Part shown: piece by piece, positions 1-64,000 of the stretch | Layout: each line of letters opens with the position of its first letter | How positions within the stretch are numbered: the stretch's first letter is position 1 | Virus record (IMG/VR): IMGVR_UViG_3300028862_000012 | Span: 1 to 64,000 of that record | Reading direction: 5' to 3' (one strand) | DNA length: 64,000 nt | Notes under the pieces: generated by a model | The model's database searches: none | Told to the model about the DNA's origin: nothing | Seen by the model: the letters and a program-made list of their open reading frames with translations, nothing else | Position numbers and translations under genes: made by a program

Positions 1-1
1 A

Positions 2-247
2 TTTTTCTATTCCAAACCTTTCAGAAAAGCACACATCCGATCTATCATACTTTTCAATAACTTTATCCAGTTTAATAAATACATTTCCATTACCACAACC
101 AACATCAAGCATTCTATCTAGTCTATTATAATCAGAATTATTTTTAATATAATCTGCAAAGGCTTCAATCATTTGAATAGTAGTAGGATAAAATTCATAA
201 TCTGTATCAGATTCTTTTAATTGCTTTACTATACTTGCTGTTGTCAT
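2..247 (-). CDS. SAM-dependent DNA methyltransferase, N-terminal part (DUF4942-like), runs off the window
   Basis: Manual translation MTTASIVKQLKESDTDYEFYPTT...LDVGCGNGN...RFGIEK: FYPT motif plus SAM-binding motif I; open to the window edge. Confidence 0.7.
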   Translation of the reverse strand, partial: MTTASIVKQLKESDTDYEFYPTTIQMIEAFADYIKNNSDYNRLDRMLDVGCGNGNVFIKLDKVIEKYDRSDVCFSERFGIEK

Positions 248-294
248 GTTTTCCTTTATAGTTTACTTTATACTAAACTACTTATTTAAGTCAA

Positions 295-702
295 TCAAAA
301 ATTTATTCTATTTATAAGCTTTAATGAGGTTTTATCTGCAATGGCTTGATATTCAGATGAATAAACTAAGCTGGAGCTGTATTGAGTTATGGAAAAGTTA
401 TAGTGTTTTAAGTACTGTCGTTCCTGTTCAAGACAAAACCAATTATCTAACTGTTCTAATGATATAAATCCAAAGACAAAGTTTTGTTTATCACTACAAT
501 AAATATCATTTTTATAACATTTAAAAAGTGTATTATCATCTCCAAAAAGGGTTGGATGAGTTCTCATATACTGTTCATAGCGACAATCACAGGCAGTATT
601 GTCTAATACATCTTCCTTTTCAAGCCACTGCATAATAGTAAGTTCCAAATTATTAGTATATGGGCCTTGATGATCGAATGTTTCTACCCTGAAAAAGTTC
701 AT
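295..702 (-). CDS. hypothetical phage protein
   Basis: 135-aa ORF with an upstream TTGACA promoter-like site. Confidence 0.6.
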   Translation of the reverse strand: MNFFRVETFDHQGPYTNNLELTIMQWLEKEDVLDNTACDCRYEQYMRTHPTLFGDDNTLFKCYKNDIYCSDKQNFVFGFISLEQLDNWFCLEQERQYLKHYNFSITQYSSSLVYSSEYQAIADKTSLKLINRINF

Positions 703-844
703 ATAATTACTATATAGCTAGATTACTCTATTGTCAACTAATTTTTTACTAAAGTATCATATATTTTTTAACATATACTGTAGTTTCTACAGTTTTTCTA
801 AAGTTATTTTTATGCTAATATATAGAAGAAAAATGCTTTTTTGC

Positions 845-880
845 TTGACATTATTATTAGTTAGGTGTAAACTAATAATA
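845..880 (+). promoter_or_regulatory. sigma70-type promoter with an embedded 11-bp inverted repeat
   Basis: TTGACA(845-850)-17-TAAACT(868-873); tattattagtt/aactaataata palindrome; SD GGAG at 887. Confidence 0.7.
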
Positions 881-898
881 TGAATAGGAGATAAACAG

Positions 899-1834
899 AT
901 GACTAATTCGGTAGAGTTTATTGCCCGTTTTATTGAAAAGCTTGGTGACGTAAAAGATTGGGATCATAATGGAATAGTAAATGATCTTGGATTTCCCAAA
1001 GGATATTGTGTATGCGGTCATCCTATCCAGTTTGAATATGAACTTATTAACAAAATTAATGGTAAAAAAGCAGTTGTAGGGTCTGACTGCATAAACAACT
1101 TCAAAGAGTATTCTCCTGAACTTTTTGCATCTTTAATGGCAACTATTGAACGAGTAAAAAAAGAAGAGAAAGAAGCCAAATTGTTGCTTGAATCTGCTGA
1201 ACTTGAAACACTGAAAACCAAGTATAATTCCTTGTCAGATACCTTGGTTAGCTACTATCATGAACAGCGGTCAAAAAAAGTATGGGTAAGCCACGATGTC
1301 TATACTATGGTAAGTCTGGTTGAAAAAGATATTCCTGCAAAGAAAACCCTTCGCGGATATATAAGCTACTTAACCAAAAAGATAGCCGAAATCGAAAAAG
1401 TACTTGAAGTCAATAATATCATTCCGATGGATGTAAATGCTTTTGTTGAAGCATCCAAGGAAAAAGATGCTATTAAAGAAAGCATTAAATCTTTGGTTGG
1501 AGATGATCTTCCTAAAGTATTAAAATGCTTTAATAATAAGTCCTTGAAATATCCGCTTTATACCGTCTTAGAAAACTACACTACTTGCTTTACTGATAAC
1601 ACCTATTCTATCGAGGATCTTAAAAACCTTCTTAAAGTTATTGAAACTTTGAAGTATGACTTTACTAACAAAAAGATAGTAAAGTATGAAGCGAGTGGTA
1701 AAACTTATAACTATCGTGATTACTTCCATATGAGTAACTTCTGCTTTAATTATGATAAAAATGTATGGGAAAAATACGATTATTCTGGAAAAGATTTCAG
1801 CATACATGGCAAAATAACCATTACAATGGCTTGA
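899..1834 (+). CDS. hypothetical protein with N-terminal Cys/His metal-binding motif
   Basis: CVCGHPIQFEYELINKINGKKAVVGSDCI; strong SD and promoter. Confidence 0.7.
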   Translation: MTNSVEFIARFIEKLGDVKDWDHNGIVNDLGFPKGYCVCGHPIQFEYELINKINGKKAVVGSDCINNFKEYSPELFASLMATIERVKKEEKEAKLLLESAELETLKTKYNSLSDTLVSYYHEQRSKKVWVSHDVYTMVSLVEKDIPAKKTLRGYISYLTKKIAEIEKVLEVNNIIPMDVNAFVEASKEKDAIKESIKSLVGDDLPKVLKCFNNKSLKYPLYTVLENYTTCFTDNTYSIEDLKNLLKVIETLKYDFTNKKIVKYEASGKTYNYRDYFHMSNFCFNYDKNVWEKYDYSGKDFSIHGKITITMA

Positions 1835-1868
1835 CATATATTATTAGTTTAGTGTAAACTAATAATAT
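1831..1868 (+). promoter_or_regulatory. second copy of the palindromic sigma70-type promoter
   Basis: TTGACA(1831-1836)-18-TAAACT; perfect 13-bp IR atattattagttt/aaactaataatat; SD AAGGAG follows. Confidence 0.7.
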
Positions 1869-1882
1869 CAAAAGGAGATTAT

Positions 1883-2653
1883 ATGAAATACTTTACTAAA
1901 GCAAAGACAATCGAAGAAGCAAAAAGCTTATACAAAAAGCTTGCTATGGCAAATCATCCTGATATCAGCCTATCTCCTGAAGCAACAAAGATCATGCAAG
2001 AAATCAATGAGGAATTTGATATGGTATTCAAGTTCCTGAAAAGAAGTTATCCTGAAACAAGTAAAGCTTCTACTAACAGTGATACCTCTACCAGCTATCG
2101 CTCTGAGTTTTATACTCAAAACGGCTGGAAGGGTGAAAAGTATGATTCCAGCCTTCATGGAAAAGATATTGCAAAGCTGTTGCGCGAATATGTAAAGTTT
2201 GTATATCCGCTCTGGAAGTTCTCTATTACTTCCGACTACAACTCAATCGATGTTCATGTCATGGAAGGGCCATTTTTTATATATGTTCCAATGGAAGAGG
2301 CAAAACAAAAAATCAGAAGTTCTGGAAAACTTAGTAATTATTACAACAATGATGAGGCTTATATGCTTGAATGTCTTACTCGTGACTATGACTCTCCTAT
2401 TTCTCAGGTAAATCATTATCACATTGATGAAGATTATATGCTCACTGACTTTGCAAAATTGATGTTCAAAGACATTGATAGTTTTTTAGTTGACTATACT
2501 CGTGACGATTCCGATGCAATGATTGACTACTTCAATTGCAACTTGTATCGTAACCTTTCAGTAGGAAAATGGGATAAGCCCTTCACTGTAGTGGAAAAGA
2601 CTTTGCGCATTACTCCTACCAAAGAAGCAGGTGCAAAAAGACTAACTAAATAA
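1883..2653 (+). CDS. J-domain (HPD) plus LPD29-like polyvalent-protein domain
   Basis: KSLYKKLAMANHPD...MQEINEEF J-domain; KDIAKLLREYVK..YPLWKFSITSDYNSIDV resembles LPD29. Confidence 0.65.
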   Translation: MKYFTKAKTIEEAKSLYKKLAMANHPDISLSPEATKIMQEINEEFDMVFKFLKRSYPETSKASTNSDTSTSYRSEFYTQNGWKGEKYDSSLHGKDIAKLLREYVKFVYPLWKFSITSDYNSIDVHVMEGPFFIYVPMEEAKQKIRSSGKLSNYYNNDEAYMLECLTRDYDSPISQVNHYHIDEDYMLTDFAKLMFKDIDSFLVDYTRDDSDAMIDYFNCNLYRNLSVGKWDKPFTVVEKTLRITPTKEAGAKRLTK

Positions 2654-3232
2654 ACCTGCTTCAAGGCGTTCCTTTAATGAGCGCCTTGAATTTCTTTTCC
2701 ATCGATTTAGCGTTTGATTATCAGCAAGCTTAAAACCATAAGGAATTGTATAATAATCGTTTAAGTCGTATTCTATACCTTCATTCTTTTTAAACTTATT
2801 GAAGTCAATTAATAATTGAAGTACTGCTTTGTCTTTTGGCCTATTAGCTGATTTTTTTGATTTAATTATTCCTTCAATGGACATTACAGGATAATCACCT
2901 TCATACTTTTTATATTTAAATGCTTGCTTATAATTTTCAAATCCATCAGGTGCAAAGATAATATCAAGATCAAAAGGATCATTAAACTGTATAAAATCCT
3001 TGCCATGCAATATATCATGAATATCTTTATCGGATAGCTTAAAATCTAAATCAAGCAAAACTTCCACAAGTTTTTCACAATTAGATATATTTTTATCGGC
3101 ATAAATATCTATATCCTGAGTCATCATATTAAATCCCTGTAGTAAAGCACTACCACCGCCAATAATCATATATTCAATATGACTACTATTAAGCTTATGG
3201 ACAATGTTCTCTATAAAATCAGTATACTTCAT
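2642..3232 (-). CDS. nucleotidyltransferase (DUF6036/AbiEii-like fold)
   Basis: YMIIGGGSALLQG...TQDIDI and KSKKSANRPKD motifs. Confidence 0.7.
   Translation of the reverse strand: MKYTDFIENIVHKLNSSHIEYMIIGGGSALLQGFNMMTQDIDIYADKNISNCEKLVEVLLDLDFKLSDKDIHDILHGKDFIQFNDPFDLDIIFAPDGFENYKQAFKYKKYEGDYPVMSIEGIIKSKKSANRPKDKAVLQLLIDFNKFKKNEGIEYDLNDYYTIPYGFKLADNQTLNRWKRNSRRSLKERLEAGLFS
2660..2690. terminator. hairpin at a convergent gene junction (possible bidirectional terminator)
   Basis: TTCAAGGCG...CGCCTTGAA stem; lies inside the 3' end of the minus-strand NTase gene. Confidence 0.45.
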
Positions 3233-3244
3233 ACTATTATGATA

Positions 3245-3973
3245 CTACTTTTTACTTAATTGTTCAATGCTTACTTTCTGCATATGCAATTCTTTTACAT
3301 AATTATTCCAAAATTGGTCATTATATATAGTGGTAATTTCATTACTTAATCGATGGAGCATAACACGCTGAAAATAAGTAAATCGTTCTAAGTTAGTATC
3401 TTTCTCATCTAATAAACTTTTTGCCCTTCTAATTATCCGTATACATTTATCTTTATACTGACAGTTTTCAATGAATTCCATTACTCCATATTTAGGATTA
3501 AGCTTGTTAACTACTTCTAGTGCATCTTTTACTAATGAAGTCGGAACACAAAAATAAAATACATCAGGTTCATGATTAGCAATATCTTTTATTTTTTCTG
3601 TTCCTTTACCAAAGGCATATTTTATATTTTGGGTATAGGTTCCTTCTTTTAATTCTTGCTCATGCTTTTCTTTTTTATTATTTACTTCAAGTTTCGTTAA
3701 ATCATTTTTACTACATTTAACTTCTACTTCCCACACTTTATTTACTTTATATAATCTGCTTTCTACCGGTACAGTATACGGACTTGTACATTGCTTCTGC
3801 TCGATCATTAATACATCCATACGATAGCCCGTACCATAGGTTGCTTCATTACATACTAAAAATCCTTGAGAACGAAAATAGCTCTGACAAGCGGATTTTA
3901 TTACATAAGCATTAATTAGTTTATGATCTTTTTCTTTAATAGTTTTCTTTACATAGCTAAATGTTTTATTCAT
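3245..3973 (-). CDS. PD-(D/E)XK nuclease, MmcB-like
   Basis: RMDVL...WEVEVKCSKNDL...FYFCVP motif pattern. Confidence 0.6.
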   Translation of the reverse strand: MNKTFSYVKKTIKEKDHKLINAYVIKSACQSYFRSQGFLVCNEATYGTGYRMDVLMIEQKQCTSPYTVPVESRLYKVNKVWEVEVKCSKNDLTKLEVNNKKEKHEQELKEGTYTQNIKYAFGKGTEKIKDIANHEPDVFYFCVPTSLVKDALEVVNKLNPKYGVMEFIENCQYKDKCIRIIRRAKSLLDEKDTNLERFTYFQRVMLHRLSNEITTIYNDQFWNNYVKELHMQKVSIEQLSKK

Positions 3974-3986
3974 ATAATAATAGTGA

Positions 3987-4523
3987 CTATTGTATAATAT
4001 GTAAGTTTAGAGTATTAACAATTTCTTCTGTATACGGTTCAACAAAGGTATCTATAAATTGCAATATTTCTTCTTCTAATCGATCCTGAATAAAAGCAGT
4101 GGATGGTTTCTGCCATTTATTTTCTTTATATTGACTTATATCAGAACTACCTAAAAGCTTTCCTTCATGAGTATAATTATTTATACTAAATTGTTTTTTG
4201 CTTTCTTCAATTGTTATATAAACACTATAGTCATCCATTCCGTCATATAGTCCTACACTGTACTGAATGTTTTTATTTTTATGTAAGTTCTCTGGATAAC
4301 TTTCTTTCTTCTTACTATCGTCACTTGCACTTTTTATAGCATCTTTAAATTTTCCCCATAGCATACCCATCTCTTCAGGGGTCATTTTTTCACTATCCCC
4401 TTTAGTATCCTTTATAACACTTCCACGGCTTGCATAAAATATGGCAGTAGCTTGATCTTTTTCTATACCTTGCTTATCAGCATAGTTAATAAAACTATCA
4501 ATATTAAAATCTTTGTCTGCCAT
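3987..4523 (-). CDS. hypothetical protein
   Basis: ORF in a tightly packed run. Confidence 0.6.
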   Translation of the reverse strand: MADKDFNIDSFINYADKQGIEKDQATAIFYASRGSVIKDTKGDSEKMTPEEMGMLWGKFKDAIKSASDDSKKKESYPENLHKNKNIQYSVGLYDGMDDYSVYITIEESKKQFSINNYTHEGKLLGSSDISQYKENKWQKPSTAFIQDRLEEEILQFIDTFVEPYTEEIVNTLNLHIIQ

Positions 4524-4549
4524 AATTATCCTTTATAAAATAAATCTAA

Positions 4550-4864
4550 TTATACATTATAGTCATTAATAAAATACTTTTTAGATTCAGCTATATCACA
4601 TTCTGCATTAAGTACTTTTCTTAGCGCGGCTTGTATTGCATCATAAAAGTATTCATAATTTTCTTGGCGACCGCCTAGATCTTTTCCAGCATCAAAAACA
4701 ATAGGGTATTTTTCTACTATTTCATCTGTTAATGCATTAATCATAGTACTCTGTTTTTTAAACATTTTATAAAAAACTTCAAAAGTTTCTGTAGTTACAT
4801 CATATACATCAACATTAGCAGGTTTACGATCTAATAGTTCATTAATTGTATCTTTTTCTTTCAT
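4550..4864 (-). CDS. hypothetical protein
   Basis: ORF with SD (AAGGA). Confidence 0.6.
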   Translation of the reverse strand: MKEKDTINELLDRKPANVDVYDVTTETFEVFYKMFKKQSTMINALTDEIVEKYPIVFDAGKDLGGRQENYEYFYDAIQAALRKVLNAECDIAESKKYFINDYNV

Positions 4865-4883
4865 AATTTTTCCTTTTTAATCT

Positions 4884-6086
4884 TTATTTATACGACCAGT
4901 CACGAGTGTTAAAGACTGCACCTAGGCTATACTGACCACTATCAATTTTAGTATACCAATCTTTTTCATATTTTACTTCATTAGTTTTATTACTAATAAT
5001 ATAATGGCCGCTTCCATTATAATCATCATGTATATACACAATACTATCACCATTCAAGGTTCTGTTTCCAGTTTTAATAGCTTCTGCTAAATCCTGACCA
5101 CTTACGATTATTCCTACTCCACCCATGCCCCCATAAGTAGCATTAGAAATTACTTCAAGTGCTTCTTTTTCTTTAAATCCAGACTTAGTTACATAATCAA
5201 CAAACTTTTGAACTTCTTCTGCTAAAGATCCATCTTCATTATAAAGATCACTCATATCAGGAATTTCAAATTCAGTTGCATCCTTCATAAAAAGACTTAC
5301 TGGCATTAAGTCATCATAATTATAAACTGCTTTAGCATCAATAGCATCCATCAACTCTTGTATCTCATCAGAATAATCATCAATTAAAGCATTAACTTCA
5401 GGTAATTCATTCTGACGTAGTAATGATTCCAAAATTCCATCTTTAACATTTTCAATATAGTCACTATTTTGATCTAGGTAGTCATCAAAATTACCCTCTT
5501 TCATATATTCAACAATAGATTTTACACTAAAAGTATCACCTGATCCTTGAGTATCAAACATACTGTATGTGCGCATCTTTTTAATTTGATTTTCCAAGTC
5601 TTTCCAATCAGGTTCTCGTGTAGCAATACCATTATCAATAGGCCAATCAATTCCTTTAGTAACAAGATCTTCAATATCTTTTACAGAATATTCTTTTAAC
5701 TGCTTAGAAATAAATTCTTGAGCTTCTTGTATATCATATCCCTCATGTTTCCAGTCCCATTGAGTAAGAACTTCTTTAAAAGCATCATCATAATCTATAG
5801 ATTCCATTACATAGTCAGTATCTTTGTCATGAAATACAAAGAAAGTTTTTCTATCTTTAAACTTATCTGTAATTTTTTCTACAATTCTATCTATTTTGTG
5901 CTGTCTGATAAACTGTTCTTTTTTCTTATCATTTTTTTCTTTGTCAGAATCTTTGTCATCTTTTTTATCATCCTTTTTAGGATCAGCAACTTTCTTTTTA
6001 CAACTCATGCAATAACCTGTATTTACTAAATACTTTGAACCACATTTAGGGCATTTAGCCGTTTCTGCGTCTTCTATTAATTTCAT
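4884..6086 (-). CDS. acidic hypothetical protein with N-terminal Zn ribbon
   Basis: CPKC...CMSC followed by a KD-rich linker. Confidence 0.65.
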   Translation of the reverse strand: MKLIEDAETAKCPKCGSKYLVNTGYCMSCKKKVADPKKDDKKDDKDSDKEKNDKKKEQFIRQHKIDRIVEKITDKFKDRKTFFVFHDKDTDYVMESIDYDDAFKEVLTQWDWKHEGYDIQEAQEFISKQLKEYSVKDIEDLVTKGIDWPIDNGIATREPDWKDLENQIKKMRTYSMFDTQGSGDTFSVKSIVEYMKEGNFDDYLDQNSDYIENVKDGILESLLRQNELPEVNALIDDYSDEIQELMDAIDAKAVYNYDDLMPVSLFMKDATEFEIPDMSDLYNEDGSLAEEVQKFVDYVTKSGFKEKEALEVISNATYGGMGGVGIIVSGQDLAEAIKTGNRTLNGDSIVYIHDDYNGSGHYIISNKTNEVKYEKDWYTKIDSGQYSLGAVFNTRDWSYK

Positions 6087-6096
6087 AATTTATCCT

Positions 6097-6426
6097 TTAT
6101 TTATTCTCATAGCTATTTACAAAATCTTTACCATCATCTATGGAAAATACGACTGCACTATTATTCCTAAATATTAATGATACCATTAAACTGTCTTCTT
6201 TTCCATCTGTAAACCAAATTTCTTCTACATCTTTTAAAGAAAAAGATGCTTCAGAATCTTTTGACTTAAATTCAATAGCATAGTTTTTACAAGCTAAAAC
6301 GCCAGACGATTTAATAGTAAACATACCTTGAAAAGATATTCTACTTACTTTAGTATTAAATAGTTTATTTATAAAATATAAATCTTCTCTATCAGAAATA
6401 GTAAATATCCTGTTGTTATTTTCCAT
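6097..6426 (-). CDS. hypothetical protein
   Basis: ORF overlapping the upstream stop codon. Confidence 0.6.
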   Translation of the reverse strand: MENNNRIFTISDREDLYFINKLFNTKVSRISFQGMFTIKSSGVLACKNYAIEFKSKDSEASFSLKDVEEIWFTDGKEDSLMVSLIFRNNSAVVFSIDDGKDFVNSYENK

Positions 6427-6694
6427 TACTATTACCCTTACCCTTTATTTCTATATCTCTATGTGGGTCAACCGTATTACAATATTTACATACCATATAA
6501 ATAGGAGTATATGTATGACATACCCTACATTCTGCCTCTGGAAAAGGTTTTGAATAATCTACTACAGGTTTTGCATTAGTCTGTTCTACTAATCGCTGTG
6601 TTTCTTTATTTCTTAACTCTCGCTCTGCTATTGTTACTCTAGGTCGAACAATTAGTTCAGGTATTATAACTTCTTCTACTTTCTTTTTTGCCAT
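6416..6694 (-). CDS. small Zn-ribbon protein
   Basis: CRVC...CKYC. Confidence 0.55.
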   Translation of the reverse strand: MAKKKVEEVIIPELIVRPRVTIAERELRNKETQRLVEQTNAKPVVDYSKPFPEAECRVCHTYTPIYMVCKYCNTVDPHRDIEIKGKGNSNGK

Positions 6695-7260
6695 TACTGT
6701 ATCCAGATTTTAATAAAAGTATCAGAGTCATAACTAACAATGAAAAACTCTTCTGCTACATACCAATCATTAATTTTATCAATATCGAGTAGTATGTTTC
6801 CATTATTAGTATATAATATAACTGTTCGTATAGAAACCATCACTGATTTTACTCTCATAATTTTACTACGGCTATCAGAATAAAACAATGGACAACTTAA
6901 TTCAATACCTTTTGCCTCTTCAATCATATTCGAGAAAGTATCAATATCCTGTTTGGTAAAAGGTTTATAGTTATCACTTTCTATATAAACTTGCTTATCA
7001 GATATACTTTCGTTTAAATCTTTTTTTATATCAGGAAAACTATCTAAAATATTTCTATACTCATCATAATCTTCTTGAGTACGGATTACTGTAAATATAG
7101 GACTAAACTTAGCAATTCTCTTTTTCAAAAATAAATCAATAAACTTATCAAGTCTATAAATTGCTATATTAGTTACTTCTCGCTCTGTTACTTTACTAAT
7201 ACCAGTATCAGTAGCTTTAAGCCATAATTCTGTATCTTCTTTTATAAAAAGGTTTTCCAT
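6694..7260 (-). CDS. hypothetical protein
   Basis: ORF preceded by SD and the TAACTATTA motif. Confidence 0.6.
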   Translation of the reverse strand: MENLFIKEDTELWLKATDTGISKVTEREVTNIAIYRLDKFIDLFLKKRIAKFSPIFTVIRTQEDYDEYRNILDSFPDIKKDLNESISDKQVYIESDNYKPFTKQDIDTFSNMIEEAKGIELSCPLFYSDSRSKIMRVKSVMVSIRTVILYTNNGNILLDIDKINDWYVAEEFFIVSYDSDTFIKIWIQ

Positions 7261-7326
7261 TATTTAAATCCTTAAAAATATTTCTGTATCTATATAATAG
7301 TTAGTATTTTGAAAAAAGGTAGAAAA

Positions 7327-8991
7327 CTATCCTTTAATTTTATCTTTTACTAATGAATATTCTTCATCAGAAATAAATTCAAACAGATATCCTTTTACAA
7401 ATTTTTTCGTTTTACATCCTTTAGTTACATTAGAAGAATAAATGGAAATATCTAATATAGATATTGAGTTTTTACTTATGTAATTAGCTGATTTATAATA
7501 TCCTAATAATTTATTATCTTTATACACTTTAATAGGACGATGCTTATTAGGAATATCTATAATATTAGTATTTTTAAATAGATTTAGTTCATTTCTATTT
7601 TCTTCCAACTCATCTTTATTCATTACTTTAAAAGAAAATCCTTTATGCACTGAATTATTTTTAATACTATCAGTTATATTATTTGTTATAAGACTTATAT
7701 TAAAATTAGTTTCTAATAGCCTTATAAACTCTGCACAAGTACTAAAATACCCAATAAAATTATTTTTAAACCAAACTTCAATTGGAGTTCTATTAAAATA
7801 TTTTGAGTCTTTATCAAAAAATATAATACTTTTAGGAAATTCAATTAATTTAAATTTTTCATAATCCTCTTTAGATAAAGCTTTAAAAGACAGTCCTTTA
7901 GTAATAATTCTATCTCCCCTTATACAGGCAGAAATATTACCAGCATCTAATTTAAGTCCAAATGCTTCAAAACTTTTATTAGCACAATCTTTAGCGCATT
8001 CAAACACACCTATAAGCTTTTCATTTTTATAAGACCCTACAGGAACTAATTCTTCTTTAACTACATTTGACCACCCAAATTTATAGCCTTTAATTAAATA
8101 CTTTTGAATAGTGCGTTCTCTTAATCTTGTTTCTTTTGAAATTTCTTCTTTAGACTTTCCCTGCATATATAATTCACATACATATTTAACAAAATTACCT
8201 GTTGCAAACTTATCTACTTCAAACCAATCTATTATAGATAAGTCTAATATATTATTTAATTTAGAAGTTAAAACATTATTTTTTATAAATTCTAATTTAG
8301 AAGTTAAACAATTAATTCTTATAACTTCTATATTATTATTCTTTGCACATAAGTCTTTCTGCCTATCAATAGCCCTAACTTCTTCTTTTGACATTCCATT
8401 CATATCATTATTTTTATAATGAAAAGCACCATCCATTTCAACAATATATTTTTTATTGTCTAATTCAAAATAAAAATCATAACGTCCATGTCTAATAGAA
8501 GAGTCTATTATATAAGTACACCATTCAGGATTATATTCAGAATAGAAATATACATTTAGACTATTTAAAATATAAGTCATTAATTTTTCAGGATATGATA
8601 TAGAATCTTTACACTTACACTCCAAGGCATTTCGACATATATCTCTTATTGCAGTAGGCTTACTGAGCTTTCCGCAAAAAGGACAAATAAATTGTAATTT
8701 ATCTCCATCTGACTTCATATATTTTTTTGCATCTTCTGGATTTTGAAATAATTTTCTTAATTCTGGATATTTTACCCATACAGAATTTCTTTCCGGTAAT
8801 CGCTTTTTACAAGTACAACAATCACATACTAATCTTTTATCTGTAAAAGATCTATAACCTTTAGTATCTATAAATCCACAAATATTACATTTAAAAGTAC
8901 ATTTAAGAGTATTACCTTTTTTAAAATAATCTAATATAGTTACTGAAGTATTATTTATATTAACAACTTCTCCAATTGAATAAGTAATCAT
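7327..8991 (-). CDS. free-standing homing endonuclease-like protein (Zn fingers, Vsr/PD-(D/E)XK domain, NUMOD1-like repeats)
   Basis: CNIC/CPFC Zn motifs; RYDFYF...IVEMDGAFH; three K(L/F)IG.F/Y repeats; directly downstream of polA. Confidence 0.7.
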   Translation of the reverse strand: MITYSIGEVVNINNTSVTILDYFKKGNTLKCTFKCNICGFIDTKGYRSFTDKRLVCDCCTCKKRLPERNSVWVKYPELRKLFQNPEDAKKYMKSDGDKLQFICPFCGKLSKPTAIRDICRNALECKCKDSISYPEKLMTYILNSLNVYFYSEYNPEWCTYIIDSSIRHGRYDFYFELDNKKYIVEMDGAFHYKNNDMNGMSKEEVRAIDRQKDLCAKNNNIEVIRINCLTSKLEFIKNNVLTSKLNNILDLSIIDWFEVDKFATGNFVKYVCELYMQGKSKEEISKETRLRERTIQKYLIKGYKFGWSNVVKEELVPVGSYKNEKLIGVFECAKDCANKSFEAFGLKLDAGNISACIRGDRIITKGLSFKALSKEDYEKFKLIEFPKSIIFFDKDSKYFNRTPIEVWFKNNFIGYFSTCAEFIRLLETNFNISLITNNITDSIKNNSVHKGFSFKVMNKDELEENRNELNLFKNTNIIDIPNKHRPIKVYKDNKLLGYYKSANYISKNSISILDISIYSSNVTKGCKTKKFVKGYLFEFISDEEYSLVKDKIKG

Positions 8992-8998
8992 TTTTTCC

Positions 8999-11827
8999 TC
9001 ATTTTAAATAAGCAGGTATAAAATCATCGTCTGCATATTTCATAACAATGTCCTTATACTTATCCCACCAATCATTATTCTTAGTTTCATAATCAAACAA
9101 ATGCAGTCCTTTTGATTCATAATAATCCTCTTCAGCCAATTCAATGCTTTGAGGTAATCCACACATTATATCAGGATACTCAGTATTCATTATTTCTTTT
9201 ATTTTAGGAATTAAAATATCTCTTTCTGATTTAATTACAGCAAATTCAATAGCGTCATGTATGAGTAAAATAATCTGAGACTTCATTTTGTTTTCTTTAA
9301 TAAATTTAGCTATTTTTATTGCTGAAGTTGAAACTACTCCGAATTCCAGCGTTTGTGTAGGTGAATTTACACATATAGATTCAAAATTAGCTATCTTTTT
9401 TTTATCACTATCATTACCGCGATATTGCAAATAAGGTAAACGCCTAAATGATCCATACAGTGATCTAATAAAGCCATGTTCATAAGTAAATTTTTTATAA
9501 GTATCAGACCAAACAATTAATTCAGAATATTCTTTCATAAATCGTTCATGAATTTCGCTTGAAACACAAAGATATTTTGCTTTTGTTTCATCATTTCCTT
9601 TTTTAAAAGGAGTAACATCTAATTGTTCTGATTCAATAAAATCTTCTACTTCACTAAGTGTCCATCCCAAATCCGGGTCAGCAATAGAGTTCCTATAAAG
9701 GCTATTGTAACTTGCAAGAAAAAGTTGAGAAAAATTTATACTTTTTGATTTCTGTCTAGCTTCTTTATAAACCTTATCTCCTTCCTTTAATTTTTTTCTA
9801 AATTCTTCAAATGATACTTTATTGTTCATCAAGATTCCACTTGCTGTTTTACTATGAAAATCTTTATTATAGTCTCTTACAACTTTTGCTAAATTTCCAT
9901 ATATACCTAACTTGGCACACATCTCACTTGCACCCACCATTTGCAAACTACTATAATCTGCGCTGGCAAATATTATTTCTTTATTAAAAGGAATAATATT
10001 TCTTCTAAAAAGCATACATTGATCAGGATGTTTACCTGTTATCATCTGTTGCATATTGGGTGCTTTCATGCGACTCCGAAGAGATTCGGTCATCCCATGC
10101 ATATATGAACCATGTACTGTATTTCTATTTTTTCTCTTATAAGCTACATACCCTTTTCCATCAGTTTCCTCAAGCATTGAATCAGTATCAGTGTCTTCTT
10201 TTTCCTCATAATTATTTAATCCAAACAAATCACTTAAACTTGTATCTTCATTATCTGACTTAATTGAACCAGCACCTAAAAATGTTTTATACAACTGCTC
10301 GTATTCACGTAAAGAAATAATTGTATTACAAATATCATGACCTTGTTTACGCCATTCTCGCAATATGCGATTTCCTGTAAGTGGTACTCCCTTACCTGTC
10401 TCTGGATTTATTTTATTTCCACGTTCAGTAATTTTCCATCCAGACTTTTCAATTAAAAGTCCAAGTTGTTCATCGCTCGAAAGATTAATAGTATTTTTTG
10501 ATACTTTAAAAAAGTCATATAACTTTTGCTTTAATTCTTCAATAATAATTTTTACTTCATCAGAAGTTTTTTGTAATAGCTCCCAATTAATAGCAATACC
10601 ATTTACTTTCATATCACAAACATATGCGTCTAATGATGGCATTGCTATTTCATTTACTAATCTTTGAATTCCCCATGATGGATTAAACGTGTTAGGATAG
10701 TTCTCATCCATGAATTTAAACTCTGCCATAAGATCAAAGTAAAGTTTACGGGTGAGGATTGCATCATAACAACCATACTTTTCTAACATAGCAGGTGGCA
10801 TATCCATAAAGTTTGCTTTTGGATATTTTTTCATGTACAAATCTTTTTCTTTATCATAACCTGCATAGTCTGGCTCGAAGATCCACAGCAATCCCTTCAA
10901 GCTCGCTACTTGCATTTCATTCCATATATGACCTAAAAGCATAGTATCTGCAAAATAGTATATGTCTGATCGGCGTATTCCATTTTCTATTAAAAACATA
11001 ATATCGAACATTCCATTATGGAATACTAATCGTTTACCATGAAACCATTTACTTAACTTTTTAAAAAATAATTTCTTCTTAAACTCATTAGTAGGAACAT
11101 ACAACATTTGTCCTATATTATCTTCACAACTTAACTGGATAGTTCCAAGTCTATCTGTATCAAAATCAAGTCCATTTGTTTCGGTATCAACTGCTACAAT
11201 ATCAGCATCTTCATATTTTAAAAAATATTCATCAAGTTTTTCAAAAGGAATTACTGAATAAATTAACTCAACAGGATTATGCTCTAGTACTTCAAAATCT
11301 TTAGCATATTGTAATTGACATTTAAAAAAGAAGTTTTCAAAGCAGTCTTTAGTAAGCCATGTGTCAACTGCATTTACTGGAAATATTTCTGATTGTAGCT
11401 CTTTAGAATAAAAATGAGTATGAAAAGTAATTGTATCCCAAAAGTGATCAGGTTTAACAAACATATCATTTTCAGTTATTGCATAGATGGAGCGACCAAC
11501 ACACAATATTTTACTATGTGGTTCAATATACGTTTGAAAGTTTATATGATTTTCTGCATACAATTTTACTATATCTTTTTTTAGATTGTCTTCTGTAATG
11601 GTAAAAGGAAGTACCTGAATAATGCTAAAATTAGTAACTGATTTACTTACTCTGCTCTTCAGTATTTCAAGCTCATAATTACTAACTGGATAATCAAGTA
11701 ATACTGTTACTTCATCAATACTACCTTTTTTAAAAAGTATAGGACTTAAATAATCTTTTCCAGATAGTTTTCGCTTAGTAGGTATTTTATCATTGTTAGA
11801 TAGTAGCTCTTCAAATAAATCACTCAC
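8999..11827 (-). CDS. polA: family A DNA polymerase with 3'-5' exonuclease and an N-terminal extension (possibly UDG-like)
   Basis: ExoI VAVDTETNGL, ExoII FHNGMFD, ExoIII YGCYDA; motif A SADYSSLQ, motif B RQKSKSINF, motif C LIHDAI. Confidence 0.92.
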   Translation of the reverse strand: MSDLFEELLSNNDKIPTKRKLSGKDYLSPILFKKGSIDEVTVLLDYPVSNYELEILKSRVSKSVTNFSIIQVLPFTITEDNLKKDIVKLYAENHINFQTYIEPHSKILCVGRSIYAITENDMFVKPDHFWDTITFHTHFYSKELQSEIFPVNAVDTWLTKDCFENFFFKCQLQYAKDFEVLEHNPVELIYSVIPFEKLDEYFLKYEDADIVAVDTETNGLDFDTDRLGTIQLSCEDNIGQMLYVPTNEFKKKLFFKKLSKWFHGKRLVFHNGMFDIMFLIENGIRRSDIYYFADTMLLGHIWNEMQVASLKGLLWIFEPDYAGYDKEKDLYMKKYPKANFMDMPPAMLEKYGCYDAILTRKLYFDLMAEFKFMDENYPNTFNPSWGIQRLVNEIAMPSLDAYVCDMKVNGIAINWELLQKTSDEVKIIIEELKQKLYDFFKVSKNTINLSSDEQLGLLIEKSGWKITERGNKINPETGKGVPLTGNRILREWRKQGHDICNTIISLREYEQLYKTFLGAGSIKSDNEDTSLSDLFGLNNYEEKEDTDTDSMLEETDGKGYVAYKRKNRNTVHGSYMHGMTESLRSRMKAPNMQQMITGKHPDQCMLFRRNIIPFNKEIIFASADYSSLQMVGASEMCAKLGIYGNLAKVVRDYNKDFHSKTASGILMNNKVSFEEFRKKLKEGDKVYKEARQKSKSINFSQLFLASYNSLYRNSIADPDLGWTLSEVEDFIESEQLDVTPFKKGNDETKAKYLCVSSEIHERFMKEYSELIVWSDTYKKFTYEHGFIRSLYGSFRRLPYLQYRGNDSDKKKIANFESICVNSPTQTLEFGVVSTSAIKIAKFIKENKMKSQIILLIHDAIEFAVIKSERDILIPKIKEIMNTEYPDIMCGLPQSIELAEEDYYESKGLHLFDYETKNNDWWDKYKDIVMKYADDDFIPAYLK

Positions 11828-12027
11828 TGTATTCTACCTTGTTATTTTCTTTAATTTTGGACAGGGTAATCCGCTCCATAGGATGTAAGGAAAAAGAATA
11901 CAGTGAACAGAAAATAATTTCAACAGATATAACAATAACCAAACATGCTTTTTTTATCATACAAGTTTCCTTTTATAACTTTATTTATGCATTATAACAT
12001 TTTAATTGTTAGATTGCAATAACTGTG

Positions 12028-12540
12028 TTAGTATTCTTTTTCAAAACTTAGAATAGTATCAGTATCTTTTTTATTAACAATATACTCATGAATATCACAA
12101 AAATTAAAATTAAGTACTCTCATTTTATCATAAAAGATTTTGTTATACTCTGCTAGTTCTGAATCTGAAAACTTATTTAAGCTATCTTTGCTTGCATCGT
12201 TCATAGCTTGTTCTATTTCTTTATATTTAGGAGTTTCATATGCTTTTACTTTTTCTATAAACTTTTCAAAGTTTTCTTTTTCTAATTTTGCTGTTTCAAT
12301 ATTATCCCAACACCCAATTGAAATTTCATAGGTATCATCAGAACTACCAAAATCAGCATATACATGATATACAATATTCTTCTGATCTTTTAATTCTTTA
12401 ATTTTATTTCGGCATATTTCACCTTGTTCTACTCTTGGACTTTTATAACCATGAGCATATGCTAATCCAGATAAATCTTTTAATTCATCTTCTAATAAGT
12501 CTATATAATCTTCGTAAGCTGTTTGTAATTTTGAATTCAT
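12028..12540 (-). CDS. hypothetical protein
   Basis: ORF; likely start is the ATG at 12540, overlapping the upstream stop. Confidence 0.55.
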   Translation of the reverse strand: MNSKLQTAYEDYIDLLEDELKDLSGLAYAHGYKSPRVEQGEICRNKIKELKDQKNIVYHVYADFGSSDDTYEISIGCWDNIETAKLEKENFEKFIEKVKAYETPKYKEIEQAMNDASKDSLNKFSDSELAEYNKIFYDKMRVLNFNFCDIHEYIVNKKDTDTILSFEKEY

Positions 12541-12989
12541 TATGCCCTCATATCTAATTGATATTCCCACAAACCTTTTTCTACAAGTCTTTTATTCACT
12601 ACAAAATTTCCAAACTTAGGCTTTCGTAAATCTCGTAATCGAGCAGATATACTAGTAAGTGGATCATTATTTATCAAGCTAATCTGTTCTAGTGTCCGCC
12701 ATTTACCATCTTTCATCAAATCAAACACTCTTTTACATTGTCTAGTAAGTCGTTCTTTATCATCTATAAAATAGTTATTTCCATCAAAATCTGGATTTTC
12801 TTTCATAGAAATATTAAATCTTTCTGTAACTTCTTTTTGCTTAAAACTAAACAAAATATTATCGATTTTAGATTTAACTAATTGCAGATCTTCTACATAT
12901 CCTTCATCATTTTTATAGCTATCAGTGTCTTCTAAATTAATAGCATACTGCTCATTGTTTTCAGATACTACAATGGTAATTTTTTTCAT
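12540..12989 (-). CDS. winged-HTH DNA-binding protein
   Basis: RVFDLMKDGKWRTLEQIS...SISARLRDLRK...WEY pattern. Confidence 0.6.
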   Translation of the reverse strand: MKKITIVVSENNEQYAINLEDTDSYKNDEGYVEDLQLVKSKIDNILFSFKQKEVTERFNISMKENPDFDGNNYFIDDKERLTRQCKRVFDLMKDGKWRTLEQISLINNDPLTSISARLRDLRKPKFGNFVVNKRLVEKGLWEYQLDMRA

Positions 12990-12990
12990 A

Positions 12991-13548
12991 TTAAACCCTT
13001 TCTATATATCCTTCATTATGACTTCTATCGCGCATATAGTCAATTACTTGATATTCATTAATTGGAATTCCATCTAAACTATCTACACTAATGTTTAATG
13101 TTTTTCCACCAAAATCTGTTTTGTTATGCAAATGTCCATACAAATGAAAACTATCAAAATGAGATTTATTCCATGCTCTCATAGGATAATGACAAAGTGT
13201 TACAGGATACTCTTGAGCTATCTTTGTATCTATATAACCAGCTCGGGGTAATTCTACTAGCTTACTTTTAAATGTACATTCATTAGATTTATAAAACCAT
13301 TTATCAAAATCCTTATCATGATTACCATATAAAAGTATAAGCTTACAATTTAACTGATTAAAATACCAGTTATAATTAGTATTAAAACAAAAGTCACCAA
13401 TCATGTATAATACATCCTTTGGTTTTACCACACTGTTTATTTTATCTATACTGCATTGATCATGTTCTTCTATAGAAGTATATCCGCGCTTCTGTACTAT
13501 AAACTCTTTGTTATGTCCCCAATGAGGATCACTTAGATAGTAATTCAT
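12991..13548 (-). CDS. calcineurin-like metallophosphoesterase
   Basis: SDPHWGH, GDF, GNHD, CHYP, GHLH motifs. Confidence 0.88.
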   Translation of the reverse strand: MNYYLSDPHWGHNKEFIVQKRGYTSIEEHDQCSIDKINSVVKPKDVLYMIGDFCFNTNYNWYFNQLNCKLILLYGNHDKDFDKWFYKSNECTFKSKLVELPRAGYIDTKIAQEYPVTLCHYPMRAWNKSHFDSFHLYGHLHNKTDFGGKTLNISVDSLDGIPINEYQVIDYMRDRSHNEGYIERV

Positions 13549-13550
13549 AA

Positions 13551-13814
13551 TTATTCCTTATTATCCAAAGACTTATCATATAAAATTGGTCTAATAGTTT
13601 CCCCTCTAAAATCAAAACCAACTATAGGCATTTCCAATAAAGAGTCTATTTCATCAAATTTATGCACTACTATTGTAAGAACAGCCTTATCATTCCAGTC
13701 CATTTTTAATTCACTATATTCTTTATTACAATGTTCTACAATAAAAAACTTTGGAAAATTTTCTTGTTTAGAAATACACCCTCTAAAAGATTCAATCATT
13801 AATTCTGTGTTCAT
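13551..13814 (-). CDS. hypothetical protein
   Basis: packed ORF. Confidence 0.5.
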   Translation of the reverse strand: MNTELMIESFRGCISKQENFPKFFIVEHCNKEYSELKMDWNDKAVLTIVVHKFDEIDSLLEMPIVGFDFRGETIRPILYDKSLDNKE

Positions 13815-13816
13815 AG

Positions 13817-14020
13817 TTACTCCTTAAAATTAAAATCATATGGTTCGCCTAATTCTTCTAAAGTATTTCTACCAAATACTGTCTTTAAATAAAAAGGTTT
13901 ATCTACTGGTAAGGACATATCTTTTATATCATAATCATTCCAATTTGTATATGTTGCTTTTGAATAAAATTCATCATGAATATTTTGTAATTCTCTTCTG
14001 TTAAAATCAGCTTTTTTCAT
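13817..14020 (-). CDS. hypothetical protein
   Basis: packed ORF. Confidence 0.5.
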   Translation of the reverse strand: MKKADFNRRELQNIHDEFYSKATYTNWNDYDIKDMSLPVDKPFYLKTVFGRNTLEELGEPYDFNFKE

Positions 14021-14447
14021 ATTTATACCATAATCCTGTTAATTCTTTTGTTTTACAATTCTGTTCATACTCTACTTCAAGTAATTCTTCACCTGTTGTT
14101 TTATTAGTAATAAGTATATAGTCTACATTATTTATATCCATATACTTATACTCAAAATTATTAGGGCCAAATGTTACTCGTTGAATAATAGAAGCCAAAG
14201 GATTTTCAGCCTCTAATTTTTTTCTATAGTCAGCATACTTAGTTTTAAACTCTTCTATAGTAACTTCTTTTGTAGGTAAAGTTTTTCTTTCAAACTTAAT
14301 AGGAACTTTAAGTAATACATTGTTTATAATATGCATACAGTCAGGACAATAAATTGGATCATTGTCCTTATTATCACATCCTGTGCCAGATGCTTGATAT
14401 CCATATACTGTATTACAGTGTTTGCAACGCTTAGTTATATGTGTCAT
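14007..14447 (-). CDS. Zn-ribbon hypothetical protein
   Basis: CKHC...CPDC. Confidence 0.55.
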   Translation of the reverse strand: MTHITKRCKHCNTVYGYQASGTGCDNKDNDPIYCPDCMHIINNVLLKVPIKFERKTLPTKEVTIEEFKTKYADYRKKLEAENPLASIIQRVTFGPNNFEYKYMDINNVDYILITNKTTGEELLEVEYEQNCKTKELTGLWYKYEKS

Positions 14448-14719
14448 TATACTTCCTTATGCCATACTTTTATAAAATACTTTTTATCAGTCATTACTTT
14501 ATCATAAAAAGTAATAAAATCATAACCATATTCTTCAACATAATTTTTAGCAAAAAAAGTATCAGTTTTAAGAATATTATAATTTTGTTCAGAAATTTCT
14601 ATATTTTTGTTTAAATCACTTTTAGCTTTTATTGCATTAAAAATTGTTTCTATTGTTTTTTGAACCTGTTCTGTATCAATGCTATTATCTAAAAGCTCTT
14701 CATATCTTTTCATAGTCAC
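14447..14719 (-). CDS. hypothetical protein
   Basis: packed ORF. Confidence 0.5.
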   Translation of the reverse strand: MTMKRYEELLDNSIDTEQVQKTIETIFNAIKAKSDLNKNIEISEQNYNILKTDTFFAKNYVEEYGYDFITFYDKVMTDKKYFIKVWHKEV

Positions 14720-14940
14720 TCCATTATATAGCTATAGTCACAAATTTTACAGGTATACATATAGTCATTATCTGATATATGTACTGATTCAAATTCATGC
14801 CTACAACTTTTATATACTTCAGATATCATATCTTTATTATACTTAATCTGTCTAGTCAAACCTGCGTTTTGATCTTCTAATGTTTTAACTACAAACTTAA
14901 TGCCATTACATTTAATTTCTTCTAATAATCGTTCTGTCAT
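14716..14940 (-). CDS. hypothetical protein with C-terminal Cys motif
   Basis: CRHEF...CKIC. Confidence 0.5.
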   Translation of the reverse strand: MTERLLEEIKCNGIKFVVKTLEDQNAGLTRQIKYNKDMISEVYKSCRHEFESVHISDNDYMYTCKICDYSYIME

Positions 14941-15249
14941 TTTTTAATCCTCATACTTAATCTAGACTTAACAAACAATAGAAAATCATTCCGATCTTTG
15001 AATCCCAAATCTTCTATGCCTTCATAGCCATAAAAAGAAAGACTGCAAAAATCACAACTAACACTATAGGACTTTACAAAATAACCTTGTGTAAGTATAT
15101 GCTTTCCTTCGCTATACCCCCCCCATTTTATTATTACAGCAAGGACATCTGAATTCTCCTAAATTTTCTATATAAGAGTCTTTATATGTTGTAAACTTAT
15201 GACCATCTTTTATCACACTGACTGATTCTTCTGGATGAAGTATGTCCAT
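14937..15249 (-). pseudogene. Zn-ribbon gene frameshifted at a G8 tract
   Basis: ATG at 15249 with SD; G8 gives ATG GGG GGG GTA TAG; removing one G gives a 103-aa ORF (CPCC...CDFC) ending at the TGA that overlaps the next start. Confidence 0.65.
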
Positions 15250-15417
15250 TTATTTCCTCACTATTTAAACAACACAATAGATGCTATTGCAATATATATT
15301 ATAGCAATATATATTATACCTAAAATTATAGATAAAAAAGAGTAACTTTTAAAAGAGGGAGTATATTCTATTTTATAAGTATTCATTTTGCCATCTGGTC
15401 TTTCAACAATTATTTTC

Positions 15418-15636
15418 TTATTCATCACGTGGCTCTAATTCTATGTCAATAGAATCAAATACATCATCGCCACTTGATTCACAAGCAAGTAATGTTCCAA
15501 TATAAGTACGAATATCATTTAGTGAATCTGCTAATTGCTCTTTTTCATAGCTTTCTGGTAGCTTAGTAAAATCATGAAAAGCTTTGTTATAGCTACAGGC
15601 TAAGTGTTTTCTTAAATTATCAAAATCAACTTTCAT
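15418..15636 (-). CDS. hypothetical protein
   Basis: packed ORF. Confidence 0.5.
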   Translation of the reverse strand: MKVDFDNLRKHLACSYNKAFHDFTKLPESYEKEQLADSLNDIRTYIGTLLACESSGDDVFDSIDIELEPRDE

Positions 15637-15817
15637 TTACTTCCTCCATTTCATAATTATCGAAACTCATAGTCACACACAATGCTTCGTTGCGAGTAAA
15701 TTGATAAGGCTTTCCATTACCATCAAAAGGTTTATCATTTATTTTTCCTTTAACTAAATAGCAACCATCTTTATCTTTTATAAAATAGCGTAATTTCTTT
15801 TTGCTCATAGTGGACAT
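15626..15817 (-). CDS. hypothetical protein
   Basis: packed ORF. Confidence 0.45.
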   Translation of the reverse strand: MSTMSKKKLRYFIKDKDGCYLVKGKINDKPFDGNGKPYQFTRNEALCVTMSFDNYEMEEVNES

Positions 15818-15993
15818 CCTTCAATAATATTATGATCTATAAACTCACTACCGGGATGTTCATAAAAGCTGTCTATTACTTTATTTGTAAAACCACAAAC
15901 CTTTACGTCACCTCTATCAAATCCATCAGTAGATATATTGCTTTCTGATGTTTTACAAGCAGGACATTCTATACATGCTTTTGGCTTTTCCAT
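15805..15993 (-). CDS. small Cys-rich protein
   Basis: CIECPAC...CPL, SD AAGGAG. Confidence 0.5.
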   Translation of the reverse strand: MEKPKACIECPACKTSESNISTDGFDRGDVKVCGFTNKVIDSFYEHPGSEFIDHNIIEGCPL

Positions 15994-16065
15994 TTTAATA
16001 CTCCTTATTTACAATAATAAATATTTTTATTAAATAATCTTAGCATATTTAAATGCATCAGTCAA

Positions 16066-17241
16066 TTACTCCACTTTTATCCAAGTAAAATCTTTTACTG
16101 ATCTTTTTTCTTTTATTGATAAATAAATTCTAAATCTGTATTTAACATCTTTAAATACTAAAGAAGAAGCTTCATCTATACTATTATAAATAATATTGGT
16201 TTCTAAACACTTTACTTTAACACATCTAGGATTATTTAATCCCTTAGTTGCATTACTTCTTTTTTTAGAAAAACTTTCCATCTCCTCTTTAGTCTTATTT
16301 AATGTCCAATTTCCATTTTTTCTCCCTGTTGAATTTTTTGAACATAATATAGAAAAAGCTTGTTTTTTTTCATCTGACCAAGCTTGTCGTGTTATTCTAT
16401 TTTTATTACTTATAGCCTTTAGTTCTTCTTCTGTTTTTTCAAAACTCCAGCTTTTTTTATTTTTAGCCGCATTAGAATAATTATTAAAAATAACTTTTTT
16501 TTCTTCTTCTGTTTTATTTTCATATTTACTTTTACCTAATAGAGCTTTCGATATTTTTTTAGATATGGCTTTCTTTTCCTCTTGAGATTTTTTTGACATT
16601 GTTTTTGCCATTTTACTAATACTAATAGCTTTTTCTTCATTTGATTTATTATTCATAATAGTACTTTTTCTCTGTCTTAACAAGAGCTTTTCATTATCAG
16701 ACTTATTATTCCAAGTTTCTTTCCATTTTGAAACTCTTTTTTTAATTATTTTATCTTTTTCTTCTTTACTTTTATTTGAATTGGCTCTTTTTGCTTTTTC
16801 TATCATTTCTTTTTTCTCTTCATCTGATGCTGATAAATACCATTTCTGAAGAATATCATTTCCTATATTTATTTTCCTAAGCTTTTCAATCATTAAATCA
16901 TAGTTATCTTTAGTCATCCATTTAAAAGTATTTCCTCCTTTTCCTCCTTCATGAACATTGTAGCCCTGTTGAGTTGAAGCATAACTTTCTAATTTTTTTA
17001 TCCAATATTTTTCTTTTTCATTTAATTCATTCTTTGAACTAGAAGTATCAATGATATTCCAAGAAAAATTTTCAACACCATACTTTAATAAGGCTCTATG
17101 AAAAGGCAAAGAAGATTTTTCATAAGTTATTAGATGCTGTTTCTTTCTTAATTCTAAAGTTCTTATAGTCTGTCCTATATACTTTTTTCCATTTACTAAA
17201 TTAGTAACACAATAAATTATACCTTTACAATAATCATCCAT
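16066..17241 (-). CDS. GIY-YIG homing endonuclease with Lys-rich NUMOD3-like repeats
   Basis: GIIYCVTNLVNGKKYIGQT...ELNEKEKYWI...GYN; repeated K/E-rich helices; TAACTATTA motif upstream. Confidence 0.88.
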   Translation of the reverse strand: MDDYCKGIIYCVTNLVNGKKYIGQTIRTLELRKKQHLITYEKSSLPFHRALLKYGVENFSWNIIDTSSSKNELNEKEKYWIKKLESYASTQQGYNVHEGGKGGNTFKWMTKDNYDLMIEKLRKINIGNDILQKWYLSASDEEKKEMIEKAKRANSNKSKEEKDKIIKKRVSKWKETWNNKSDNEKLLLRQRKSTIMNNKSNEEKAISISKMAKTMSKKSQEEKKAISKKISKALLGKSKYENKTEEEKKVIFNNYSNAAKNKKSWSFEKTEEELKAISNKNRITRQAWSDEKKQAFSILCSKNSTGRKNGNWTLNKTKEEMESFSKKRSNATKGLNNPRCVKVKCLETNIIYNSIDEASSLVFKDVKYRFRIYLSIKEKRSVKDFTWIKVE

Positions 17242-17326
17242 TATATTAGTCCTTATAATATAATAGTTATATCAAAACTAAGATATATAAACCCCTAAGT
17301 ATCTTAATTTACTAATATGTCAATTA

Positions 17327-17752
17327 CTAAACTATTACATTTTTCTGTAACTGTTCTCGTTCCTTCATAAGTATTTTACCTAAGTTATTTTCACCAATAT
17401 TATTACACCTGCCGCAAAAAGTATCATCCCAATTATTACCCTCAACAATTTCCTCATAGTTTGTAGCTATCAACTTTTTCTGTAATTCTTTATTGTAAAA
17501 CTTTTGATGAACTAAATCAGACATTATGCTTACCTTTACCGTGTCCCAATCAGATCGCAAAGTAACTACTTTACCTAATCGTTTTGCCATACCTGCTGAT
17601 ATATTTAAAAACTGATGTTGTTCTGACTCTGTTCTACACTTACTTGCTTGATAGGCATTTTCAACAGAACTAAAAATAAAGTTATTATACTTTACAATAC
17701 AAGGATAAAAATTTGATAAAAACCTATACTCACCTGAAAATGAATCAATCAT
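17327..17752 (-). CDS. NADAR (YbiA-like) family protein
   Basis: FLSNFY...SVENAYQASK...AKRLG...LRSDW...EGNNWDDTFCG...NNLGKILM. Confidence 0.88.
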   Translation of the reverse strand: MIDSFSGEYRFLSNFYPCIVKYNNFIFSSVENAYQASKCRTESEQHQFLNISAGMAKRLGKVVTLRSDWDTVKVSIMSDLVHQKFYNKELQKKLIATNYEEIVEGNNWDDTFCGRCNNIGENNLGKILMKEREQLQKNVIV

Positions 17753-18138
17753 AATGCCTCCACTAATTTAATTAATTCAATTAAATTATTTTTAGACTCT
17801 TTTTCTTTTTTATTTAAAACAGATACTTTTAATGCCTTACTTGTCTTTTTGGCTTTTTTATATATAAAATATATTTTGAAATAAGTAGTTAAACTAACAC
17901 ACTCAAAAGTAACTGGGCAATTTCTTTGTGTGGAATACTCAAAAATTTCCTCACCCTCATTATTATATTTAAATATTTCAAACTTTATACAAAAAGAATA
18001 ATCATATACTGTTTTAATTGCTAAGTTTTTATAACATATCCATAGAGTATCGTCATATAAGGAATACTTATATACTTTAGTTAGAACAGTTTTTATAAGC
18101 TTGTCTAGTTCTTTATTACGCCTATACGTTGCACTCAA
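17749..18138 (-). CDS. hypothetical protein
   Basis: packed ORF. Confidence 0.5.
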   Translation of the reverse strand: MSATYRRNKELDKLIKTVLTKVYKYSLYDDTLWICYKNLAIKTVYDYSFCIKFEIFKYNNEGEEIFEYSTQRNCPVTFECVSLTTYFKIYFIYKKAKKTSKALKVSVLNKKEKESKNNLIELIKLVEAL

Positions 18139-18146
18139 ATAAGTGA

Positions 18147-18614
18147 TTAAATTTTTAATACTTTCTCCTTATCAAAATTAAATGGATTTACATAATATTT
18201 ATTTCGCTTGTAATCTGCATATCCTTCTACGCGATTGAAAGCACTTGGTAGTCCGTCTTCTCTAATAGGTGCATTCCGTAAATTAGTTACTGGCTTTATT
18301 TGCCAGTACATTTTAACAGTAGGATCATAATTAGGAGTAAGCCATATATAATAGCTTGCAGTATATTCATCTAGTAATTCATTTACTTCTAATCCCACTC
18401 TATTTACTAATTTGCATTTAATATCAGACTTTTCAAATTCAATATATGGCCCATGATCACCATATACTATTCTGTTATAACCAATAGCAAATAAATTGTT
18501 TTTTATAAAAAATTGTTTTGTATTATTTCCAAACTCGTTTATACTAAGTTCTTTTTCAACTTTATTTCTATCATCAATTCTGTTTGGATAAATAGCAGTA
18601 GTTAAATAATTCAT
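18147..18614 (-). CDS. hypothetical protein
   Basis: GYNRIVYGDHGPYIEF...YADYK..KYYV; well-formed ORF. Confidence 0.6.
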   Translation of the reverse strand: MNYLTTAIYPNRIDDRNKVEKELSINEFGNNTKQFFIKNNLFAIGYNRIVYGDHGPYIEFEKSDIKCKLVNRVGLEVNELLDEYTASYYIWLTPNYDPTVKMYWQIKPVTNLRNAPIREDGLPSAFNRVEGYADYKRNKYYVNPFNFDKEKVLKI

Positions 18615-18934
18615 ACTATTTTACTTTCTAACCAAAGTACATAATCCTCATAATATAAGTTTGATTTATCATCTTTTACTTTTTTATTATAGCTATTTTC
18701 TAAAAGAGATTTAGCCATTTCAAAATCTATTTCTGGAGTACATATTGTATAAAACTTACTTGAGAATTTACCTACTAAAAAATCTACATAGTGTTCAAAA
18801 TATAGTAGTGATCCATCGCTCTGCTGCTCTTTAATATATTCACTTGTACCACTTTCATTGTATTCCTTTTCTAATTTTCTTAGAAAAGGCGAGTATTCTT
18901 TACCTCGTTTAATACTATACTTTGGCATAGCCAC
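18611..18934 (-). CDS. hypothetical protein
   Basis: packed ORF. Confidence 0.5.
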   Translation of the reverse strand: MAMPKYSIKRGKEYSPFLRKLEKEYNESGTSEYIKEQQSDGSLLYFEHYVDFLVGKFSSKFYTICTPEIDFEMAKSLLENSYNKKVKDDKSNLYYEDYVLWLESKIV

Positions 18935-19229
18935 TTTTTTCCATTTCTTCTATTAATTCATCAATAAGCATAATACTTCTATCAAAGCCTAAAGTATTAG
19001 TTCTTCCGCAATTTACAAAAATCTTTTTATCATTTAAAATTCTGTCACGCGCCTCTTTTAAAGCCTTTATTGGAGCAATATAAAACTCATCGAGTATTTC
19101 TGTAAGCTCTTCAGCAGTAGCTTCATACTTAGGCTTGTATCCATTTTCCTTAGTATTTTCAAAAACTACTACTACACCTTTATTGTCTTGCTTTTTGCAA
19201 GTTCCTTCAACTACATATTTTCTATGCAT
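18915..19229 (-). CDS. hypothetical protein
   Basis: packed ORF. Confidence 0.5.
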   Translation of the reverse strand: MHRKYVVEGTCKKQDNKGVVVVFENTKENGYKPKYEATAEELTEILDEFYIAPIKALKEARDRILNDKKIFVNCGRTNTLGFDRSIMLIDELIEEMEKSGYAKV

Positions 19230-19568
19230 TTAATCCTCCCATTTTGCAAGTTCTATAAGAATAAAAATTGAAACAGTTCTTGTAAAATTATTTATTTTTT
19301 CTTTAGTTTCTGAATTATGTATATTTTCTATTACACTTGTTATTCCAAAGTTTAGTTTATAATGAACATGTTCTTTCCCATCTGTTGCTACACTCATTAA
19401 ATTAAAAGAAAGTGTAGGTGCATTATTACTATCATAAGCTTTATTTAATGATTCAATAAAGCTATCAGCAATTAATTGTATTAAATCTTTATTAGAAATA
19501 ACTAGTTCATCATTATCTGTATTAAATAGATAGTTTGTTCCATTATAATAATATTCTTTTATCAACAT
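19230..19568 (-). CDS. hypothetical protein
   Basis: packed ORF. Confidence 0.5.
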   Translation of the reverse strand: MLIKEYYYNGTNYLFNTDNDELVISNKDLIQLIADSFIESLNKAYDSNNAPTLSFNLMSVATDGKEHVHYKLNFGITSVIENIHNSETKEKINNFTRTVSIFILIELAKWED

Positions 19569-19581
19569 ACTTAATCCATCC

Positions 19582-19941
19582 TTATGCGTAGTCTATACAT
19601 ACAATTTTATTATCGACAATTCCAAAACTGTCAATTTTATTTTCTATAATATCAGGAAATTTTTAATAACCTGAATAAGTAGTTAACACTTTAGCACGTT
19701 TATAAACATTACACAATCCAGACCTAAATCCAAAAATAGGAACATTTAACATAATTCCATAATCTTTATAAAAGCAATCTGCACAGTCTTTATACTCTAA
19801 TTCATGAATATTTGCAATCATTCCATGTAGTAATCTATACCAAAACCTTCTATATTTAATTCCTTTATAAAAAGTTACTGGAAATTTTATAACATATTTT
19901 CCTATTAATAATACACTACGCGAAGAACCTTGTAAAAGCAT
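19582..19941 (-). pseudogene. minimal protein-kinase-like gene interrupted by an in-frame TAA (19663-19665)
   Basis: GSSRSV...YVIKFP N-lobe; after the TAA the frame continues KFPDIIENKIDSFGIVDNKIVCIDYA (kinase-like IDY motif). Confidence 0.55.
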
Positions 19942-19945
19942 ATAA

Positions 19946-20170
19946 CTAATTACTTAAAATTATATTTTTAATTTCTTCTGCATACGGTTCATCTTGATTA
20001 CAGACAATATAGTTCTGATCTAGCTTTTTTCCTGTAAAACTTTCATAATCAAATTTAAACTGTTCTAAAGCATCTAAAAAATCATCTACTGCCTTTAAAG
20101 AAAAATAATTTAGCTCTTCTAATCTCTTTCGACTAATTACAATAAACTTATTCTCATCAAATTGTTTCAT
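19946..20170 (-). CDS. hypothetical protein
   Basis: YIVCNQDEPYAEEI; packed ORF. Confidence 0.55.
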   Translation of the reverse strand: MKQFDENKFIVISRKRLEELNYFSLKAVDDFLDALEQFKFDYESFTGKKLDQNYIVCNQDEPYAEEIKNIILSN

Positions 20171-20481
20171 TTACTTGTCCTATAACTATTTCTGATTGTT
20201 CTATTAAAATTATACTCAAATAATTTTTCCTTAATTTTCTGAATTATCTTTTCAAACCCTTTATATTTTGTTATTGAAAAACATCCTGTATGTATATTAA
20301 CTTTCCCATACTTGATAATAAAGTTTGGCTTAATTAAATTTCCATCATCATCGAAGTTTGCTACAACTTCATTAGTATTTTTATCATATAAGGCAACTGA
20401 TAATAATTCATTGTCATTTATGGAGTTAGGTATACTTTACTAAAATTTCATTGCAAAGTGCAATACTATTACTCCTATCAA

Positions 20482-20760
20482 TCACCATAAATCCTCACTA
20501 AATAAAGTTTCATAAAATACATCTTTACTAATTTAATTAAAAACTTTAGCATGATCTAAAGCTTCTTCCCTAGTTAAAAACTTTAAATCACTTGTTATAA
20601 ATCCTTGTTCACATTCTTTACACTCTTTCTTTAATGTATCTTCATTCCAATTATTTTCACTGCTCATCATTATATCCCTATAATTTTTAAAGCAATTACC
20701 ATGACGCTTACCTATAAATACATCTCCACGTTTTAGTTTAATTGCAGAAGCTATTATCAT
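20482..20760 (-). pseudogene. paralogue of 20804-21076 with an in-frame TAA at 20533-20535
   Basis: MIIASAIK...GKRH...QGFI...FLTREEA...N*ISKDVFYETLFSEDLW versus paralogue ...KQIKGIEFGELISEDLW. Confidence 0.65.
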
Positions 20761-20803
20761 TAGTTATACTCTTTTATATAATTAATAATTAGTAAACTTT
20801 TTA

Positions 20804-21076
20804 CTACCATAAGTCTTCACTTATAAGTTCACCAAACTCTATACCTTTTATCTGTTTACACTCATAGGCTTCACACTCTGCTTCATCACGAGTTAAAAAA
20901 CGTAAACTACTATTAATAAAACCTTGAGTACAATTCAAATGAAGTTTAAGTAGTTCTTCTTCTGAATATAAACCTGTTTTTCTGTTTAAAGCAATTACAT
21001 TATGAAAACATTCGCAATGACGCTTACCCACATATATTTCACCATTTGTTAATTTAATTGCTGATGCTGTAATCAT
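20804..21076 (-). CDS. hypothetical phage protein (tandem paralogue)
   Basis: MITASAIK...GKRHCECF...QGFI...FLTRDEA...SEDLW. Confidence 0.65.
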   Translation of the reverse strand: MITASAIKLTNGEIYVGKRHCECFHNVIALNRKTGLYSEEELLKLHLNCTQGFINSSLRFLTRDEAECEAYECKQIKGIEFGELISEDLW

Positions 21077-21393
21077 ATACTTTCCTTATCAGATTGTAGA
21101 TTATAATAATTAGTTAAAAACCAATTTACAAGTAAGCTACTCAGTTTTGCTTTCTCTGGTACTATATCAGCTTTAAGTAATTCATTCATCTTAATACTTG
21201 ATCCAGTTAACATTCTTCCTATATTGCCATAAGGGACATAATAAAAAGCATAGTTCAATACAGGATGTTCTTTTATGAATTGTGAAATATCTGCTTTATA
21301 GTTTACATACTTTTTCAAATTATATAACTCTATATATTTATCAAGTTCTTCTTCAGAGTTAATTTGAATAGTAAAATCTATTGGTGGTATCAT
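21073..21393 (-). CDS. hypothetical protein
   Basis: packed ORF. Confidence 0.5.
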   Translation of the reverse strand: MIPPIDFTIQINSEEELDKYIELYNLKKYVNYKADISQFIKEHPVLNYAFYYVPYGNIGRMLTGSSIKMNELLKADIVPEKAKLSSLLVNWFLTNYYNLQSDKESI

Positions 21394-21647
21394 TTATTTT
21401 CTACTTTAACAAGCTTTAATTTTTCATTATCAGTATAATCTAATTTTAGTTTAGATTCTTTAACAAGATAACTTAAAATTAAACTTTCAAATAAATCTCT
21501 AATACTACATAAATTCATATGTTTTAGTTCTTCTAAAGAAGATTCATTTTTGTATATTTCATATCCATACACATTAAAAATTAAAGTAGCATAGTTATTA
21601 ATTAATTCCTCTGACATTTTATCCATGACACTAATACTAATACTCAT
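21390..21647 (-). CDS. hypothetical protein
   Basis: packed ORF. Confidence 0.5.
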   Translation of the reverse strand: MSISISVMDKMSEELINNYATLIFNVYGYEIYKNESSLEELKHMNLCSIRDLFESLILSYLVKESKLKLDYTDNEKLKLVKVENK

Positions 21648-21671
21648 AGTTACCTTCCTTAAAAATAATTA

Positions 21672-21977
21672 TTAATTTACTGCTGTATAGGTAATTTGAC
21701 CGCGCATACTAGGCAAAGTACAATGACATATACCTGTTCCACCATTTTTAGGATTATTAGAACAATTTATACAAGGATCATTGTAATCTATACTGCTTTT
21801 AAACTCTACTGGTATAAAAAACTTTTTATATTCATCAGGAAAAGTAATATCCCATTTAAGTAATTTTCCATTGCTACACTTAGGACAAGTAGGATTATCT
21901 AATTTTTCGGTACTATTCCATTCATAGCCACAATCACCGCACTGATATACATGTACTTTTGTTATTTCCTGCACCAT
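21672..21977 (-). CDS. Zn-ribbon protein
   Basis: CGDCG...CPKC and CINCSNNPKNGGTGICHC. Confidence 0.55.
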   Translation of the reverse strand: MVQEITKVHVYQCGDCGYEWNSTEKLDNPTCPKCSNGKLLKWDITFPDEYKKFFIPVEFKSSIDYNDPCINCSNNPKNGGTGICHCTLPSMRGQITYTAVN

Positions 21978-21987
21978 AATATTTTCC

Positions 21988-22197
21988 TCAACTTAATACA
22001 AAATTAAATTCAATCTTTTCAGATTCAGGAATTATCATTATTTTTAGCACAGTTCCGTCTTCTGATAGTTCATAGCTTGATATGTTTTCATTAAGTACTT
22101 CTAATTCTAAAGTCGTCACTTTATCTGTATAACTTAAACTAATGAGTCTTTCTTTTAGATTTTTAGTATAGTACTTATATTCTTTTTTTGCATTCAT
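21988..22197 (-). CDS. hypothetical protein
   Basis: packed ORF. Confidence 0.45.
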   Translation of the reverse strand: MNAKKEYKYYTKNLKERLISLSYTDKVTTLELEVLNENISSYELSEDGTVLKIMIIPESEKIEFNFVLS

Positions 22198-22553
22198 TTT
22201 TTATTGTGTTCCCATAAAAGTTTACTATCATTATCTGTTTGCATTGCAATTTCATTTACTCTATTTTCATTCTCTTTACTAAAAGTATTTGTTTCATATA
22301 TTTCTTTACATAAAATTAATAAAGAAACCAAACTATTTTCATAAAGATTTTCTTGATAATTTAGACTAAATTTATTTTCTTCAATCTCTTCTTCCAGATC
22401 ATCTATTTCTGATCCTATTTCTTGCAAGTCATCTTTTAAAGTATCACAAAAATCTTCTATAGCTTCATTATTTTCAGCATATTTTTCATTAGTTAAAAAC
22501 TCACTAATAGAATATTTTATTTCCTTAAACATTTCTTCAATTTCTTCTTTCAT
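22194..22553 (-). CDS. acidic hypothetical protein
   Basis: packed ORF. Confidence 0.5.
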   Translation of the reverse strand: MKEEIEEMFKEIKYSISEFLTNEKYAENNEAIEDFCDTLKDDLQEIGSEIDDLEEEIEENKFSLNYQENLYENSLVSLLILCKEIYETNTFSKENENRVNEIAMQTDNDSKLLWEHNKK

Positions 22554-22555
22554 AA

Positions 22556-22822
22556 TTACTCCTGCTCGATAATTACTTTTGTACTAACAGGTAGTTTTTT
22601 TAGAGTACCCAATGCTAAGCTACTCATAGTAAGACTATGCACATTCTGACTATTAAACCAAGTAAATCTTGGATTTGATAAAGAAATAAGTCCAGCATAG
22701 CTATAAATAAGTACACCAGCTTTTAGCTGATCGTCTGATCCACTTTTCCATTCAAATAAATCACCATAGTTAATATCAGAATATTCCGACTTTATATTTA
22801 CTACACTTACTTTACTGCTCAT
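22556..22822 (-). CDS. hypothetical protein
   Basis: packed ORF. Confidence 0.5.
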   Translation of the reverse strand: MSSKVSVVNIKSEYSDINYGDLFEWKSGSDDQLKAGVLIYSYAGLISLSNPRFTWFNSQNVHSLTMSSLALGTLKKLPVSTKVIIEQE

Positions 22823-23166
22823 CTTTTTTTTGTCCCCACATAATAATAATTTCTATATCCAAGAATTGTATCACTTTTTGGACAAAGTTTATTAATCAAT
22901 AATGTTGGATCACCTGCATAATAAGTATTATACCAATCACGTAAAGTAACTATCTTCCAATCATAATTAGCAAATTCATTTTTACCTTTTAGAACAGTAT
23001 AACTTAGCGGGCTTCCATCAAAAGAGGAACTTGAAGAACTACTAAAAGTTTCTGTACGAAATTCCACATATCGTTCATATTCATTTTCCTTTAACTCTGA
23101 AAAGGTTTTAGGAAAACAGCTAGTAAACAAAATACAAATAGAAAGCAATATAATTATTTTTTTCAT
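22819..23166 (-). CDS. putative lipoprotein
   Basis: MKKIIILLSICILFTSC signal peptide with lipobox. Confidence 0.6.
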   Translation of the reverse strand: MKKIIILLSICILFTSCFPKTFSELKENEYERYVEFRTETFSSSSSSSFDGSPLSYTVLKGKNEFANYDWKIVTLRDWYNTYYAGDPTLLINKLCPKSDTILGYRNYYYVGTKKR

Positions 23167-23167
23167 A

Positions 23168-23632
23168 TTATTTATCCCCATCAATCCATTTAGTTACAAT
23201 ATCCTTCCAGTTCTTTTTATACCACCATGAAGCAAAATACTTATTAAAATAAGGACGATTAGTTGAATTAAATAGTTTAGTTGGACGTGTAAGCAAATAA
23301 GTGGAAGGGCGCGCTTTAATAAGCATATCAATATATTCAGATTTTCTATAATCCTTTAAGTAGCTATTATTGAAATATCTAAAGGCAAGATTAATTAATT
23401 CCTGCGTAGCAAGTCCTTCTTTACAGGTTTCTGCTCGACGCTTTTCTTCCATTGAAAAAATAGCTAGTGATCTATTCAAACTTTTGATAGCTTGCTTTTT
23501 ATATAGTGTATATAAGTTGTAAGATTCTTTTGAAGTAAGCTTTTCTTTTTCATTAATTACATACATTGCATTACCTAGAAGATTACCAATCTCTTTTAGA
23601 TTTACTATTTCATTTTCACAAATTGCTTTCAT
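23168..23632 (-). CDS. hypothetical protein
   Basis: SD GGAG and an upstream TTGACT promoter-like site. Confidence 0.55.
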   Translation of the reverse strand: MKAICENEIVNLKEIGNLLGNAMYVINEKEKLTSKESYNLYTLYKKQAIKSLNRSLAIFSMEEKRRAETCKEGLATQELINLAFRYFNNSYLKDYRKSEYIDMLIKARPSTYLLTRPTKLFNSTNRPYFNKYFASWWYKKNWKDIVTKWIDGDK

Positions 23633-23688
23633 AATTTCTCCTTAAATTATATTATACTATTAAATTACTAAAGTCAATTAGTAGAATT

Positions 23689-23725
23689 AAAAAAAGTACC
23701 CCGCAATTAACCTACTGCGGAGTAC
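23689..23725 (-). terminator. intrinsic terminator
   Basis: GTACTCCGCAG-loop-TTGCGGGGTAC followed by T7 on the minus strand. Confidence 0.85.
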
Positions 23726-23798
23726 AAAATTGTTTATCATTATTGATGATAGTTGCCTAAAGGTTTATATTTCAATCTCATATTTATTTACTTCTTAT

Positions 23799-23891
23799 AA
23801 TCCTGCTCTACCACTGAGCTACTATCCAACTAAAAAATCTTAAAAAAATCTTTTAGTTGGATAGATGCGAGTCGAACGCACGACACGGATT
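23799..23891 (-). ncRNA. circularly permuted tRNA-like RNA (3' half 23891-23857, hairpin linker, 5' half 23828-23799)
   Basis: Minus strand reads AATCC-GTGTC-GTGCG TTCGACT CGCAT-CTATCCA, linker, TGGATAG-TA-GCTC AGTGGTA GAGC-A-GGATT; acceptor, D, anticodon and T stems all pair. Confidence 0.8.
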
Positions 23892-24047
23892 TGTAATATA
23901 AATATAGTTTACTATATTTCCTTTTTCTTAGGACTTATTACTGTAGTGGTAATACTCTAATTTTTTGTAACTGTTTGAGAAACAGCCACGGTTTCTAAGA
24001 AGTATGCTACTACTAAAACTGCCACTATTTAAAGACCTGTTACAGTC

Positions 24048-24791
24048 TTAATTCATAATAAAATTAATCAATTCCTTTCCGATTGAAACATCAATTACCT
24101 CTGTTTCATTTGCCTTTTCACGAGTAGACTTTACTTCAAGAATAAGTTCATCCACTTTTGAAAGAATTTTACTCTTATCCAGAGGAGAATACTTTCCACT
24201 CTGATAGTTAGTGGTATATTTTCCTACATTAGTTGTATCATCATGTACAGTGCTGGTAGGAGGAAATTTATCAGTAGCAGGAGTCAACTGCAATACCTTT
24301 TTTACCTTCATTGATCTGAAACGATTTTCAGGAGGTGCAACATAAAGCATCTTTCCTGACGTATCTGATTTACTCCACAAACGAGTAGGATCATAAGTCG
24401 GAACAGTTTTAAGCATATCCCGATACTTTACCAGATATCGTTCCAATGCAATCAAGCTAGTTGAACTAAATGTTCCAAAGGAAACTCCATTTACTTTCAG
24501 TTCTGCTTTTGCATTTCCTGAAGAATTAGTTTCTTCTTTTGCTAATGTTGCGTTCAAAGCTTTAACAAAACTTGTATTTGTATACTCAAGTTTTTCATCA
24601 ACAGTAGTGATAATATTTTTTACTTCATCAGCCAACTCTTCACCATCTTTATCAAAAGGTGCATAGATAATCTGAAATCCATCAAAGTGATCTGACTTCT
24701 TAGTAAACGTAGTAACCGTTTCTTCCATAATGTTATTAGCCTGTTTAGCTAAATCCTGTTCACAAGCAACCAATTGGTGAAGCTTTCCCAT
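24048..24791 (-). CDS. DUF7873-like protein
   Basis: MGKLHQLVACE...TKEETN...AKAELKVNG...LIALE...SGKYSP...LSKVDELILEVKSTREKAN resembles a family recalled from phages and Actinobacteria. Confidence 0.6.
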   Translation of the reverse strand: MGKLHQLVACEQDLAKQANNIMEETVTTFTKKSDHFDGFQIIYAPFDKDGEELADEVKNIITTVDEKLEYTNTSFVKALNATLAKEETNSSGNAKAELKVNGVSFGTFSSTSLIALERYLVKYRDMLKTVPTYDPTRLWSKSDTSGKMLYVAPPENRFRSMKVKKVLQLTPATDKFPPTSTVHDDTTNVGKYTTNYQSGKYSPLDKSKILSKVDELILEVKSTREKANETEVIDVSIGKELINFIMN

Positions 24792-24859
24792 TTTTTCTCT
24801 CCTTACTAAATCTTATTACTTCATATTACTAAAGTTAGTAATAATTGTCAATAACCTGA

Positions 24860-27247
24860 TTATAATTCTTTTACATCTTTATATGTTTCTCCAGAAGCTA
24901 AATAGTCGCAATTAACCCAGCTAAGAGTTGCCTTAGTATCATCAATTTCTATTTGATCATTATGTGTAAAAGCATATTTAACTTTTTCAAAATATAAACC
25001 GTTTGATCTAACATCAAGCGCAATTCTATTACTTAACTTAGCATAATCTAATTCTTTATATTTTAAAGTTTCTTGCCATTTATTAGGTGCATTTGTTTTA
25101 TCATATGTATTAGGCAAAGGCGTAGTACTCCCACCAAAATAAGGATCTGCACCATGCCGTGTTTCATATGTTCGAGATACATAAACAATTTCATTAATAT
25201 CAAATTTCATTTTACGTTGCATATCTACTACATTTCGCATACCAGTATTAGAACGAGTAACATAAGGAAAATTACCCATAAACTGATCTAGTGCTAAACC
25301 TTGAGCACCTTCAAAAATTGCATATTCAAACTCTGGTATTTCAATAATAATGTGATTAAGCATAAAAGTTAAATCATCATAAAATGTTACTTGAAATTCT
25401 TCATTTTTAAATAAGTCATGCGCCCATTCTGGCATTACTTCTTTTAATTGATTATACCAATAGCGATTTATTTCATTAAACTTTTTATCAAATCTTGAAT
25501 CAAAGTTTTGAGAAATAATATAATTTATAGTTTCTTCTCTTTCAATAGTTTCACCAATTCCATAACCACAACTTCCATGTCTTGCTTTTCCACGTAGCTC
25601 TTCTTTAATTTGATTAGCAATCATATCCCATACTGTTGTAATTACGCAATTTGGATTAACATAAATTTTATAATTATCAGGAATTTTTAATTCCTTAAAC
25701 TCTTTTTTAAAAGCAGTAGGATTTAAAATAAAATGTTCTGATAGATATGTGGGAACGTTTGCAAAATAACCAGAACCAATATGAGAAAATACATGACGCT
25801 GACCTTCAGGAGTTACTACCGTATTATGAGAAATTGCACCATTAGCTATATAACTATGGGTACTATCCACTGTCAGATCATAAACATCTTCGATATCAAA
25901 TCCAAGTTCTATGTTTTCAATATCTACAATAAAATATTTTTCACACACTGAAATAATATTTGAAAACTTATTAGAAATAGTATTTTTATTATTCATAATA
26001 AATCCTGTTGTTATTTTATCTGTTTGCTTTCCTTTATTTGAAGACCCCTTAACTTCTTTTAGAATATTTCTTTTATTTGATAGTCCTATAATTAAGTCTT
26101 GACCTGAATTATTTTCATTATATACTTTTCTTTTCTCATTTAGTAAATAATCAAGTCTGTCTCTATGATAAAACGCCTCAAACCCTACTATCTCTTTAAA
26201 CCTCTCTAAGTTAGATAAAGAGCAAATTGTTAACTCATTTTGAGAAATATCAGAATGTATACCAAGAAGGTAAAGTAGCTGTTGGGTTTCTTTAATAAGA
26301 AAATGACTATTATTAAAGAATTTTATTCTTCCATAAATATTTTTACCTTTTGAATAATAAGTTATTCCTCCATCTGTATCAAACAATCCTCTTATATATC
26401 TTGCTATAATTGTTTTAGTACCCTCCATAACAAAATCTGGAGTTCTTTTTTCAGTAAGCTTTTTTAAATAGCATCCATAGGCAGTTAATACATTTAAAAA
26501 GTCTGTTGAATTTATAGTAATGGTTTTGCATTTTACTGATCTTCTATGTTGTTTAATAGTATAACTTAATCCAATTTCAATAGCAAACTGCTCTAACCAA
26601 TCAAGCACATCTTGTTTTATTTCAACATTAACTACTATTACAATTACTTTTTTTACATAATATCCATCCCCATTACATATTCCTATAAACTGTGCTAATT
26701 TTTCAATATTTATTTTTGTTAAATCAACTTTTACTTTATTATGAACAAAATCAGTCAGACTACTAACTTTTTTAATCTTATATTCTTTATTACCAGAATA
26801 AAAATTATATTCTTTTGGAAAGATAAATTGATGAATGTCTTTATTTAAATCAATCGAGCTAACCCATTCTTTATTAGAAGTTAATCCATTCCAAACATAA
26901 TATTTATGTGCATCAGTACATTTAAGTTCTACTCCATTTTTAAGACTTATTTTATTAACTTTTTTATTTTCTTCTTTATATAAAAGTGAAGTATTCTCAA
27001 TTTCTGTATTCATATTTAAAATAGATATACTTTTATTATTTGTTTCATTCCCTACTATATTCCCTAAATACTTTAATCCTGTGTTTGTATAAATAATAGT
27101 ATCTTTTGTCTGACAATGCCCTGCTTGACAACCGCCGTTGAATCTAACCACCATATCAGCATTATGTTTTCTGCAAAGGTAATCAGTCATGAGTCCTTTA
27201 CCTTCATCACCGTAATTGGCCCCTATGCAAATACTAGCCTTTTTCAT
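24860..27247 (-). CDS. purA: adenylosuccinate synthetase-like protein containing an intein
   Basis: [20 protein letters not shown]|[42 protein letters not shown]; likely start MKKASIC. Confidence 0.85.
25823..27115 (-). mobile_element. intein (431 aa) with LAGLIDADG homing endonuclease
   Basis: Starts CQTKDT after GH and ends [21 protein letters not shown] before T; FIGICNGDG and [10 protein letters not shown] motifs. Confidence 0.9.
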
Positions 27248-27330
27248 ATTCAACCTCATCATCTATATATTAATTTAAGCATATTATCAAATTAAAAGGC
27301 AAAGTATTTTTGTACTACTTTGCCTTTGTA

Positions 27331-28197
27331 TTAAAGCATCATTTCTGATTCTTTTTCAGGATCTTTTTCTTTGTCTACACTCTGCTCTGACTGTACTGAA
27401 TTATCATTTTTCTGTTCATCTTTAACAATTCTAGCAACAGTTTCAGCAATTTCAGCATAAGATGAAAGAACGATTAAATCATCTCCCATTATCTGCTTCC
27501 AGCCATCTTGAGTAGACTGTCTACTTCCAGCAGAAGTTTCAGTTAAATGAATATGTTTAACATTGTACATCTTTCTAGCAGAAGCTAACAATTCACTTGC
27601 AGTAGTATCTGAAGCTTGACCAGTTCCAAAAATGTTTTTGATGCTATAACTAGGAAGATTCTTTAGTGTTGGTTCATCACCGATAGTAAAAAGAAATCCT
27701 TTTTTATTTCTTTTTTCAAAAGAATCAATTAAAGTATGATCTGATGCATACTTCCAAGCTAATAGATAACTCTCTCCTGCATTTCCACCACCATTACCTT
27801 CAAGATAAATAGATTTTAGCCATTTATCCATAAGCTGATCATCTGATTCAAACTGACCTACTTGAAGTGGAGCCTTGTCACATTCATGATCACCTATTCC
27901 CATGAACAAAACTTGAGCATCTTTAATTCCTGCATCAAATAGGGCTTGCATCATTTTTGACATTTCGTTTCTAATAAAACGATCTGGTACATATCCCATA
28001 GATCCAGTTTCATCAAGTGCAATAATAATTGGAATGGTTGAAGGATGATCAGAGCTATCTCTACATTCACGTACAGTGTTAGCAGGATTCATCAGACTAT
28101 CAATAGATCGTTTGTCAAAAATCTGAGCTGTTGATTTAGATATATAAGCGGCTGATCGACTTGATGAAGCACTAAAATCATATCCACCGACTCCCAT
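27331..28197 (-). CDS. von Willebrand factor A domain protein
   Basis: IIIALDETGSMG (MIDAS-like), GIGDH, GGG..GESY, FTIGDE. Confidence 0.8.
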   Translation of the reverse strand: MGVGGYDFSASSSRSAAYISKSTAQIFDKRSIDSLMNPANTVRECRDSSDHPSTIPIIIALDETGSMGYVPDRFIRNEMSKMMQALFDAGIKDAQVLFMGIGDHECDKAPLQVGQFESDDQLMDKWLKSIYLEGNGGGNAGESYLLAWKYASDHTLIDSFEKRNKKGFLFTIGDEPTLKNLPSYSIKNIFGTGQASDTTASELLASARKMYNVKHIHLTETSAGSRQSTQDGWKQIMGDDLIVLSSYAEIAETVARIVKDEQKNDNSVQSEQSVDKEKDPEKESEMML

Positions 28198-28548
28198 TTA
28201 CTTGCTCCCAAAAAGATAATCAAAGCGTTCTTTCGCAATTTCAAGTTTGATTGTCTCATTGCGAATTTTAACAGCAATAGAAAGATCTTTGTCTACGTAA
28301 CTTGTAGAATCAAAATCAGAAGCAAGTACTAAACTTGTTGAATCAGAAGGAGATAAATCAAGCATATTTTCTTGTTCTCTCTTCATCTTTTTCAAAGACA
28401 ATTCAAGATCTTCGATTGTCCGTTTGTACAATACTTCTGTATCTTCGGAAATAGCGGCGGCACGATCAGCCCGGATCTTTGTGTTATTGCGTTGAAGTGA
28501 AACCTGAAATGCACCTAGTTCTTTTTCATCAGACATTGGATACCTCAT
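28198..28548 (-). CDS. hypothetical coiled-coil protein
   Basis: Abuts the vWA gene; LQRNNTKIRADRA...LDLSP. Confidence 0.6.
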   Translation of the reverse strand: MRYPMSDEKELGAFQVSLQRNNTKIRADRAAAISEDTEVLYKRTIEDLELSLKKMKREQENMLDLSPSDSTSLVLASDFDSTSYVDKDLSIAVKIRNETIKLEIAKERFDYLFGSK

Positions 28549-28682
28549 CTTTTACTTCAACTGGTTCTACAGTAGCTTCACTTTTTTCAGTGACTACTTC
28601 TTTCTCAATAATTTCTTCTGCTGGCATTCCCATATTGTCTCCTTTTATTTAATGAAGAATAGAGTCTTCAGCTCTTTATTTA

Positions 28683-28753
28683 CTCGGACGGAAGAACTCG
28701 AATCCTCATGGACGGGATCAAAACCCGTAATCCTACCATTAGATGACATCCGA
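28683..28753 (-). tRNA. tRNA-Gln(UUG)
   Basis: Acceptor TCGGATG/CGTCCGA, anticodon arm ACGGG TTTTGAT CCCGT, T loop TTCGAGT; no encoded CCA. Confidence 0.85.
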
Positions 28754-28794
28754 AAGTACTTAATAAGTTTACTATACTAATTCTTTTGTGTCAA

Positions 28795-29550
28795 TTACTT
28801 AATACTTATAATGCAATAAACAGGAAAATGATCTGATACCGTTTTTCTGGTATTCCAATCTTGTGTCCAGTAGTCTACATCTGACTTTATTATTTTATTC
28901 ACTAATTCTTTTGAGACAAACATATGGTCATAACTATTAGAAGCACTTTTCATTCCTAATGTTGATTTATTTACACCGCTTACATTAGTACTGTACTTTG
29001 TAATATCAAAGTTCTTTACATTTTCTAAATTAAAATCACCACTAATGATAGTATTGTTTTCTTTATTAAAATAAGTATATAACTCATCCAAATTATTTAC
29101 TTCTGCAATTCTATCTTTTTCAGAGCTACCATAAATAATATGTACTATAACTAAATTTACTGAAAAATCAGAATTTAAATCTTTAATAGTAACACCATAA
29201 GGATTACGAACAAAACCAGTAGTAGGATATAAACCTATTTCTGTAACTGTCACTTTTTTAGTATTATAAAATACTCCAAAGTATTCTTTATATTTGTCTG
29301 TTCCTACAGAAGTTTTACTTATCACATATTTATAATCAGGAAGATATTGTAATGTTTGTTTCATTCCATTTTCATTCATTACCTCTATTGCACCACATAC
29401 ATCAAATGTACTAATTACAGAAGCTAATGTTTTATAATCTTTTGTTCCATCACCTAATCGTAACATATTATAACTTGCAATTGATAAACTCTGTGCTATA
29501 AGTAAAGCACTAACTAAACAAAATGCAATAATCGAAATAAATTTTTTCAT
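28795..29550 (-). CDS. secreted DNase I-like (EEP family) nuclease
   Basis: Signal peptide; SYNM, IEV, EYFG, SGDFN, YDHMF, SDHFPV motifs. Confidence 0.82.
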   Translation of the reverse strand: MKKFISIIAFCLVSALLIAQSLSIASYNMLRLGDGTKDYKTLASVISTFDVCGAIEVMNENGMKQTLQYLPDYKYVISKTSVGTDKYKEYFGVFYNTKKVTVTEIGLYPTTGFVRNPYGVTIKDLNSDFSVNLVIVHIIYGSSEKDRIAEVNNLDELYTYFNKENNTIISGDFNLENVKNFDITKYSTNVSGVNKSTLGMKSASNSYDHMFVSKELVNKIIKSDVDYWTQDWNTRKTVSDHFPVYCIISIK

Positions 29551-29582
29551 AATTAAATCCTTTATAGTCTAATAGTTAAAAA

Positions 29583-29668
29583 CGGAGCAAACAAGACTCG
29601 AACTTGTGATACCATTTCTGGTATGATAGGTTAGCAACCTATTGCAGTAGCCTCTGTGCCATTGCTCC
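29583..29668 (-). tRNA. tRNA-Ser(GCU)
   Basis: GGAGCAA/TTGCTCC, ATAGG TTGCTAA CCTAT, long variable arm. Confidence 0.88.
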
Positions 29669-29802
29669 AATGACTGTTCTCAGTCAGCGAGAATGCTTTT
29701 TTAACGACTCAAACATACGATTACGACTTGCATTATACACTTATTGCATTCTAAGTGCAAGTGCAACTGCTACGTGTTCAGACAAGCTTGAACGCCTCGC
29801 TT

Positions 29803-29890
29803 CAGAGTTAGAAAGATTCGGACTTTCGCTACCTTTTCGAGGTAGTACAGTTTTCAAGACTGTTACCTTCAACCACTCGGTCATAACTCC
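29803..29890 (-). tRNA. tRNA-Ser(UGA)
   Basis: GGAGTTA/TAACTCT, ACAGT CTTGAAA ACTGT, long variable arm; T loop TCCGAAT. Confidence 0.85.
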
Positions 29891-29898
29891 AAATAATA

Positions 29899-30084
29899 TT
29901 ATACTTCTTCTGGAATAAAATTTATAGTAATATTTACTAATTGTCCATCTTTTTGTTCAGTCCATAAAACTGAGTCTACACAACAAAGATTAATTCCCAT
30001 ATTATTAGGAATTACCTCTAAAGGAAAAGGACACTTATTCAAGTCCTCTTTAGAGTTTGATACTTTTAAAAATTCTGTTTTCAT
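29899..30084 (-). CDS. hypothetical protein
   Basis: SD AAGGAG. Confidence 0.5.
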   Translation of the reverse strand: MKTEFLKVSNSKEDLNKCPFPLEVIPNNMGINLCCVDSVLWTEQKDGQLVNITINFIPEEV

Positions 30085-30147
30085 ACAATTTGCTCCTTAT
30101 ATATTCTTTTACCTAAATAAATAGTTGCTTATCTTTTTAATAAGCAA

Positions 30148-30360
30148 TTAATCCTTGTACTGAAAATTTCTGTAATTTTTCCAGCTACGATAGTCTCCTA
30201 CTTTAGAAGCATATACACGATTATATTGCTTTGCACATTTTCTATGAGAATAATTACTTTTCCTTGAAAGAAAATCATCATCCCATTCTCCAGAACATAA
30301 AGCTATAATTTTATATTCTCTATAGCTATAGCTATCTTTACACTTAATAATTTTACCCAT
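30148..30360 (-). CDS. hypothetical basic protein
   Basis: SD AGGT; RSWKNYRNFQYK C-terminus. Confidence 0.45.
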   Translation of the reverse strand: MGKIIKCKDSYSYREYKIIALCSGEWDDDFLSRKSNYSHRKCAKQYNRVYASKVGDYRSWKNYRNFQYKD

Positions 30361-30619
30361 AGATAAGTTTACCTCACCTAATGTTCCATATAATCTCCTT
30401 AGTTAACTTTATTACTAAATCTACTCACTTGTGTTATCAATAACAGTTAGTCACTATAAATAGTTATAAAGTAATGACACGTTAATACGAATAGATTTAA
30501 TAATAAAAGTAAGATGAAATAGTTTAGGTGACTATTGTGGCACATCTTACTCACCAATAGATAACCTATTGGATTTTAAAGATCCTGATATGTAATCATC
30601 GGTAAATGATTACTATTCT

Positions 30620-30693
30620 TAGGACTAATTGGGCTTGAACCAATGACTTATTGCTTAGAAGGCAATTGCTCTATCCATCTGAGCTATAATCCC
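30620..30693 (-). tRNA. tRNA-Arg(UCU)
   Basis: GGGATTA/TAGTCCT, ATTGC CTTCTAA GCAAT. Confidence 0.9.
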
Positions 30694-30718
30694 AAACCTG
30701 TTATAAAAGTAAGATTAC

Positions 30719-30886
30719 TTAACTATGCTCTGCTCTTTCATGCCCACAGGTAGTGCATCGATCATTCCAACTACTACCACCATAATACTGATGACAGTTA
30801 CACTTCAAACAATAACCTGCACTATAGGCAAAGCCAATACCTGCAAGCAAAACCAAAGCCAATGTGACCAAAATAAACTTCTTCAT
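30719..30886 (-). CDS. secreted Cys/His-rich microprotein (55 aa, not in the ORF track)
   Basis: MKKFILVTLALVLLAGIGFA-YSAGYCLKCNCHQYYGGSSWNDRCTTCGHERAEHS; SD AAGGAG. Confidence 0.7.
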   Translation of the reverse strand: MKKFILVTLALVLLAGIGFAYSAGYCLKCNCHQYYGGSSWNDRCTTCGHERAEHS

Positions 30887-30895
30887 ATAGACTCC

Positions 30896-31081
30896 TTAAT
30901 CTAAGTTTCTTATAAAATGTTTTCTATAACCTTCTGCAAGTACTTCTTTTAATTTTCTTTCATTTTCCTCAATAGCATTAAAATAATATTCTTTCATTTT
31001 ATCTTTCAGTTCTGTAGTAAAATGATTAGTAATACCTTTTCTAATGTTATCTAATAACTTTTGTAATAAGTTTTCATTCAT
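30896..31081 (-). CDS. hypothetical protein
   Basis: SD AAGGA. Confidence 0.45.
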   Translation of the reverse strand: MNENLLQKLLDNIRKGITNHFTTELKDKMKEYYFNAIEENERKLKEVLAEGYRKHFIRNLD

Positions 31082-31094
31082 GTATGTTCCTTAA

Positions 31095-31167
31095 AGCGGT
31101 ATGTCGGAATCGAACCGATGACAATTAACTTGGAGGGCTAATGTTCTACCAACTGAACTAATACCGC
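31095..31167 (-). tRNA. tRNA-Gly(UCC), C33 variant
   Basis: GCGGTAT/ATACCGC, TTAGC CCTCCAA GTTAA. Confidence 0.85.
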
Positions 31168-31181
31168 ACACTTTATAATAG

Positions 31182-31622
31182 TTAATTATTTAAAACTTTC
31201 TTCTCAAGCCACTCGATATACTGACTTGTAGATGCTTCAAAAAATACTCCAAAGGTATTATAAAATTCATCGTGTAGTTGTTCTACTGTTTTCTTTATAA
31301 AGAAGTCATTAAACTCATCTGTACCCATTACATAAACTTCTACTTTTCCATCTTTGTAATAACCTGATTTAAACCAAGTCAAAGTAGGTTTTCTATTACT
31401 ATCCCAAAAAGAAGGAATGGCTACAGATTTATTAAACTCTTCATATGGTTTAAAATCAAGATATAAACAATATACATCCTCAGTAGGATCATTTATTTTT
31501 ATATTTATAATGTCACATTTCATAGGTGAATCTGCTTCCTCGCCTATCTGTGCAAGCTTGTCTGTTATCTGCAATCCCTTAATAGGAAAGTTATTTGATT
31601 TAGCCATGTCTTTAATCAGCAT
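31182..31622 (-). CDS. hypothetical protein
   Basis: SD AAGGAG. Confidence 0.55.
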   Translation of the reverse strand: MLIKDMAKSNNFPIKGLQITDKLAQIGEEADSPMKCDIINIKINDPTEDVYCLYLDFKPYEEFNKSVAIPSFWDSNRKPTLTWFKSGYYKDGKVEVYVMGTDEFNDFFIKKTVEQLHDEFYNTFGVFFEASTSQYIEWLEKKVLNN

Positions 31623-31634
31623 ATTTGCTCCTTA

Positions 31635-31856
31635 TTAAAAATAAACCTTTACTAAATCTTTAGTTATTATTCCCCAGTCTGGCTCTGTATCAATAATCAT
31701 TTCAATAAAAATAAAAGGATACTTTTTTGGTTTTCCGAATACTTTATATAATTCTGTATCACTAGAAGTAAGCCAATCTTTTACATGTTTTTTTGCTACA
31801 AACTTTTTATAGTCTTCAATGGAATTAATCAATGTTCCATTAATTTCCTTGTCCAT
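31635..31856 (-). CDS. hypothetical protein
   Basis: packed ORF. Confidence 0.5.
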   Translation of the reverse strand: MDKEINGTLINSIEDYKKFVAKKHVKDWLTSSDTELYKVFGKPKKYPFIFIEMIIDTEPDWGIITKDLVKVYF

Positions 31857-31859
31857 TAC

Positions 31860-32174
31860 TTATTCCTTATCCAGAACAGTACAAGTTTCAAACCAGTTAA
31901 ATAGTTCTATCATAATTTCTTTAGGAACACAAGCTGTATTCCATTCTTTTGTTACTTTATTCATTTTTTCACATTTATAATAATTAGTAACCATATACTC
32001 ACCATCAGAATGAAGATTAGGACAGTCTTTACACCTGTTTATTTTTACTATGCGCTTAAATTCTGATACAGGAATTTCTGATAAAGAATATCCCAGCATA
32101 GATTCATATGATTCAATATATTCCTCATTTGACATATTTCTAATATCTTTGCATATTTCATCACACTTACTCAT
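31860..32174 (-). CDS. hypothetical Cys-containing protein
   Basis: CKDCP...YKC. Confidence 0.5.
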   Translation of the reverse strand: MSKCDEICKDIRNMSNEEYIESYESMLGYSLSEIPVSEFKRIVKINRCKDCPNLHSDGEYMVTNYYKCEKMNKVTKEWNTACVPKEIMIELFNWFETCTVLDKE

Positions 32175-32506
32175 TTTGTATCCTGATATTTAATCATGAC
32201 TTGAGTGTAATAAAAAGTTTCATAACTATAACTAAGACAAATTACAGATATTCCACCAAGAGGAACCCAACCAATTTTAATCAAGTTTTTTACCTGAATT
32301 TCAAGATCAGAAATGTTTCGGTCTTGCAAAATATTATAGTCAATAATAATTTGTTCTGCTTTAATATTTACATTATCTTGCACCTTAGAAAGAGTATTTA
32401 CCTTAGAAGATGCATTTACATATTTTTGTTTTGTTTCACTTGATGTTTCTGCAAAAGTAAGCGATAGAGTGCAAGCAAGCAGAATAAGTGTAATAATCTT
32501 TTTCAT
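32171..32506 (-). CDS. secreted protein with DUF1737-like domain
   Basis: Signal peptide; LEIQVKNLIKIGWVPLGGISV...YTQVMIK. Confidence 0.55.
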   Translation of the reverse strand: MKKIITLILLACTLSLTFAETSSETKQKYVNASSKVNTLSKVQDNVNIKAEQIIIDYNILQDRNISDLEIQVKNLIKIGWVPLGGISVICLSYSYETFYYTQVMIKYQDTK

Positions 32507-32721
32507 ATTCCTTCTCCCATATTATTTTCGATAATAAACTGTTTCTTTTTAGCGTCTACTAAAACTGATATTTCTTTTACTGACTTTTTTATATAATCAT
32601 AGCAACGATAGGCATCACTATTTAAGCAACCCTCTAAGACTTCACAGTCTTCCTTAGAGTTTAGCTCAATTATAATTTTGTTGTTTTCCAATACAACTGT
32701 TATTGGTTTTTTGTCTGACAT
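32503..32721 (-). CDS. hypothetical protein
   Basis: SD AGGAG. Confidence 0.5.
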   Translation of the reverse strand: MSDKKPITVVLENNKIIIELNSKEDCEVLEGCLNSDAYRCYDYIKKSVKEISVLVDAKKKQFIIENNMGEGI

Positions 32722-33001
32722 ATTATTCTCCTAAATTAATATTTTCTTTAAGATCAACAGGCTCCCACAAATACCATCCAGTAAGAATAACTGGAACAAG
32801 CAATGTTTCACTACACAGAATGCTCCATACTATATTTCCTGCACTTACCCGATAGTAAACCTTTGGATTCATTTCATCTATATTAGCCAGCAACAGGTTT
32901 CTTTAATCCTGTGAAACCTTTTATATCTCTGGCAAAGGTACAAAAGTAAAGCCATACTAAATACATTTACTAAACTTGATAAGTGTTTAGTAAAAACTTT
33001 A

Positions 33002-33075
33002 TGGGCCTAGTTGGACTTGAACCAACGACCGACGGATTATGAGTCCGCAGCTCTAACCAACTGAGCTATAGGCCC
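33002..33075 (-). tRNA. tRNA with CAU anticodon (Ile2 or elongator Met; not initiator)
   Basis: GGGCCTA/TAGGCCC, GCGGA CTCATAA TCCGT; G1-C72 pair. Confidence 0.88.
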
Positions 33076-33205
33076 AAAAAACAAGTGTATAATATGCAAA
33101 GAAGTATGCTTGCCCATAATCTTTCTATGGATAAAATTTTTTCTTTGCATTAAAGATGTTATACAAGCATCTTAGTTCAGCAATACAACGTACTACTAAA
33201 TCTAT

Positions 33206-33286
33206 TGGACAGAGGAGGATTTGAACCTCCGAAGCCGAAGCAACGGTTTTACAGACCGCCGGTTTTAACCCCTTACCTATCTATCC
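33206..33286 (-). tRNA. tRNA-Tyr(GUA)
   Basis: GGATAGA/TCTGTCC, GCGGT CTGTAAA ACCGT, long variable arm. Confidence 0.88.
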
Positions 33287-33292
33287 ATAAAA

Positions 33293-33363
33293 AGTGCAGA
33301 GCAGGATTTGAACCTGCGATTATTAGTTTTGCAGATACTCTTTGACCGCTTGAGTGTCCACTC
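33293..33363 (-). pseudogene. degenerate tRNA-Cys(GCA)
   Basis: T arm GCAGG TTCAAAT CCTGC intact and CTGCAAA loop present, but the anticodon and acceptor stems do not pair. Confidence 0.55.
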
Positions 33364-33369
33364 AACAGA

Positions 33370-33639
33370 TTAGAAATCAAAACTACAACTACCTGAATAA
33401 TAATGAGATTTTCCATCAGAAGTGGTATAAAACAGATCATCGTTATCAACACCTACATAATCAATATGTCCATTACCGATTATTTCATCACCTGAAAGTT
33501 TATGCTTGATAATTGTTCCATCTTTTCCAGTTATAGAACGATACTGTGCTTGATTAGCATTTTTCTTTGCATCTGCAACCACACTACAGCTTGTGAATAA
33601 AAAAACAGTCAAGCAAACCAAAATAATAAGCTTCTTCAT
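33370..33639 (-). CDS. putative lipoprotein
   Basis: MKKLIILVCLTVFLFTSC lipobox; SD AGGAG. Confidence 0.65.
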   Translation of the reverse strand: MKKLIILVCLTVFLFTSCSVVADAKKNANQAQYRSITGKDGTIIKHKLSGDEIIGNGHIDYVGVDNDDLFYTTSDGKSHYYSGSCSFDF

Positions 33640-33654
33640 GTTACACTCCTAAAT

Positions 33655-33727
33655 CGGGGACAAGAGGGCTTGAACCTCTGACCTACAGGTTAACGGCCTG
33701 TTGCTCTACCGACTGAGCTATGTCCTC
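33655..33727 (-). tRNA. tRNA-Asn(GUU), C33 variant
   Basis: ACAGG CCGTTAA CCTGT; D arm GCTC/GAGC; one acceptor mismatch (A2-C71). Confidence 0.8.
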
Positions 33728-33731
33728 AAAA

Positions 33732-33928
33732 AAACTAATCTTGCTTTGTCATAACAACGGGTGGGAGATACTGTTATAACTAACAAGATTAGTTTATTGA
33801 TAGCTTTAATGTATCAAGGAGATATGCTGAAATCACCAAAAACAGCACACACTAAAGCTATCAATAAAAAAGTCAACAGAAAAACGGACAAGGATTAGGA
33901 AGTAAACCTATAATTAAACTGTTGACTT
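33732..33928 (-). ncRNA. array of three long hairpins between tRNAs
   Basis: Perfect stems 33732-43/33784-95 (12 bp), 33793-808/33853-68 (16 bp), 33870-79/33919-28 (10 bp). Confidence 0.5.
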
Positions 33929-33930
33929 AT

Positions 33931-34001
33931 AGGCGAGTACTGGAATCGAACCAATATTTAGAGATTAATTCATCTCTTGTCCTGCCCTAGACGAACTCGC
34001 C
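33931..34001 (-). tRNA. tRNA-like gene with an 8-nt anticodon loop, identity undetermined
   Basis: GGCGAGT/ACTCGCC, D arm GTCTAGGGCAGGAC, AGAGA TGAATTAA TCTCT, T loop TTCGATT. Confidence 0.7.
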
Positions 34002-34187
34002 AAACAAAGTTTTTAATACTTTAAGTGAAATCATTTTTCCACTTCTTTATTCGCTATATGCTTTTATTACAAGCACTAAAAACTTACAGAATAATTTAAG
34101 AAAAGTTTATCTGCATTACTTTCCCGAGATAGTTTATGTAACTATCAAAATAAAAACAACACTTATTCATTTTACAAGTTGTTGTTC

Positions 34188-34269
34188 TGCGAGATAAAAG
34201 TCTCGAACTTTCACGCCTTACGGCATATGCTCCTAGGGCACACGTGTCTACCAATTTCACCAATCTCGC
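34188..34269 (-). tRNA. tRNA-Leu(UAG), C33 variant
   Basis: GCGAGAT/ATCTCGC, TGTGC CCTAGGA GCATA, long variable arm. Confidence 0.85.
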
Positions 34270-34283
34270 GCAAAAGGTTTTAT

Positions 34284-34659
34284 TGCCAGAAAACGGACTT
34301 GAACCGTCACGCCCATTACAGGCAAGGGATTTTCTTACTGCTATAGTTTTCACTACCAAAAGTTGCTTTGCATCTTTTGTTTGAAGTCTGGACTGTATCA
34401 TTCCCTGTTTTATTACAGGGATCATCCGTCAGTCTCTACAATCATTAATTATTTCTAATTAACTTCATCACGGTATTTTCATGTCCATTTCTGGATTTAG
34501 AATCTCTTAGTAGCTGATTTGATTTCATGTATCACTACAATAAATCTTATTTGCTATTACCGTTTATTTCGGATAATTCTACACTAGAGTTTTACGTATA
34601 TCTCTATGCACTCAAATTTTTTTTAAGTCCCTCGTGTCTGCCAATTTCACCATTCTGGC
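34284..34659 (-). tRNA. trnL: tRNA-Leu(UAA) split by a group I intron (exon 1 34659-34625, exon 2 34333-34284)
   Basis: Spliced anticodon arm AGGGA CT|TAA|AA TCCCT with the junction after U34; acceptor GCCAGAA/TTCTGGC. Confidence 0.88.
34334..34624 (-). ncRNA. group I self-splicing intron (291 nt, no ORF, IC3-like)
   Basis: P1 ACTT/GAGT with U.G at the splice site; P3 ATCCG/CGGAT; P7 GACTG/CAGTC; P8 TCCCTG/CAGGGA; terminal G. Confidence 0.88.
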
Positions 34660-35009
34660 AATAAAACTTCTTACTACTCTCCCTCCCTAAACTGTCAAAA
34701 AACCTATGCTTTCGAGTTACTTGTTGTTTCTCTCTTGCATGTTTTTATATTACTACTGTTACTAGATTTTGTCAATAACTTTTTTAAAAATAAATACAAA
34801 TAATTTTTATTATAATTTAATTTTTATAGATATTATTATATAGATATAATAATAGTTACTAAAAGTTGAAAAGATTCATGGAAAAATCTTTTCGTTTGGC
34901 TGTAACCAAACTTACTTTTAGTAACTTAATATGTCTCGAAAACTATGCACTTTATGTGACAGTACCTTTATAGTACAATTATGTTTCTTTGTACTATATC
35001 AGTACTATT

Positions 35010-35471
35010 TTAATAACTCTTCGGTACAAAAGCATCAAAACTTTTATCAAACAAGTCTGATATCTCTTCACTATCCTGTTTTGGGTCAAGCTTCATTTTA
35101 ATTACTAACTGCTGAACTTCTTTTATTGCCTTTACCATGCCTAACATTACTGCTTCTGTTTCTTCATAACTATGCACTTTATTTTTTGATCTATAAAACA
35201 TAGATTTTCCAGTAGACTTATTATATCCCCAAAATCCGTTATAATAATAGCTCCCTTGCCTCATCATAGTCATACGAGTTATATAAATATAAGGACTAAA
35301 AAAAGAATCAGTATTTTTTCCAAAAGGATAAATAAAAGTTATATCTTGCTTATAACTAAACAAGCAATCATCTAATAATCTTTTTAAACCAAGTGCAAAA
35401 TCTGCCTTACGAAAAGAAGCTTTTCCTCCAGTTGAAAAAAGTTTTTTAAGCTTGGCTTCTGGAAACACCAT
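35010..35471 (-). CDS. probable C-terminal part of the upstream J-domain protein (-1 frame)
   Basis: Frame is open from the A-AAA-AAG site (GKKVLIDYSMVFPEAKLKKLF). Confidence 0.55.
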   Translation of the reverse strand: MVFPEAKLKKLFSTGGKASFRKADFALGLKRLLDDCLFSYKQDITFIYPFGKNTDSFFSPYIYITRMTMMRQGSYYYNGFWGYNKSTGKSMFYRSKNKVHSYEETEAVMLGMVKAIKEVQQLVIKMKLDPKQDSEEISDLFDKSFDAFVPKSY

Positions 35472-35482
35472 TGAATAATCTA

Positions 35483-36151
35483 TTAGAACTTTTTTCCTTT
35501 TCTACTCTGATAATCGCGCTGAGTTAATTTTTGCTTTCTATTATTATAAAATATATTAGTAATTATTCCAAAGTTAAATAAAACATCTTCTTCATCTATA
35601 TCTGAAGATCCTAACCCTGATGCACTTCTATCTCGTGATATAGAAAATTGAACATAATAAACTAAAGAACGATCCTCGTTAAATACTTCTACATTTGCTT
35701 CAAAATAAGCAGAGCCAGAACTATATAGATTATATTTACGATTAAACTCATCTGTAAACTTATTTTCAGTTATCTTTATATCGAGTGCATCGCTACTAAA
35801 CTGGCTTAAATAAGCAATTAATTCTTCATCGTTAAATGAGTTATAAAAAATATCTCTCATAGTATTGAAATTTTCTTCTGCTTTTTCAAATTGTGCTTTC
35901 TCACGCGCTTTACGTTCTTCAGGTGTTTCAGAATGATAGCTACTATTACTGCTAACTTTTATTTTTGATAATACTTCATAAGCATTATTAATATCCTGCA
36001 TCTTTTCAGTGCTACTAGCACCTGTATCTGTATGATACTGTTTGGCTAACTTATGATATAAATTTTTTAATTCAACACTATCAGGAATTTCTTGTATATC
36101 AAATACTTTCATTGCTTCAGTCGGAGTCATTGGTCGTTCTTTTAATTTCAT
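35483..36151 (-). CDS. J-domain-like protein (HTD instead of HPD)
   Basis: EAMKVF...LKNLYHKLAKQYHTD...MQDINNAYEVL. Confidence 0.7.
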   Translation of the reverse strand: MKLKERPMTPTEAMKVFDIQEIPDSVELKNLYHKLAKQYHTDTGASSTEKMQDINNAYEVLSKIKVSSNSSYHSETPEERKAREKAQFEKAEENFNTMRDIFYNSFNDEELIAYLSQFSSDALDIKITENKFTDEFNRKYNLYSSGSAYFEANVEVFNEDRSLVYYVQFSISRDRSASGLGSSDIDEEDVLFNFGIITNIFYNNRKQKLTQRDYQSRKGKKF

Positions 36152-36170
36152 AAAATACTTTTATAATGTA

Positions 36171-36560
36171 TTACTGCCACTCTATATCATTGGTTGCTTC
36201 ACTAGCGCGGGTGCTTGCAGTGTTTTCACTTACCCTATTTTGAATATCTTTACTATCAATATTACTATTAGTGATTTTACTATTTAAAGTAATTCTATTT
36301 TCAAATAGCAATGATTTAATAGTTCCTTTCTTCATGGCACCTATAATAAAGTGCTTCTCATCAATTAATAAAACAAGTTTTGAATTAATTCCTGTACTGA
36401 TTACTGTATTTTGTACAAGCAATACATCAGGTGTTACAAAATTCCATACATCAGAACTTTGATATAAAACTTTACCAGTAATAGACTCTATCTCTATACT
36501 TTGTGCAAAACATACTGAACTTAGCAATACCAGTATTAGTGCTAACATTACTTTTTTCAT
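36171..36560 (-). CDS. secreted FecR-like protein
   Basis: Signal peptide; ITGKV...NTVISTGINSKLVL; C-terminal TASTRASEA. Confidence 0.5.
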   Translation of the reverse strand: MKKVMLALILVLLSSVCFAQSIEIESITGKVLYQSSDVWNFVTPDVLLVQNTVISTGINSKLVLLIDEKHFIIGAMKKGTIKSLLFENRITLNSKITNSNIDSKDIQNRVSENTASTRASEATNDIEWQ

Positions 36561-36605
36561 ATATAAATTCCTTTATTGTTTACTTATATAATAGTTATAA
36601 AAATT

Positions 36606-37595
36606 TTAAACATTGTTTAGTTGTTCCATTACTATGGCTTCCACTTTACTATCTACTTTGTTTTCTTTGCAGTATTCAGCAAAATAATCAGTAATAGAAC
36701 TTTCTTTTTCTGAACGTACATCTGAAATTTCTTTTAACTGCTTCTTGTTTAACTTGTTATACCAGAAAGTATATCCTTTAATAGAAGCTTGCTTTGTATA
36801 GTACTCAATACATTCCTTATCATCTATTACTTCATTTATATCAAAAATATTATACTTATACTTACTGTTTGGCAGATCATCAGGATAGTTAATTGAAAAG
36901 TGTTCAAGTGTTTTAGGTATATTTACATACTCTACTTCTTTAATATCTGTATCAATTACAGCAATATACTTTTCAGTATTTTTTTCACTACTACTATTTT
37001 CAAATACTGAACCTAAATAATTTCCACCTGATAATTTATCAAATAAGTGATTATGCCCAAAGATACGAACAGTTATGTCAAGATAACTTAAATCACAGTA
37101 AAGCTTTTCAATCTTTACTTGCGACTCATCCATGCAATGAGAAAATGCAAAATCGTACTTCTGATTTCTTAATTCATCAGGTAAATTAGAATAGTATTCA
37201 TACATTGGAGTTTTAATCTCACTCTGGATATAATCATAGTGTGGCAACAGTAAACAATTTAAATTCCCTATTTTCATACTACAAGGCTTATCTACTATGG
37301 TTATAAACTTACTACCTAAGTACTTATATTGATAGCCTTTAATACTTAGATCATGATTACCGACTAATATAATCTTTTTTTCTGCTTTACACTCGCGTTC
37401 AATAAAATCATGTAGCTCATCATTTATATCGCTTTCGGGCGAGGGTTTTTCTCCTAGATCCCCTTCAAACAAAAGTGTACTATTTACTATATTGTGCTCA
37501 CTGTTTATAAACCAAGTCATAAAGTCATTACAGGCACTATGCTTTGGCTCTTCAATACGATCATGCATATCAGGGATAATTATTAGTTTACTCAT
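36606..37595 (-). CDS. SbcD/Mre11-like (gp47-like) recombination nuclease
   Basis: PDMH, EGDL, VGNHD, SH, FGHNH, YLGS motifs; 329 aa. Confidence 0.72.
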   Translation of the reverse strand: MSKLIIIPDMHDRIEEPKHSACNDFMTWFINSEHNIVNSTLLFEGDLGEKPSPESDINDELHDFIERECKAEKKIILVGNHDLSIKGYQYKYLGSKFITIVDKPCSMKIGNLNCLLLPHYDYIQSEIKTPMYEYYSNLPDELRNQKYDFAFSHCMDESQVKIEKLYCDLSYLDITVRIFGHNHLFDKLSGGNYLGSVFENSSSEKNTEKYIAVIDTDIKEVEYVNIPKTLEHFSINYPDDLPNSKYKYNIFDINEVIDDKECIEYYTKQASIKGYTFWYNKLNKKQLKEISDVRSEKESSITDYFAEYCKENKVDSKVEAIVMEQLNNV

Positions 37596-37804
37596 TTTAA
37601 TTCCTCTATAATTTCATTATATTCTAAATTTCTAAGTTCTTCAATATCTTGAATAGTTAAATTATTGTTTCTCATTAGCTCTCTGGTTACTATACATTCA
37701 GTAGTGCAATAGTAATTTCTATGACAACCTGCACAGACATTACAATGTTCCTTAAACAACGATAGTAATATTTTATTATAATCAGTAAGTAATATTTTAT
37801 TCAT
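37592..37804 (-). CDS. small Cys-rich protein
   Basis: CNVCAGC...C...C. Confidence 0.45.
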   Translation of the reverse strand: MNKILLTDYNKILLSLFKEHCNVCAGCHRNYYCTTECIVTRELMRNNNLTIQDIEELRNLEYNEIIEELK

Positions 37805-37806
37805 TT

Positions 37807-38472
37807 TTATCCTTCTACTATAAATCTTTGAAACTGTATATCATTCATACCTAAATACTGCTGTAACGTTAACTTAGTATGCCTATCATTATGCCATTTA
37901 GTAACTAATTCATCCATATCTTTAAAAGTAAATACATCTAATAAATAGTTTGTATCACTAATTTTTGTATAACTAATATAATCGCCTTGATGAGCTATTA
38001 TAGTTCCTTTCATTGTTGTTTTTACTTCTGCAAATTTAGTATTGCTTATTTTTAAAAATGGAGAGCTATCTACTGGATCACGAGTAATAATACTATTTGA
38101 AGTTAAATTGTTCATAAACCAATCAGGACAACTATCACCCATTCCAAATTGATATACTTCCATATATGGCTCATTATCATCTATATCTTCTTCCATATTT
38201 TTAATATATTTTTCCTTATTTAATTTTTCAAAATATCTTTTCCTGTAATTCCAAAAAGTTATATGTCTAAAAAGCCAAAGTAAATATTTTTTAGATACAT
38301 CTTCGATGCTATCTATTGTTGAATTACACTTAGGACAATAACCATCATCATAATCCCCTGTATCTGCTATAGCACTAAATCCATTGCAATCACAAGATAA
38401 TCCTTTCCAGCCACATTCAGGACATCTTGCCATCCAATAAGTTATTAATTGCTTGTCAGTATATTTTTTCAA
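37807..38472 (-). CDS. hypothetical protein with Zn ribbon
   Basis: CPECGW...CPKC. Confidence 0.55.
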   Translation of the reverse strand: MKKYTDKQLITYWMARCPECGWKGLSCDCNGFSAIADTGDYDDGYCPKCNSTIDSIEDVSKKYLLWLFRHITFWNYRKRYFEKLNKEKYIKNMEEDIDDNEPYMEVYQFGMGDSCPDWFMNNLTSNSIITRDPVDSSPFLKISNTKFAEVKTTMKGTIIAHQGDYISYTKISDTNYLLDVFTFKDMDELVTKWHNDRHTKLTLQQYLGMNDIQFQRFIVEG

Positions 38473-38473
38473 T

Positions 38474-38887
38474 TTATTGCTCCAATAAATTAAGTATATG
38501 ATCTGGATGATAATCTTTGTTTAAGATATTTTTAGCTACTTCTTCAATTCTATTTATATTTTTTAAGCTTATCTTTACCTCAGACTTAATAAAAAGAGTT
38601 TTTCCGTAATCTTCATCTAAATAGAGAATCATATCATTTAAACCAAAATTAGTATCTTTTCTTCTATCTTCAACAAAGATAAAATTACTAAAGTTTGTCC
38701 TATAACTTTCAGAATCTCCACTAAAACTATAATTGATTCTTAAATATAAAGTATTATATTTTAATACTAAAAAGTTATACTTACGATAATCAAAACACTC
38801 AAGATTTTTTAATAACATCTTTCCTACTAAATCATCTGTTTCTTTATCAAATTTATAAATCATTTTTCTATATTGTTTCTCTGTCAT
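38474..38887 (-). CDS. hypothetical protein
   Basis: packed ORF. Confidence 0.5.
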   Translation of the reverse strand: MTEKQYRKMIYKFDKETDDLVGKMLLKNLECFDYRKYNFLVLKYNTLYLRINYSFSGDSESYRTNFSNFIFVEDRRKDTNFGLNDMILYLDEDYGKTLFIKSEVKISLKNINRIEEVAKNILNKDYHPDHILNLLEQ

Positions 38888-38891
38888 ATAT

Positions 38892-39467
38892 TTACACCTT
38901 TATGCTTGAATCTATTACTACTACATACTTATCTTTCGTTTCTTCTTCATTTGCTACCCACATCTGACAAACGCTTCCTTGTCCAATTAAAAGTCTGCAA
39001 GCATATACCATATTTTGTTTATAAGTAAAATAAAATCTATAGTCAGTAAAATCTGAATCAGGTTTATAAATAAAATCATAGCACAATGCTTTTATATAAT
39101 TAAAAACTTTCATATATTCTTCTTGAGATATAGGATAAGCAGAGTTAAATTCTATGTCACCATCGTTTAGTTGCTTGTAATAATTTAATGCATTTATAAC
39201 TTTATAAAAAGTTAGCTGATCTATAGTATTATAATCACATAAATCCATTATATCGCCCTTATTATTAATTAAATTTTCTGCATATGCTTTAAATAACTTG
39301 CGCTCTTCTTCTATAGATTTTGGTTTACAATCTTCTCGTATGCTTTCTTCAAACTCTTCTAATACTCTGGCACATTTTGTATTCCAACAAAAAGGATCAT
39401 CAAAAGCTGATTGTAGCTTTCCTAACCATGTATAATATTTATTAATTATTGCTTGATTATTATTCAT
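38892..39467 (-). CDS. hypothetical protein
   Basis: packed ORF. Confidence 0.55.
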   Translation of the reverse strand: MNNNQAIINKYYTWLGKLQSAFDDPFCWNTKCARVLEEFEESIREDCKPKSIEEERKLFKAYAENLINNKGDIMDLCDYNTIDQLTFYKVINALNYYKQLNDGDIEFNSAYPISQEEYMKVFNYIKALCYDFIYKPDSDFTDYRFYFTYKQNMVYACRLLIGQGSVCQMWVANEEETKDKYVVVIDSSIKV

Positions 39468-39694
39468 TTATGCTTTCCTTTTACTTCGGGATGCGCTAGT
39501 TTATATTCATATTCTTTTATTGCTTTATCTTTATTCTTTTTAGTCCATTCAATCATTTCTTTATCTTGAAAGGTTTTACCACAAATACAACAATGATAAT
39601 TCCAAACATCATATTCGATTATAGAGTCTTTATACTTTTCTGATATGGGTAAGGCTTCAATAATCATGTCCCAATCACATTTTTCACAATTCAT
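39464..39694 (-). CDS. small Zn-binding protein
   Basis: CEKC...CCICG. Confidence 0.5.
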   Translation of the reverse strand: MNCEKCDWDMIIEALPISEKYKDSIIEYDVWNYHCCICGKTFQDKEMIEWTKKNKDKAIKEYEYKLAHPEVKGKHK

Positions 39695-39725
39695 TTTAGT
39701 AATATATCCTTATATAGTAAATGTG

Positions 39726-40718
39726 TCAATTACTAATTTTATATCCTAAACCATTTATCTTTTTAGTCCAAATTAAAAATGCTTTACGCTTTACTGCTAT
39801 GAAGCTTTCACATTTATATCCGCCTGCTTCTGCATGACCTTGCACACCTTCTAAGGTAGTTACATCAAAGTTACTACTTTTTAAACTCCGTAAGCTCATA
39901 GTTAATTCATCAGGTTTATAGGTGTTAATAATAATTAAATACTTCATTCTATCAGAAAACTTCAAAAGTAGTCTATATGCTACTATACTCATTTTCTTTT
40001 CTATCATTACTACACCAAAAGGAATACCTTTGCTATCTACATTAAACCGTATAGATCTACAGCAAGATATCATTATTGTTTTTTCTATATTGCGATCTTT
40101 TTCAATTATTTCTTTATCTAATTTACTGTATTCAAACATAGGTGTTTCAAAAACTGATTCACATATTGTACTTAAAAAAGGAGCATACTTATCTATTCCT
40201 TCTAATTCAAATATCATTTTTTTATATAACAATCTATTTAAGTCAACAGCGCGTTCAAACAAAGGATCATTACACTTCCATGTATCATATACATTTACTA
40301 AATTTATAAAGTATTCTAAGTTAGGTAATACAGGCATTTTACTATTTTGTTTACACCAATTATAAAACAGCATAGAACCACAATTATTATTTTCTATATC
40401 AAAATAAGTAGCTATGTTATCATTCCCAATTAATATATCAGTTACTTTATCTATGCTACTTTTATGATGATCAAATACAAGTACTTCTAGTTTACGCTCT
40501 ATCATTTTTTGTAATACTTCTACCGGTGGAGTAAAATCAATCCAAATTTGTTTATCACAATTATCTAATAAACTATCTATATCAATTTTATTTTGTTCAA
40601 ATAGCTTATAGTCTACAATTACTATTTCTGATTCTGTTAGTTCAGGAAAATAGTATTGTAAAGCTACAAGCCATGAAATTCCATCTAAATCTGTATGTGC
40701 GCAAAACTTTGTTATCAT
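39726..40718 (-). CDS. DHH/DHHA1 phosphoesterase
   Basis: HTDLDG, DF, FDHHKS, DTW, MSLRS, GHAEAGG. Confidence 0.85.
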   Translation of the reverse strand: MITKFCAHTDLDGISWLVALQYYFPELTESEIVIVDYKLFEQNKIDIDSLLDNCDKQIWIDFTPPVEVLQKMIERKLEVLVFDHHKSSIDKVTDILIGNDNIATYFDIENNNCGSMLFYNWCKQNSKMPVLPNLEYFINLVNVYDTWKCNDPLFERAVDLNRLLYKKMIFELEGIDKYAPFLSTICESVFETPMFEYSKLDKEIIEKDRNIEKTIMISCCRSIRFNVDSKGIPFGVVMIEKKMSIVAYRLLLKFSDRMKYLIIINTYKPDELTMSLRSLKSSNFDVTTLEGVQGHAEAGGYKCESFIAVKRKAFLIWTKKINGLGYKISN

Positions 40719-41113
40719 TAGTAATTACTTATACTAACTACGCAAATAAGAGTTTTGTTTTCTTTTATATGAATTAAAAACATATCTTTTTCTTCATCAT
40801 AAAAAACTCCTAATTCAAAATGTCCTCTACTCATATCAACTATCATTGCATTATCAAATACATCAAAGCCAAACTTATCTTCATCTCCCCAATCCATGAC
40901 TAAACATTTAATGGGATATACAAAACGTACTGTTCCATTGGACACACTTACTGAAAGTTTACTTGCTTTTTCAATAATTTTTTCTTTATTGAAGAAACTC
41001 CAGATAATTTTCCAATTTGAATAATAAGTAATAGGATCACGATCACTCATTGAAACATCAAAAGGAAAACTTGAAATTTCCTCATAGCTATAACCTTCAA
41101 CTAATTTTTCCAT
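40718..41113 (-). CDS. hypothetical protein
   Basis: SD AAGGA and TAACTATTA motif upstream. Confidence 0.5.
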   Translation of the reverse strand: MEKLVEGYSYEEISSFPFDVSMSDRDPITYYSNWKIIWSFFNKEKIIEKASKLSVSVSNGTVRFVYPIKCLVMDWGDEDKFGFDVFDNAMIVDMSRGHFELGVFYDEEKDMFLIHIKENKTLICVVSISNY

Positions 41114-41146
41114 ACTAGTTCCTTTTATAATATATACTAATAGTTA

Positions 41147-42589
41147 CTAACCTTGCAACAGTACAATTGTAGTATAAATTAACTTAATCTGTTCTTCATT
41201 AAACTTCCATCGAGTATTAATAACTTTGTCAGCCCAAGCTCGCGCACTATTGCCTCTCTCATCTCCTGTTGCACACCAATCACACACCATTTCAATCAAC
41301 CAGTTATTAGGCATAGAAGTACAATCAATAGTAGGCACAGCCAGTGGATCAAAACCATCACGCTCTGTTGGTGATATAACTGTTTCTTGATTAGACCAGA
41401 ATTCAGGATGATGCTGTACAGTTTTTACATGATGAGTAGTACAGTTATACATAAGCTTATCTATTTCAGATGTTTTAATAAATTCTATATTATCTGCTTT
41501 ACATTTATAATTCCAAACAACAGCTATATATCCAGCTAGCTCTATATCTTCAAATTTAATTCTGTCATGTGCTTCTATTTGAGTGATATATTGGTTATCT
41601 AAAATACATTCTGGTAAGCTAAAATATTTATTCCAATACTTTTTTACACTTGTAATATGATTCACGGTACGAGTATAATACCACTGTCTCATATCATCAG
41701 TAATAGTATAAACTTCTGAACTTACTAATTTTGTTTTAATATATTCATACATATACAGCCAATCAACTTTTAATAAACACTTATCATCGATAAGAATATT
41801 ATAAAAAATTTTTGGGTATGGTTGCCATTCTAAATTTGGATAATTTTTATTTACTACATCAAAAGGAATATTATTAGATTCCAAGAACTTAATTACATCC
41901 TGAATATGATTATCTAAAAATCTACATGTCCAAATTATTATATAATATCCATCATTGGATAATTTTGTCATTACTTCTTTTACATACGGTTTTAGTACCG
42001 CAGTAGAAATATCGGGAAAAGCATTATCACAAACAGTTTCGTCGAAGTCTACAGCAATTATTTTTGACCTATCCTTATCATTATGTCTATTTCCTATATC
42101 TTCTTTAATATAAGTAATAATACTCTGCAAGGTGTTTTCTGTACTTTCACTAAACTTAATCCATTTTCCATTATTGTGTTCTACCATTTCACCAATAGCT
42201 TCAAGACTTTTCTTTTCACTATCTGTCCATGAATAAAAGTATCCATCAATTCTATGATTTAAGCTTCGCTGAATATCTTTCATAATGTTATCATATAAAA
42301 TATAACAGAAAATAACTTTTTTATTTAACATGTTTGCTTTACTAACAGAATCCATTATTTCACTAAAGCTATAAAAACCTATTTGTCGCGGAGTAATCAC
42401 ATATAAAAGATAATCATCTATACTTTTTTCGTTTTCTTCATTTAACTTATCTTCTGGTGTCCAATTTGCAACCACTGGATTAAAATAGTCTAACTCTGAT
42501 GATTCTAACATCGGTATTATTACCTTGCGCCAACTAGAGTTATTACAAGTTCCAAAAAGTCCAACTTTATATTTTTTATTATCACTCAT
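41147..42589 (-). CDS. three-domain fusion: nucleoside 2-deoxyribosyltransferase-like + HAD phosphatase + HD-type (DUF5662-like)
   Basis: GLFGTCNNSSWR...YFNPVV.NW...YVITP...GFYSFSE; VDFDETV...WTCR...IDDK; HD.IK...HHPEFW...EMVCDW. Confidence 0.72.
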   Translation of the reverse strand: MSDNKKYKVGLFGTCNNSSWRKVIIPMLESSELDYFNPVVANWTPEDKLNEENEKSIDDYLLYVITPRQIGFYSFSEIMDSVSKANMLNKKVIFCYILYDNIMKDIQRSLNHRIDGYFYSWTDSEKKSLEAIGEMVEHNNGKWIKFSESTENTLQSIITYIKEDIGNRHNDKDRSKIIAVDFDETVCDNAFPDISTAVLKPYVKEVMTKLSNDGYYIIIWTCRFLDNHIQDVIKFLESNNIPFDVVNKNYPNLEWQPYPKIFYNILIDDKCLLKVDWLYMYEYIKTKLVSSEVYTITDDMRQWYYTRTVNHITSVKKYWNKYFSLPECILDNQYITQIEAHDRIKFEDIELAGYIAVVWNYKCKADNIEFIKTSEIDKLMYNCTTHHVKTVQHHPEFWSNQETVISPTERDGFDPLAVPTIDCTSMPNNWLIEMVCDWCATGDERGNSARAWADKVINTRWKFNEEQIKLIYTTIVLLQG

Positions 42590-42894
42590 TATGTTTCCTT
42601 ACACTTTACTTCAATAGTAATATTATCCAAACAACCAGTATTTCTATTCTTACCAAGTAAAGTTTTATTTTCCTTTTTATTATCTATTAAATCTACTAAC
42701 TTTTTTCCTGCATCAAGTATAAACTCTGTATCTGAAATATTTTCACCTTTAGGCTTTATTGTTAAAATTATGGTAAACTCTGTATTGAAATTAGTTATTA
42801 AATAATACATATCCACATAGTAATCTGACTTTATTACATCTTTTATTAATTTTTCGTACTCACTCATGCTTATAATTGTATTCTGTAATATCAT
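42589..42894 (-). CDS. hypothetical protein
   Basis: TAACTATTA motif upstream. Confidence 0.45.
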   Translation of the reverse strand: MILQNTIISMSEYEKLIKDVIKSDYYVDMYYLITNFNTEFTIILTIKPKGENISDTEFILDAGKKLVDLIDNKKENKTLLGKNRNTGCLDNITIEVKCKET

Positions 42895-42919
42895 GATGTA
42901 ATCCTTTACTTTCTAATAG

Positions 42920-43981
42920 TTATAGAAAGCTATCATAATCTTTTTTAGCATATAACTCTTTTATTTCAGCTCCAGAATACCATTCATCAAAAGTAGGTAA
43001 ACTATCAAAATCTATATCTCCATTATTTTTTACGTGCAATATTTCTTTTAATTCTTGCTTACTACAATCGTGAGCGTCATAGCCTTTACCATTATCATGT
43101 ACTCGATAATCTTGAACATACCGAACTTGTCCTTTACCGTAAAATTCATACATTTTCTGAAACGCTATAGCATAATTATATCCTGCTTCATCGTTATCTA
43201 AGAACTTAATTAATCGCGGTATTTCAAATAACTTTTTTGTCTTAGGCATTACTTCCCATGTGGAACTATCTTCTTTCCCTTTATATGAAGATGTTCCAAA
43301 ATTACTAATCACATTAGATGTTATATTATATAACTGAACTAAGTTCTTCCATCCTTCATTATCAATTACTGGCTTACATAAATCTATATTTTCCCAGTTA
43401 TAAGGCTGATTGATTATAGCACCTAATGGGTATAATTCTTTTGGTGTTTGTTTTAAAGTATAATCTCTACCGCCTACAGAAACTAATCTATTTTTTTCAT
43501 AGACTGGAAACAGTAAGCGTTTTATAAAAGTAGTAGGTTTACGATCCATACAATCAGATGCTTCAAATTGAGCGAACTTTGTATAGCTAATTTCATATTT
43601 ATCAATAAAGCTATCTATCATATAGAGTGATTTACAATAACTATATACTTCCATGTTACTGTACACATCTTCTATTTTACCTTTAATCATCTTTATTTCT
43701 ACAGAGTCTAAATCACGAACTTTATGTTCAATTTTTTGATTAGCAAACTCTTTTATCTCATCTTTTGATGCTAAGTCAGCTAAAGACTTTCCACGAACTT
43801 GTAAAAACTTATTTAGATTTCCAGTAGCATGACACGCATAGCACCAGTAAATTCCGCTTGAGGCATAAATATATTCGTTGTGGCAGTCATGATCATCATG
43901 TTCTGCACATTGAACCCAAAGTCTATCACCTTTTTTATCATAGTCAATACCAGCTTTAATAAGTATAGATTCTACATCCAT
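42920..43981 (-). CDS. dnaG: DnaG-type DNA primase
   Basis: CAEH.D...CYAC..GN Zn finger; RLLFPV; TOPRIM EG...FLDNDEAG. Confidence 0.82.
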   Translation of the reverse strand: MDVESILIKAGIDYDKKGDRLWVQCAEHDDHDCHNEYIYASSGIYWCYACHATGNLNKFLQVRGKSLADLASKDEIKEFANQKIEHKVRDLDSVEIKMIKGKIEDVYSNMEVYSYCKSLYMIDSFIDKYEISYTKFAQFEASDCMDRKPTTFIKRLLFPVYEKNRLVSVGGRDYTLKQTPKELYPLGAIINQPYNWENIDLCKPVIDNEGWKNLVQLYNITSNVISNFGTSSYKGKEDSSTWEVMPKTKKLFEIPRLIKFLDNDEAGYNYAIAFQKMYEFYGKGQVRYVQDYRVHDNGKGYDAHDCSKQELKEILHVKNNGDIDFDSLPTFDEWYSGAEIKELYAKKDYDSFL

Positions 43982-43982
43982 A

Positions 43983-45035
43983 TCAATACTCTTCCTGACT
44001 ACTATCTTTATTAGTAATGTCAGCTACTTCCTGAATTTCACTTACTATCTTTTCAGCTTCTTCATCTGAAATTATATTATCATTAAAAAATGTTTTTACT
44101 TTCTCATCAGGTAATTTTTTTGTATCTTTATTTTTCTTAGCAATTAGTGATTTTCCAATAACTGATTTCTTTGGCTTCTTTTCTGGTACAGATTTTAATA
44201 CCCGTTTTACTGGCTTATTATCTTTTGAAAAGAACTTCTCAATAGTAGAAACAGCACTATTACTTTCTTTTTTATTATCCTTGTTTATTTTAGGAGATAC
44301 TTCAAAAGGATTTTTTCTAGGTCTACCTTTTTTAGGCTTAATATAAGGAAGCTTACTAATAAGATAGTTCTTTAGATATTGAGAAATACTGAATGATTTT
44401 TCTTTAGGCTTATGACTTAATACTAATAGAGAAACTTCAAGTAAGGCACCTCGTAAAAATAGAAAGATCATGAGCAATAGACTTACATTTATATTAAACT
44501 TTTCTCCAACTATCTTAAATAATTCCATCTGTTTATTTTTTTCAACAGAATTATTATATTCAGTGGCTACTTGTGCTACTTTTAATTTACTATTTACAAT
44601 GGAAACTACTGCATTAGCGGTCTTTGAATTACTTGTGCCATAGCCACCATCCGTTTTAGTAATACTTTCGTTTAAAGCCTTTGCAGTGTCATTTAAAAGT
44701 TTATTACTGTCCTCAATAGCACTACTTATCGTTTTATCAGCAATAATAATATCAGGAGCTTGTTTATAGCTATCAATAGAAAAGACTACTAATGAAAGCG
44801 TAAGTAAACAAAAGGCAAGTATTTTACTTTGAAAGCTTTCTTCAAAATTAATAAGATACACAAAAACTATATCAAGTACGACTCCCATTATTCCATAAAA
44901 GCAAGACCAAAACTTACTATTATTTCCAAAACTTGAGAAAAAATCATAACTAACAAAGGAAATTTGTATTAAGCAAACTATAGTAAGAGCTATTTTAAAT
45001 ATTGCCTTTACTTTATCTTTAATATCAGAATTCAT
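43983..45035 (-). CDS. membrane protein with coiled coil and a basic C-terminal tail
   Basis: Four hydrophobic segments; KKGRPRK AT-hook-like motif. Confidence 0.6.
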   Translation of the reverse strand: MNSDIKDKVKAIFKIALTIVCLIQISFVSYDFFSSFGNNSKFWSCFYGIMGVVLDIVFVYLINFEESFQSKILAFCLLTLSLVVFSIDSYKQAPDIIIADKTISSAIEDSNKLLNDTAKALNESITKTDGGYGTSNSKTANAVVSIVNSKLKVAQVATEYNNSVEKNKQMELFKIVGEKFNINVSLLLMIFLFLRGALLEVSLLVLSHKPKEKSFSISQYLKNYLISKLPYIKPKKGRPRKNPFEVSPKINKDNKKESNSAVSTIEKFFSKDNKPVKRVLKSVPEKKPKKSVIGKSLIAKKNKDTKKLPDEKVKTFFNDNIISDEEAEKIVSEIQEVADITNKDSSQEEY

Positions 45036-45124
45036 TTTTTATCCTTCTAAAAGTATATAAATTTAAGTTATTATAAACAAATAAATCTAATTATGTCAAT
45101 TACTAAAGTATATTTTTAAACTTT

Positions 45125-46729
45125 TTAGGCTACTCTATTTAATAAAGGTAATACATTGTTATCAAGATATTCTTCTATATATTTTAGTTGTGAATATGGA
45201 ATCCTTAGTAACTGTATATTATTACTTATACAATAGTTTGTTTTAATTAAATCACGATTTTTCATTTCAGTATATAATTTTAGGATTTCACTATCTGTAA
45301 GATGTCGGTTTCTCATAAAATCAGAAAATTCTTCTAAACTGTTGTGTTGATTACCATCACATTCTATGCAAATATTAAAGTCTGGTAAATAAAAATCAAA
45401 AGGTAAAGTATTTTTAGATCGACAATTAGGAAATCTTTTCTGACTTTTATAATTTATATTATTATTTTTCAAATAATATTCTGTTTGTTTTTCTAAATTT
45501 GAAGAGCTACATTTTGGACAACCTTGAAAATGAATATGATTATTAGGTTGCATTAAAAATTCTCCATGCTCTTTGCAGACTATTATTACAGGTATATGCA
45601 TACCTGTGTACTCCACTTTGGAATAATCATATAGATCATGATGAATGTTCTTAAATCGCTTTATAACCTCTTCTTTATTAAGTCTTATATTAATATGAGA
45701 CTGCTCAACTCCACAAATAGGGCATCCTTCTCCTTGTAAATGAGCAGAAGCTTTCTTTAAAAAGATACCATGAACTTTGCACACTATTTTAACTTTATCT
45801 GAAAGAGTGCTAAAGTTCACTTGAGAATAATCATATTTATCTCCATGAATTTCTTTTGCTTTTTCTAAAAAATATTTTTTATTTTTTCTTCTATTATATC
45901 CTGTTTCAATATAAGAACATAAGCTACATCCTTTTGATTTCATATGATTAAAAGGCGTTTGCTCAAATATTCCATGAATAGGGCAAATAATTTTAACTGG
46001 AGTGTGGCAATTTTTATAGTCTACCAAACTATAATCATACTTATTATTATGAACTTGTTTTGCTTTTGGAATAAAAGTATCTTTTGAGTCATAAGTATAA
46101 ATATAAGTATAGTCTTCATATTTTGAGATCATACTACATTTCTGACACTCATGTCCAGCTAAATGAGAGTTTGCAGATTGAGTAAACTTTCCATGAATAG
46201 GACATATAATAATTACTTTTTCACTAAGTTTAGAAAAAGAAACTAGGCTGTAATCATATTTATTACTATAAATTTTATTTGCTCTCATAATAAACTCTTC
46301 TAAAGATATTCTTTTTAAGTCTGAATTTAATTTCTGAGCACATTTAAAGCAGTTCATTCCTAATAAATGATTTGCAGGTGACTGTTCAAACTCACCATGA
46401 ATCGGACAAATAATTTTAACTTTAATATTATTTTTTATATATTCTACTTTTGAATAGTCATATTTTTCACTATGAACTAATTTTGCTTTCTCAATAAACT
46501 CTTCAGTTGAACTTCTACATTTTAACCCTCTGAAAGAACATCCACATTTTTCACATCCATGACCTTGTAAGTGAGTATTTGCAATCTGCTCAAATTTTCC
46601 ATGCTTTTTACATATAATGATGATTTTACTACTACTATTAGTATAGATAGATTCTGAATAATCATACTTATTGTTATGAACTTTATTTGCGCGTTTAATA
46701 AATTCTTCTTGAGTTAATTTTTTTGACAT
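45125..46729 (-). CDS. homing endonuclease-like protein with six DUF723-like Zn repeats and a Vsr-like nuclease domain
   Basis: 6x (I/V)C..HG.F...H..G..C..C; LPFDFYLP..NICIECDG.QH. Confidence 0.82.
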   Translation of the reverse strand: MSKKLTQEEFIKRANKVHNNKYDYSESIYTNSSSKIIIICKKHGKFEQIANTHLQGHGCEKCGCSFRGLKCRSSTEEFIEKAKLVHSEKYDYSKVEYIKNNIKVKIICPIHGEFEQSPANHLLGMNCFKCAQKLNSDLKRISLEEFIMRANKIYSNKYDYSLVSFSKLSEKVIIICPIHGKFTQSANSHLAGHECQKCSMISKYEDYTYIYTYDSKDTFIPKAKQVHNNKYDYSLVDYKNCHTPVKIICPIHGIFEQTPFNHMKSKGCSLCSYIETGYNRRKNKKYFLEKAKEIHGDKYDYSQVNFSTLSDKVKIVCKVHGIFLKKASAHLQGEGCPICGVEQSHINIRLNKEEVIKRFKNIHHDLYDYSKVEYTGMHIPVIIVCKEHGEFLMQPNNHIHFQGCPKCSSSNLEKQTEYYLKNNNINYKSQKRFPNCRSKNTLPFDFYLPDFNICIECDGNQHNSLEEFSDFMRNRHLTDSEILKLYTEMKNRDLIKTNYCISNNIQLLRIPYSQLKYIEEYLDNNVLPLLNRVA

Positions 46730-46866
46730 GATTCTTTATTACCTTTTAAGAGATTCCAGTCTCTATATAGTAATAGTTAGAATTTATTTTTTATAATAAA
46801 AAGGTTAGATTGATGGAATCATACATCAATCAACAGGCTGGAACCTGCTGTCCCTTTAATTAAAAG

Positions 46867-47997
46867 TTAATTTTCCGGATGGGCTGTTAAAATTTTAGTT
46901 TTAGAATCAACATAACCTAATTTTTTTAATTGACTAAATAAGCTTACTGCTAGTTGATTTGAAACAAACTCGATATAGCCAGCACTAAGTAAGCTATTCC
47001 AATGTTTTGTTAATACAGCATCACCATGTTTAGCTCTCCAATGACTGTCTGGTATTGTATTAGGATAAATATTTGCAGAAAGATTAGTGAGCTTATAAGA
47101 GAATCCTTGGTAGGTATAGCTCGGATCAGTGGAAAATAATTTCACATCCGCAACGTTGATAAGATCAAGTATAAGTTTTGAATTTATAGCTTCACCATCA
47201 TATACATATATCCAAGGTTCACCTTTATAAGTATTATTAGGTAATACATTTTCTAACTGAAGCATTAAAGTATAAGTTTGTGAAGGATTTGGCTCAAGCT
47301 TATTAGTTTCTGGATTAAATTGTTTCTTTGATTCTCCTGTAACTTTGTGTCCTACTTTTCCTTGTTTATCTAAAACAGAAGTAGCCTCTGTTATAAAATA
47401 AAATCTTATTGATCCAGAGCTTCCTATAATTTCAGTTTTTAAGAATTTAGTGTTAGTATTAGCTCTTCCTTGAACTTCATCACGTATATCTTTATATTTT
47501 TTTGTTAAATCACTTGTTAAAGAATTGACTTGTTTAAGTTCAGGGATTGTTATTTCTTCCAGCTTTCCTTCAAACTTTTTACAATACTTCAATAATCGCA
47601 TATCTTCTGCCATTGCATCAGTATAAGCATACTCCATCAGCTTAGTGTACTCTTCTGTACTCTCCGTAAAAAAGTCATAACGTAAACTTCGATTATAATC
47701 ACATAAGTCATATAACACAATATAATCATTAGCAATATCTTTATCAAACAAGTCTAGGCTTTCAAAGGGAAAATATTCTACTCGCTGCTTGATATCTCGC
47801 TTTATATGCTCACCACGATAAATATCCATCTTTTGATGACGTAGAATTTTAGTATGATTAATAGAAGCATTTGGAAATTTACTATTGAAAAATATGAAAT
47901 ACATTCCTTTACCACCAGAGCGTAATCCTTTGGCTATGAATATATTATCATACTTTTCTAAACCTAATACTTGTTTTATATGTTGTCCAGTTGTCAT
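46867..47997 (-). CDS. hypothetical protein (possible degenerate SWIM-like domain)
   Basis: STDPSYTYQGFSY...YP...HG..LTKH pattern without the usual Cys residues. Confidence 0.55.
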   Translation of the reverse strand: MTTGQHIKQVLGLEKYDNIFIAKGLRSGGKGMYFIFFNSKFPNASINHTKILRHQKMDIYRGEHIKRDIKQRVEYFPFESLDLFDKDIANDYIVLYDLCDYNRSLRYDFFTESTEEYTKLMEYAYTDAMAEDMRLLKYCKKFEGKLEEITIPELKQVNSLTSDLTKKYKDIRDEVQGRANTNTKFLKTEIIGSSGSIRFYFITEATSVLDKQGKVGHKVTGESKKQFNPETNKLEPNPSQTYTLMLQLENVLPNNTYKGEPWIYVYDGEAINSKLILDLINVADVKLFSTDPSYTYQGFSYKLTNLSANIYPNTIPDSHWRAKHGDAVLTKHWNSLLSAGYIEFVSNQLAVSLFSQLKKLGYVDSKTKILTAHPEN

Positions 47998-48046
47998 ATT
48001 ATAATAGTTATAATTAATTTATATTTCATATTCTATAATTGACTAT

Positions 48047-48646
48047 TTAAGCTGTCAAGCTTTTCTTAAACTCTTCAAACTGTTCAGGATGATCTACCCA
48101 TGCTTTCGGGCATGATTTCCATCCGCAAATTTGATTATGTGTTATAACATCAGATACACTTACTGTATACTTTTTCATAAGCATTTGCACTAAGCATTTT
48201 GCTGATTCAAGTGTTTCTGGACTAAAAGTACCATCAGCTTGCGACGGTATCATTTCTATGCCAATACTGACTTGATTAGGTGATTTTTTAACTAATTTAG
48301 AATCACTATATTTTTCCAAGTTGGCATATTTTCCAAATATTTCTCGTGCTTTATCAGTATAAATTACTTTACTTACTGGATCTATTTGACTACTACCGCA
48401 ATGATAGGCCATTTCATTTTCAGGTACACAATAATAAACTTTCCCATCTTTATTTATGATATAATGAGCAGAGCTATAATGCTTATCTATTACACAACTT
48501 TTATTAAAGTAAGTCCAAACATCATCATATGTTTGGTCAGCGCGACCAGTCCAATGCATAACTATAGCCATAACAGAAACTAAGTTAGTACCCGGACGGT
48601 TATATTCATTCTTATCTAAAAACTTTTCTGTAATTTGTAAACTCAT
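48047..48646 (-). CDS. N-acetylmuramoyl-L-alanine amidase (endolysin)
   Basis: VMHWT, SAHYII, AYHCG, SIGIEM, ITH..ICGWKSCP (Amidase_2). Confidence 0.88.
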   Translation of the reverse strand: MSLQITEKFLDKNEYNRPGTNLVSVMAIVMHWTGRADQTYDDVWTYFNKSCVIDKHYSSAHYIINKDGKVYYCVPENEMAYHCGSSQIDPVSKVIYTDKAREIFGKYANLEKYSDSKLVKKSPNQVSIGIEMIPSQADGTFSPETLESAKCLVQMLMKKYTVSVSDVITHNQICGWKSCPKAWVDHPEQFEEFKKSLTA

Positions 48647-49083
48647 TATTTTATCTCTTCTTTAATAATATTATTATCTTTAATAGGAGCTTCTGGTGCT
48701 TTTCCAGTAAGAAGTTTGTTCGTTTCCAAATTTGCTATGAAAATGCTACCAATTAAAAAGATAGCTCCAGTTAAAACGGTTGCACTACCTTCAAGATCTA
48801 TATCAAACTTCTTTTTTAGAATCATTTCTGTTAAAAAGAAAAGTCCTGTAATTATGAAGCAAACAACATATCGATCTTTTTTTATAGGCTGATATTGACC
48901 TTCTGGTAGATTATTAGTTTTTACTAAAGTATTTGCCATATCAATACCTAAGAATACACCTATAATACTTACATAAGCTAACGTTACATCATTTATAATA
49001 GTAGGATAAAAAACTAATCCTAAACCAAAGATTATTGAACACAAAATATACACAAAGTATTTTTCTATATCTGCTTTTGACAT
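48646..49083 (-). CDS. holin-like membrane protein
   Basis: Four TM segments; overlaps the amidase start. Confidence 0.5.
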   Translation of the reverse strand: MSKADIEKYFVYILCSIIFGLGLVFYPTIINDVTLAYVSIIGVFLGIDMANTLVKTNNLPEGQYQPIKKDRYVVCFIITGLFFLTEMILKKKFDIDLEGSATVLTGAIFLIGSIFIANLETNKLLTGKAPEAPIKDNNIIKEEIK

Positions 49084-49135
49084 AATTTACCTCTTATCTA
49101 CTTATAATAGTTATAAAAATAAATTAATTTACTAA

Positions 49136-49165
49136 TTGACAAAGGATTACTAATATCTATATAAT
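49136..49165 (+). promoter_or_regulatory. sigma70-type promoter
   Basis: TTGACA-18-TATAAT; 17-bp direct repeat atatctatataatataa at 49153 and 49189. Confidence 0.65.
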
Positions 49166-49216
49166 ATAAAAACCAGTTAGAAATTTATATATCTATATAA
49201 TATAAGGACTTATAAA

Positions 49217-51364
49217 ATGCTTACAGAACAGCAACAGACTATTGTTAAATCAGATGATAAAAAATCTATTGTATTGGCTTCAGCAGGTAGTGGAAAAACT
49301 TTTGTACTTACTAATAAAATTGAATACTTAATCAAAGAAAAGAAAGTAGATCCAACCAGAATATATGTATTTTCTTTCAGCAGGTCTGCTACGTCTGAAA
49401 TGAGAAAAAAATTAAATTCAACTCTAACCAAAGAACAGTTTGAACAATTATACATTAGTACCTTTCATAGCTTCTGTTATCACTTATTGCAGGAATATCC
49501 TACTTATGCTGGTGTAAAAAAGAACATGAATATTCTGGCAGAAGACCAGCTAAAAGGTATTATTAAAAAATCCATTAGCTATATGATGAATAATGGAAAA
49601 ATTAATAATGAAATTAGTCCTGATACTATCATTGAATATTATTCCTATGTTCGATGGCATTTAACACTACCAGAAGATATGGAAGCACCTGATATTGAAA
49701 CAAAAAAAGTATTGGAAAATGTAATTACTTATATGGAAAAAATTGATAGTTATACTTTTAATGATTTGATTATTATCTGTACTATCATGCTCATGAAATA
49801 TCCAAGCATTGCAGAAGAAGTTAGAAATAAATTTGATATTCTTATTCTGGATGAGTGTCAGGATACTCAAGTCATTGTTACTCAAATGCTTGATGTTATT
49901 ATTGATGAGCATCATACTTTTTGTATCATGGGCGATGTCTGTCAGACATTATATCGTTTTAATAAATCAGATCCTTTTGAACTATTAAAGCTTGCAAACA
50001 AATGGAATAGTAAAATATTTTATTTGAATGAAACTTTTCGTTTTGGAAATACCATTAGTACTATTGCTAATAATATTTGTGAAGATATGGAAATTGATGA
50101 TAAATATAAAATTCCTACTAAAACCAATCAATCAAGTGAACCTACTACTTTTGTTATAGGTGAAGAAGCAGATAGATTCCAGTATGTTGCAGATCAGATT
50201 AAAAGTTTGCACATAAAAGGAATTCCATATGATAATATATTTATACTTAGTCGAGTAAATAGCCAGCTAGGTAAATATGCACAAGCACTCATGGAAAATG
50301 GAATTCCTGCTGTACTAAAAGGAGGAAACATACTACAACGAAAAGAAGTAAAGTTTGTATTTGCAGTACTACAGTGTTTTAAAAAAGTAAATATAGTTTG
50401 TCTTGATATTATATTTGAAAATTATAATGTTGGTTATGATAACACTATGATTTCAAAACTATTTGATGATTTTAAAGGTGATACTATCTTTAATCTTGTT
50501 GAACATGTAAATACTACTAAAATTAAAGATATTGGTGAAGAACGTAAAAAGGCTTTTACAGGAGTAGCTAGAAAAATACTTGATTGTTATCAGTTTATTG
50601 AGTCTAAAAGTTCAAATATCTTTATGGATATAGCTACTGCAATGGATATGAAAGACTTTAAATTTATGAACAAAAAGGATGAGACAGGAACAGGCAATGA
50701 AGAGCGCTATGATATTCTTAAACTTTTAAATGAAATTTATTGTTCACAGTTTAAAGGTGACTTACTTAATTTTGAAAACTATATGAAAGTTACTTTTGCT
50801 TCTGATACAGAAACAAAGTCAAAAGCAGTGTGTTTGTTTACAGTTCATGCAAGCAAAGGCATGAGTTTACCCTATGTGTTTTTGGATATATCTAAGTTTG
50901 CTACCTTTCCTGATTATGATTTATTGGATGAACAATTTTGCTTGTATGTAGGTGTTACTCGTGCAAAATATAAGCTGTGGTTTGTGTCTAATAAAACAAA
51001 TCCTTTTAATGCTTACATGCATGAAGAGCCGGTTGTAATTAGTAAGTATGATGAAGACGGAATGCCAGAATATGATCCTAATGCTGAACGAGTTTTTAAT
51101 AAACCTACAGAACTAAGTGAAGTTAAAACAGAAGTAAATTTTTCTACTGTTTGTTTAGGAACTAAAACTAAATGTACTATGCTTATAGAACCACCAAAGA
51201 GTATAGTGCGACAAACAGAAAAAGCATGTATGCTTAGTTGGGGTACTGAAAACAGTTGGATACCAAAATCAAATATTTTTTATGATAAAGAAAGAAATAA
51301 TTTCTTTGCATCCTCTTGGTGGATTAAACAAGGCAATACTAAGTTTTTAAAACGGCTGAAATAG
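49217..51364 (+). CDS. uvrD: UvrD/PcrA-like SF1A helicase
   Basis: ASAGSGKT, LDECQDT, GDVCQTLYRF, TVHASKG, YVGVTRAK. Confidence 0.92.
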   Translation: MLTEQQQTIVKSDDKKSIVLASAGSGKTFVLTNKIEYLIKEKKVDPTRIYVFSFSRSATSEMRKKLNSTLTKEQFEQLYISTFHSFCYHLLQEYPTYAGVKKNMNILAEDQLKGIIKKSISYMMNNGKINNEISPDTIIEYYSYVRWHLTLPEDMEAPDIETKKVLENVITYMEKIDSYTFNDLIIICTIMLMKYPSIAEEVRNKFDILILDECQDTQVIVTQMLDVIIDEHHTFCIMGDVCQTLYRFNKSDPFELLKLANKWNSKIFYLNETFRFGNTISTIANNICEDMEIDDKYKIPTKTNQSSEPTTFVIGEEADRFQYVADQIKSLHIKGIPYDNIFILSRVNSQLGKYAQALMENGIPAVLKGGNILQRKEVKFVFAVLQCFKKVNIVCLDIIFENYNVGYDNTMISKLFDDFKGDTIFNLVEHVNTTKIKDIGEERKKAFTGVARKILDCYQFIESKSSNIFMDIATAMDMKDFKFMNKKDETGTGNEERYDILKLLNEIYCSQFKGDLLNFENYMKVTFASDTETKSKAVCLFTVHASKGMSLPYVFLDISKFATFPDYDLLDEQFCLYVGVTRAKYKLWFVSNKTNPFNAYMHEEPVVISKYDEDGMPEYDPNAERVFNKPTELSEVKTEVNFSTVCLGTKTKCTMLIEPPKSIVRQTEKACMLSWGTENSWIPKSNIFYDKERNNFFASSWWIKQGNTKFLKRLK

Positions 51365-51408
51365 CTGTTTTCTCACTTTATGACTATTACAGTATAAAGT
51401 GAGAAATT

Positions 51409-51891
51409 ATGAACGAAACTGATCTGAACAAGATTATTAGTGATTCAGCCTATATAAATAGCGGACACTATCATAAAATAAGCGATGATAGTAGAACTCA
51501 AAAGCCTTATGATGGATATGGTATTATTAATCATTTACCTGCTTATATTGAGTGTAAATTTAAAAAAGAAATTGATGCTTTTAATTTTAATAAAATAGAG
51601 CCTCATCAATTACGCAATTTAACTACTATCCGAAAAGAACTATCTGTTCCTAATTATTCTTTAATTGTATTAGGCTTATGGAAGTCACGAGAGTATTTTA
51701 ATATTATGTTCTTCGATATTGAGTATATAAATACCTTGATAAGTTTAGGAAAAAAATCTATACTAAAAAAGGAATTAGAGGAACTACTTCGACTAAATAA
51801 ATTTTTACCTGTTATTACAAAGACAATTGATAATGAAAAATATAAAATAGTTGAATTAGAAAAGCTAGATTCAGTAATTATCAAAAATTAA
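51409..51891 (+). CDS. recU: RecU-like Holliday junction resolvase
   Basis: KPYDG...YIECK...IEPHQL. Confidence 0.75.
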   Translation: MNETDLNKIISDSAYINSGHYHKISDDSRTQKPYDGYGIINHLPAYIECKFKKEIDAFNFNKIEPHQLRNLTTIRKELSVPNYSLIVLGLWKSREYFNIMFFDIEYINTLISLGKKSILKKELEELLRLNKFLPVITKTIDNEKYKIVELEKLDSVIIKN

Positions 51892-51895
51892 CTAA

Positions 51896-51928
51896 GGAAT
51901 TATGTACTTAATTGACCAAAGTGTCAAT
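51896..51928. repeat. inverted repeat flanking tnpB (downstream copy)
   Basis: ggaattatgtacttaattgaccaaagtgtcaat is the reverse complement of 53229-53262 with 2 substitutions and 1 indel. Confidence 0.85.
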
Positions 51929-53179
51929 CTTTCTATTTTCCTGCTTCAACGAAGCATGACTTACTATAGATTTCTCTATACCAGAGGTCTTCTTCTCCAC
52001 AGGCTTAAATTCGGATGATCCCCACCCTATTTTTTCTAAATTTAATTCTTGTAATCCATAATCTACAAGATTTCTTCCAGCATTCATATCTCGACTGATT
52101 TCTTTTCCACAATTAGGACACATCCAAACTCTTTCTGATAATTGTAAATCTTTTTTCTTATATCCACAAAAGTTACAAGTCTTAGAACTTGCAAACCATT
52201 TATCAGCTTCAATCAAAGTTTTATTATACCATAAAGATTTATAACGTAATTGTCTAATAAATTCTGAATAGCCTAAATCCATAACAGATTTTCCTAAGTT
52301 TAAGGCTTGACTCATTCCTTTTAATGATAAGCTTTCTACAACTATTACGTCATTTTCAGTAATCAATTTTTTGGATAATTTATTAGTAAAATCTTTTCGT
52401 TTATTAGTAATACTTTCATAAACTACATTAATTTTATGAATACTTTTATACCAATTTTTTGATCCTTTCTGCTTACGAGATAATTGCTGTTGTAAGTGTT
52501 TTAACTTAGGCTCATTTTTTCGATATAGTCTTTCAAAATTAACAGGAGATTTCCCATATTCATCTATATAAAAACTATCCATACTCATATCTAAACCCTT
52601 GATTTTCGGGTTAGACTTTTGTACAACAGGTTTTATATCAATATCACATTCAAACAAAATAGAAACAAAAAACTTCCCTGTAGGTGATCGAGATACAGTA
52701 GCATTTTTTATACAACCATTATAGGGCTTCATTTTATTTCTAAACTTTACCCAACCAATTTTTGGAAGCTTTATTTTATCATTTAATATCTCTACAGATT
52801 TTTCACTGGTCATAGTTGTTCTATAACTATTTTTAGTTTTTTTCTTTTTAAACTTTGGAAATCCAGACTTCCCTTTTCTTTTATCAGATAAAGATTTAAA
52901 GAAATTACTATAGGCTGTTGTTAAATTAATACGAGACTGCTGTAGAGCTTGACTATCAGCTTCTTTTAGCCATTCAAACTCCTGCTTATATTCTTTTTCA
53001 GTTTTATATTTATGCTCATATAGTTTACGTTTATCATCTTTTAATAAAGTGTATGTTTGTATTCTTTCATACAACATCATATTATATAAAGCTCTACAAC
53101 ATCCTAATGTTTTATTTATTTGAGTAGTTTGTGTAGTATTAGGATAAATCCTAACTTTATAAGCCTTATAAATAATCAT
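51908..53179 (-). CDS. tnpB: TnpB (IS200/IS605 OrfB) RNA-guided endonuclease; no TnpA nearby
   Basis: YKAYKVRIYP HTH; RuvC GLD, VESL, RDMNA; Zn finger SSKTCNFCG...CPNCG. Confidence 0.93.
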   Translation of the reverse strand: MIIYKAYKVRIYPNTTQTTQINKTLGCCRALYNMMLYERIQTYTLLKDDKRKLYEHKYKTEKEYKQEFEWLKEADSQALQQSRINLTTAYSNFFKSLSDKRKGKSGFPKFKKKKTKNSYRTTMTSEKSVEILNDKIKLPKIGWVKFRNKMKPYNGCIKNATVSRSPTGKFFVSILFECDIDIKPVVQKSNPKIKGLDMSMDSFYIDEYGKSPVNFERLYRKNEPKLKHLQQQLSRKQKGSKNWYKSIHKINVVYESITNKRKDFTNKLSKKLITENDVIVVESLSLKGMSQALNLGKSVMDLGYSEFIRQLRYKSLWYNKTLIEADKWFASSKTCNFCGYKKKDLQLSERVWMCPNCGKEISRDMNAGRNLVDYGLQELNLEKIGWGSSEFKPVEKKTSGIEKSIVSHASLKQENRKIDTLVN

Positions 53180-53204
53180 AAAATGTAAGTAGTAACCTCT
53201 ATTA

Positions 53205-53213
53205 TAATAGTTA
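53205..53213 (-). promoter_or_regulatory. TAACTATTA motif upstream of tnpB (one of about 16 copies; putative phage late promoter)
   Basis: Exact 9-mer recurring upstream of genes, oriented with them. Confidence 0.6.
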
Positions 53214-53228
53214 GATAAAATTTAGGAT

Positions 53229-53262
53229 ATTGACACATTGGGTCAATTAGGTACATAATTCC
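53229..53262. repeat. inverted repeat flanking tnpB (upstream copy)
   Basis: attgacacattgggtcaattaggtacataattcc; internal ATTGAC/GTCAAT hairpin. Confidence 0.85.
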
Positions 53263-53296
53263 CTTATATAACTATTAGTATAAGGAATTATTTCAT

Positions 53297-54085
53297 ATGG
53301 CAAGATCAAAAACGTGTAATGTATGTGAAGCAAAAATAAAATCAGATGAAAACAATATATATCCAAAAGAATGTCCTCATTGTGGAAGTGATATATGGAA
53401 CATGCCTGTAGATGAAGTTATTTTACATAAGCTACAAGATCAATATATGCTCTATAGAGATGATAAATCTTTTGGAGCTTTTCTATTAGGTGTAAAAAAA
53501 ATATTACGAAATATAATAATTGGTAAATTAAAGAGTAATAGTTTTATAGTTCAAGATGATGAATTAGATGACCTTATACTGGATTCCTTAGAAAAAATAA
53601 TTAAATTATATAATAAACCAAGCTTTTATATTAAAGATTCTTTCATTGGATACTTTTCTCAAGTAGTTTTATATCCTATGTATAATCCTAAGAAGAAAGA
53701 GTATCAAAAAAATGAAGTTAGTTATAATACTCCTCTTAAAACAAGTAATACTAAAATAACTACAGAAGATGAAAAAACTTTATTAAATTATTTGGAAGAA
53801 CAAGAATTATCTCATGATATGGATAAATTACTATATGAAGATAAATTAGTATTTGAATTACTAAACTTGATTGAAGCTATTTATAAAAAAACCTGTCAAG
53901 AGCTATCACCTCAGTTTGGATACATATTAGTTTTTCTTTTAAAAGAGTTTTTTAATAATAAAAAGAATTCTTATTTTATAGAGTTTTTCAACTATTATAA
54001 AAAAGATTATTTTGAATATTTTGAAAAAAGCATTATTATAATCCGCAACTATATTACAGAATACGAGAAAGAAGGTCATTTATGA
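53297..54085 (+). CDS. Zn-ribbon plus sigma-factor-like protein (putative)
   Basis: CNVC...CPHC; DELDDLILDSLEKIIKLY resembles sigma region 2; SYNTPL resembles region 3. Confidence 0.4.
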   Translation: MARSKTCNVCEAKIKSDENNIYPKECPHCGSDIWNMPVDEVILHKLQDQYMLYRDDKSFGAFLLGVKKILRNIIIGKLKSNSFIVQDDELDDLILDSLEKIIKLYNKPSFYIKDSFIGYFSQVVLYPMYNPKKKEYQKNEVSYNTPLKTSNTKITTEDEKTLLNYLEEQELSHDMDKLLYEDKLVFELLNLIEAIYKKTCQELSPQFGYILVFLLKEFFNNKKNSYFIEFFNYYKKDYFEYFEKSIIIIRNYITEYEKEGHL

Positions 54086-54516
54086 ACAAAAAAGATGTCT
54101 GGATAAATCAAATAGATGATTTATTTTCAAAAGATGAACCCGAAGATTATGAAATATTTCTAAATATAATTAGTATTGCTTTATATGGAAAAGAAAATCC
54201 TACATTAGGAACTTTATATAAAGAAGTAGGACTGGAAAATTTAGGAAAAATAGTAACTCGGTTTAGTGGTAAAACAATTACTATTCCTGATAAATTTGAA
54301 TTTAGGGATTTAATTATTGCAAGCACCTGCTATTTTTTAAAAGAAATTAAACACATGGATTGGGATCAAATTAAAAAAGAGTTACCTTATCAAGATATAA
54401 GTAGTATTAAATACGGAAAACAAATAGTAAAATTAAATAATAAAATTTCTGATGAACTTTTAGACTTGTTTAGTTTAAATGATTCTGAAGATCAAAATAG
54501 TAAAGACAAGGAATAA
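54082..54516 (+). CDS. Mor-like transcription activator (putative)
   Basis: VGLENLGKIVTRFSGKTITIP pattern. Confidence 0.5.
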   Translation: MNKKDVWINQIDDLFSKDEPEDYEIFLNIISIALYGKENPTLGTLYKEVGLENLGKIVTRFSGKTITIPDKFEFRDLIIASTCYFLKEIKHMDWDQIKKELPYQDISSIKYGKQIVKLNNKISDELLDLFSLNDSEDQNSKDKE

Positions 54517-54518
54517 TT

Positions 54519-54998
54519 ATGAATGATATTATAAGTACTAATAATGATTTAGCACATAAGCTAGACAATAGTAGTGTTCTTACTTTGACTGAAAATGATT
54601 TACGAAATTCAGTTATAGGATACTTGACTGCTCGATTAGATAAACTTAAAAAAATGAGTGAAGACTCTTTTGATACTGATATAGAAGATGCTATAAAAAA
54701 AGAAAAACTTAACATGATTACAGAACATAGACTTGAAATAGATGAGCTTATTCGAGTCGAAGCTCAAGAAATAGAAAGGAAAGAAATTGCCATACGATTA
54801 AAAATAGCAGAAACAGAATCTATACTTGGATTGTTCAAAGCAACTAATAATCTTCCTTCTCCTATATTACAAGCACGATCAAATGATGCTAATGATCCAA
54901 TCAATAAAGCAATTTCTGGACTACCTGCTAATCAGGTACAATTAATTAATCTTTTAATTAGTAAACTCAATCCTAAGACAGAATATACTGAAGGTTAG
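54519..54998 (+). CDS. hypothetical coiled-coil protein
   Basis: SD AAGGA. Confidence 0.55.
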   Translation: MNDIISTNNDLAHKLDNSSVLTLTENDLRNSVIGYLTARLDKLKKMSEDSFDTDIEDAIKKEKLNMITEHRLEIDELIRVEAQEIERKEIAIRLKIAETESILGLFKATNNLPSPILQARSNDANDPINKAISGLPANQVQLINLLISKLNPKTEYTEG

Positions 54999-55052
54999 TT
55001 ATTGATATATTTTAGTAAAAATGATAAAATAGATTATTTATAAGGAAGCAAT

Positions 55053-56396
55053 ATGAAAACAATACAGGAAAAATACCCTGATTTTATTATTGATGACGTA
55101 ACTAAAGATATACTTGAATGCTTATTTACTACTACTGACAATATGTTTATAACTGGCCCTGCTGGTTGTGGTAAAAGCACTTTACTTAAAGTAATCAAAG
55201 ACCCTGAAATTTTTAATAAAAATGTAGTAATTCTTTGTCCTACAGGGGTCAGTGCAGTAAATGTAGAAGGCGTTACTTTTCATAATTTTTTTAAGTTTCC
55301 TCCTTGTTTATTAAGTGATGATGATTGTATGAAATCTTTACTTAGCTTTGGTGAAGAGTCGGATGAGGAAGACTGCATGAGAATGCAAATACTTCGAGCT
55401 GTTGACGTTTTTATTATTGATGAAATAAGTATGGTTAATCCTAATATGTTTGATAGTGTAGACTTATTCTTACGACATCATTTAGACAGTGATATCCCTT
55501 TTGCTGGAAAACGATTAATATTATTTGGAGACTTATATCAATTACCTCCTGTTGTTAAAAAAGGTTCTAATGAATATACAGTACTTAGCGAAAGATATGG
55601 ACAAAATGGATTTTACTTTTTCAATAGTGATGTATACCAGAAAAGTATTTTTAAAAAATTCGTAATGGAAAAGATTCATCGACAAACAGATACTACCTTT
55701 ATTAATATACTTCACAGAATTCGTAAAGGATTACAAACAATAGATGATATAAAAGAAATTAATAATTTTGTTTGCGACGAGGGTGATTATATGGATAAAT
55801 ATAATCATTACCTGTATGTTTGCTATACTAATGCAATAGCAGATAACATAAATCAAATGTATTTGGATTTAATACAATCTGATAGTAAAACCTACTATGC
55901 AGAAAGTTTTGGAAAAGTAAAAGCAAAAGATTTCACTGCTCCTGAAGAACTAATTTTAAAAGTCGGTGCTCAAGTAATGGTATGTGCTAACACAGAAGGT
56001 GTTTACAATGGAATGATTGGCGAAGTAACTAGATTAGAAGATGATAAAATATATATTGTAGACAAATCAGGTATGCATTACTCTATTTCTAAATATACAT
56101 GGAAATCATATGACTATACTTTAAATAGTAAAAAGATAGAACATACTGTTGTTGGTAAATATATTCAGTTTCCATTAAAATTAGCTTTTGCATTAAACGC
56201 TCACAAGTGTCAAGGACTAACATTAGATAATATTTATCTTGATATAGGTACGGGAAGTTTTACTACAGGTCAATTTTATGTAGCACTAAGTAGATTACGT
56301 ACATTTGAAGGATTAGGATTAAAGAAGCCTATCAATATGCTTGAAATAAAAGTTGATAAAGTAGTAACTGAATTTTTTGAAAATTTAGAAAAATAA
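55053..56396 (+). CDS. PIF1/RecD-like SF1B helicase
   Basis: GPAGCGKST, IIDEISM, GDLYQLPPV, HRQ, HKCQGLTLD, YVALSR. Confidence 0.92.
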   Translation: MKTIQEKYPDFIIDDVTKDILECLFTTTDNMFITGPAGCGKSTLLKVIKDPEIFNKNVVILCPTGVSAVNVEGVTFHNFFKFPPCLLSDDDCMKSLLSFGEESDEEDCMRMQILRAVDVFIIDEISMVNPNMFDSVDLFLRHHLDSDIPFAGKRLILFGDLYQLPPVVKKGSNEYTVLSERYGQNGFYFFNSDVYQKSIFKKFVMEKIHRQTDTTFINILHRIRKGLQTIDDIKEINNFVCDEGDYMDKYNHYLYVCYTNAIADNINQMYLDLIQSDSKTYYAESFGKVKAKDFTAPEELILKVGAQVMVCANTEGVYNGMIGEVTRLEDDKIYIVDKSGMHYSISKYTWKSYDYTLNSKKIEHTVVGKYIQFPLKLAFALNAHKCQGLTLDNIYLDIGTGSFTTGQFYVALSRLRTFEGLGLKKPINMLEIKVDKVVTEFFENLEK

Positions 56397-56406
56397 CTAT
56401 TATAAT

Positions 56407-56574
56407 ATGAATGCTACTATTGAAAAGAAGAATACAGTAAAATTAATAAATGGAAGCTTTTTTATGAAAGTAGAAGAAGTTTATGAAGCTACTGTTCTTT
56501 GTAGCTGGTATACTGGAAGTGTATTAAACACTACTACTTTCTTTTTAAAAGACATTATTAAAATAAAGGACTAA
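56407..56574 (+). CDS. small DUF2158/YodC-like protein (55 aa, not in the ORF track)
   Basis: TVKLINGSFFMKV...VLCSWYTG. Confidence 0.45.
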   Translation: MNATIEKKNTVKLINGSFFMKVEEVYEATVLCSWYTGSVLNTTTFFLKDIIKIKD

Positions 56575-56577
56575 ATT

Positions 56578-57618
56578 ATGAGTGATATAAATGAAGATAC
56601 ATTAGATCAAGAGAAATTATTTGGTAAAAAAATTATTGAAACTCCTGTTATAGAAGAATTTATAGATAAGGTAGAGACTTCTACTAAAAAAGTTAAAGAA
56701 TTAAGTTATAAAGATATTCCTTATGGTTATATCTCTGTTAATTTAGACAGTATGGAAAAATTAAATGCACCAATGACTTTGCATTTTAGAGATTTTAGTC
56801 TAGAAGAACTTAATCATATTTCATTATCTAAAAACGAACGAGATAATATCAAGCGTATTACTAAATGTTTAAATGATATGGTACTAGAAAACTTTGATTG
56901 CACTTACTTTCACTTAAATGAATTACTACAAATTACTTTTACACTGTTTGGTTCATTTGTTAGTAAAACAATAGAAAAAAAATATTATATAAACCCTGAT
57001 TTACCTGAAGGAAAAGAAGAAGGTCAATTAGATAATCCTAAAAATATAGCCATAGCAACTATACCTATTGGTAATATAAAAACATGTCAATTAAAAGATA
57101 GCTTTTCAGAACCATTGGATTTGAGTATGGAAATAAATGGAAAGACTATGACTACACTTATGCGCATGATACGAGTAAAAGATTTGCTTGAAGCAGAAGA
57201 GTATGTTAATAAACATTTTGAAAAAGATATAAGACAATTATCTAATATTGAAATAGAAATAGAGCGCATAAAGAAAATAGAAAATGAACAATTAATGTAT
57301 GCAGAATATGAAAAAATTCCTGAATCTGATAGACAGATGTATGAAAAGTTTACAGAGGAGTATACTAATCTTTATATTTCTGTATTAACAAGCCTGTCCG
57401 TTATTCAAGCAGGAAGTAATAAGCCTAAAACAATAAGTGAGCATATTAAGTGTGCTAAGTTTATTAATAGAGGTCAATGGAAAAAGTTTGATGTATGGAA
57501 TTCAGAAAATGAATTTGGGCTTTTACCTGATGTAACTTTTTATAGTCCAGAGCTACAGAAAGAAGTTACTCGGAGGTTTCTTTTTCAACCCAACGATTTC
57601 ATTGATACAGAATCATAA
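56578..57618 (+). CDS. baseplate hub/tail assembly chaperone (T4 gp26-like)
   Basis: LHFRDFSLEE...FGLLPDVTF...FLFQPNDF; paired with a short overlapping ORF. Confidence 0.45.
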   Translation: MSDINEDTLDQEKLFGKKIIETPVIEEFIDKVETSTKKVKELSYKDIPYGYISVNLDSMEKLNAPMTLHFRDFSLEELNHISLSKNERDNIKRITKCLNDMVLENFDCTYFHLNELLQITFTLFGSFVSKTIEKKYYINPDLPEGKEEGQLDNPKNIAIATIPIGNIKTCQLKDSFSEPLDLSMEINGKTMTTLMRMIRVKDLLEAEEYVNKHFEKDIRQLSNIEIEIERIKKIENEQLMYAEYEKIPESDRQMYEKFTEEYTNLYISVLTSLSVIQAGSNKPKTISEHIKCAKFINRGQWKKFDVWNSENEFGLLPDVTFYSPELQKEVTRRFLFQPNDFIDTES

Positions 57619-57868
57619 TAATAATTATTTTAACTTAAACTCATGGGCTATGTTTGTACCTTTATCTCAAAAGAAAATAGCACAAATGCTATTTGACTTA
57701 CAATACTATGGCTATCCTGTACCTGAGCCAATGCTTATGAAGATGAGTGCAGGAACTATAATACTACGCTATAATCAATTAATGAAAAAAGTTAAAGAAG
57801 AAAAGGAAAGCTCTAATAAAGTAGTAGAAGCAATACTAAAAAGAAGTTGTCCTTTTATGTTTAAGTAA
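57602..57868 (+). CDS. small tail assembly chaperone (gp51-like)
   Basis: Overlaps the previous gene; LQYYG...LMKM...RYNQL pattern. Confidence 0.4.
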   Translation: MIQNHNNNYFNLNSWAMFVPLSQKKIAQMLFDLQYYGYPVPEPMLMKMSAGTIILRYNQLMKKVKEEKESSNKVVEAILKRSCPFMFK

Positions 57869-57892
57869 GTCCGTAAAGTATCTAATGGTAAT

Positions 57893-58222
57893 ATGGCTGA
57901 AACTCGTAATGATTTTATTACAGCAACAAGTGGAGAAAGAATTCATAAAAAGATTATAAGAGGAACGACACCTGCTATAAACGCTGGCGTCAGTTATGCT
58001 CATGGTTTGGATGCGACTAAAATAATATCGGTTAATGGGCTTATTACAATAGGAGATGGAGTTACAAAAATGCCATTTGGTTTTAGACAATCGACTGGAG
58101 GAACACAATTGCAAGTAACTATGCAGACTGGCGCATTAAATATTTATCTGGAAGCATCTCAGGATGCAACAGGAAACGCAACAAATAGGCCATTTGTAGC
58201 AGTTATTGAATACTACGAATGA
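57893..58222 (+). CDS. hypothetical (probable virion) protein
   Basis: G/T/A-rich beta-type sequence; SYAHGLD. Confidence 0.5.
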   Translation: MAETRNDFITATSGERIHKKIIRGTTPAINAGVSYAHGLDATKIISVNGLITIGDGVTKMPFGFRQSTGGTQLQVTMQTGALNIYLEASQDATGNATNRPFVAVIEYYE

Positions 58223-58315
58223 AGGATAAGTCATAATTAGACTAACTACTTATAAATATTAAATTATTTTAAGCGGTTAGTATAAGAAATAAGTTAATAA
58301 AAATTATTTATTTAC

Positions 58316-61057
58316 TTATTTTCCTAACCAAGTAAATGCAATAAACATTAATGAATCAGCCACAGTGGATTGACTAGCAGTTTTTATACCAATGGTATCT
58401 CCTTGTATTAATCTTATAGTAGTAGAATATAAGGATCGTGCTGATGCAGTGGTAAGATATCTATAAAGTATCCCATTTCTATAGATATCTACCTCAGTAG
58501 TAGCTACTACTGATAGACATCCAGATAGCTCATAGATACCAGATATAGGTATAGTAAATAATCCAGTAGTGCTATTATAAGCACCATGAGTATCTTCTAC
58601 TTTTAAGCTATAGACTTCATAAGCTCCGGATGCTACAGCAGTAGCAGAACTATACTCTGCTCTTACCACACTTGGTATTTCAGCCATATTACCATTAGAT
58701 ACTTTACGGACTCGCCATCTGTCGTATGTAGGAATAACAGCAGACCAAAATATTACTCCTGTTCCCGCTGTAGAAAAAGGGCCCCATTGACCTTGAATAA
58801 CCCTTACAATTTTTTTACTTGCTAAAGGGAATGAAAGTCCAAAACCAAGATTATATACTGAGTCTTGGTAGGCCGTGAGACCCAAAGAACCTAACCATCC
58901 ACCGCAAGCCTGTTCAACAGGCACCCATGCACCATTGATTACAGAGTGTACCTCTATAAATACGTGGTCTGTTGCTTGAATTTCTTTAGCAAACTGTGCG
59001 TCGTAAGTTGTCTGAACTGTGTTTGCTAGTATTGCTGCTCCCCCCGGTCCAATACCGAAACTACTGGTGTCGCTGGTATTTATGACACTCTGCGAGTTAA
59101 AAGCGAACTCTGAAAAATCTGATGCTAAGTTTACATTAGAAGTCCACTGTGAAATTGGAACTCGTATTTCTAAGTTTATTGTATGACCAGAAGCCCAAGC
59201 TCCCGGTACAGAGGCATTCCAGTTACCAGCAGAAGAATAAATATTAATAACACCTGAAGAAGTTATAACTAAAACTCCCTGAGCTATTCCTGCTACCGTA
59301 CTTAAATTTCCAATAGCTCTTGAAATAAGTTGAACTTGATCAGAGCTTATAGTTAAACCTGCGGGTAAGACATTAAAACCAATTATTCCTGTTGGAGCAG
59401 AGCTTAAAGTAAAAGCTATTTTTATTAAACAATCACTTCCTTCTCTTTTCCAAAAAGCTTGAGAAAAACTTCCTGATACATTAATAGCAGTAGGTAAATA
59501 ACTTATCCAAGTACTAATAGCCGCTCCTGCTGCTACACCTTTTGCTCCTACCTGTACATTATCAATATTAAATAACCATTTAGTAGTAGTACTTGTTTGT
59601 ACATGTAAAATAATTCGATAACTTGTAGAAGTTGACGGAATAAACAATGTCTGGAAGTAACCAACGGCCCCATAAGTAGCAGGAATGTTAGTAATATTAC
59701 AATTTATAATAGTATTGTTTGTTTTATCATAAAGATATATACCTACATAGTCATCAGAGTAATAACCATCAGTACTATTATTAGACGTTTTATAGTTAAA
59801 GCTTATTTGAACAGGAACACTTAAACTACCACGATCAATAGTAAAATCATAAGCTACACCTTCACCTATACCTGATATTCCTACTTTAGTAAGTAATCCA
59901 TCATAACTTCCATTTAAAGCATTGCTACTATTACGAGTAAAAGCTACTGCACTTACTGTTCCACCTGTTCCTGTATCAGGTACACTTGCAGAAGGATTTA
60001 CAGTGTTTTTATAAGTTATCCAGTCAGCAGCAGTTGTTTCAAACTGACCATTAGTAAAATTATATCCTACATTATAACTACCCGAACTTGTACCCCCACC
60101 TGTTACTACTGCTTCCCACCATGTAGTATTAGTAGGAACATGATTAGTATTAGTCCCTGTCCCAGCAGTAAGCGATTTATAAGGTAGTCCTAAGTACCAG
60201 CAAACTTCATTAAAGCTATAAGCATAGGTAGAACTCCAAGCTTTCATTGCTTCAAGTGGAGTAATTCTATCTGCACTTATTAAATTAGCATTTACATCAG
60301 GAGAAAAATAAAGTTCAGTATTTGATAAAGCAACACCAATTTGACGACTCACTGATCCTATAGCTGTAGGTGCAGTTAAAGTCATGGCTCCGGCTAGTCC
60401 TAAGTAATAAATGCTTCCATCATCAATAGCACTACTTGGAACCCATCCACGAATCATAAACAGTCCACGAGAATTCATTGCTATATCATATTTTGAATAA
60501 AAAAGCAATCCTGTACTGGTAGAAGCACTTTCATTACTGGCAATGTAAACTTTTCCATCTGAATTTAAATAACAAATTTTTCCAGCAGTTAAATTTTCTC
60601 CTGCAACCAGCGTAGCAGTACTATCAGCGCGCAAAAAAGAAGGAATTGTACGTTCACTACTATCTATTGAAGTTAGATTATTATCTACATATACTCCTTT
60701 TCCTAAAACAATATCTGAACCGGTAAGTATAGATGATTTAGCTAGTGCAAGGAAATCTACATAATTATTTTCTGTATTCTGCCAACTTAGCCGCAATACT
60801 GCATAAGGAGTATCAGTAGTTATAGGAATAGGATAACTATTTACAGTACTGCAACGTACTGCCAAATCTGAATTTGGATCGCTTATAAAAACAGTTAACG
60901 GAGCTACATTTAAAGAAGTTCCTGAAATAGTTAAAATACCTCCTTCATAAATTCCTACAGGTAATATATTATATAATAACTGATTAAAACTTTCAGAAGT
61001 TGATGGATTTTTATATTTCCAAGTAATTGTTTGTGAACCGTAATTTGTACTTCCCAT
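58316..61057 (-). CDS. tail fibre-like protein
   Basis: 913 aa, G/S/T-rich; AGENLTAGKICYL, YSFNEVCWY.G..YKS and NGQFE modules. Confidence 0.7.
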   Translation of the reverse strand: MGSTNYGSQTITWKYKNPSTSESFNQLLYNILPVGIYEGGILTISGTSLNVAPLTVFISDPNSDLAVRCSTVNSYPIPITTDTPYAVLRLSWQNTENNYVDFLALAKSSILTGSDIVLGKGVYVDNNLTSIDSSERTIPSFLRADSTATLVAGENLTAGKICYLNSDGKVYIASNESASTSTGLLFYSKYDIAMNSRGLFMIRGWVPSSAIDDGSIYYLGLAGAMTLTAPTAIGSVSRQIGVALSNTELYFSPDVNANLISADRITPLEAMKAWSSTYAYSFNEVCWYLGLPYKSLTAGTGTNTNHVPTNTTWWEAVVTGGGTSSGSYNVGYNFTNGQFETTAADWITYKNTVNPSASVPDTGTGGTVSAVAFTRNSSNALNGSYDGLLTKVGISGIGEGVAYDFTIDRGSLSVPVQISFNYKTSNNSTDGYYSDDYVGIYLYDKTNNTIINCNITNIPATYGAVGYFQTLFIPSTSTSYRIILHVQTSTTTKWLFNIDNVQVGAKGVAAGAAISTWISYLPTAINVSGSFSQAFWKREGSDCLIKIAFTLSSAPTGIIGFNVLPAGLTISSDQVQLISRAIGNLSTVAGIAQGVLVITSSGVINIYSSAGNWNASVPGAWASGHTINLEIRVPISQWTSNVNLASDFSEFAFNSQSVINTSDTSSFGIGPGGAAILANTVQTTYDAQFAKEIQATDHVFIEVHSVINGAWVPVEQACGGWLGSLGLTAYQDSVYNLGFGLSFPLASKKIVRVIQGQWGPFSTAGTGVIFWSAVIPTYDRWRVRKVSNGNMAEIPSVVRAEYSSATAVASGAYEVYSLKVEDTHGAYNSTTGLFTIPISGIYELSGCLSVVATTEVDIYRNGILYRYLTTASARSLYSTTIRLIQGDTIGIKTASQSTVADSLMFIAFTWLGK

Positions 61058-61110
61058 GCTAATATCCTTTATGTTCTATATAAATATCTTTATATAATAG
61101 TTACAAATTT

Positions 61111-62451
61111 TTAAACCCATTCTGTAGGTATATCTGCATAGTTACTTAAACTAGTTACACTATTTCCAGCACCAGCAAAACAGTCGGTTTTTGTAGCTGT
61201 TCCTGTTCCAAAGTCACATAACCATAGTTCAGGAGCTATGCCTTGAACTCCTGTAAAGGAAGTTCTATAAAAACAGTTTGTAAAATTAACAGTTTTATTT
61301 AAAAATTTAGTTGATTCTTCTCCAGAGGAATAAAAAATATATTTATTTAAAGTAAGCTTTGGACAATCTCTAAAGCATTCATAAAATAATTGAACTTTAG
61401 TATTATTTTTAAATAATTCTTCTGGAATAGATGTTAAATGGCTACAATTATAAAAAGTATTATCAAAACGAACAACTTCAGTATTAGTATAAAAAAGACC
61501 AGAAGGAATAATTGTCAGACCAATACAAGATTGAAAACTTTGCTTAAAACTTTGAATTGCAGTATTATATTTAAATAAATTTTCTGGAATTGAAGTAAGT
61601 GAAGTACAGTTTCCAAAACATGTATCCATATTAATTGCTTTAGTATTATATTTAAATAAATTTTCTGGAATTGAAGTAAGTGAAGTACAGCCTGCAAAAT
61701 TCCAGTAAAAATTTATAACCGCAGTATTATATTTAAATAAATTTTCTGGAATAGATGTTAAGCCTTGACAAAAACTAAAATTATTATTAAATACAGTTAT
61801 AAGAGTATTATACTTAAATAAATCTTCTGGAATTTCTGATATTCCTGATGCTTGAAATAAATATGAAATACTTGATATACTAATTAATTTTTTAAATATT
61901 TCATGATATACTTTCTTTAAATTTATACATCCATAAAATAAATAATCAATAATTATAGTTTCTCCATATTCTTTTATAGAAGAAGATCCTACGTCTACTA
62001 AATTAGTACAATTCCTAAATGCATAATATAAGTAGTTAAATCCATCAAAGTTTTTTCCACCACCAAAATTAATTATTTTAGTAACAAGTAACCTATTTGA
62101 ATCAACATCTGAAAAACTCCATCCAGTACAAGTTCCTGTAATACTTATATTATATGTACCTGCATTAGTATAAGTATGAACCCTATTAGCATCATTATAA
62201 GCCGTAATAGAAGAGATACTATTATCACCCCAATCTACTGTGCAACTATAAACACATATCGGATTTTCTGATAACGGCAAAGTTACACTATCACCTGCAC
62301 TAACTACCCATTGAGTTATAAAAGGACTGTTTTCATTTGCTTCATCTAAAGGAGATTCATTGTTATCTAAATAACTTATATTATCAACTTCAAAAAATCT
62401 TGTATAGCCTTTTAATAAAAGTAGTCTTTTCTTAAAAAAGAAATTATTCAT
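61111..62451 (-). CDS. PKD domain plus BspA-type leucine-rich repeat protein (adhesin-like)
   Basis: TVDWGD...HTY...GTY (PKD); tandem 25-aa repeats F..C..LTSIPENLFKYNT. Confidence 0.78.
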   Translation of the reverse strand: MNNFFFKKRLLLLKGYTRFFEVDNISYLDNNESPLDEANENSPFITQWVVSAGDSVTLPLSENPICVYSCTVDWGDNSISSITAYNDANRVHTYTNAGTYNISITGTCTGWSFSDVDSNRLLVTKIINFGGGKNFDGFNYLYYAFRNCTNLVDVGSSSIKEYGETIIIDYLFYGCINLKKVYHEIFKKLISISSISYLFQASGISEIPEDLFKYNTLITVFNNNFSFCQGLTSIPENLFKYNTAVINFYWNFAGCTSLTSIPENLFKYNTKAINMDTCFGNCTSLTSIPENLFKYNTAIQSFKQSFQSCIGLTIIPSGLFYTNTEVVRFDNTFYNCSHLTSIPEELFKNNTKVQLFYECFRDCPKLTLNKYIFYSSGEESTKFLNKTVNFTNCFYRTSFTGVQGIAPELWLCDFGTGTATKTDCFAGAGNSVTSLSNYADIPTEWV

Positions 62452-62472
62452 ACTTTATGTTCCTAATATTAT

Positions 62473-63471
62473 TTATGTTCCTAACACTGTGTAACCAACA
62501 TTCCAATTTATTCCATCAGAACACCATCCTATCAAATTAAAACGTAAAGTACCTATAGGAGAACTTACGTTATTTATCCATTTCCAAGTACTCGGAAAAT
62601 AAACTAATTTATTAAGATCATTGTAAATTGTTATATCAAACCAATTTTCTTTATTTACTCTAAAATTAATAGTAGCTAAAGTAAATGTAGTAGTTGCGGT
62701 TAAAGTAACTGACTCTTTCACATTAAGCTTTATTTCATAATCAGCAGAGACATTTCCTATAGTAGTAAATGGAACACAAACATCATGTACATGATTTTCT
62801 CGTGCAACTAAATTAGAGCTTCCCGCATTTGATAATCCTAGATCAGAAGCGTTTTGTGCAAAAGCTATAAAAGAAACAGGTAAAAATCCTAAATCTGAAG
62901 TAAGTATTCCTTTATTTCCATAAGTACCTGAACCACCTACTTGTGTCATACTTGATGAAGGATATTTTGAGTTAATAGAGTTATTTAAATTTATAATAGC
63001 TGTATTTAATGCATCTGTATTGTCTGCTATAGCATTAGTCAATGTATCAAATATATTTAATGTTTTAACAGAATAATCAAAACTAACTAATACCCCACTT
63101 GAGTAAACCCCCCGTGCAAGTACTATATCCTTAGCTAGCAAGTAAGATTCAGAAACAGGAATTATATCTACATAATTATTTACTTGATTAAGCCAAGTTA
63201 ATCTCATAATTATATAATTACTTTCTTCACTTATAGCTAATGTAGCATTAGTGGTCGTTTGACAACGAATAGTTACATTTTCAGCCGGATCTGAAATAAC
63301 TACAACAGTAGGTGCTAATGAACACAAAACATCACTTATTCGAGTTAGTATCCCACCTTTATAGATTCCTTCAGAAATTAAATTATGTAATATAGTATTG
63401 AAACTTGCGCTACTTGCCGCATTTTCATAACAAAATGTATTTATCTGTGTTCCTGTATTTACTGATCCCAT
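62473..63471 (-). CDS. tail fibre/baseplate protein with N-terminus paralogous to 58316-61057
   Basis: MGSVNTGTQ...SFNTILHNL...GIYKGGIL versus MGSTNYGSQ...SFNQLLYNI...GIYEGGIL. Confidence 0.68.
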   Translation of the reverse strand: MGSVNTGTQINTFCYENAASSASFNTILHNLISEGIYKGGILTRISDVLCSLAPTVVVISDPAENVTIRCQTTTNATLAISEESNYIIMRLTWLNQVNNYVDIIPVSESYLLAKDIVLARGVYSSGVLVSFDYSVKTLNIFDTLTNAIADNTDALNTAIINLNNSINSKYPSSSMTQVGGSGTYGNKGILTSDLGFLPVSFIAFAQNASDLGLSNAGSSNLVARENHVHDVCVPFTTIGNVSADYEIKLNVKESVTLTATTTFTLATINFRVNKENWFDITIYNDLNKLVYFPSTWKWINNVSSPIGTLRFNLIGWCSDGINWNVGYTVLGT

Positions 63472-63504
63472 ACAAAAGTTCCTTTTATAATTACATTATA
63501 ATAG

Positions 63505-63999
63505 TTAGTTAAATCGTCTACTTCTATCAACACGTAAGAAAGGAGTATTATCAAAACGCTTTCCAATATCCAGACTATCTAAGTTAATTCCCGGTGCGCG
63601 AATTAAAAATTGTAATGAAACATGCTGGTCTAAATCCTGCATTTCTATATAAGGAAAAGTAGCATTTAATAAAAGTTTATTAGTGGCATAAACATCTGTA
63701 TAAATATTTACTTCTTTTAATTTAACATTATCATCTATTTGATAGTCTATCCAAATATGTGTAGGAGTTGAAGAATATATATAGTCATTACGAGAGCTAA
63801 AAGAAGAGTTACAATTAGTTATAGTATAAATCGTTTCAAAATATAAAACTCCTGTACTATAGACTATAGTACTATTTGTTAAATAAGGAGATATAATATG
63901 TCCATTACTATCATCCGATGCAGTATAGGTAGTTCCATCTATATCAAAACTTAATTTTAACGTTCCTTCTTTAATAACAGTATAACCTGTTTCATAGGT
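63505..63999 (-). CDS. C-terminal part of a probable baseplate/virion protein (runs off the window)
   Basis: Open frame ...DDSNGHI...STIVYSTG...RSRRFN*. Confidence 0.6.
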   Translation of the reverse strand, partial: TYETGYTVIKEGTLKLSFDIDGTTYTASDDSNGHIISPYLTNSTIVYSTGVLYFETIYTITNCNSSFSSRNDYIYSSTPTHIWIDYQIDDNVKLKEVNIYTDVYATNKLLLNATFPYIEMQDLDQHVSLQFLIRAPGINLDSLDIGKRFDNTPFLRVDRSRRFN

Positions 64000-64000
64000 T

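What the first reader, a model, noticed from the sequence alone, without database searches (positions are those of the whole stretch)
23799..23891. Circularly permuted tRNA gene in a phage (3' half precedes 5' half)
Seen: on the minus strand a complete tRNA 3' half (AATCC, 5-nt variable loop GTGTC, T arm GTGCG-TTCGACT-CGCAT, acceptor strand CTATCCA) comes first. A linker follows that extends the acceptor into a perfect 14-bp hairpin (CTATCCAACTAAAA/TTTTAGTTGGATAG). Then comes a complete 5' half (TGGATAG-TA-GCTC AGTGGTA GAGC-A-GGATT). All four stems pair with canonical spacing and the break is in the anticodon loop. Known: this topology is described for some red-algal and archaeal tRNAs and for two-piece tmRNA; I do not know it as an established phage tRNA class. 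Inference: the loop could be rebuilt as AU-AAG-AA (break at 37/38) or carry UUA, an ochre reader, if taken from the 3'-half leader (TATTACA). An RNA with no anticodon loop to cut could also be a nuclease-proof decoy. It has no CCA and no G3:U70.
Basis: partly seen in the sequence, partly recalled or inferred. Interest (0 to 1): 0.9.

Follow-up and report, generated by a model that had tools for sequence, protein, structure and literature searches.

The report
Phage tRNA-mimic RNA paired with DUF7873
The "back-to-front tRNA" is real, but it is best read as a conserved non-coding RNA that imitates a whole tRNA, of the bacterial Y-RNA (YrlA) type; in phages it follows a protein of unknown function (DUF7873) in almost every locus examined instead of the usual Ro60 partner, which points to an undescribed RNA-protein module.

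Summary
On the minus strand, 23891..23799 holds, in permuted order, an anticodon-stem 3' strand, variable loop, T arm, a 7-bp acceptor stem closed by a hairpin, a D arm and the anticodon-stem 5' strand.

It is one member of a conserved RNA family. The same element lies 100-400 nt downstream of the DUF7873 gene, on the same strand, in 48 of 52 non-redundant loci with enough flank. These include cultured Rhizobium, Klebsiella, Ralstonia, Arthrobacter, Rhodococcus and Vibrio phages. All four helices show compensatory changes.

The architecture is that of YrlA, the tRNA-mimicking bacterial and phage Y RNA. Rfam YrlA matches at 35 bits, below the gathering score of 69. The Ro60-binding motif is absent, no Ro60 gene was found in the ORFs scanned, and DUF7873 shows no detectable similarity to Ro60.

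Two features are new. A 7-nt anticodon-like loop (U33, N-A-G) is kept on the 3' piece. The leader carries UNAGNN hexamer repeats with the same motif.

A true decoding tRNA is unlikely. Position 37 is a pyrimidine in 61% of elements, the discriminator varies, there is no splicing motif, and a normal tRNA-Leu(UAG) is present in the window.

Best reading: a tRNA-mimic RNA, probably working with DUF7873. It is a new variant of a known kind. Its function is unknown; a role in tRNA-centred phage-host conflict is inferred only.

The parts
24048..24791 (-). DUF7873 gene (247 aa), the conserved upstream partner of the RNA
   Evidence: Pfam PF25283, E = 8e-60. The AlphaFold2 model has pLDDT 88.6 and no significant fold match in PDB or BFVD. 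hhalign against a phage Ro60 gives probability 0.2%. The family has about 2,500 clusters at 50% identity.
23993..24028 (-). Leader tract of NAG triplets in a 6-nt register (ATAGTG GCAGTT TTAGTA GTAGCA TACTTC TTAGAA)
   Evidence: Sequence. Across 55 leaders, a spacing of exactly 6 between successive UNAG occurs 78 times against 3.4 +/- 2.0 in shuffles; 38 of 55 leaders have at least 2 consecutive units. Such repeats are absent upstream of the Ro60-linked elements.
23971..23985 (-). Small leader hairpin CTGTTT-CTC-AAACAG
   Evidence: Sequence. The closest relative L167 has a different self-complementary hairpin (GTGAGA...TCTCAC) at the same place.
23936..23960 (-). Conserved leader block: UUAGAG followed by hairpin TATTAC-cactaca-GTAATA
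   Evidence: Nearly identical in L167. It corresponds to the UNAG...UAUUGCC motif seen in many leaders.
23893..23905 (-). 5' strand of the closing helix (ATATTTATATTAC)
   Evidence: Pairs with 23791-23780 in the minimum-free-energy fold. A compensatory T>C / A>G change is seen in L167. Family-wide, the flank-to-flank duplex is -19.0 kcal/mol against -10.8 +/- 4.0 for mismatched partners.
23882..23891 (-). Anticodon-stem 3' strand AATCC (23891-23887) and variable loop GTGTC (23886-23882)
   Evidence: The anticodon stem is 100% paired with double changes at 5 of 5 pairs in A9, though that seed was chosen for a fully paired stem. Unselected: 4.47 of 5 pairs, 40 distinct sequences, null 3.12. The Levitt pair 15:48 is G:C in 47, A:U in 6 and other in 2 of 55.
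23865..23881 (-). T arm GTGCG-TTCGACT-CGCAT
   Evidence: 99% of cells paired; 4 of 5 pairs with double changes. G53:C61 in 54 of 55.
23858..23864 (-). Acceptor-stem 3' strand CTATCCA
   Evidence: Perfect 7-bp complement of 23828-23822. 6 of 7 pairs show double changes across the family.
23829..23857 (-). Linker that closes the acceptor end; it starts with A73-C74-U75-A76 and extends the helix to 20 bp
   Evidence: Family-wide, C74 is present in 53 of 55 and A76 in 41 of 55, and CCA is encoded in 20 of 55. The helix extension reaches 3 bp or more in only 20 of 55; the others have a separate linker hairpin.
23822..23828 (-). Acceptor-stem 5' strand TGGATAG
23805..23821 (-). U8-A9 and D arm GCTC-AGTGGTA-GAGC
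   Evidence: U8 in 50 of 55, A14 in 48 of 55, GG in the D loop in 55 of 55, A21 in 46 of 55.
23799..23804 (-). N26 (A) and anticodon-stem 5' strand GGATT
23792..23798 (-). 7-nt anticodon-like loop AUAAGAA (U33, A34-A35-G36)
   Evidence: Family-wide: U33 in 47 of 54, A35 in 42 of 54, G36 in 35 of 54, position 37 a pyrimidine in 33 of 54.
23780..23791 (-). 3' strand of the closing helix (GTAAATAAATAT)
23755..23779 (-). Conserved trailer containing GATTGAAATA
   Evidence: Identical block in L167. Related ...GAAAA motifs appear in many 3' flanks.
23689..23725 (-). Intrinsic terminator (12-bp stem, U run) that ends the DUF7873-RNA unit
   Evidence: The stem keeps pairing through compensatory changes in L167.

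Best explanation
The locus encodes a structured non-coding RNA of roughly 130-330 nt. It is transcribed with, or just after, the DUF7873 gene and ends at the terminator at 23725-23696.

Its core folds into a complete tRNA L-shape whose chain is circularly permuted. The acceptor end is closed by a hairpin. The RNA's own 5' and 3' ends emerge from the 3' edge of a 7-nt anticodon-like loop and pair with each other. This is the design of YrlA-type Y RNAs, so the RNA is a tRNA mimic and not a decoding tRNA.

In this family the partner is DUF7873, not Ro60. I infer that DUF7873, probably as an oligomer, binds the UNAG motif. That motif occurs as 6-nt-spaced repeats in the leader and once in the anticodon-like loop. 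Binding would give an RNA-protein particle that displays a tRNA-shaped module.

[quoted passage not shown] It probably acts in tRNA-centred processes during infection: tRNA surveillance or repair, or occupying a host factor that targets tRNA.

Shown: the structure, its conservation and covariation, the linkage to DUF7873, the repeats, and the absence of the Ro60 signature. Inferred: binding by DUF7873, processing, and function.
For: Structure and significance: 95.2% of cells paired against 64.6% in shuffles; 19 of 21 pairs with double changes; covariation score 0.874 against 0.16-0.24 for slid controls; 73.7 bits from a model not trained on the window.

tRNA tertiary signature: U8, A14, G18G19, A21 and 15:48 covariation.

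Class: Rfam YrlA is the best hit here (35 bits, E = 7e-6). It also matches downstream of DUF7873 in five of eight cultured-phage loci (29-38 bits); two Vibrio loci show only a partial tmRNA-model match, and model R1 finds the element in all eight.

Linkage: 48 of 52 non-redundant DUF7873 loci have the element downstream on the same strand. Three of the four exceptions are technical (an unsearched copy of the window, two split genes with the element present). In the fourth, L038, the element lies upstream.

Unbiased test: an IMG/VR pattern scan gave 93 matches, 19 with a 7/7 complementary acceptor. Of these, 13 have DUF7873 138-274 nt upstream. At least 2 sit next to Ro60/TROVE genes. None of the 67 matches with five or fewer complementary acceptor pairs has DUF7873; nor do the 7 with six.

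UNAG: loop statistics; hexamer periodicity 78 against 3.4 +/- 2.0, absent at Ro60-linked copies.

Conservation: the spacer is 80% identical where the protein is 62% identical.

Precedent: YrlA carries tRNA modifications, and M. smegmatis YrlA with a 7-bp acceptor is cut by RNase P and receives CCA (PMC4201824).
Against: No expression, processing or binding data exist for any member.

DUF7873 is not basic (median pI 6.7) and has no recognisable RNA-binding fold.

Seven DUF7873 homologues in Bacteroidota MAG contigs are solo genes with no such RNA within 1.5 kb. The protein therefore does not strictly need this RNA.

The Rfam YrlA score is half the gathering threshold.

In the window the acceptor is a continuous 20-bp duplex, a poor RNase P substrate.

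No RNA-repair genes were found among 26 window ORFs scanned.

The geometry of the junction between the loop and the closing helix varies between members.
Confidence: 0.6

Rival explanations
1. It is a genuine circularly permuted tRNA gene. The transcript is cut at both sides of the closing helix, position 38 is ligated to 39 (through a circular intermediate), RNase P and 3' processing open the acceptor, CCA is added, and the product decodes CUN (Leu) codons. DUF7873 might be the maturation factor.
For: After in-silico re-joining, ARAGORN accepts 54 of 55 elements as tRNA, 35 of them as tRNA-Leu with anticodon NAG. The 7-nt loop has U33 in 47 of 54, C74 is present in 53 of 55, A76 in 41 of 55, and CCA is encoded in 20 of 55. 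The tertiary nucleotides are intact. The module sits in tRNA gene clusters.
Against: Position 37 is a pyrimidine in 33 of 54, whereas it is almost always a purine in real tRNAs (my knowledge; counts). The discriminator is A, U, G or C with no identity pattern. The variable loop is 4-5 nt, not the long arm of bacterial tRNA-Leu. No bulge-helix-bulge motif is present, and no protein tRNA-splicing endonuclease is known in bacteria or phages (my knowledge). The window already has tRNA-Leu(tag), and phage Mimi has Leu(gag) and Leu(tag). UNAG also occurs as leader repeats. Ro60-linked RNAs share the topology, and PMC4201824 characterises them as tRNA-mimicking Y RNAs and thinks aminoacylation unlikely to be general.
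Confidence: 0.07
2. It is a stand-alone decoy. The RNA mimics tRNA (a Leu-type anticodon loop) to soak up a host tRNA-directed nuclease, modifier or toxin, and DUF7873 is only a neighbour or regulator.
For: It is a full tRNA mimic with a conserved anticodon-like loop that cannot be inactivated in the normal way, because the strand ends leave the loop. It is placed among phage tRNA genes, which are thought to offset host attacks on tRNA (PMC7824862).
Against: A decoy does not explain the near-obligate, same-strand, fixed-order linkage to one protein across phages of several bacterial phyla. It also does not explain the conserved leader with hexamer repeats. No anticodon nuclease specific for tRNA-Leu NAG was identified here. 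N34 varies freely and position 37 is unlike tRNA-Leu.
Confidence: 0.15
3. It is a cis-acting 3'-UTR element of the DUF7873 mRNA. The tRNA-like fold serves as a processing or stability signal (an RNase P or exonuclease block), and the UNAG repeats are an autoregulatory binding site.
For: The element is always immediately downstream on the same strand. In the window there is no terminator between gene and RNA, only one after it, and no sigma-70-like promoter in the spacer upstream of the RNA on that strand.
Against: Simple processing signals do not need preserved Levitt-pair covariation, a 5-bp anticodon stem and a 7-nt loop. The spacer is more conserved than the gene. Solo DUF7873 genes manage without it. 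Distant phages carry two tandem tRNA-like elements.
Confidence: 0.12
4. It is a chance or degenerate arrangement: the remains of two adjacent tRNA genes, or an attachment-site remnant.
For: Tandem tRNA genes do give false matches to T-arm-then-D-arm models (also noted in PMC4201824).
Against: The acceptor and anticodon strands of the two halves are complementary to each other and covary across more than 50 loci. ARAGORN and Rfam find no ordinary tRNA overlapping it. In the pattern scan, none of the 67 matches with five or fewer complementary acceptor pairs has DUF7873 nearby.
Confidence: 0.01

Closest known systems
YrlA / bacterial and phage Y RNAs (Rfam RF02553; Chen et al. 2014, PMC4201824)
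   Same: The order is T arm, closed acceptor-like stem-loop, D arm. An anticodon-stem-like helix runs into a stem formed by the RNA's two ends. tRNA tertiary nucleotides are kept, including 15:48 covariation. The RNA is encoded next to, and on the same strand as, a dedicated protein gene. It is found in large phages.
   Different: The score is half the Rfam gathering threshold. The GNCGAAN0-1G Ro60 site is absent (1 of 53). The partner is DUF7873, which shows no detectable similarity to Ro60. There is a full 7-bp acceptor with an N-C-Y-A tail and a conserved 7-nt anticodon-like loop with U33-N-A-G. The leader carries UNAG hexamer repeats.
Circularly permuted tRNA genes of the red alga Cyanidioschyzon merolae and other algae
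   Same: The 3' half is encoded before the 5' half, all four arms are present, and a linker joins the acceptor strands.
   Different: Those have a bulge-helix-bulge motif, a circular intermediate made by the eukaryal/archaeal splicing machinery, and normal anticodon loops. Here there is no such motif, position 37 is usually a pyrimidine, and bacteria and phages are not known to have that machinery.
Two-piece (permuted) tmRNA
   Same: A T arm and acceptor 3' strand (often with CCA) are followed by an intervening loop and the acceptor 5' strand. This explains the partial beta_tmRNA model hits.
   Different: There is no tag reading frame and there are no pseudoknots. ARAGORN finds no tmRNA. The score is 18.9 bits against a gathering score of 84.
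TRAP-binding (G/U)AG triplet repeats in Bacillus trp leader RNA (from my knowledge; functional analogy only)
   Same: NAG triplets are repeated with short fixed spacers in a leader, which is the hallmark of an oligomeric RNA-binding protein.
   Different: No homology is claimed. The period here is strictly 6 nt with a preceding U, there are 2-5 units per tract, and binding is untested.

Membership tests
YrlA (Y RNA-like, RF02553) | tRNA-like domain in the order T arm, closed acceptor-like stem, D arm, closed by a stem made of the RNA ends | tested here: met
YrlA (Y RNA-like, RF02553) | Reaches the Rfam gathering score (69 bits) | tested here: not met
   35 bits in the window; 29-38 bits in five of the cultured-phage loci.
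YrlA (Y RNA-like, RF02553) | GNCGAAN0-1G motif near the 5' end (presumed Ro60/Rsr contact) | tested here: not met
   Present in 1 of 53 5' flanks and absent in the window. It is present (GCCGAAG) in the Ro60-linked control L151.
YrlA (Y RNA-like, RF02553) | Encoded within about 4 kb of a Ro60/TROVE gene on the same strand | tested here: not met
   The neighbours are DUF7873 and an intein-containing PurA. No TROVE domain was found among 26 window ORFs scanned, including the 10 largest. None is annotated in 8 cultured-phage loci. The rest of the 224-kb contig was not examined.
YrlA (Y RNA-like, RF02553) | Bound by Ro60 and carrying tRNA modifications in vivo | not testable with these tools
   Needs immunoprecipitation and modification mapping.
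Circularly permuted tRNA gene (functional tRNA) | 3' half upstream of 5' half, with all four arms and canonical spacing | tested here: met
   (ARAGORN accepts 54 of 55 after re-joining).
Circularly permuted tRNA gene (functional tRNA) | Bulge-helix-bulge motif formed by leader and trailer at the junction | tested here: not met
   The window junction is a 7-nt bulge opposite 1 nt followed by a helix. The geometry varies between members.
Circularly permuted tRNA gene (functional tRNA) | Anticodon loop fit for decoding (U33, purine 37) and consistent identity elements | tested here: not met
   U33 is kept (47 of 54), but position 37 is a pyrimidine in 33 of 54 and the discriminator is A 21 / U 20 / G 9 / C 5.
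Circularly permuted tRNA gene (functional tRNA) | Circular intermediate, and a mature re-ligated, aminoacylated tRNA | not testable with these tools
   Needs circular RT-PCR, small-RNA sequencing and acid gels.
Two-piece tmRNA | Tag-peptide reading frame and pseudoknots; detection by ARAGORN or Rfam | tested here: not met
   No tmRNA was found. The beta_tmRNA match covers model positions 86-150 only, at 18.9 bits against a gathering score of 84.
Canonical tRNA (RF00005) | Linear cloverleaf detected by tRNA models | tested here: not met
   ARAGORN lists ten ordinary tRNAs in the window (Rfam's tRNA model recovers eight of them); neither tool reports a tRNA at this locus.

The most novel reading that the evidence does not exclude
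The RNA is a true split or permuted tRNA precursor. It would be opened at the acceptor by RNase P and given CCA. It would then either stay as a two-piece, aminoacylatable tRNA-like molecule or be re-ligated at 38/39. DUF7873 would be the dedicated maturation or delivery factor. This would be a protein-assisted permuted-tRNA pathway in phages with no known counterpart in bacteria.
Probability: 0.08. Interest if true: 0.95.

Novelty: new variant of a known kind. Interest (0 to 1): 0.72.

Why it matters
DUF7873 is a large, uncharacterised family of about 2,500 clusters at 50% identity. It is found in large phages of Proteobacteria, Actinobacteria, Bacteroidota and cyanobacteria. No paper in the library searched mentions it.

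Showing that DUF7873 is almost always followed by a tRNA-shaped RNA gives the family its first functional handle. It also suggests that tRNA-mimic Y-like RNAs have been recruited at least twice by apparently unrelated proteins, Ro60 and DUF7873.

The work gives annotators a model for an RNA that current tRNA and Rfam pipelines miss. That RNA lies in the unannotated 350-700-nt gaps of published genomes such as RSL1, KpLz-2_45, Mimi and NiceHouse.

If the particle acts on tRNA damage or tRNA-targeting defences, it would add a new player to phage-host conflicts over the translation apparatus.

Tried and rejected
- DNA searches of the locus against 50,697 phage records found nothing, by megablast or blastn.
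- PHROGs, NCBIfam and PADLOC gave no usable hit for DUF7873.
- The PDB sequence search gave only a weak PLAAT/LRAT-like match (E = 0.04) with one sequence and nothing with the profile. I rejected it.
- Foldseek against PDB and BFVD gave no significant match.
- I looked for a second tRNA-like element in the window spacer, as exists in distant phages. None was found.
- I looked for Ro60, RtcB or RNA-ligase genes among 26 window ORFs. None was found.
- I tried to define a fixed junction geometry (a 7-nt bulge opposite 0-1 nt) for the whole family. The constrained folds gave variable and partly unreliable results, so I make no general claim.
- I tested for pairing between the UNAG loop and the NCYA tail by eye. 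There is no covariation.
- The idea that UNAG mimics stop codons was rejected because UCAG is common.

Full report
**1. The observation.** On the minus strand the sequence reads, 5' to 3':
- AATCC (23891-23887)
- GTGTC
- GTGCG-TTCGACT-CGCAT
- CTATCCA (23864-23858)
- a 29-nt linker
- TGGATAG (23828-22)
- TA
- GCTC-AGTGGTA-GAGC
- A
- GGATT (23803-23799)

ARAGORN lists ten ordinary tRNAs at 28.6-34.3 kb and Rfam's tRNA model recovers eight of them; neither reports a tRNA here. A 138-nt stretch folds to -43.7 kcal/mol (z = -6.8; 0 of 200 shuffles as good). In that fold the acceptor hairpin extends to 20 bp and the two flanks pair.

**2. What the databases say.** A permissive Rfam scan gives one clear answer: YrlA, the 'Y RNA-like' tRNA mimic. 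The match covers 23781-23905 on the minus strand at 35 bits, E = 7e-6, full model length, with the middle (Ro60-binding) helix deleted. The gathering score is 69. Chen et al. 2014 (PMC4201824) describe this topology: T arm, closed acceptor-like stem, D arm, and a closing stem made by the RNA ends. They found it beside Ro60 genes in 254 bacteria and 22 phages. Their M. smegmatis YrlA has a 7-bp acceptor, is cut by RNase P and receives CCA. The topology is therefore already known in phages.

**3. Context.** The window is part of a 223,865-bp IMG/VR contig with 28.9% G+C. The upstream gene (24048-24791, minus strand) is DUF7873 (E = 8e-60). Before it lies an adenylosuccinate synthetase interrupted by an intein. 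An intrinsic terminator follows the RNA at 23725-23696. No TROVE/Ro60 domain or RNA-repair enzyme was found in 26 ORFs scanned.

**4. Conservation.**
- tblastn finds DUF7873 in 82 phage records at less than 40% identity.
- In eight diverse cultured phages the gene is followed by an unannotated 350-700-nt gap, often inside a tRNA cluster.
- Rfam finds a YrlA-like match in that gap in five of them; two Vibrio loci show only a partial tmRNA-model match, and model R1 finds the element in all eight.
- An alignment of eight elements shows the T arm, 7-bp acceptor and D arm with compensatory changes at 18 of 21 pairs.
- A covariance model (R1) finds the element downstream, on the same strand, in 48 of 52 non-redundant DUF7873 loci with at least 400 nt of flank. 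Three of the four exceptions are technical (an unsearched copy of the window, two split genes with the element present). In the fourth, L038, the element lies upstream.
- On a MAFFT alignment of 20 elements, 95.2% of cells pair against 64.6% in shuffles. 19 of 21 pairs show double changes. The covariation score is 0.874 against 0.16-0.24 when partners are slid. The anticodon stem of that seed was pre-selected to be fully paired.
- The unselected figure for the anticodon stem is 4.47 of 5 pairs, with 40 distinct sequences, against 3.12 for mismatched partners.
- A model built from those 20 sequences, without the window, scores the window at 73.7 bits, E = 4.5e-19.
- The closest relative has 62% protein identity but 80% identity across the spacer. 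It shows compensatory changes in the T, acceptor and anticodon stems, the closing helix and the terminator.

**5. tRNA likeness.** The tertiary nucleotides are kept: U8 in 50 of 55, A14 in 48, GG in the D loop in 55, A21 in 46. The Levitt pair 15:48 covaries (G:C 47, A:U 6, other 2). After the D arm come N26, a 5-nt stem strand and then 7 nt with the pattern N-U-N-A-G-N-N. U33 occurs in 47 of 54, A35 in 42 and G36 in 35. After joining position 38 to 39 in silico, ARAGORN accepts 54 of 55 elements as tRNA, 35 of them as tRNA-Leu(NAG). The window gives Leu(aag). After the acceptor 3' strand the tail is N-C-Y-A: C74 in 53 of 55, A76 in 41 of 55, a true CCA in 20 of 55. In 35 of 55 the tail is not simply stacked into the acceptor helix. 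The ends of the RNA pair beyond the loop, at -19.0 kcal/mol against -10.8 +/- 4.0 for mismatched partners.

**6. Why it is not a decoding tRNA.**
- Position 37 is a pyrimidine in 33 of 54, and the discriminator varies.
- The variable loop is short, unlike bacterial tRNA-Leu.
- No bulge-helix-bulge motif is present.
- Ordinary tRNA-Leu genes coexist with the element.
- The UNAG motif is not unique to the loop. The leader between the gene and the core carries UNAGNN repeats. A spacing of exactly 6 between successive UNAG occurs 78 times against 3.4 +/- 2.0 in shuffles. 38 of 55 leaders have at least 2 units and 20 have at least 3. A coding-region control shows no such peak at a spacing of 6 (10 occurrences).
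- In the window the tract is 24028-23993.

A motif that recurs in a fixed register looks like the footprint of an oligomeric RNA-binding protein.

**7. Partner protein.** An unbiased scan of IMG/VR for a T-loop followed 35-62 nt later by a D arm gave 93 matches.
- 19 have a 7/7 complementary acceptor. Of these, 13 have DUF7873 138-274 nt upstream on the same strand, and one more lacks upstream flank.
- Two (L102, L151) lie beside Ro60/TROVE genes and are classic phage YrlAs. L151 has the GCCGAAG Ro60 motif.
- None of the 67 matches with five or fewer complementary acceptor pairs has DUF7873; nor do the 7 with six.
- The Ro60-linked copies lack the hexamer repeats.
- The DUF7873-linked ones lack the Ro60 motif (1 of 53).

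DUF7873 models confidently (pLDDT 88.6), but nothing significant matches in PDB or BFVD. hhalign against Ro60 gives probability 0.2%. The family has about 2,500 clusters at 50% identity, all around 250 aa.

Caveats: the protein is not basic. Seven homologues in Bacteroidota MAG contigs are solo chromosomal genes with no such RNA. They sit next to EPSP synthase, or next to the tRNA thiouridylase MnmA and a glycosyltransferase.

**8. Interpretation.** The best-supported reading is a YrlA-type tRNA-mimic RNA that has a different dedicated protein, DUF7873, and a different protein-binding signature, UNAG in place of GNCGAA. Binding, processing by tRNA enzymes and a role in tRNA-centred conflict are inferences by analogy (PMC4201824; PMC7824862). 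The rivals cannot be fully excluded without RNA data: a true permuted tRNA, a protein-independent decoy, and a cis-acting 3'-UTR element. The tandem-tRNA artefact is excluded.

**9. Verdict.** The finding is a new variant of a known kind. It gives a concrete lead into a large uncharacterised phage protein family.

Noticed in passing
window 23936-24028 (minus strand): The leader upstream of the tRNA-like core is itself conserved. It contains NAG triplets in a 6-nt register, two small hairpins, and blocks such as GUAUUACCACUACAG and AUAAGUCCU that are identical in the closest relative. Related leaders show the motifs GAGCUAG, UAUUGCC and AAGUCUU.
   Followed up: partly
L004:3360-3439, L005:3319-3391, L006:3387-3484, L007:3411-3483, L020:2307-2390, L069:2229-2314: In distant phages (KpLz-2_45, Mimi, RSL1, NiceHouse and others) a second, shorter permuted tRNA-like element lies between DUF7873 and the main one. 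It often has ACCA after the acceptor and a tRNA-Leu-type D arm (GCGGAAUUGGUAGACGC). This recalls the YrlA/YrlB pairs of Ro60 loci.
   Followed up: partly
L171, L177, L183, L184, L185, L187, L190: These are solo DUF7873 genes in Bacteroidota MAG contigs with no tRNA-like RNA within 1.5 kb. They are flanked by housekeeping genes (EPSP synthase, or the tRNA 2-thiouridylase MnmA and a glycosyltransferase). A cellular DUF7873 might act on ordinary tRNAs.
   Followed up: partly
L102:4784-4854 and 5520-5696; L151:3436-3526: These are Ro60/TROVE-linked YrlA-like elements in other IMG/VR phage contigs. In L102 a manA RNA motif (57.4 bits, above its gathering score of 55.2) lies between the YrlA-like element and the Ro60 gene.
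   Followed up: partly
L134:2586-2673, L159:2294-2382: These permuted tRNA-like elements have perfectly complementary acceptors and are next to neither DUF7873 nor Ro60. One is near a cytosine DNA methylase and one is inside a 16-tRNA cluster. Further partner classes may exist.
   Followed up: no
window 24860-27262 (minus strand): The adenylosuccinate synthetase gene is interrupted by an intein with a LAGLIDADG homing-endonuclease domain.
   Followed up: no
window 33931-34001 (minus strand): ARAGORN reports a tRNA of undetermined identity with a four-base anticodon (aatt). The loop reads GAAUUAA and lacks U33.
   Followed up: no
window 51908-53179 (minus strand): This is a TnpB / IS605 OrfB-type protein (Cas12f-like TNB domain) inside the phage genome. 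GIY-YIG (16066-17241) and I-HmuI/NUMOD-like (7327-8991) homing-endonuclease-type genes are also present.
   Followed up: no
L005:1665-1695: A near-threshold match to the abiF RNA motif (33 bits; gathering score 37) lies within the tRNA cluster of Arthrobacter phage Mimi.
   Followed up: no

What the first reader, a model, noticed from the sequence alone, without database searches (positions are those of the whole stretch)
34284..34659. Group I intron in a phage-encoded tRNA-Leu(UAA)
Seen: a 291-nt ORF-less intron with P1 U.G, P3, P7, P8 and terminal G, inserted after U34 of the anticodon. Known: this is the insertion site of the cyanobacterial/plastid trnL(UAA) intron, whereas described phage group I introns are mostly in protein genes. 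Inference: phage may shuttle tRNA introns between phyla, and the unspliced precursor hides the anticodon. The UUA Leu codon it reads is very common in this AT-rich genome.
Basis: partly seen in the sequence, partly recalled or inferred. Interest (0 to 1): 0.62.

Follow-up and report, generated by a model that had tools for sequence, protein, structure and literature searches.

The report
Self-splicing intron inside a phage tRNA gene
A 224-kb phage from peat carries its only tRNA for the common leucine codon UUA as a gene split by a 291-base group I (self-splicing) intron, and the same arrangement is present but unannotated in many other phage genomes, although a 2014 review said phage introns sit only in protein genes.

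Summary
On the minus strand, ARAGORN in intron mode calls a tRNA-Leu(UAA) at 34284-34659, split after U34 by a 291-nt ORF-less insert (34334-34624).

The insert is a group I intron of the bacterial tRNA type (IC3-like):
- P1 has a U.G pair at the 5' splice site, and the intron ends in G.
- Helices P2-P9 are all canonical, and P7 has a bulged A beside a G-C pair.
- Thirty-eight of 39 highly conserved 3'-domain columns are kept.

Rfam RF00028 misses it. Two covariance models built only from relatives hit it, and nothing else in the genome (36 bits, E 2e-8; 51 bits, E 2.5e-15). The shortest of those relatives do reach Rfam's cut-off.

The contig is a phage (tail sheath, tail fibre, CheckV 91%). 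This is its only tRNA-Leu(UAA), and UUA makes up 51% of its Leu codons.

The intron is a divergent, AT-rich member of a family found at the same site in many bacterial phyla. It also occurs in T7-like marine phages, Agrobacterium phage Atu_ph07 and a 735-kb phage. Some relatives carry an HNH endonuclease.

Splicing itself is untested, because no RNA data exist. This is a new member of a known kind in an under-reported host context.

The parts
34284..34659 (-). Whole split tRNA-Leu(UAA) gene (85-nt tRNA plus 291-nt intron). It is the only tRNA-Leu(UAA) in the 224-kb phage genome and has no encoded CCA.
   Evidence: ARAGORN with introns allowed; sequence
34625..34659 (-). Exon 1: acceptor 5' strand, D arm, 5' anticodon stem and loop up to U34 (...GAGGGACUU)
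   Evidence: A 32-nt stretch is identical to intron-less tRNA-Leu(UAA) genes L010-L012, which read GGGACTTAAAATCCCTT without a break.
34334..34624 (-). Group I intron, 291 nt, 31% GC, no ORF of its own
34284..34333 (-). Exon 2: AAAAUCCCUU..., i.e. A35 A36 of the anticodon, 3' anticodon stem, long variable arm, T arm, acceptor 3' strand and discriminator A
34610..34616 (-). Internal guide. Intron 12-15 (GAGU) pairs with exon ACUU to form P1, with U(-1).G12. Intron 9-11 (UUU) can pair with the first AAA of exon 2 to form P10.
   Evidence: Read from the sequence. The TTTGAGTGC motif is shared with relatives.
34581..34609 (-). P2 hairpin (intron 16-44): 8 pairs with bulged G41 and a 12-nt loop, where relatives have a GAAA tetraloop
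   Evidence: The family's P2 covaries.
34570..34576 (-). P3 5' strand UUAUCCG (intron 49-55). It follows the conserved GUAGAA and precedes J3/4 AAAUAA (34564-34569).
34558..34563 (-). P4 5' strand ACGGUA (intron 62-67)
   Evidence: The family U-A pair is A-U here, changed on both sides.
34476..34556 (-). P5 (UAGC/GCUA) with an insertion of about 80 nt that relatives lack, including a UCCA-GAAA-UGGA hairpin. This insertion is why automatic alignments lose the 5' half.
34470..34475 (-). P4 3' strand UACCGU (intron 150-155), inside the conserved AAUACCG motif
34440..34469 (-). P6 (A157-U184, U158-A183, where the family has CC/GG) and the P6a hairpin (intron 162-181) with a GAAA loop
   Evidence: Read
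34422..34440 (-). J6/7 and the P7 5' strand (UGUAGAGACUG, with bulged A190 and the presumed G-binding pair G191-C234), then GAC and the P3 3' strand GGAUGA
34402..34421 (-). P8 hairpin UCCCUGU-AAUAAA-ACAGGGA (intron 204-223)
34390..34401 (-). J8/7 (AUGAUA) and the P7 3' strand CAGUCC (intron 224-235)
34334..34389 (-). AGAC, P9 (ACU-C/G-AGU, with one U x C mismatch), P9a hairpin, P9b hairpin GUAGU-GAAA-ACUAU, then AAG ending in the terminal G at 34334
34188..34269 (-). Neighbouring tRNA-Leu(UAG), 14 nt downstream and probably co-transcribed. It is part of the 11-tRNA cluster at 28682-34659.
34747..34775 (-). Promoter-like site TTGACA-17-TAATAT, about 90 nt upstream of the tRNA. It is suggestive only, because such sites are not enriched here.

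Best explanation
This is a genuine group I intron of the bacterial tRNA (IC3-like, Azoarcus/trnL) type. It interrupts the anticodon loop of the phage's only tRNA-Leu(UAA) gene between U34 and A35.

Shown:
- the split cloverleaf
- the full set of core helices
- homology to other tRNA-Leu(UAA) introns
- the phage setting

Inferred mechanism:
1. The minus-strand tRNA cluster is transcribed.
2. The intron folds, and its guide GAGU pairs with exon ACUU to form P1 with a U.G pair at the cleavage site.
3. A free guanosine bound at the G191-C234 pair of P7 attacks after U34.
4. The terminal G291 then takes the same site, while UUU (intron 9-11) holds the first AAA of exon 2 (P10).
5. The exons are joined to give the loop CUUAAAA with anticodon UAA.
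6. Host RNase P, 3' trimming and CCA addition finish the tRNA.

The tRNA then reads UUA, and probably UUG, the phage's most used leucine codon.

The intron itself is most likely a domesticated or stranded selfish element. It has no endonuclease gene, is AT-rich like the phage and has no close relatives.
For: Gene structure:
- ARAGORN finds the split tRNA, and it is the only tRNA-Leu(UAA) in the genome.
- Intron-less tRNA-Leu(UAA) genes share the identical 32-nt D and anticodon arm and read straight across the proposed junction.

Homology:
- Model R1, built from 17 viral introns, hits at 36.4 bits, E 1.9e-8.
- Model R2, built from 8 viral and 29 bacterial tRNA-Leu introns, hits at 50.8 bits, E 2.5e-15. 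It is the only hit in the 224-kb genome.
- Six of those relatives reach Rfam RF00028's gathering score over the full model.
- The family structure is backed by covariation: 93.7% of cells paired, 34 pairs changed on both sides, 0 of 500 shuffles as good.

Structure in this copy:
- All listed P2-P9 pairs are canonical; P9 has one skipped U x C mismatch.
- P3 has a different sequence from every relative but stays complementary, in the same register after the conserved GAC.
- P4, P6, P7 and P9 each differ from the family by changes on both sides of a pair.
- 38 of 39 columns that are at least 90% conserved in 94 relatives are kept.

Setting:
- Phage genes and CheckV 91%.
- UUA is 51% of Leu codons.
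- A second assembly of the run gives the same DNA with no intron-less variant.
Against: - No RNA data exist for this phage, so splicing is not shown.
- Rfam RF00028 gives nothing, even at E<=10.
- Both of my models misalign the 5' half because of the roughly 80-nt P5 insertion. A sequence-only HMM of the 5' domain is not significant (E 9.5). P2-P4 therefore rest on manual mapping plus a restricted search.
- Departures from invariant family positions:
  - L2 is a 12-nt loop instead of GAAA.
  - J4/5 reads AU instead of AA.
  - J8/7 has A to U, or a 1-nt insertion.
  - P9 has one U x C mismatch.
  Any of these could weaken folding or catalysis.
- It has the lowest R2 score of all complete introns collected.
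Confidence: 0.8

Rival explanations
1. The intron is a decayed, splicing-dead relic, so the phage's tRNA-Leu(UAA) is a pseudogene and UUA is read by host tRNA only.
For: - It is the lowest-scoring and most divergent member and is missed by Rfam.
- The L2 GNRA loop is lost, J4/5 and J8/7 depart from invariant positions, and P9 has a mismatch.
- It has no endonuclease to keep it mobile.
Against: - Every listed core pair is intact, and several differ from relatives by paired changes. That is what selection for structure produces and what drift in a 31%-GC genome would destroy.
- 38 of 39 conserved 3'-domain positions are kept.
- Both exons still give a clean cloverleaf with a perfect 7-bp acceptor stem.
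Confidence: 0.1
2. The intron is real but does not splice on its own. It needs a phage or host protein (a chaperone or maturase-like factor) to fold, because the AT-rich helices and the missing L2 tetraloop weaken the fold.
For: - The model structure is about 18 kcal/mol weaker than a competing minimum-energy fold that pairs the J2/3 region with the P5 insertion.
- The L2 tetraloop is absent.
- Protein-assisted group I splicing is well known, for example CYT-18 and CYT-19 (review PMC3984707).
Against: - No candidate factor was identified.
- Three GAAA-capped hairpins (P5 insertion, P6a, P9b) could supply replacement tertiary contacts.
- According to the literature cited, small bacterial tRNA introns of this type self-splice in vitro.
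Confidence: 0.07
3. The stretch is not phage DNA. It is host chromosome or an assembly chimera, so this is an ordinary bacterial tRNA intron.
For: - The same intron type at the same site is common in bacteria.
- IMG/VR contigs can include host flanks, and some of my pattern hits were tRNA halves next to integrase-like genes.
Against: - It is one 223,865-bp contig with even GC of about 26-36%.
- It encodes tail sheath, tail fibre, a terminase-like protein, NrdD, SbcCD, ligase and homing endonucleases, and CheckV gives 91%.
- The intron lies inside an 11-tRNA cluster flanked by phage-type genes.
- Intron GC matches the contig.
- An independent Logan contig of 31.5 kb spans it with no differences.
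Confidence: 0.03

Closest known systems
Bacterial tRNA-Leu(UAA) group I introns ('Leu.3Ug' of Williams 2020; classical Anabaena/Nostoc and plastid trnL intron)
   Same: - Same host gene and same site, CUU/intron/AAAA, with U(-1) and a terminal G.
- Same TTGAGTGC guide and P2 start, the same GUAGAGACU...GAC...AGUCCAGAC core and the same GAAA-capped P9b.
- Recognised by a model built from them.
   Different: - It is encoded by a phage.
- 31% GC, against about 36-71% in the others collected.
- An insertion of about 80 nt in P5, and a longer P6a and P9a.
- No L2 GAAA loop.
- Below Rfam's threshold.
- Kinship to the cyanobacterial or plastid branch in particular was not tested, because no cyanobacterial sequence was fetched.
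[quoted passage not shown]
   Same: It works the same way: a small bacterial tRNA intron with P2-P9 and a GAAA-capped L9. From my memory of its sequence it has the same AAAUUCGG, CCGAGCCAAG and GUGUAGAGACUAGACGG motifs. That comparison rests on recall and was not run here.
   Different: - Different tRNA and a different position in the anticodon loop.
- Azoarcus is about 205 nt, GC-rich and has an L2 tetraloop.
Split tRNA-Leu(UAA) genes in other phages: Agrobacterium phage Atu_ph07 (NC_042013), 735-kb phage LR756501, T7-like marine contigs (e.g. L070) and jumbo-size contigs L056, L079 and L080
   Same: - The same gene is split at the same site by the same intron family.
- L079 and L080 also have large peripheral insertions and an AT-rich sequence.
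   Different: - They score 57-191 bits with R2, against 51 here.
- At most about 72% identical even in the conserved 3' domain.
- L053 and L056 carry an antisense HNH endonuclease ORF.
- The tRNA is not annotated in the Atu_ph07 record, and LR756501 has no annotation at all.
Classical phage group I introns (T4 td, nrdB, nrdD; SPO1 and Bastille DNA polymerase; Twort)
   Same: They are self-splicing group I ribozymes carried by large lytic phages that are rich in homing endonucleases and inteins. This phage also has an intein in a PurA-like gene and HNH ORFs.
   Different: Those introns interrupt protein-coding genes and often carry an endonuclease ORF (PMC3984707). This one interrupts a tRNA and has no ORF.

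Membership tests
Group I intron (catalytic RNA) | P1 helix between the 5' exon end and an internal guide, with a U.G wobble at the 5' splice site | tested here: met
   Exon ACUU pairs with intron GAGU (12-15), giving U(-1).G12. The same TTGAG guide is in all relatives.
Group I intron (catalytic RNA) | Terminal G (omega G) just before the 3' splice site | tested here: met
   G291 (34334) is followed by AAAAUCCC of exon 2. Relatives end ...GGUA(A/C/U)G.
Group I intron (catalytic RNA) | Core fold P3-P8, P4-P6 and P7, with the P3/P7 pseudoknot and a G-binding G-C pair in P7 next to a bulged A | tested here: met
   All pairs are canonical in the manual model. The helices sit in the same order and register as in a family whose structure covaries. 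The 5' half rests on manual mapping.
Group I intron (catalytic RNA) | Conserved core sequence (J3/4 AAA, J6/7-P7 'R' element, J8/7-P7 'S' element) | tested here: met
   38 of 39 columns that are at least 90% conserved in 94 relatives are identical. J3/4 AAA is present.
Group I intron (catalytic RNA) | Reaches the gathering score of Rfam RF00028 (Intron_gpI) | tested here: not met
   No hit at the gathering score, and none at E<=10 on 901 nt or on the whole genome. Six short relatives reach 51-56 bits against a cut-off of 50. Williams 2020 notes that none of the Rfam seed sequences was bacterial.
Group I intron (catalytic RNA) | Guanosine-dependent self-splicing | not testable with these tools
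   There is no RNA run for this DNA. A bench assay is needed.
tRNA-Leu(UAA) anticodon-loop intron (Leu.3Ug / trnL type, IC3) | Inserted between U34 and A35 of the loop CUU/AAAA of tRNA-Leu(UAA) | tested here: met
   ARAGORN gives 'gactt-Intron-aaaat'. The site is the same as in 35 bacterial loci and as described for Nostoc.
tRNA-Leu(UAA) anticodon-loop intron (Leu.3Ug / trnL type, IC3) | Homology to other tRNA-Leu(UAA) introns | tested here: met
   R2 gives 50.8 bits, E 2.5e-15, and is unique in the genome.
tRNA-Leu(UAA) anticodon-loop intron (Leu.3Ug / trnL type, IC3) | GNRA tetraloops on L2 and L9 (nearly invariant in the 37-sequence alignment) | tested here: inconclusive
   The L9b GAAA loop is kept. 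L2 is a 12-nt loop, AUAUACGUAAAA. Extra GAAA loops in the P5 insertion and P6a may compensate, but that is an inference.
tRNA-Leu(UAA) anticodon-loop intron (Leu.3Ug / trnL type, IC3) | Specific descent from the cyanobacterial/plastid branch | not tested
   No cyanobacterial sequence was fetched. A 104-column tree of the 3' domain is unresolved (support 0.29-0.9).
Mobile group I intron with homing endonuclease | Intron-encoded endonuclease ORF | tested here: not met
   No ORF lies within the intron. The HNH protein of relatives L053 and L056 has no tblastn match in this genome.
Phage-encoded tRNA | The gene lies in a viral genome, within a phage tRNA cluster | tested here: met
   IMG/VR record with CheckV 91%; tail sheath, tail fibre and other phage genes; an 11-tRNA cluster.

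The most novel reading that the evidence does not exclude
Group I introns in phage tRNA genes are a widespread, overlooked class and not a one-off.
- The tRNA-Leu(UAA) intron occurs in phages from 40-kb T7-like marine podophages to 490-kb and 735-kb jumbo phages, where it goes unannotated.
- Versions carrying one HNH endonuclease family are shared between phage contigs and bacteria of several phyla.

Phages would then be vectors that spread this classical 'cyanobacterial' intron across phyla. The statement that phage introns are confined to protein genes would need revising. A bolder extension is that the split anticodon loop delays or gates tRNA maturation, or shelters a precursor pool from host anticodon nucleases.
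Probability: 0.45. Interest if true: 0.7.

Novelty: new member of a known kind. Interest (0 to 1): 0.58.

Why it matters
- **Contradicts a published generalisation.** Hausner et al. [quoted passage not shown] Here a phage's only tRNA for its commonest leucine codon depends on a ribozyme. The same arrangement shows up in a cultured jumbo phage (Atu_ph07), which offers a direct experimental system.
- **Exposes an annotation blind spot.** Default tRNA finders skip split genes, and Rfam's group I model misses AT-rich or insertion-bearing copies. Phage tRNA repertoires and intron counts are therefore under-estimated.
- **Bears on intron spread.** HNH-bearing relatives in both phages and bacteria make the question of how the trnL intron spread across phyla testable.
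- **Possible practical use.** The very short (191-196 nt) phage versions may interest people who use the Anabaena intron for RNA circularisation.

Tried and rejected
- **Rfam RF00028**, at the gathering score and at E<=10, on the window, on 901 nt and on the whole genome: no hit.
- **Searches for close relatives:**
  - blastn of the locus against 50,697 phage records matched only tRNA exon pieces.
  - An exact core pattern found nothing in IMG/VR.
  - A looser core pattern gave 7 hits: five in protein-coding sequence and two (L006, L009) that look like unrelated intron cores. None was kin of this intron.
  - The DnaJ-like neighbouring protein found no related loci.
  - A specific pattern in the metagenome collection found only the source contig, Ga0302296_1000003. 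That used the single metagenome scan.
- **RNA evidence:** only one DNA run, from peat and probably the source, holds the stretch. No RNA run does. Laying that run showed one contig, no variant and no joint.
- **Alignment:** MAFFT on full-length introns misaligned the 5' third of this intron. Both covariance models also misplace the 5' half. Sequence-only HMMs gave the 3' domain E 7.5e-4, the 5' domain no significant hit and the middle nothing.
- **Phylogeny:** a FastTree of 104 core columns puts it next to tRNA-Met-type introns with weak support. I treat the placement as unresolved.
- **Pattern hits dropped:** six of the 80 IMG/VR loci were not introns but tRNA halves at integration sites or chance matches.
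- **Promoters:** promoter-like sites are not enriched (8 found against 5.4 +/- 2.7 expected).
- **Relatives of a virus record** cannot be drawn by the genome search.
- **Joined exons:**, I did not build or search the joined (spliced) tRNA. The exons were analysed in place, through ARAGORN's intron mode, and by reference.

Full report
**1. What is there**

On the minus strand, 34659..34284 reads as a type-II tRNA with a 291-nt insert in the anticodon loop.
- ARAGORN in its default mode finds 10 tRNAs in the window and skips this one.
- With introns allowed it calls tRNA-Leu(taa) at c[34283,34660], with a 291-nt intron and the junction 'gactt-Intron-aaaat'.
- The gene is exon 1 at 34659..34625, the intron at 34624..34334 and exon 2 at 34333..34284.
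- The exons give a 7-bp acceptor stem GCCAGAA/UUCUGGC, the anticodon stem AGGGA/UCCCU and the loop CUU|AAAA. No CCA is encoded.
- Three intron-less tRNA-Leu(UAA) genes in other records share an identical 32-nt D and anticodon arm. They read GGGACTTAAAATCCCTT straight across the proposed junction.
- They were handled in place and by reference.

**2. Is the insert a group I intron?**

Rfam says no. RF00028 gives nothing at its gathering score, nothing at E<=10 on a 901-nt slice and nothing on the whole genome. The case therefore rests on relatives and on anatomy.

Relatives:
- A pattern made of the tRNA-Leu D arm, CTTAA and TTGAG found more than 119 IMG/VR contigs.
- Of the first 80 loci, 24 are tRNA-Leu(UAA) genes split at the same place by inserts of 191-809 nt.
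- Six short ones that I tested reach RF00028's cut-off over the whole model, at 51-56 bits.
- Their structure covaries. In 17 sequences, 99% of cells are paired and 24 pairs change on both sides.
- A model built from them (R1) hits the window only at 34334-34484(-), with 36.4 bits and E 1.9e-8.
- A broader model (R2) was built from 8 viral and 29 bacterial tRNA-Leu(UAA) introns. In that alignment 93.7% of cells are paired, 34 pairs change on both sides, and 0 of 500 shuffles do as well.
- R2 gives 50.8 bits and E 2.5e-15. It is the only hit in the 224-kb genome.

Anatomy. All listed pairs are canonical.

| Element | Intron positions / sequence |
|---|---|
| P1 | exon ACUU with GAGU (12-15), U.G at the splice site |
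| P10 | UUU (9-11) with the first AAA of exon 2 |
| P2 | 16-44 |
| P3 | UUAUCCG / CGGAUGA |
| J3/4 | AAAUAA |
| P4 | ACGGUA / UACCGU |
| P5 | UAGC / GCUA, plus an insertion of about 80 nt |
| P6 | AU / AU |
| P6a | GAAA-capped hairpin |
| P7 | G189-C235, bulged A190, G191-C234 to G195-C230 |
| P8 | UCCCUGU / ACAGGGA |
| P9 | ACU-C / G-AGU, with P9a and a GAAA-capped P9b |
| 3' end | AAG, ending in G291 |

Evidence that the structure has been kept by selection:
- P3 has a sequence unlike any relative's, yet it stays complementary in the same register after the conserved GAC.
- P4 (U-A to A-U), P6 (CC/GG to AU/AU), P7 (A-U to G-C) and P9 (C-G to U-A) differ from the family on both sides of the pair.
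- In the 3' domain, 38 of 39 columns that are at least 90% conserved in 94 relatives are identical here.

**3. Weak points**

- Both models misalign the 5' half, because the P5 insertion is costly for them.
- A sequence-only HMM of the 5' domain is not significant.
- A restricted search does reproduce my mapping of the guide, P2, GUAGAA and the P3 5' strand.
- Four features depart from the family and could weaken the ribozyme:
  - L2 is a 12-nt loop where relatives have GAAA.
  - J4/5 reads AU, not AA.
  - J8/7 has one change, or a 1-nt insertion.
  - P9 has a U x C mismatch.
- The thermodynamic optimum is a competing fold, at -60.9 against about -42 kcal/mol for the nested model.
- It is the lowest-scoring complete member collected.

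**4. Is it a phage?**

- The window is the first 64 kb of an IMG/VR record of 223,865 bp with CheckV completeness of 91%. The same contig appears as peat metagenome contig Ga0302296_1000003.
- It encodes tail sheath, tail fibre, a terminase-like protein, NrdD, SbcCD, an NAD-dependent ligase, primase and several homing endonucleases.
- GC is an even 26-36%.
- All 11 tRNAs lie at 28.7-34.7 kb, and this is the only tRNA-Leu(UAA).
- UUA is 51.4% of Leu codons and 4.1% of all codons.
- A second assembly of the run spans the region on a 31.5-kb contig, with no differences and no intron-less form.

**5. Context elsewhere**

- A core motif found at least 120 bacterial species, and the scan stopped at its limit.
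- In the 80 loci returned, 35 are tRNA-Leu(UAA) genes split at the same site. They come from Alpha- and Gammaproteobacteria, Acidobacteriota and Bacteroidota. Other loci have the same intron type in Met, Arg, Phe, Ser, His and Thr tRNAs. This agrees with Williams 2020, who mapped 5,292 bacterial tRNA introns. The site is therefore not peculiar to cyanobacteria.
- Among phages:
  - L070 is plainly a T7-like genome, with RNA polymerase, primase-helicase, DNA polymerase, portal and scaffold genes. The split tRNA lies between the polymerase and exonuclease genes.
  - L056, L079 and L080 lie on contigs of 157-174 kb.
  - Agrobacterium phage Atu_ph07 (490 kb, cultured) has a 278-nt intron in tRNA-Leu(UAA), scoring 175 bits with R2. 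The record lists no tRNA there, only hypothetical-protein CDSs.
  - The 735-kb phage LR756501 has a 205-nt intron scoring 191 bits. That record carries no annotation at all.
- L053 and L056 carry an antisense HNH endonuclease ORF in the P6a loop (phrog_10822, E about 1e-45; the two proteins are 52% identical). The same protein family sits in long bacterial tRNA-Leu introns.
- This phage has no copy of that endonuclease.
- Its intron is at most about 72% identical to any relative, even in the conserved domain.
- A core tree is unresolved.

**6. Literature**

- Hausner, Hafez and Edgell 2014 state that all phage introns then known lie in protein-coding genes despite the many phage tRNA genes (PMC3984707).
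- Nine full-text searches found no paper that describes a group I intron in a phage tRNA. That includes jumbo-phage and recoded-phage studies.
- The library is incomplete, so earlier mention elsewhere cannot be excluded.

**7. Verdict**

[quoted passage not shown] It probably still splices, because its structure has been kept by compensating changes. That is inference, not data.
- The "shuttle between phyla" idea is plausible for the family as a whole. This copy does not show it, and looks like a long-term resident.
- The wider pattern, split tRNA-Leu genes across very different phages, is the more interesting result and can be tested in Atu_ph07.

Noticed in passing
window 33931-34001 (-): A tRNA-like gene with a good cloverleaf but an 8-nt anticodon loop. 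ARAGORN calls it 'tRNA-?(Ile|Asn)' with a four-base anticodon, aatt. It could be a quadruplet-decoding or frameshift-suppressor-like tRNA, or a decayed tRNA.
   Followed up: partly
window 24860-27262 (-): An 800-aa adenylosuccinate-synthetase-like gene (PF00709; PHROG 'PurZ-like' family 1211). It is interrupted by an intein with a LAGLIDADG endonuclease at about residues 57-480 (PF14890, PF14528). This is a second self-splicing element in the same phage. Whether the enzyme is PurA-like or a PurZ, which would make 2-aminoadenine DNA, was not examined.
   Followed up: partly
window 45125-46729 (-); also G000 94013-96214 (+), outside the window: Free-standing HNH or homing-endonuclease-like ORFs (phrog_559, E 9e-102; phrog_12131, E 2e-34). 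The genome is rich in selfish nucleases.
   Followed up: no
L053:507-965 (-) and L056:3514-3975 (+); bacterial loci L183, L184, L200, L222: Relatives of the intron carry an antisense 152-153-aa HNH endonuclease ORF in the P6a loop. The same protein family lies in or beside bacterial tRNA-Leu(UAA) introns from Acidobacteriota, Bacteroidota and Gammaproteobacteria, and the L183 copy is frameshifted. It is a candidate homing endonuclease for tRNA-Leu genes.
   Followed up: partly
L263 (NC_042013.1, about 112,890-113,251) and L264 (LR756501.1, about 190,243-190,533): Agrobacterium phage Atu_ph07 and a 735-kb uncultured phage each hold an intron-split tRNA-Leu(UAA). It is not annotated as a tRNA in the Atu_ph07 record, where a 117-nt 'hypothetical protein' CDS overlaps it. 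The LR756501 record has no annotation.
   Followed up: yes
L014, L020, L024, L027, L031, L035, L037, L038, L045, L047, L059, L068, L070, L073, L082, L087 (IMG/VR marine contigs): These tRNA-Leu(UAA) introns are only 191-196 nt long yet match Rfam's group I model over its full length. At least one (L070) sits in a T7-like phage genome. From memory, the Azoarcus intron is about 205 nt, so these would be among the shortest natural group I introns.
   Followed up: partly
MH598807.1 (Pelagibacter phage HTVC120P), 19652-19807: The intron core of the marine family matches inside the annotated capsid gene at 70% identity. This suggests a related group I intron in a pelagiphage capsid gene.
   Followed up: no
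window 34498-34504 with 34575-34581 (-); intron 44-50 with 121-127: The minimum-energy fold pairs the conserved J2/3 segment UAGAAUU with GAUUCUA in the P5 insertion (7 bp). This competes with P3. It may be a folding trap, a regulatory alternative or chance.
   Followed up: no

What the first reader, a model, noticed from the sequence alone, without database searches (positions are those of the whole stretch)
51894..53277. TnpB cassette bounded by ~33-bp inverted repeats; predicted guide matches its own upstream region
Seen: tnpB with all three RuvC acidic residues (GLD, VES, RD) is flanked by 51896-51928 and 53229-53262. These are reverse complements beyond their internal ATTGAC/GTCAAT hairpins, including the outer GTACATAATTCC. 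Known: IS200/605 elements have subterminal hairpins rather than TIRs, and the omega-RNA guide is the sequence just outside the right end. Inference: the guide here (after ...GGTCAA: TTAAGTACATAATTCC) would match TTAGGTACATAATTCC at about 53247-53262, in the divergent promoter region of tnpB and the sigma-like gene. This suggests autoregulation, a repeat/anti-repeat precursor, or a TIR-type carrier element. No TnpA or clear target-site duplication is visible, and tnpB carries the phage TAACTATTA motif, suggesting domestication.
Basis: partly seen in the sequence, partly recalled or inferred. Interest (0 to 1): 0.68.

Follow-up and report, generated by a model that had tools for sequence, protein, structure and literature searches.

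The report
Phage TnpB cassette with inverted ends
A 1.4-kb selfish RNA-guided nuclease (TnpB) cassette sits between two genes of a giant phage, and its 33-bp inverted repeats are the cassette's own two ends rather than a guide matching its own promoter, which is unusual because this transposon family normally has no inverted ends.

Summary
A 423-aa TnpB gene (51908-53179, minus strand) with an intact RuvC triad is flanked by inverted repeats at 51896-51928 and 53229-53262. They match at 31 of 33 positions with one indel and occur nowhere else in the 224-kb contig.

Three related cassettes in other phage contexts share the repeat-covered 3' sequence up to ...AATTCC and diverge immediately after it. 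That stretch is therefore the right end of the element and the last part of the omega-RNA scaffold, not the guide.

The real guide is the next 16 nt (51895-51880), covering the stop region of the RecU-like gene. It has no match upstream of tnpB.

A related phage contig (L212) carries the two flanking genes adjacent to each other with no cassette. About 51892-53268 is therefore inserted DNA and both repeat arms lie inside it.

tnpB carries the phage's own promoter-like motif (TAACTATTA). No TnpA was found in the window.

A second phage-borne TnpB lineage (L213/L214) also has exactly terminal 26-27-nt inverted repeats.

Best reading: a TnpA-less IS200/IS605-type TnpB/omega-RNA cassette adapted to phages, probably acting as an RNA-guided homing endonuclease. 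Its mirror-symmetric ends are atypical and their role is unknown.

The parts
51892..53268 (-). Inserted cassette relative to the empty allele (boundaries uncertain by 1-6 nt at each side)
   Evidence: In L212 the RecU-like homologue (75% id) is followed after TAA-TT by TAACTATTAG and the homologue of the 262-aa gene (65% id, E 7e-80). In the window, about 1.38 kb lies between the stop codon (51889-51891) and TAACTATTAG (53269).
51908..53179 (-). tnpB, 423 aa, RuvC D/E/D triad and zinc ribbon intact
   Evidence: Pfam. ISDra2 TnpB E = 1e-73 with catalytic residues aligned. PHROG transposase family 506.
51896..51928 (-). Right end (RE) arm of the inverted repeat: terminal hairpin 51911-51928 plus 15-nt tail 51896-51910. 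It overlaps the tnpB stop codon at 51908-51910.
   Evidence: The hairpin shows compensatory changes in relatives and the tail is conserved. L120, L205 and L199 diverge immediately after ...TYC.
53229..53262 (-). Left end (LE) arm: an inverted copy of the RE hairpin plus tail. Complementarity may run on to 53267.
   Evidence: Absent from the empty allele. A homologous arm is present in L120 (24 nt, 88%), vestigial in L205 and absent in L199.
51896..52030 (-). Omega-RNA scaffold, 3' part (5' limit not determined): stem 1 at 52013-52027, RAGATH-18-like stem at 51938-52003, terminal hairpin and tail
   Evidence: RNAalifold on 18 homologous 3' regions gave 3 helices, with 22 of 26 pairs keeping pairing through double changes. 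Sub-threshold RAGATH-18 match at 28 bits. Single-sequence fold.
51880..51895 (-). Predicted guide: the 16 nt just outside the RE (TTAGTTAATTTTTGAT), antisense to the stop region of the RecU-like gene
   Evidence: Inferred from the RE boundary and from the published rule that the guide is the flank 3' of the RE (PMC8612924). Unique in the window.
53205..53213 (-). Phage-type promoter-like motif TAACTATTA upstream of tnpB, inside the cassette
   Evidence: 17 copies in the window against 4 expected, lying 15-45 nt upstream of start codons. The tnpB genes of L120, L199 and L205 have TAACTATAT at the same place, and other genes of those phages carry the motif too.
53269..53296 (+). Native promoter-like motif and RBS of the 262-aa gene (not part of the cassette)
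   Evidence: The same TAACTATTAGTATAAGGAA is present upstream of the homologue in the empty alleles L211 and L212.
51409..51891 (+). Left flanking gene, RecU-like Holliday junction resolvase
   Evidence: Pfam RecU weak hit. PHROG 843, E = 9e-9.
53297..54085 (+). Right flanking gene, 262 aa, N-terminal zinc ribbon, function unknown
   Evidence: No Pfam or PHROG family. Only one homologue found in the protein database.

Best explanation
This is a TnpA-less TnpB/omega-RNA cassette of the IS200/IS605 kind (IS1341-type architecture). It belongs to a small lineage that lives in AT-rich phages. It is inserted in the few bases between the stop codon of a RecU-like gene and the promoter of the next gene of a 224-kb phage. 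tnpB is expressed from a phage-type promoter carried inside the cassette. The omega-RNA overlaps the 3' end of tnpB, and its scaffold ends with the terminal hairpin plus a 15-nt tail, which is the right repeat arm. The guide is the following 16-20 nt of phage DNA. The likely activity, by inference, is RNA-guided cleavage of cassette-free alleles of the same locus in co-infecting phages, followed by recombinational copying of the cassette. This is homing, as with the free-standing homing endonucleases that this phage also carries. The left arm is an inverted copy of the right terminus, so the cassette has true terminal inverted repeats that act at the DNA level as element ends. Their exact role is not established; it could be recognition on either strand by a transposase supplied in trans, or maintenance by gene conversion.
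For: Shown: TnpB identity and the intact catalytic triad. Shown: the omega-RNA scaffold is conserved with covariation. Shown: the RE boundary, from four cassettes in different contexts. Shown: the empty allele in a related phage places both arms inside the insertion. Shown: the phage promoter-like motif is inside the cassette in all four members and is shared by other genes of these phages. Shown: no Y1 TnpA in the window and no transposase among 31 ORFs scanned against Pfam, 29 of them of 200 aa or more. Shown: no transposase next to the L120, L003 or L214 cassettes. The arms evolve in concert: C in both arms here and T in both arms of L120. A second lineage, L213/L214 (80% id TnpB, unrelated flanks), has 26-27-nt repeats ending exactly where homology between the two copies ends. 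Its left arm is far better conserved than the neighbouring non-coding DNA, and it also shows one concerted change. In both lineages the left arm lies upstream of the tnpB promoter, so it is not in the tnpB mRNA. The homing function rests on published work on IS605-family TnpB (abstract of PMC10690162; PMC8612924; review PMC13565253). The phage also carries GIY-YIG, I-HmuI-like, DUF723 and intein-LAGLIDADG genes.
Against: No RNA or activity data exist. The TAM could not be determined: canonical relatives have TTTAT 5' of the LE, whereas here only GTTAT/TATAAG lies next to the arm. No empty allele of the same phage species was found; three assemblies of this phage all carry the cassette in the same orientation. 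The guide does not match the diverged empty allele L212. The left arm is decayed in L205 and absent in L199, so it is not needed for keeping the cassette. Only one concerted change per lineage supports interaction between the arms. IS200/IS605 elements are defined as lacking terminal inverted repeats, so family membership is incomplete.
Confidence: 0.6

Rival explanations
1. The 15-16 nt after the hairpin form a fixed guide that targets the near-identical copy upstream of tnpB, giving autoregulation of the divergent promoter region (TldR-like) or a repeat/anti-repeat pair.
For: 14 of 15 tail positions match the upstream arm. The tail is conserved in four cassettes, which a fixed internal guide would also predict.
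Against: The tail occupies the position of the conserved scaffold end (TAGTTCAC) of canonical relatives and contains the tnpB stop codon. The RE copy itself would be an identical target. The bases 5' of the upstream copy (GTCAA) are the same as at the RE and unlike the family TAM TTTAT. The RuvC triad is intact, so binding would mean cutting the phage's own genome. L199 and L205 keep the tail but have lost the upstream copy.
Confidence: 0.05
2. The arms are outward-facing host-type promoters that the cassette carries, so that insertion in either orientation is not polar on phage genes.
For: Each arm holds TTGACA-17/18-CATAAT (11 of 12) reading out of the cassette. These are two of only nine such sites in 64 kb.
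Against: Such sites are not enriched in the window (9 against 6.7 in shuffles). The -35 element is absent in L120, L205 and L199 (my reading). The downstream gene keeps its native promoter. The RE arm would read antisense into the RecU-like gene.
Confidence: 0.1
3. It is a non-autonomous TIR transposon moved by an unrelated (for example DDE) transposase encoded elsewhere. TnpB is cargo, as with IS630-linked TnpBs and Fanzor elements.
For: Repeats are exactly terminal in two lineages. Symmetrical ends are published for IS630-linked TnpBs (PMC10691335). TIRs form part of the Fanzor1 guide-RNA scaffold (PMC10711439).
Against: No target-site duplication is seen in any of the six copies. No DDE or other transposase is in the window or next to relatives. 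The closest relatives (60-65% id) have classical IS605-type ends with TTTAT and direct hairpins.
Confidence: 0.15
4. It is a decaying, immobile relic. The left arm arose by a chance inverted duplication of the right end and has no function.
For: The left arm is lost in L199 and L205. No TnpA is present. The cassette is fixed in all three assemblies of this phage.
Against: The ORF, catalytic residues and scaffold are intact. The same architecture occurs in a second lineage, where the left arm is conserved (21 of 25) inside poorly conserved DNA. Concerted changes occur in both lineages.
Confidence: 0.15

Closest known systems
IS200/IS605-family TnpB-only elements (IS1341 type), e.g. ISDra2 TnpB/omega-RNA
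   Same: TnpB fold and catalytic triad. Omega-RNA overlaps the 3' end of tnpB. Subterminal hairpins at both ends. Guide is the flank after the RE. No target duplication. The closest relatives have TTTAT plus canonical ends.
   Different: The left end is an inverted rather than direct counterpart of the right end, giving terminal inverted repeats. The RE tail after the hairpin is 15 nt, not 8. The hairpins are AT-rich. A phage-type promoter lies inside the element. No TnpA is present.
Fanzor1 elements in TIR transposons of eukaryotic viruses (PMC10711439)
   Same: A TnpB-family nuclease is the only gene of a non-autonomous element in a large virus. The right TIR forms the end of the guide-RNA scaffold and the guide lies beyond it.
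   Different: Those are eukaryotic, have target-site duplications, and belong to a different protein clade. Here there is no duplication and the host is a phage.
Free-standing homing endonuclease genes of T4-like phages (intronless homing; review PMC13565253)
   Same: An intergenic selfish nuclease gene with its own phage promoter between conserved genes. It is predicted to cut the cassette-free allele of a co-infecting phage.
   Different: Recognition here would be by RNA guide plus TAM. No experimental evidence exists for this cassette.
RAYT genes flanked by REPs in inverted orientation (PMC2817692)
   Same: A gene of the IS200/IS605 world flanked by hairpin-containing repeats in inverted orientation.
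   Different: The flanked gene there is a Y1 transposase and the repeats are abundant genome-wide. Here the gene is tnpB and there are just two copies.
IS607-type TnpB with RAGATH-18 reRNA (PMC11061315)
   Same: The central scaffold stem resembles RAGATH-18. An AG-rich sequence (AAGGG here, AGGAG in L120) lies at the outer left end, like the published TAMs AGGAG/GAGGG.
   Different: The Rfam score is below threshold here and absent in relatives. The RNA overlaps the ORF. No serine recombinase is present. The protein is much closer to ISDra2 TnpB than to 8iaz, the next-best solved TnpB-like chain (labelled only 'Transposase').

Membership tests
IS200/IS605 (TnpB-only, IS1341 type) | TnpB with HTH, OrfB_IS605 and zinc-ribbon domains and a RuvC D/E/D triad | tested here: met
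IS200/IS605 (TnpB-only, IS1341 type) | Structured omega-RNA overlapping the 3' end of tnpB and ending at the RE | tested here: met
   Covariation in 22 of 26 pairs across 18 relatives. RE boundary. No RNA data.
IS200/IS605 (TnpB-only, IS1341 type) | Subterminal hairpins at both ends in the same orientation, and no terminal inverted repeats | tested here: not met
   Hairpins are present, but the left end is an inverted copy of the right terminus. Canonical relatives have direct hairpins. Family definition.
IS200/IS605 (TnpB-only, IS1341 type) | No target-site duplication | tested here: met
   None at the boundaries of the window cassette, L120, L205, L199, L213 or L214.
IS200/IS605 (TnpB-only, IS1341 type) | Conserved TAM immediately 5' of the LE | tested here: inconclusive
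   TTTAT in canonical relatives. Here GTTAT lies 5 nt outside the arm. ATATAA is shared with L120 only, not with L205.
IS200/IS605 (TnpB-only, IS1341 type) | Y1 (HUH) TnpA in the element or genome | tested here: not met
   None in the 64-kb window or beside L120, L199, L205 or L003. The other 160 kb of the contig was not visible. A TnpA lies next to L201 but outside its RE.
IS607 with RAGATH-18 reRNA | RAGATH-18 at or above the Rfam gathering score, downstream of and separate from the ORF | tested here: not met
   28 bits against 44.9, and the match is inside the ORF. No hit in 15 relatives.
IS607 with RAGATH-18 reRNA | Serine-recombinase TnpA | tested here: not met
   No resolvase domain in any ORF scanned.
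TldR (nuclease-dead TnpB repressors) | Inactivated RuvC and a guide complementary to a promoter flanked by a TAM | tested here: not met
   The triad is intact. The true guide has no second match.
TIR (cut-and-paste) transposons carrying TnpB or Fanzor | Terminal inverted repeats | tested here: met
TIR (cut-and-paste) transposons carrying TnpB or Fanzor | Target-site duplication and a cognate DDE transposase | tested here: not met
   No duplication seen. No DDE transposase in the window or in flanks of relatives.

The most novel reading that the evidence does not exclude
A previously undescribed class of TnpB/omega-RNA elements specialised for phage genomes. The classical asymmetric IS200/IS605 ends have been replaced by mirror-symmetric ends: hairpin plus tail, with the outermost bases of one end being the reverse complement of the other. 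Both DNA strands then present the same end structure. This could let a single-strand transposase act on either strand whatever the replication direction, or keep the ends uniform by recombination. The right repeat doubles as the omega-RNA scaffold end, as in eukaryotic Fanzor1 elements.
Probability: 0.2. Interest if true: 0.7.

Novelty: new variant of a known kind. Interest (0 to 1): 0.5.

Why it matters
TnpB is the ancestor of Cas12 and a compact genome-editing nuclease. How TnpA-less copies persist and move is still open. This locus offers a clean natural example: a phage cassette with an intact nuclease and guide RNA, a defined insertion site, and an empty allele in a relative. That makes RNA-guided homing between co-infecting phages directly testable. 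Exactly terminal inverted repeats were found in two phage-borne lineages of a family that is defined by lacking them. In both, the right repeat forms the end of the guide-RNA scaffold. This parallels eukaryotic Fanzor elements and may show how TnpB elements change their mode of mobility. For anyone programming this TnpB, the corrected scaffold/guide boundary is the practical point.

Tried and rejected
- **Close phage relatives by DNA:** megablast of 7.2 kb against 50,697 phage records found nothing.
- **Flanking proteins in IMG/VR:** only the contig itself was found.
- **DNA patterns for the repeat core, the RE tail and the linker in IMG/VR:** no further members; the linker pattern hits were unrelated.
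- **Rfam:** only a sub-threshold RAGATH-18 match in the window and nothing in 15 relatives.
- **My first boundary estimate:** by homology with canonical relatives I first placed the RE end 8 nt after the hairpin. Closer relatives corrected this to 15 nt.
- **Pre-existing phage promoter:** the idea that the upstream arm is an existing phage promoter was rejected by the empty allele.
- **RNA panhandle or 5'UTR-3' pairing within tnpB mRNA:** rejected, because the left arm lies upstream of the tnpB promoter motif in both lineages.
- **Inversion between the arms (guide switching):** no inverted isomer appears among three assemblies of this phage, and the other flank has no suitable TAM. It remains untested.
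- **TA or other target duplications:** not consistent across copies.
- **Structure prediction of the 262-aa neighbour:** unusable (pLDDT 48), so 'sigma-like' stays unverified.
- **P0005:** it shows the same C-terminal tail type, but no DNA could be fetched.
- **Not used:** complex prediction and the representative-protein search, because they would not bear on the question.

Full report
**Source.** The window is the first 64 kb of IMGVR_UViG_3300028862_000012, a 223,865-bp viral contig, and window coordinates equal contig coordinates. The DNA is very AT-rich and has no close relative among deposited phage genomes.

**Observation.** The ORF at 51908-53179 (minus strand, 423 aa) is a TnpB.
- It has the three Pfam domains of the family.
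- It aligns end to end with ISDra2 TnpB structures at E = 1e-73.
- The catalytic D, E and D fall on its GLD, VES and RD motifs.

The inverted repeat is real. 51896-51928 and 53229-53262 are complementary at 31 of 33 positions with one indel. The 22-nt core is found only at these two places in the window, against 0.02 expected, and nowhere else in IMG/VR. Each arm contains an ATTGAC...GTCAAT hairpin, and complementarity continues about 15 nt outward. Among 142 distinct TnpB loci fetched here, this locus has the highest inverted-match score between the upstream region and the 3' end, 25 against a median of 8.5.

**Where the element ends.**

Canonical relatives (60-65% identity):
- These are L121, L122, L127, L002, L124, L126 and L201.
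- They have classical IS200/IS605 ends. TTTAT precedes the left end.
- A GC-rich hairpin lies 15-19 nt inside the left end.
- A similar hairpin in the same orientation sits at the right end, followed by 8 nt (TAGTTCAC) that contain the tnpB stop codon.
- After those 8 nt the sequence is unrelated between copies.

AT-rich subgroup:
- It comprises L120 (66% identity), L199 (67%), L205 (56%) and this window.
- It shares a different right end: the linker GAAWATAGAAA, an AT-rich hairpin with compensatory changes (ATTGAC/GTCAAT, ATTGAT/ATCAAT, CTTTGA/TCAAAG), and a conserved 15-nt tail TAAGTAYATAAKTYC.
- The four sequences diverge immediately after the tail.
- The right end is therefore at 51896.

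By the published rule (PMC8612924), the guide is the flank. That is 51895-51880 on the minus strand, antisense to the stop region of the RecU-like gene. It has no other match in the window.

**Omega-RNA.** An alignment of 18 homologous 3' regions gives three helices, and 22 of 26 pairs keep pairing through changes on both sides. The middle helix is the weak RAGATH-18 match. RAGATH-18 proper is published as the scaffold core of IS607-type TnpBs (PMC11061315). Here the score is below threshold, relatives give no hit, and the RNA overlaps the ORF.

**Empty site.** The only homologues of the two flanking genes come from short Logan contigs.
- In L212 the RecU-like homologue (75% identity) is followed after 48 nt by the homologue of the 262-aa gene (65% identity, E = 7e-80).
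- The intergenic DNA there reads TAA-TT-TAACTATTAG.... L211 shows the same upstream sequence.
- In the window, about 1.38 kb (about 51892-53268) lies between the stop codon and TAACTATTAG.

Both repeat arms are therefore inserted DNA. The promoter-like motif and RBS of the 262-aa gene are native. Three independent assemblies of this same phage (99.9% identical) all carry the cassette in the same place and orientation.

**Expression context.** TAACTATTA occurs 17 times in the window against 4 expected, almost always 15-45 nt upstream of a start codon or a tRNA gene. tnpB has one copy 24 nt upstream of its ATG, inside the cassette. The tnpB genes of L120, L199 and L205 carry TAACTATAT at the same place, and other genes of those phages and of L212 carry the motif too. 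So the lineage uses a promoter type shared by this group of phages. The left arm lies upstream of that motif and is therefore not part of the predicted tnpB mRNA.

**Transposases.** A profile built from 21 Y1 TnpA ORFs found in more distant loci detects nothing in the window (best E = 0.16). It also detects nothing beside L120, L199, L205 or L003. It does hit an ORF next to L201, but that ORF lies outside the L201 right end. No DDE, serine or tyrosine recombinase domain appears in the 31 ORFs scanned against Pfam, which include every ORF of 200 aa or more. None appears in neighbours of L120, L003 or L214 either.

**The repeats as a lineage feature.**
- L120 keeps a 24-nt, 88% arm pair. L205 has only a vestige and L199 has none.
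- Where this cassette has C in GTACATAA in both arms, L120 has T in both arms, which is one concerted change.
- A second lineage shows the same architecture independently: L003/L213 and L214, whose TnpBs are 80% identical to each other and 53% identical to this one, in two different large phage contigs.
- In that lineage, 26-27-nt repeats start and stop exactly where homology between the two copies starts and stops (GGCTCAAGTG... and ...CACTTGAGCC). The flanks are unrelated.
- Its left arm is conserved at 21 of 25 positions inside otherwise poorly conserved DNA, and it also shows one concerted change.

Both IS200/IS605 and IS607 are described as lacking terminal inverted repeats. Known parallels are:
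- IS630-linked TnpBs with symmetrical ends;
- Fanzor1 elements, whose TIR is part of the guide-RNA scaffold;
- RAYT genes flanked by inverted REPs.

**Mechanism.**

Shown:
- identity of the cassette and its boundaries;
- intact nuclease and scaffold;
- phage-type promoter inside the cassette;
- absence of a transposase nearby.

Inferred from family knowledge: TnpB with its omega-RNA cuts cassette-free alleles, recognised as a TAM followed by the guide match, and recombination with a cassette-bearing genome copies the cassette in. This makes it an RNA-guided counterpart of the phage's other homing endonucleases.

Not established:
- The TAM could not be determined.
- What the inverted ends do is unknown.

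Because the left arm is outside the transcript and is exactly terminal, a DNA-level role as an element end is the most economical reading. An outward-promoter role is possible, since both arms hold TTGACA-17/18-CATAAT, but that is not conserved in relatives.

**Verdict.** The self-targeting guide idea is rejected. The cassette is an ordinary TnpB element in most respects. It has an unusual, recurrent mirror-symmetric end structure and a well-defined insertion site in a jumbo phage.

Noticed in passing
L213 (=L003) 2890-2915 / 4185-4210 in L003 coordinates; L214 upstream and downstream of 1501-2688: A second phage-borne TnpB lineage (two large viral contigs, unrelated flanks) has exactly terminal 26-27-nt inverted repeats, GGCTCAAGTG...CACTTGAGCC. 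The left arm is much better conserved than its surroundings.
   Followed up: partly
L212 588-620 (also L211 11-45): The empty allele contains TAAGGAAGATATACTT between two TATAAGGAA copies. This resembles the window's left junction TAAGGAATTATGTACTT (51893-51909), the complement of the RE tail. It could be a footprint of a lost cassette, a target preference, or chance. It is unexplained.
   Followed up: partly
window 51893-51903 and 53281-53291; 53256-53292: There is an 11-bp perfect direct repeat, TAAGGAATTAT, at the RE junction and at the RBS of the 262-aa gene. The outer part of the left arm can pair with that RBS, with the TAACTATTAG motif in the loop (predicted hairpin, z-score only -1.5). 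Read-through transcripts might therefore have the RBS masked.
   Followed up: partly
contig 143.8-145.1 kb, outside the window (L005 2995-4200; identical in L006): The same phage has a second tnpB (401 aa, 45% identical). Its 3' region keeps the central scaffold stem but lacks a terminal hairpin. It runs into the next gene's RBS, and a TAACTATTA motif follows at L005 4312.
   Followed up: no
window, 17 sites (e.g. 49105-49113, 53205-53213, 53269-53277, 56394-56402): TAACTATTA is a strongly over-represented motif 15-45 nt upstream of start codons and of a tRNA gene. It is probably a phage-specific promoter. The same motif is seen in related AT-rich phage contigs (L120, L199, L212).
   Followed up: partly
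window 24860-27262 (-) and 8999-11827 (-): An adenylosuccinate-synthetase-like gene is interrupted by an intein with a LAGLIDADG endonuclease, and there is a family A DNA polymerase with 3'-5' exonuclease. Phage PurA-like genes with a dedicated PolA recall 2-aminoadenine (Z-base) genomes (from my own knowledge). This was not tested.
   Followed up: no
window 16066-17241 (-), 7327-8991 (-), 45125-46729 (-): There are further selfish-nuclease-like genes: a GIY-YIG domain protein, an I-HmuI/NUMOD-like protein and a DUF723 protein. L199 has a DUF723 gene near its tnpB as well.
   Followed up: no
window 28682-34269 (-): A cluster of 10 tRNA genes (Gln, Ser x2, Arg, Gly, Met, Tyr, Asn, Leu and one with an irregular anticodon loop).
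   Followed up: no
window 49136-49165 (+): A perfect 12 of 12 sigma-70-type promoter match (TTGACA-18-TATAAT) lies just upstream of the UvrD-like helicase gene, in a divergent intergenic region.
   Followed up: no
L263 (contig Ga0311367_10014558, 8,591 bp): One assembly of the same phage breaks inside tnpB, at about window 52695. The reason is unknown; it might reflect population heterogeneity at the cassette.
   Followed up: no
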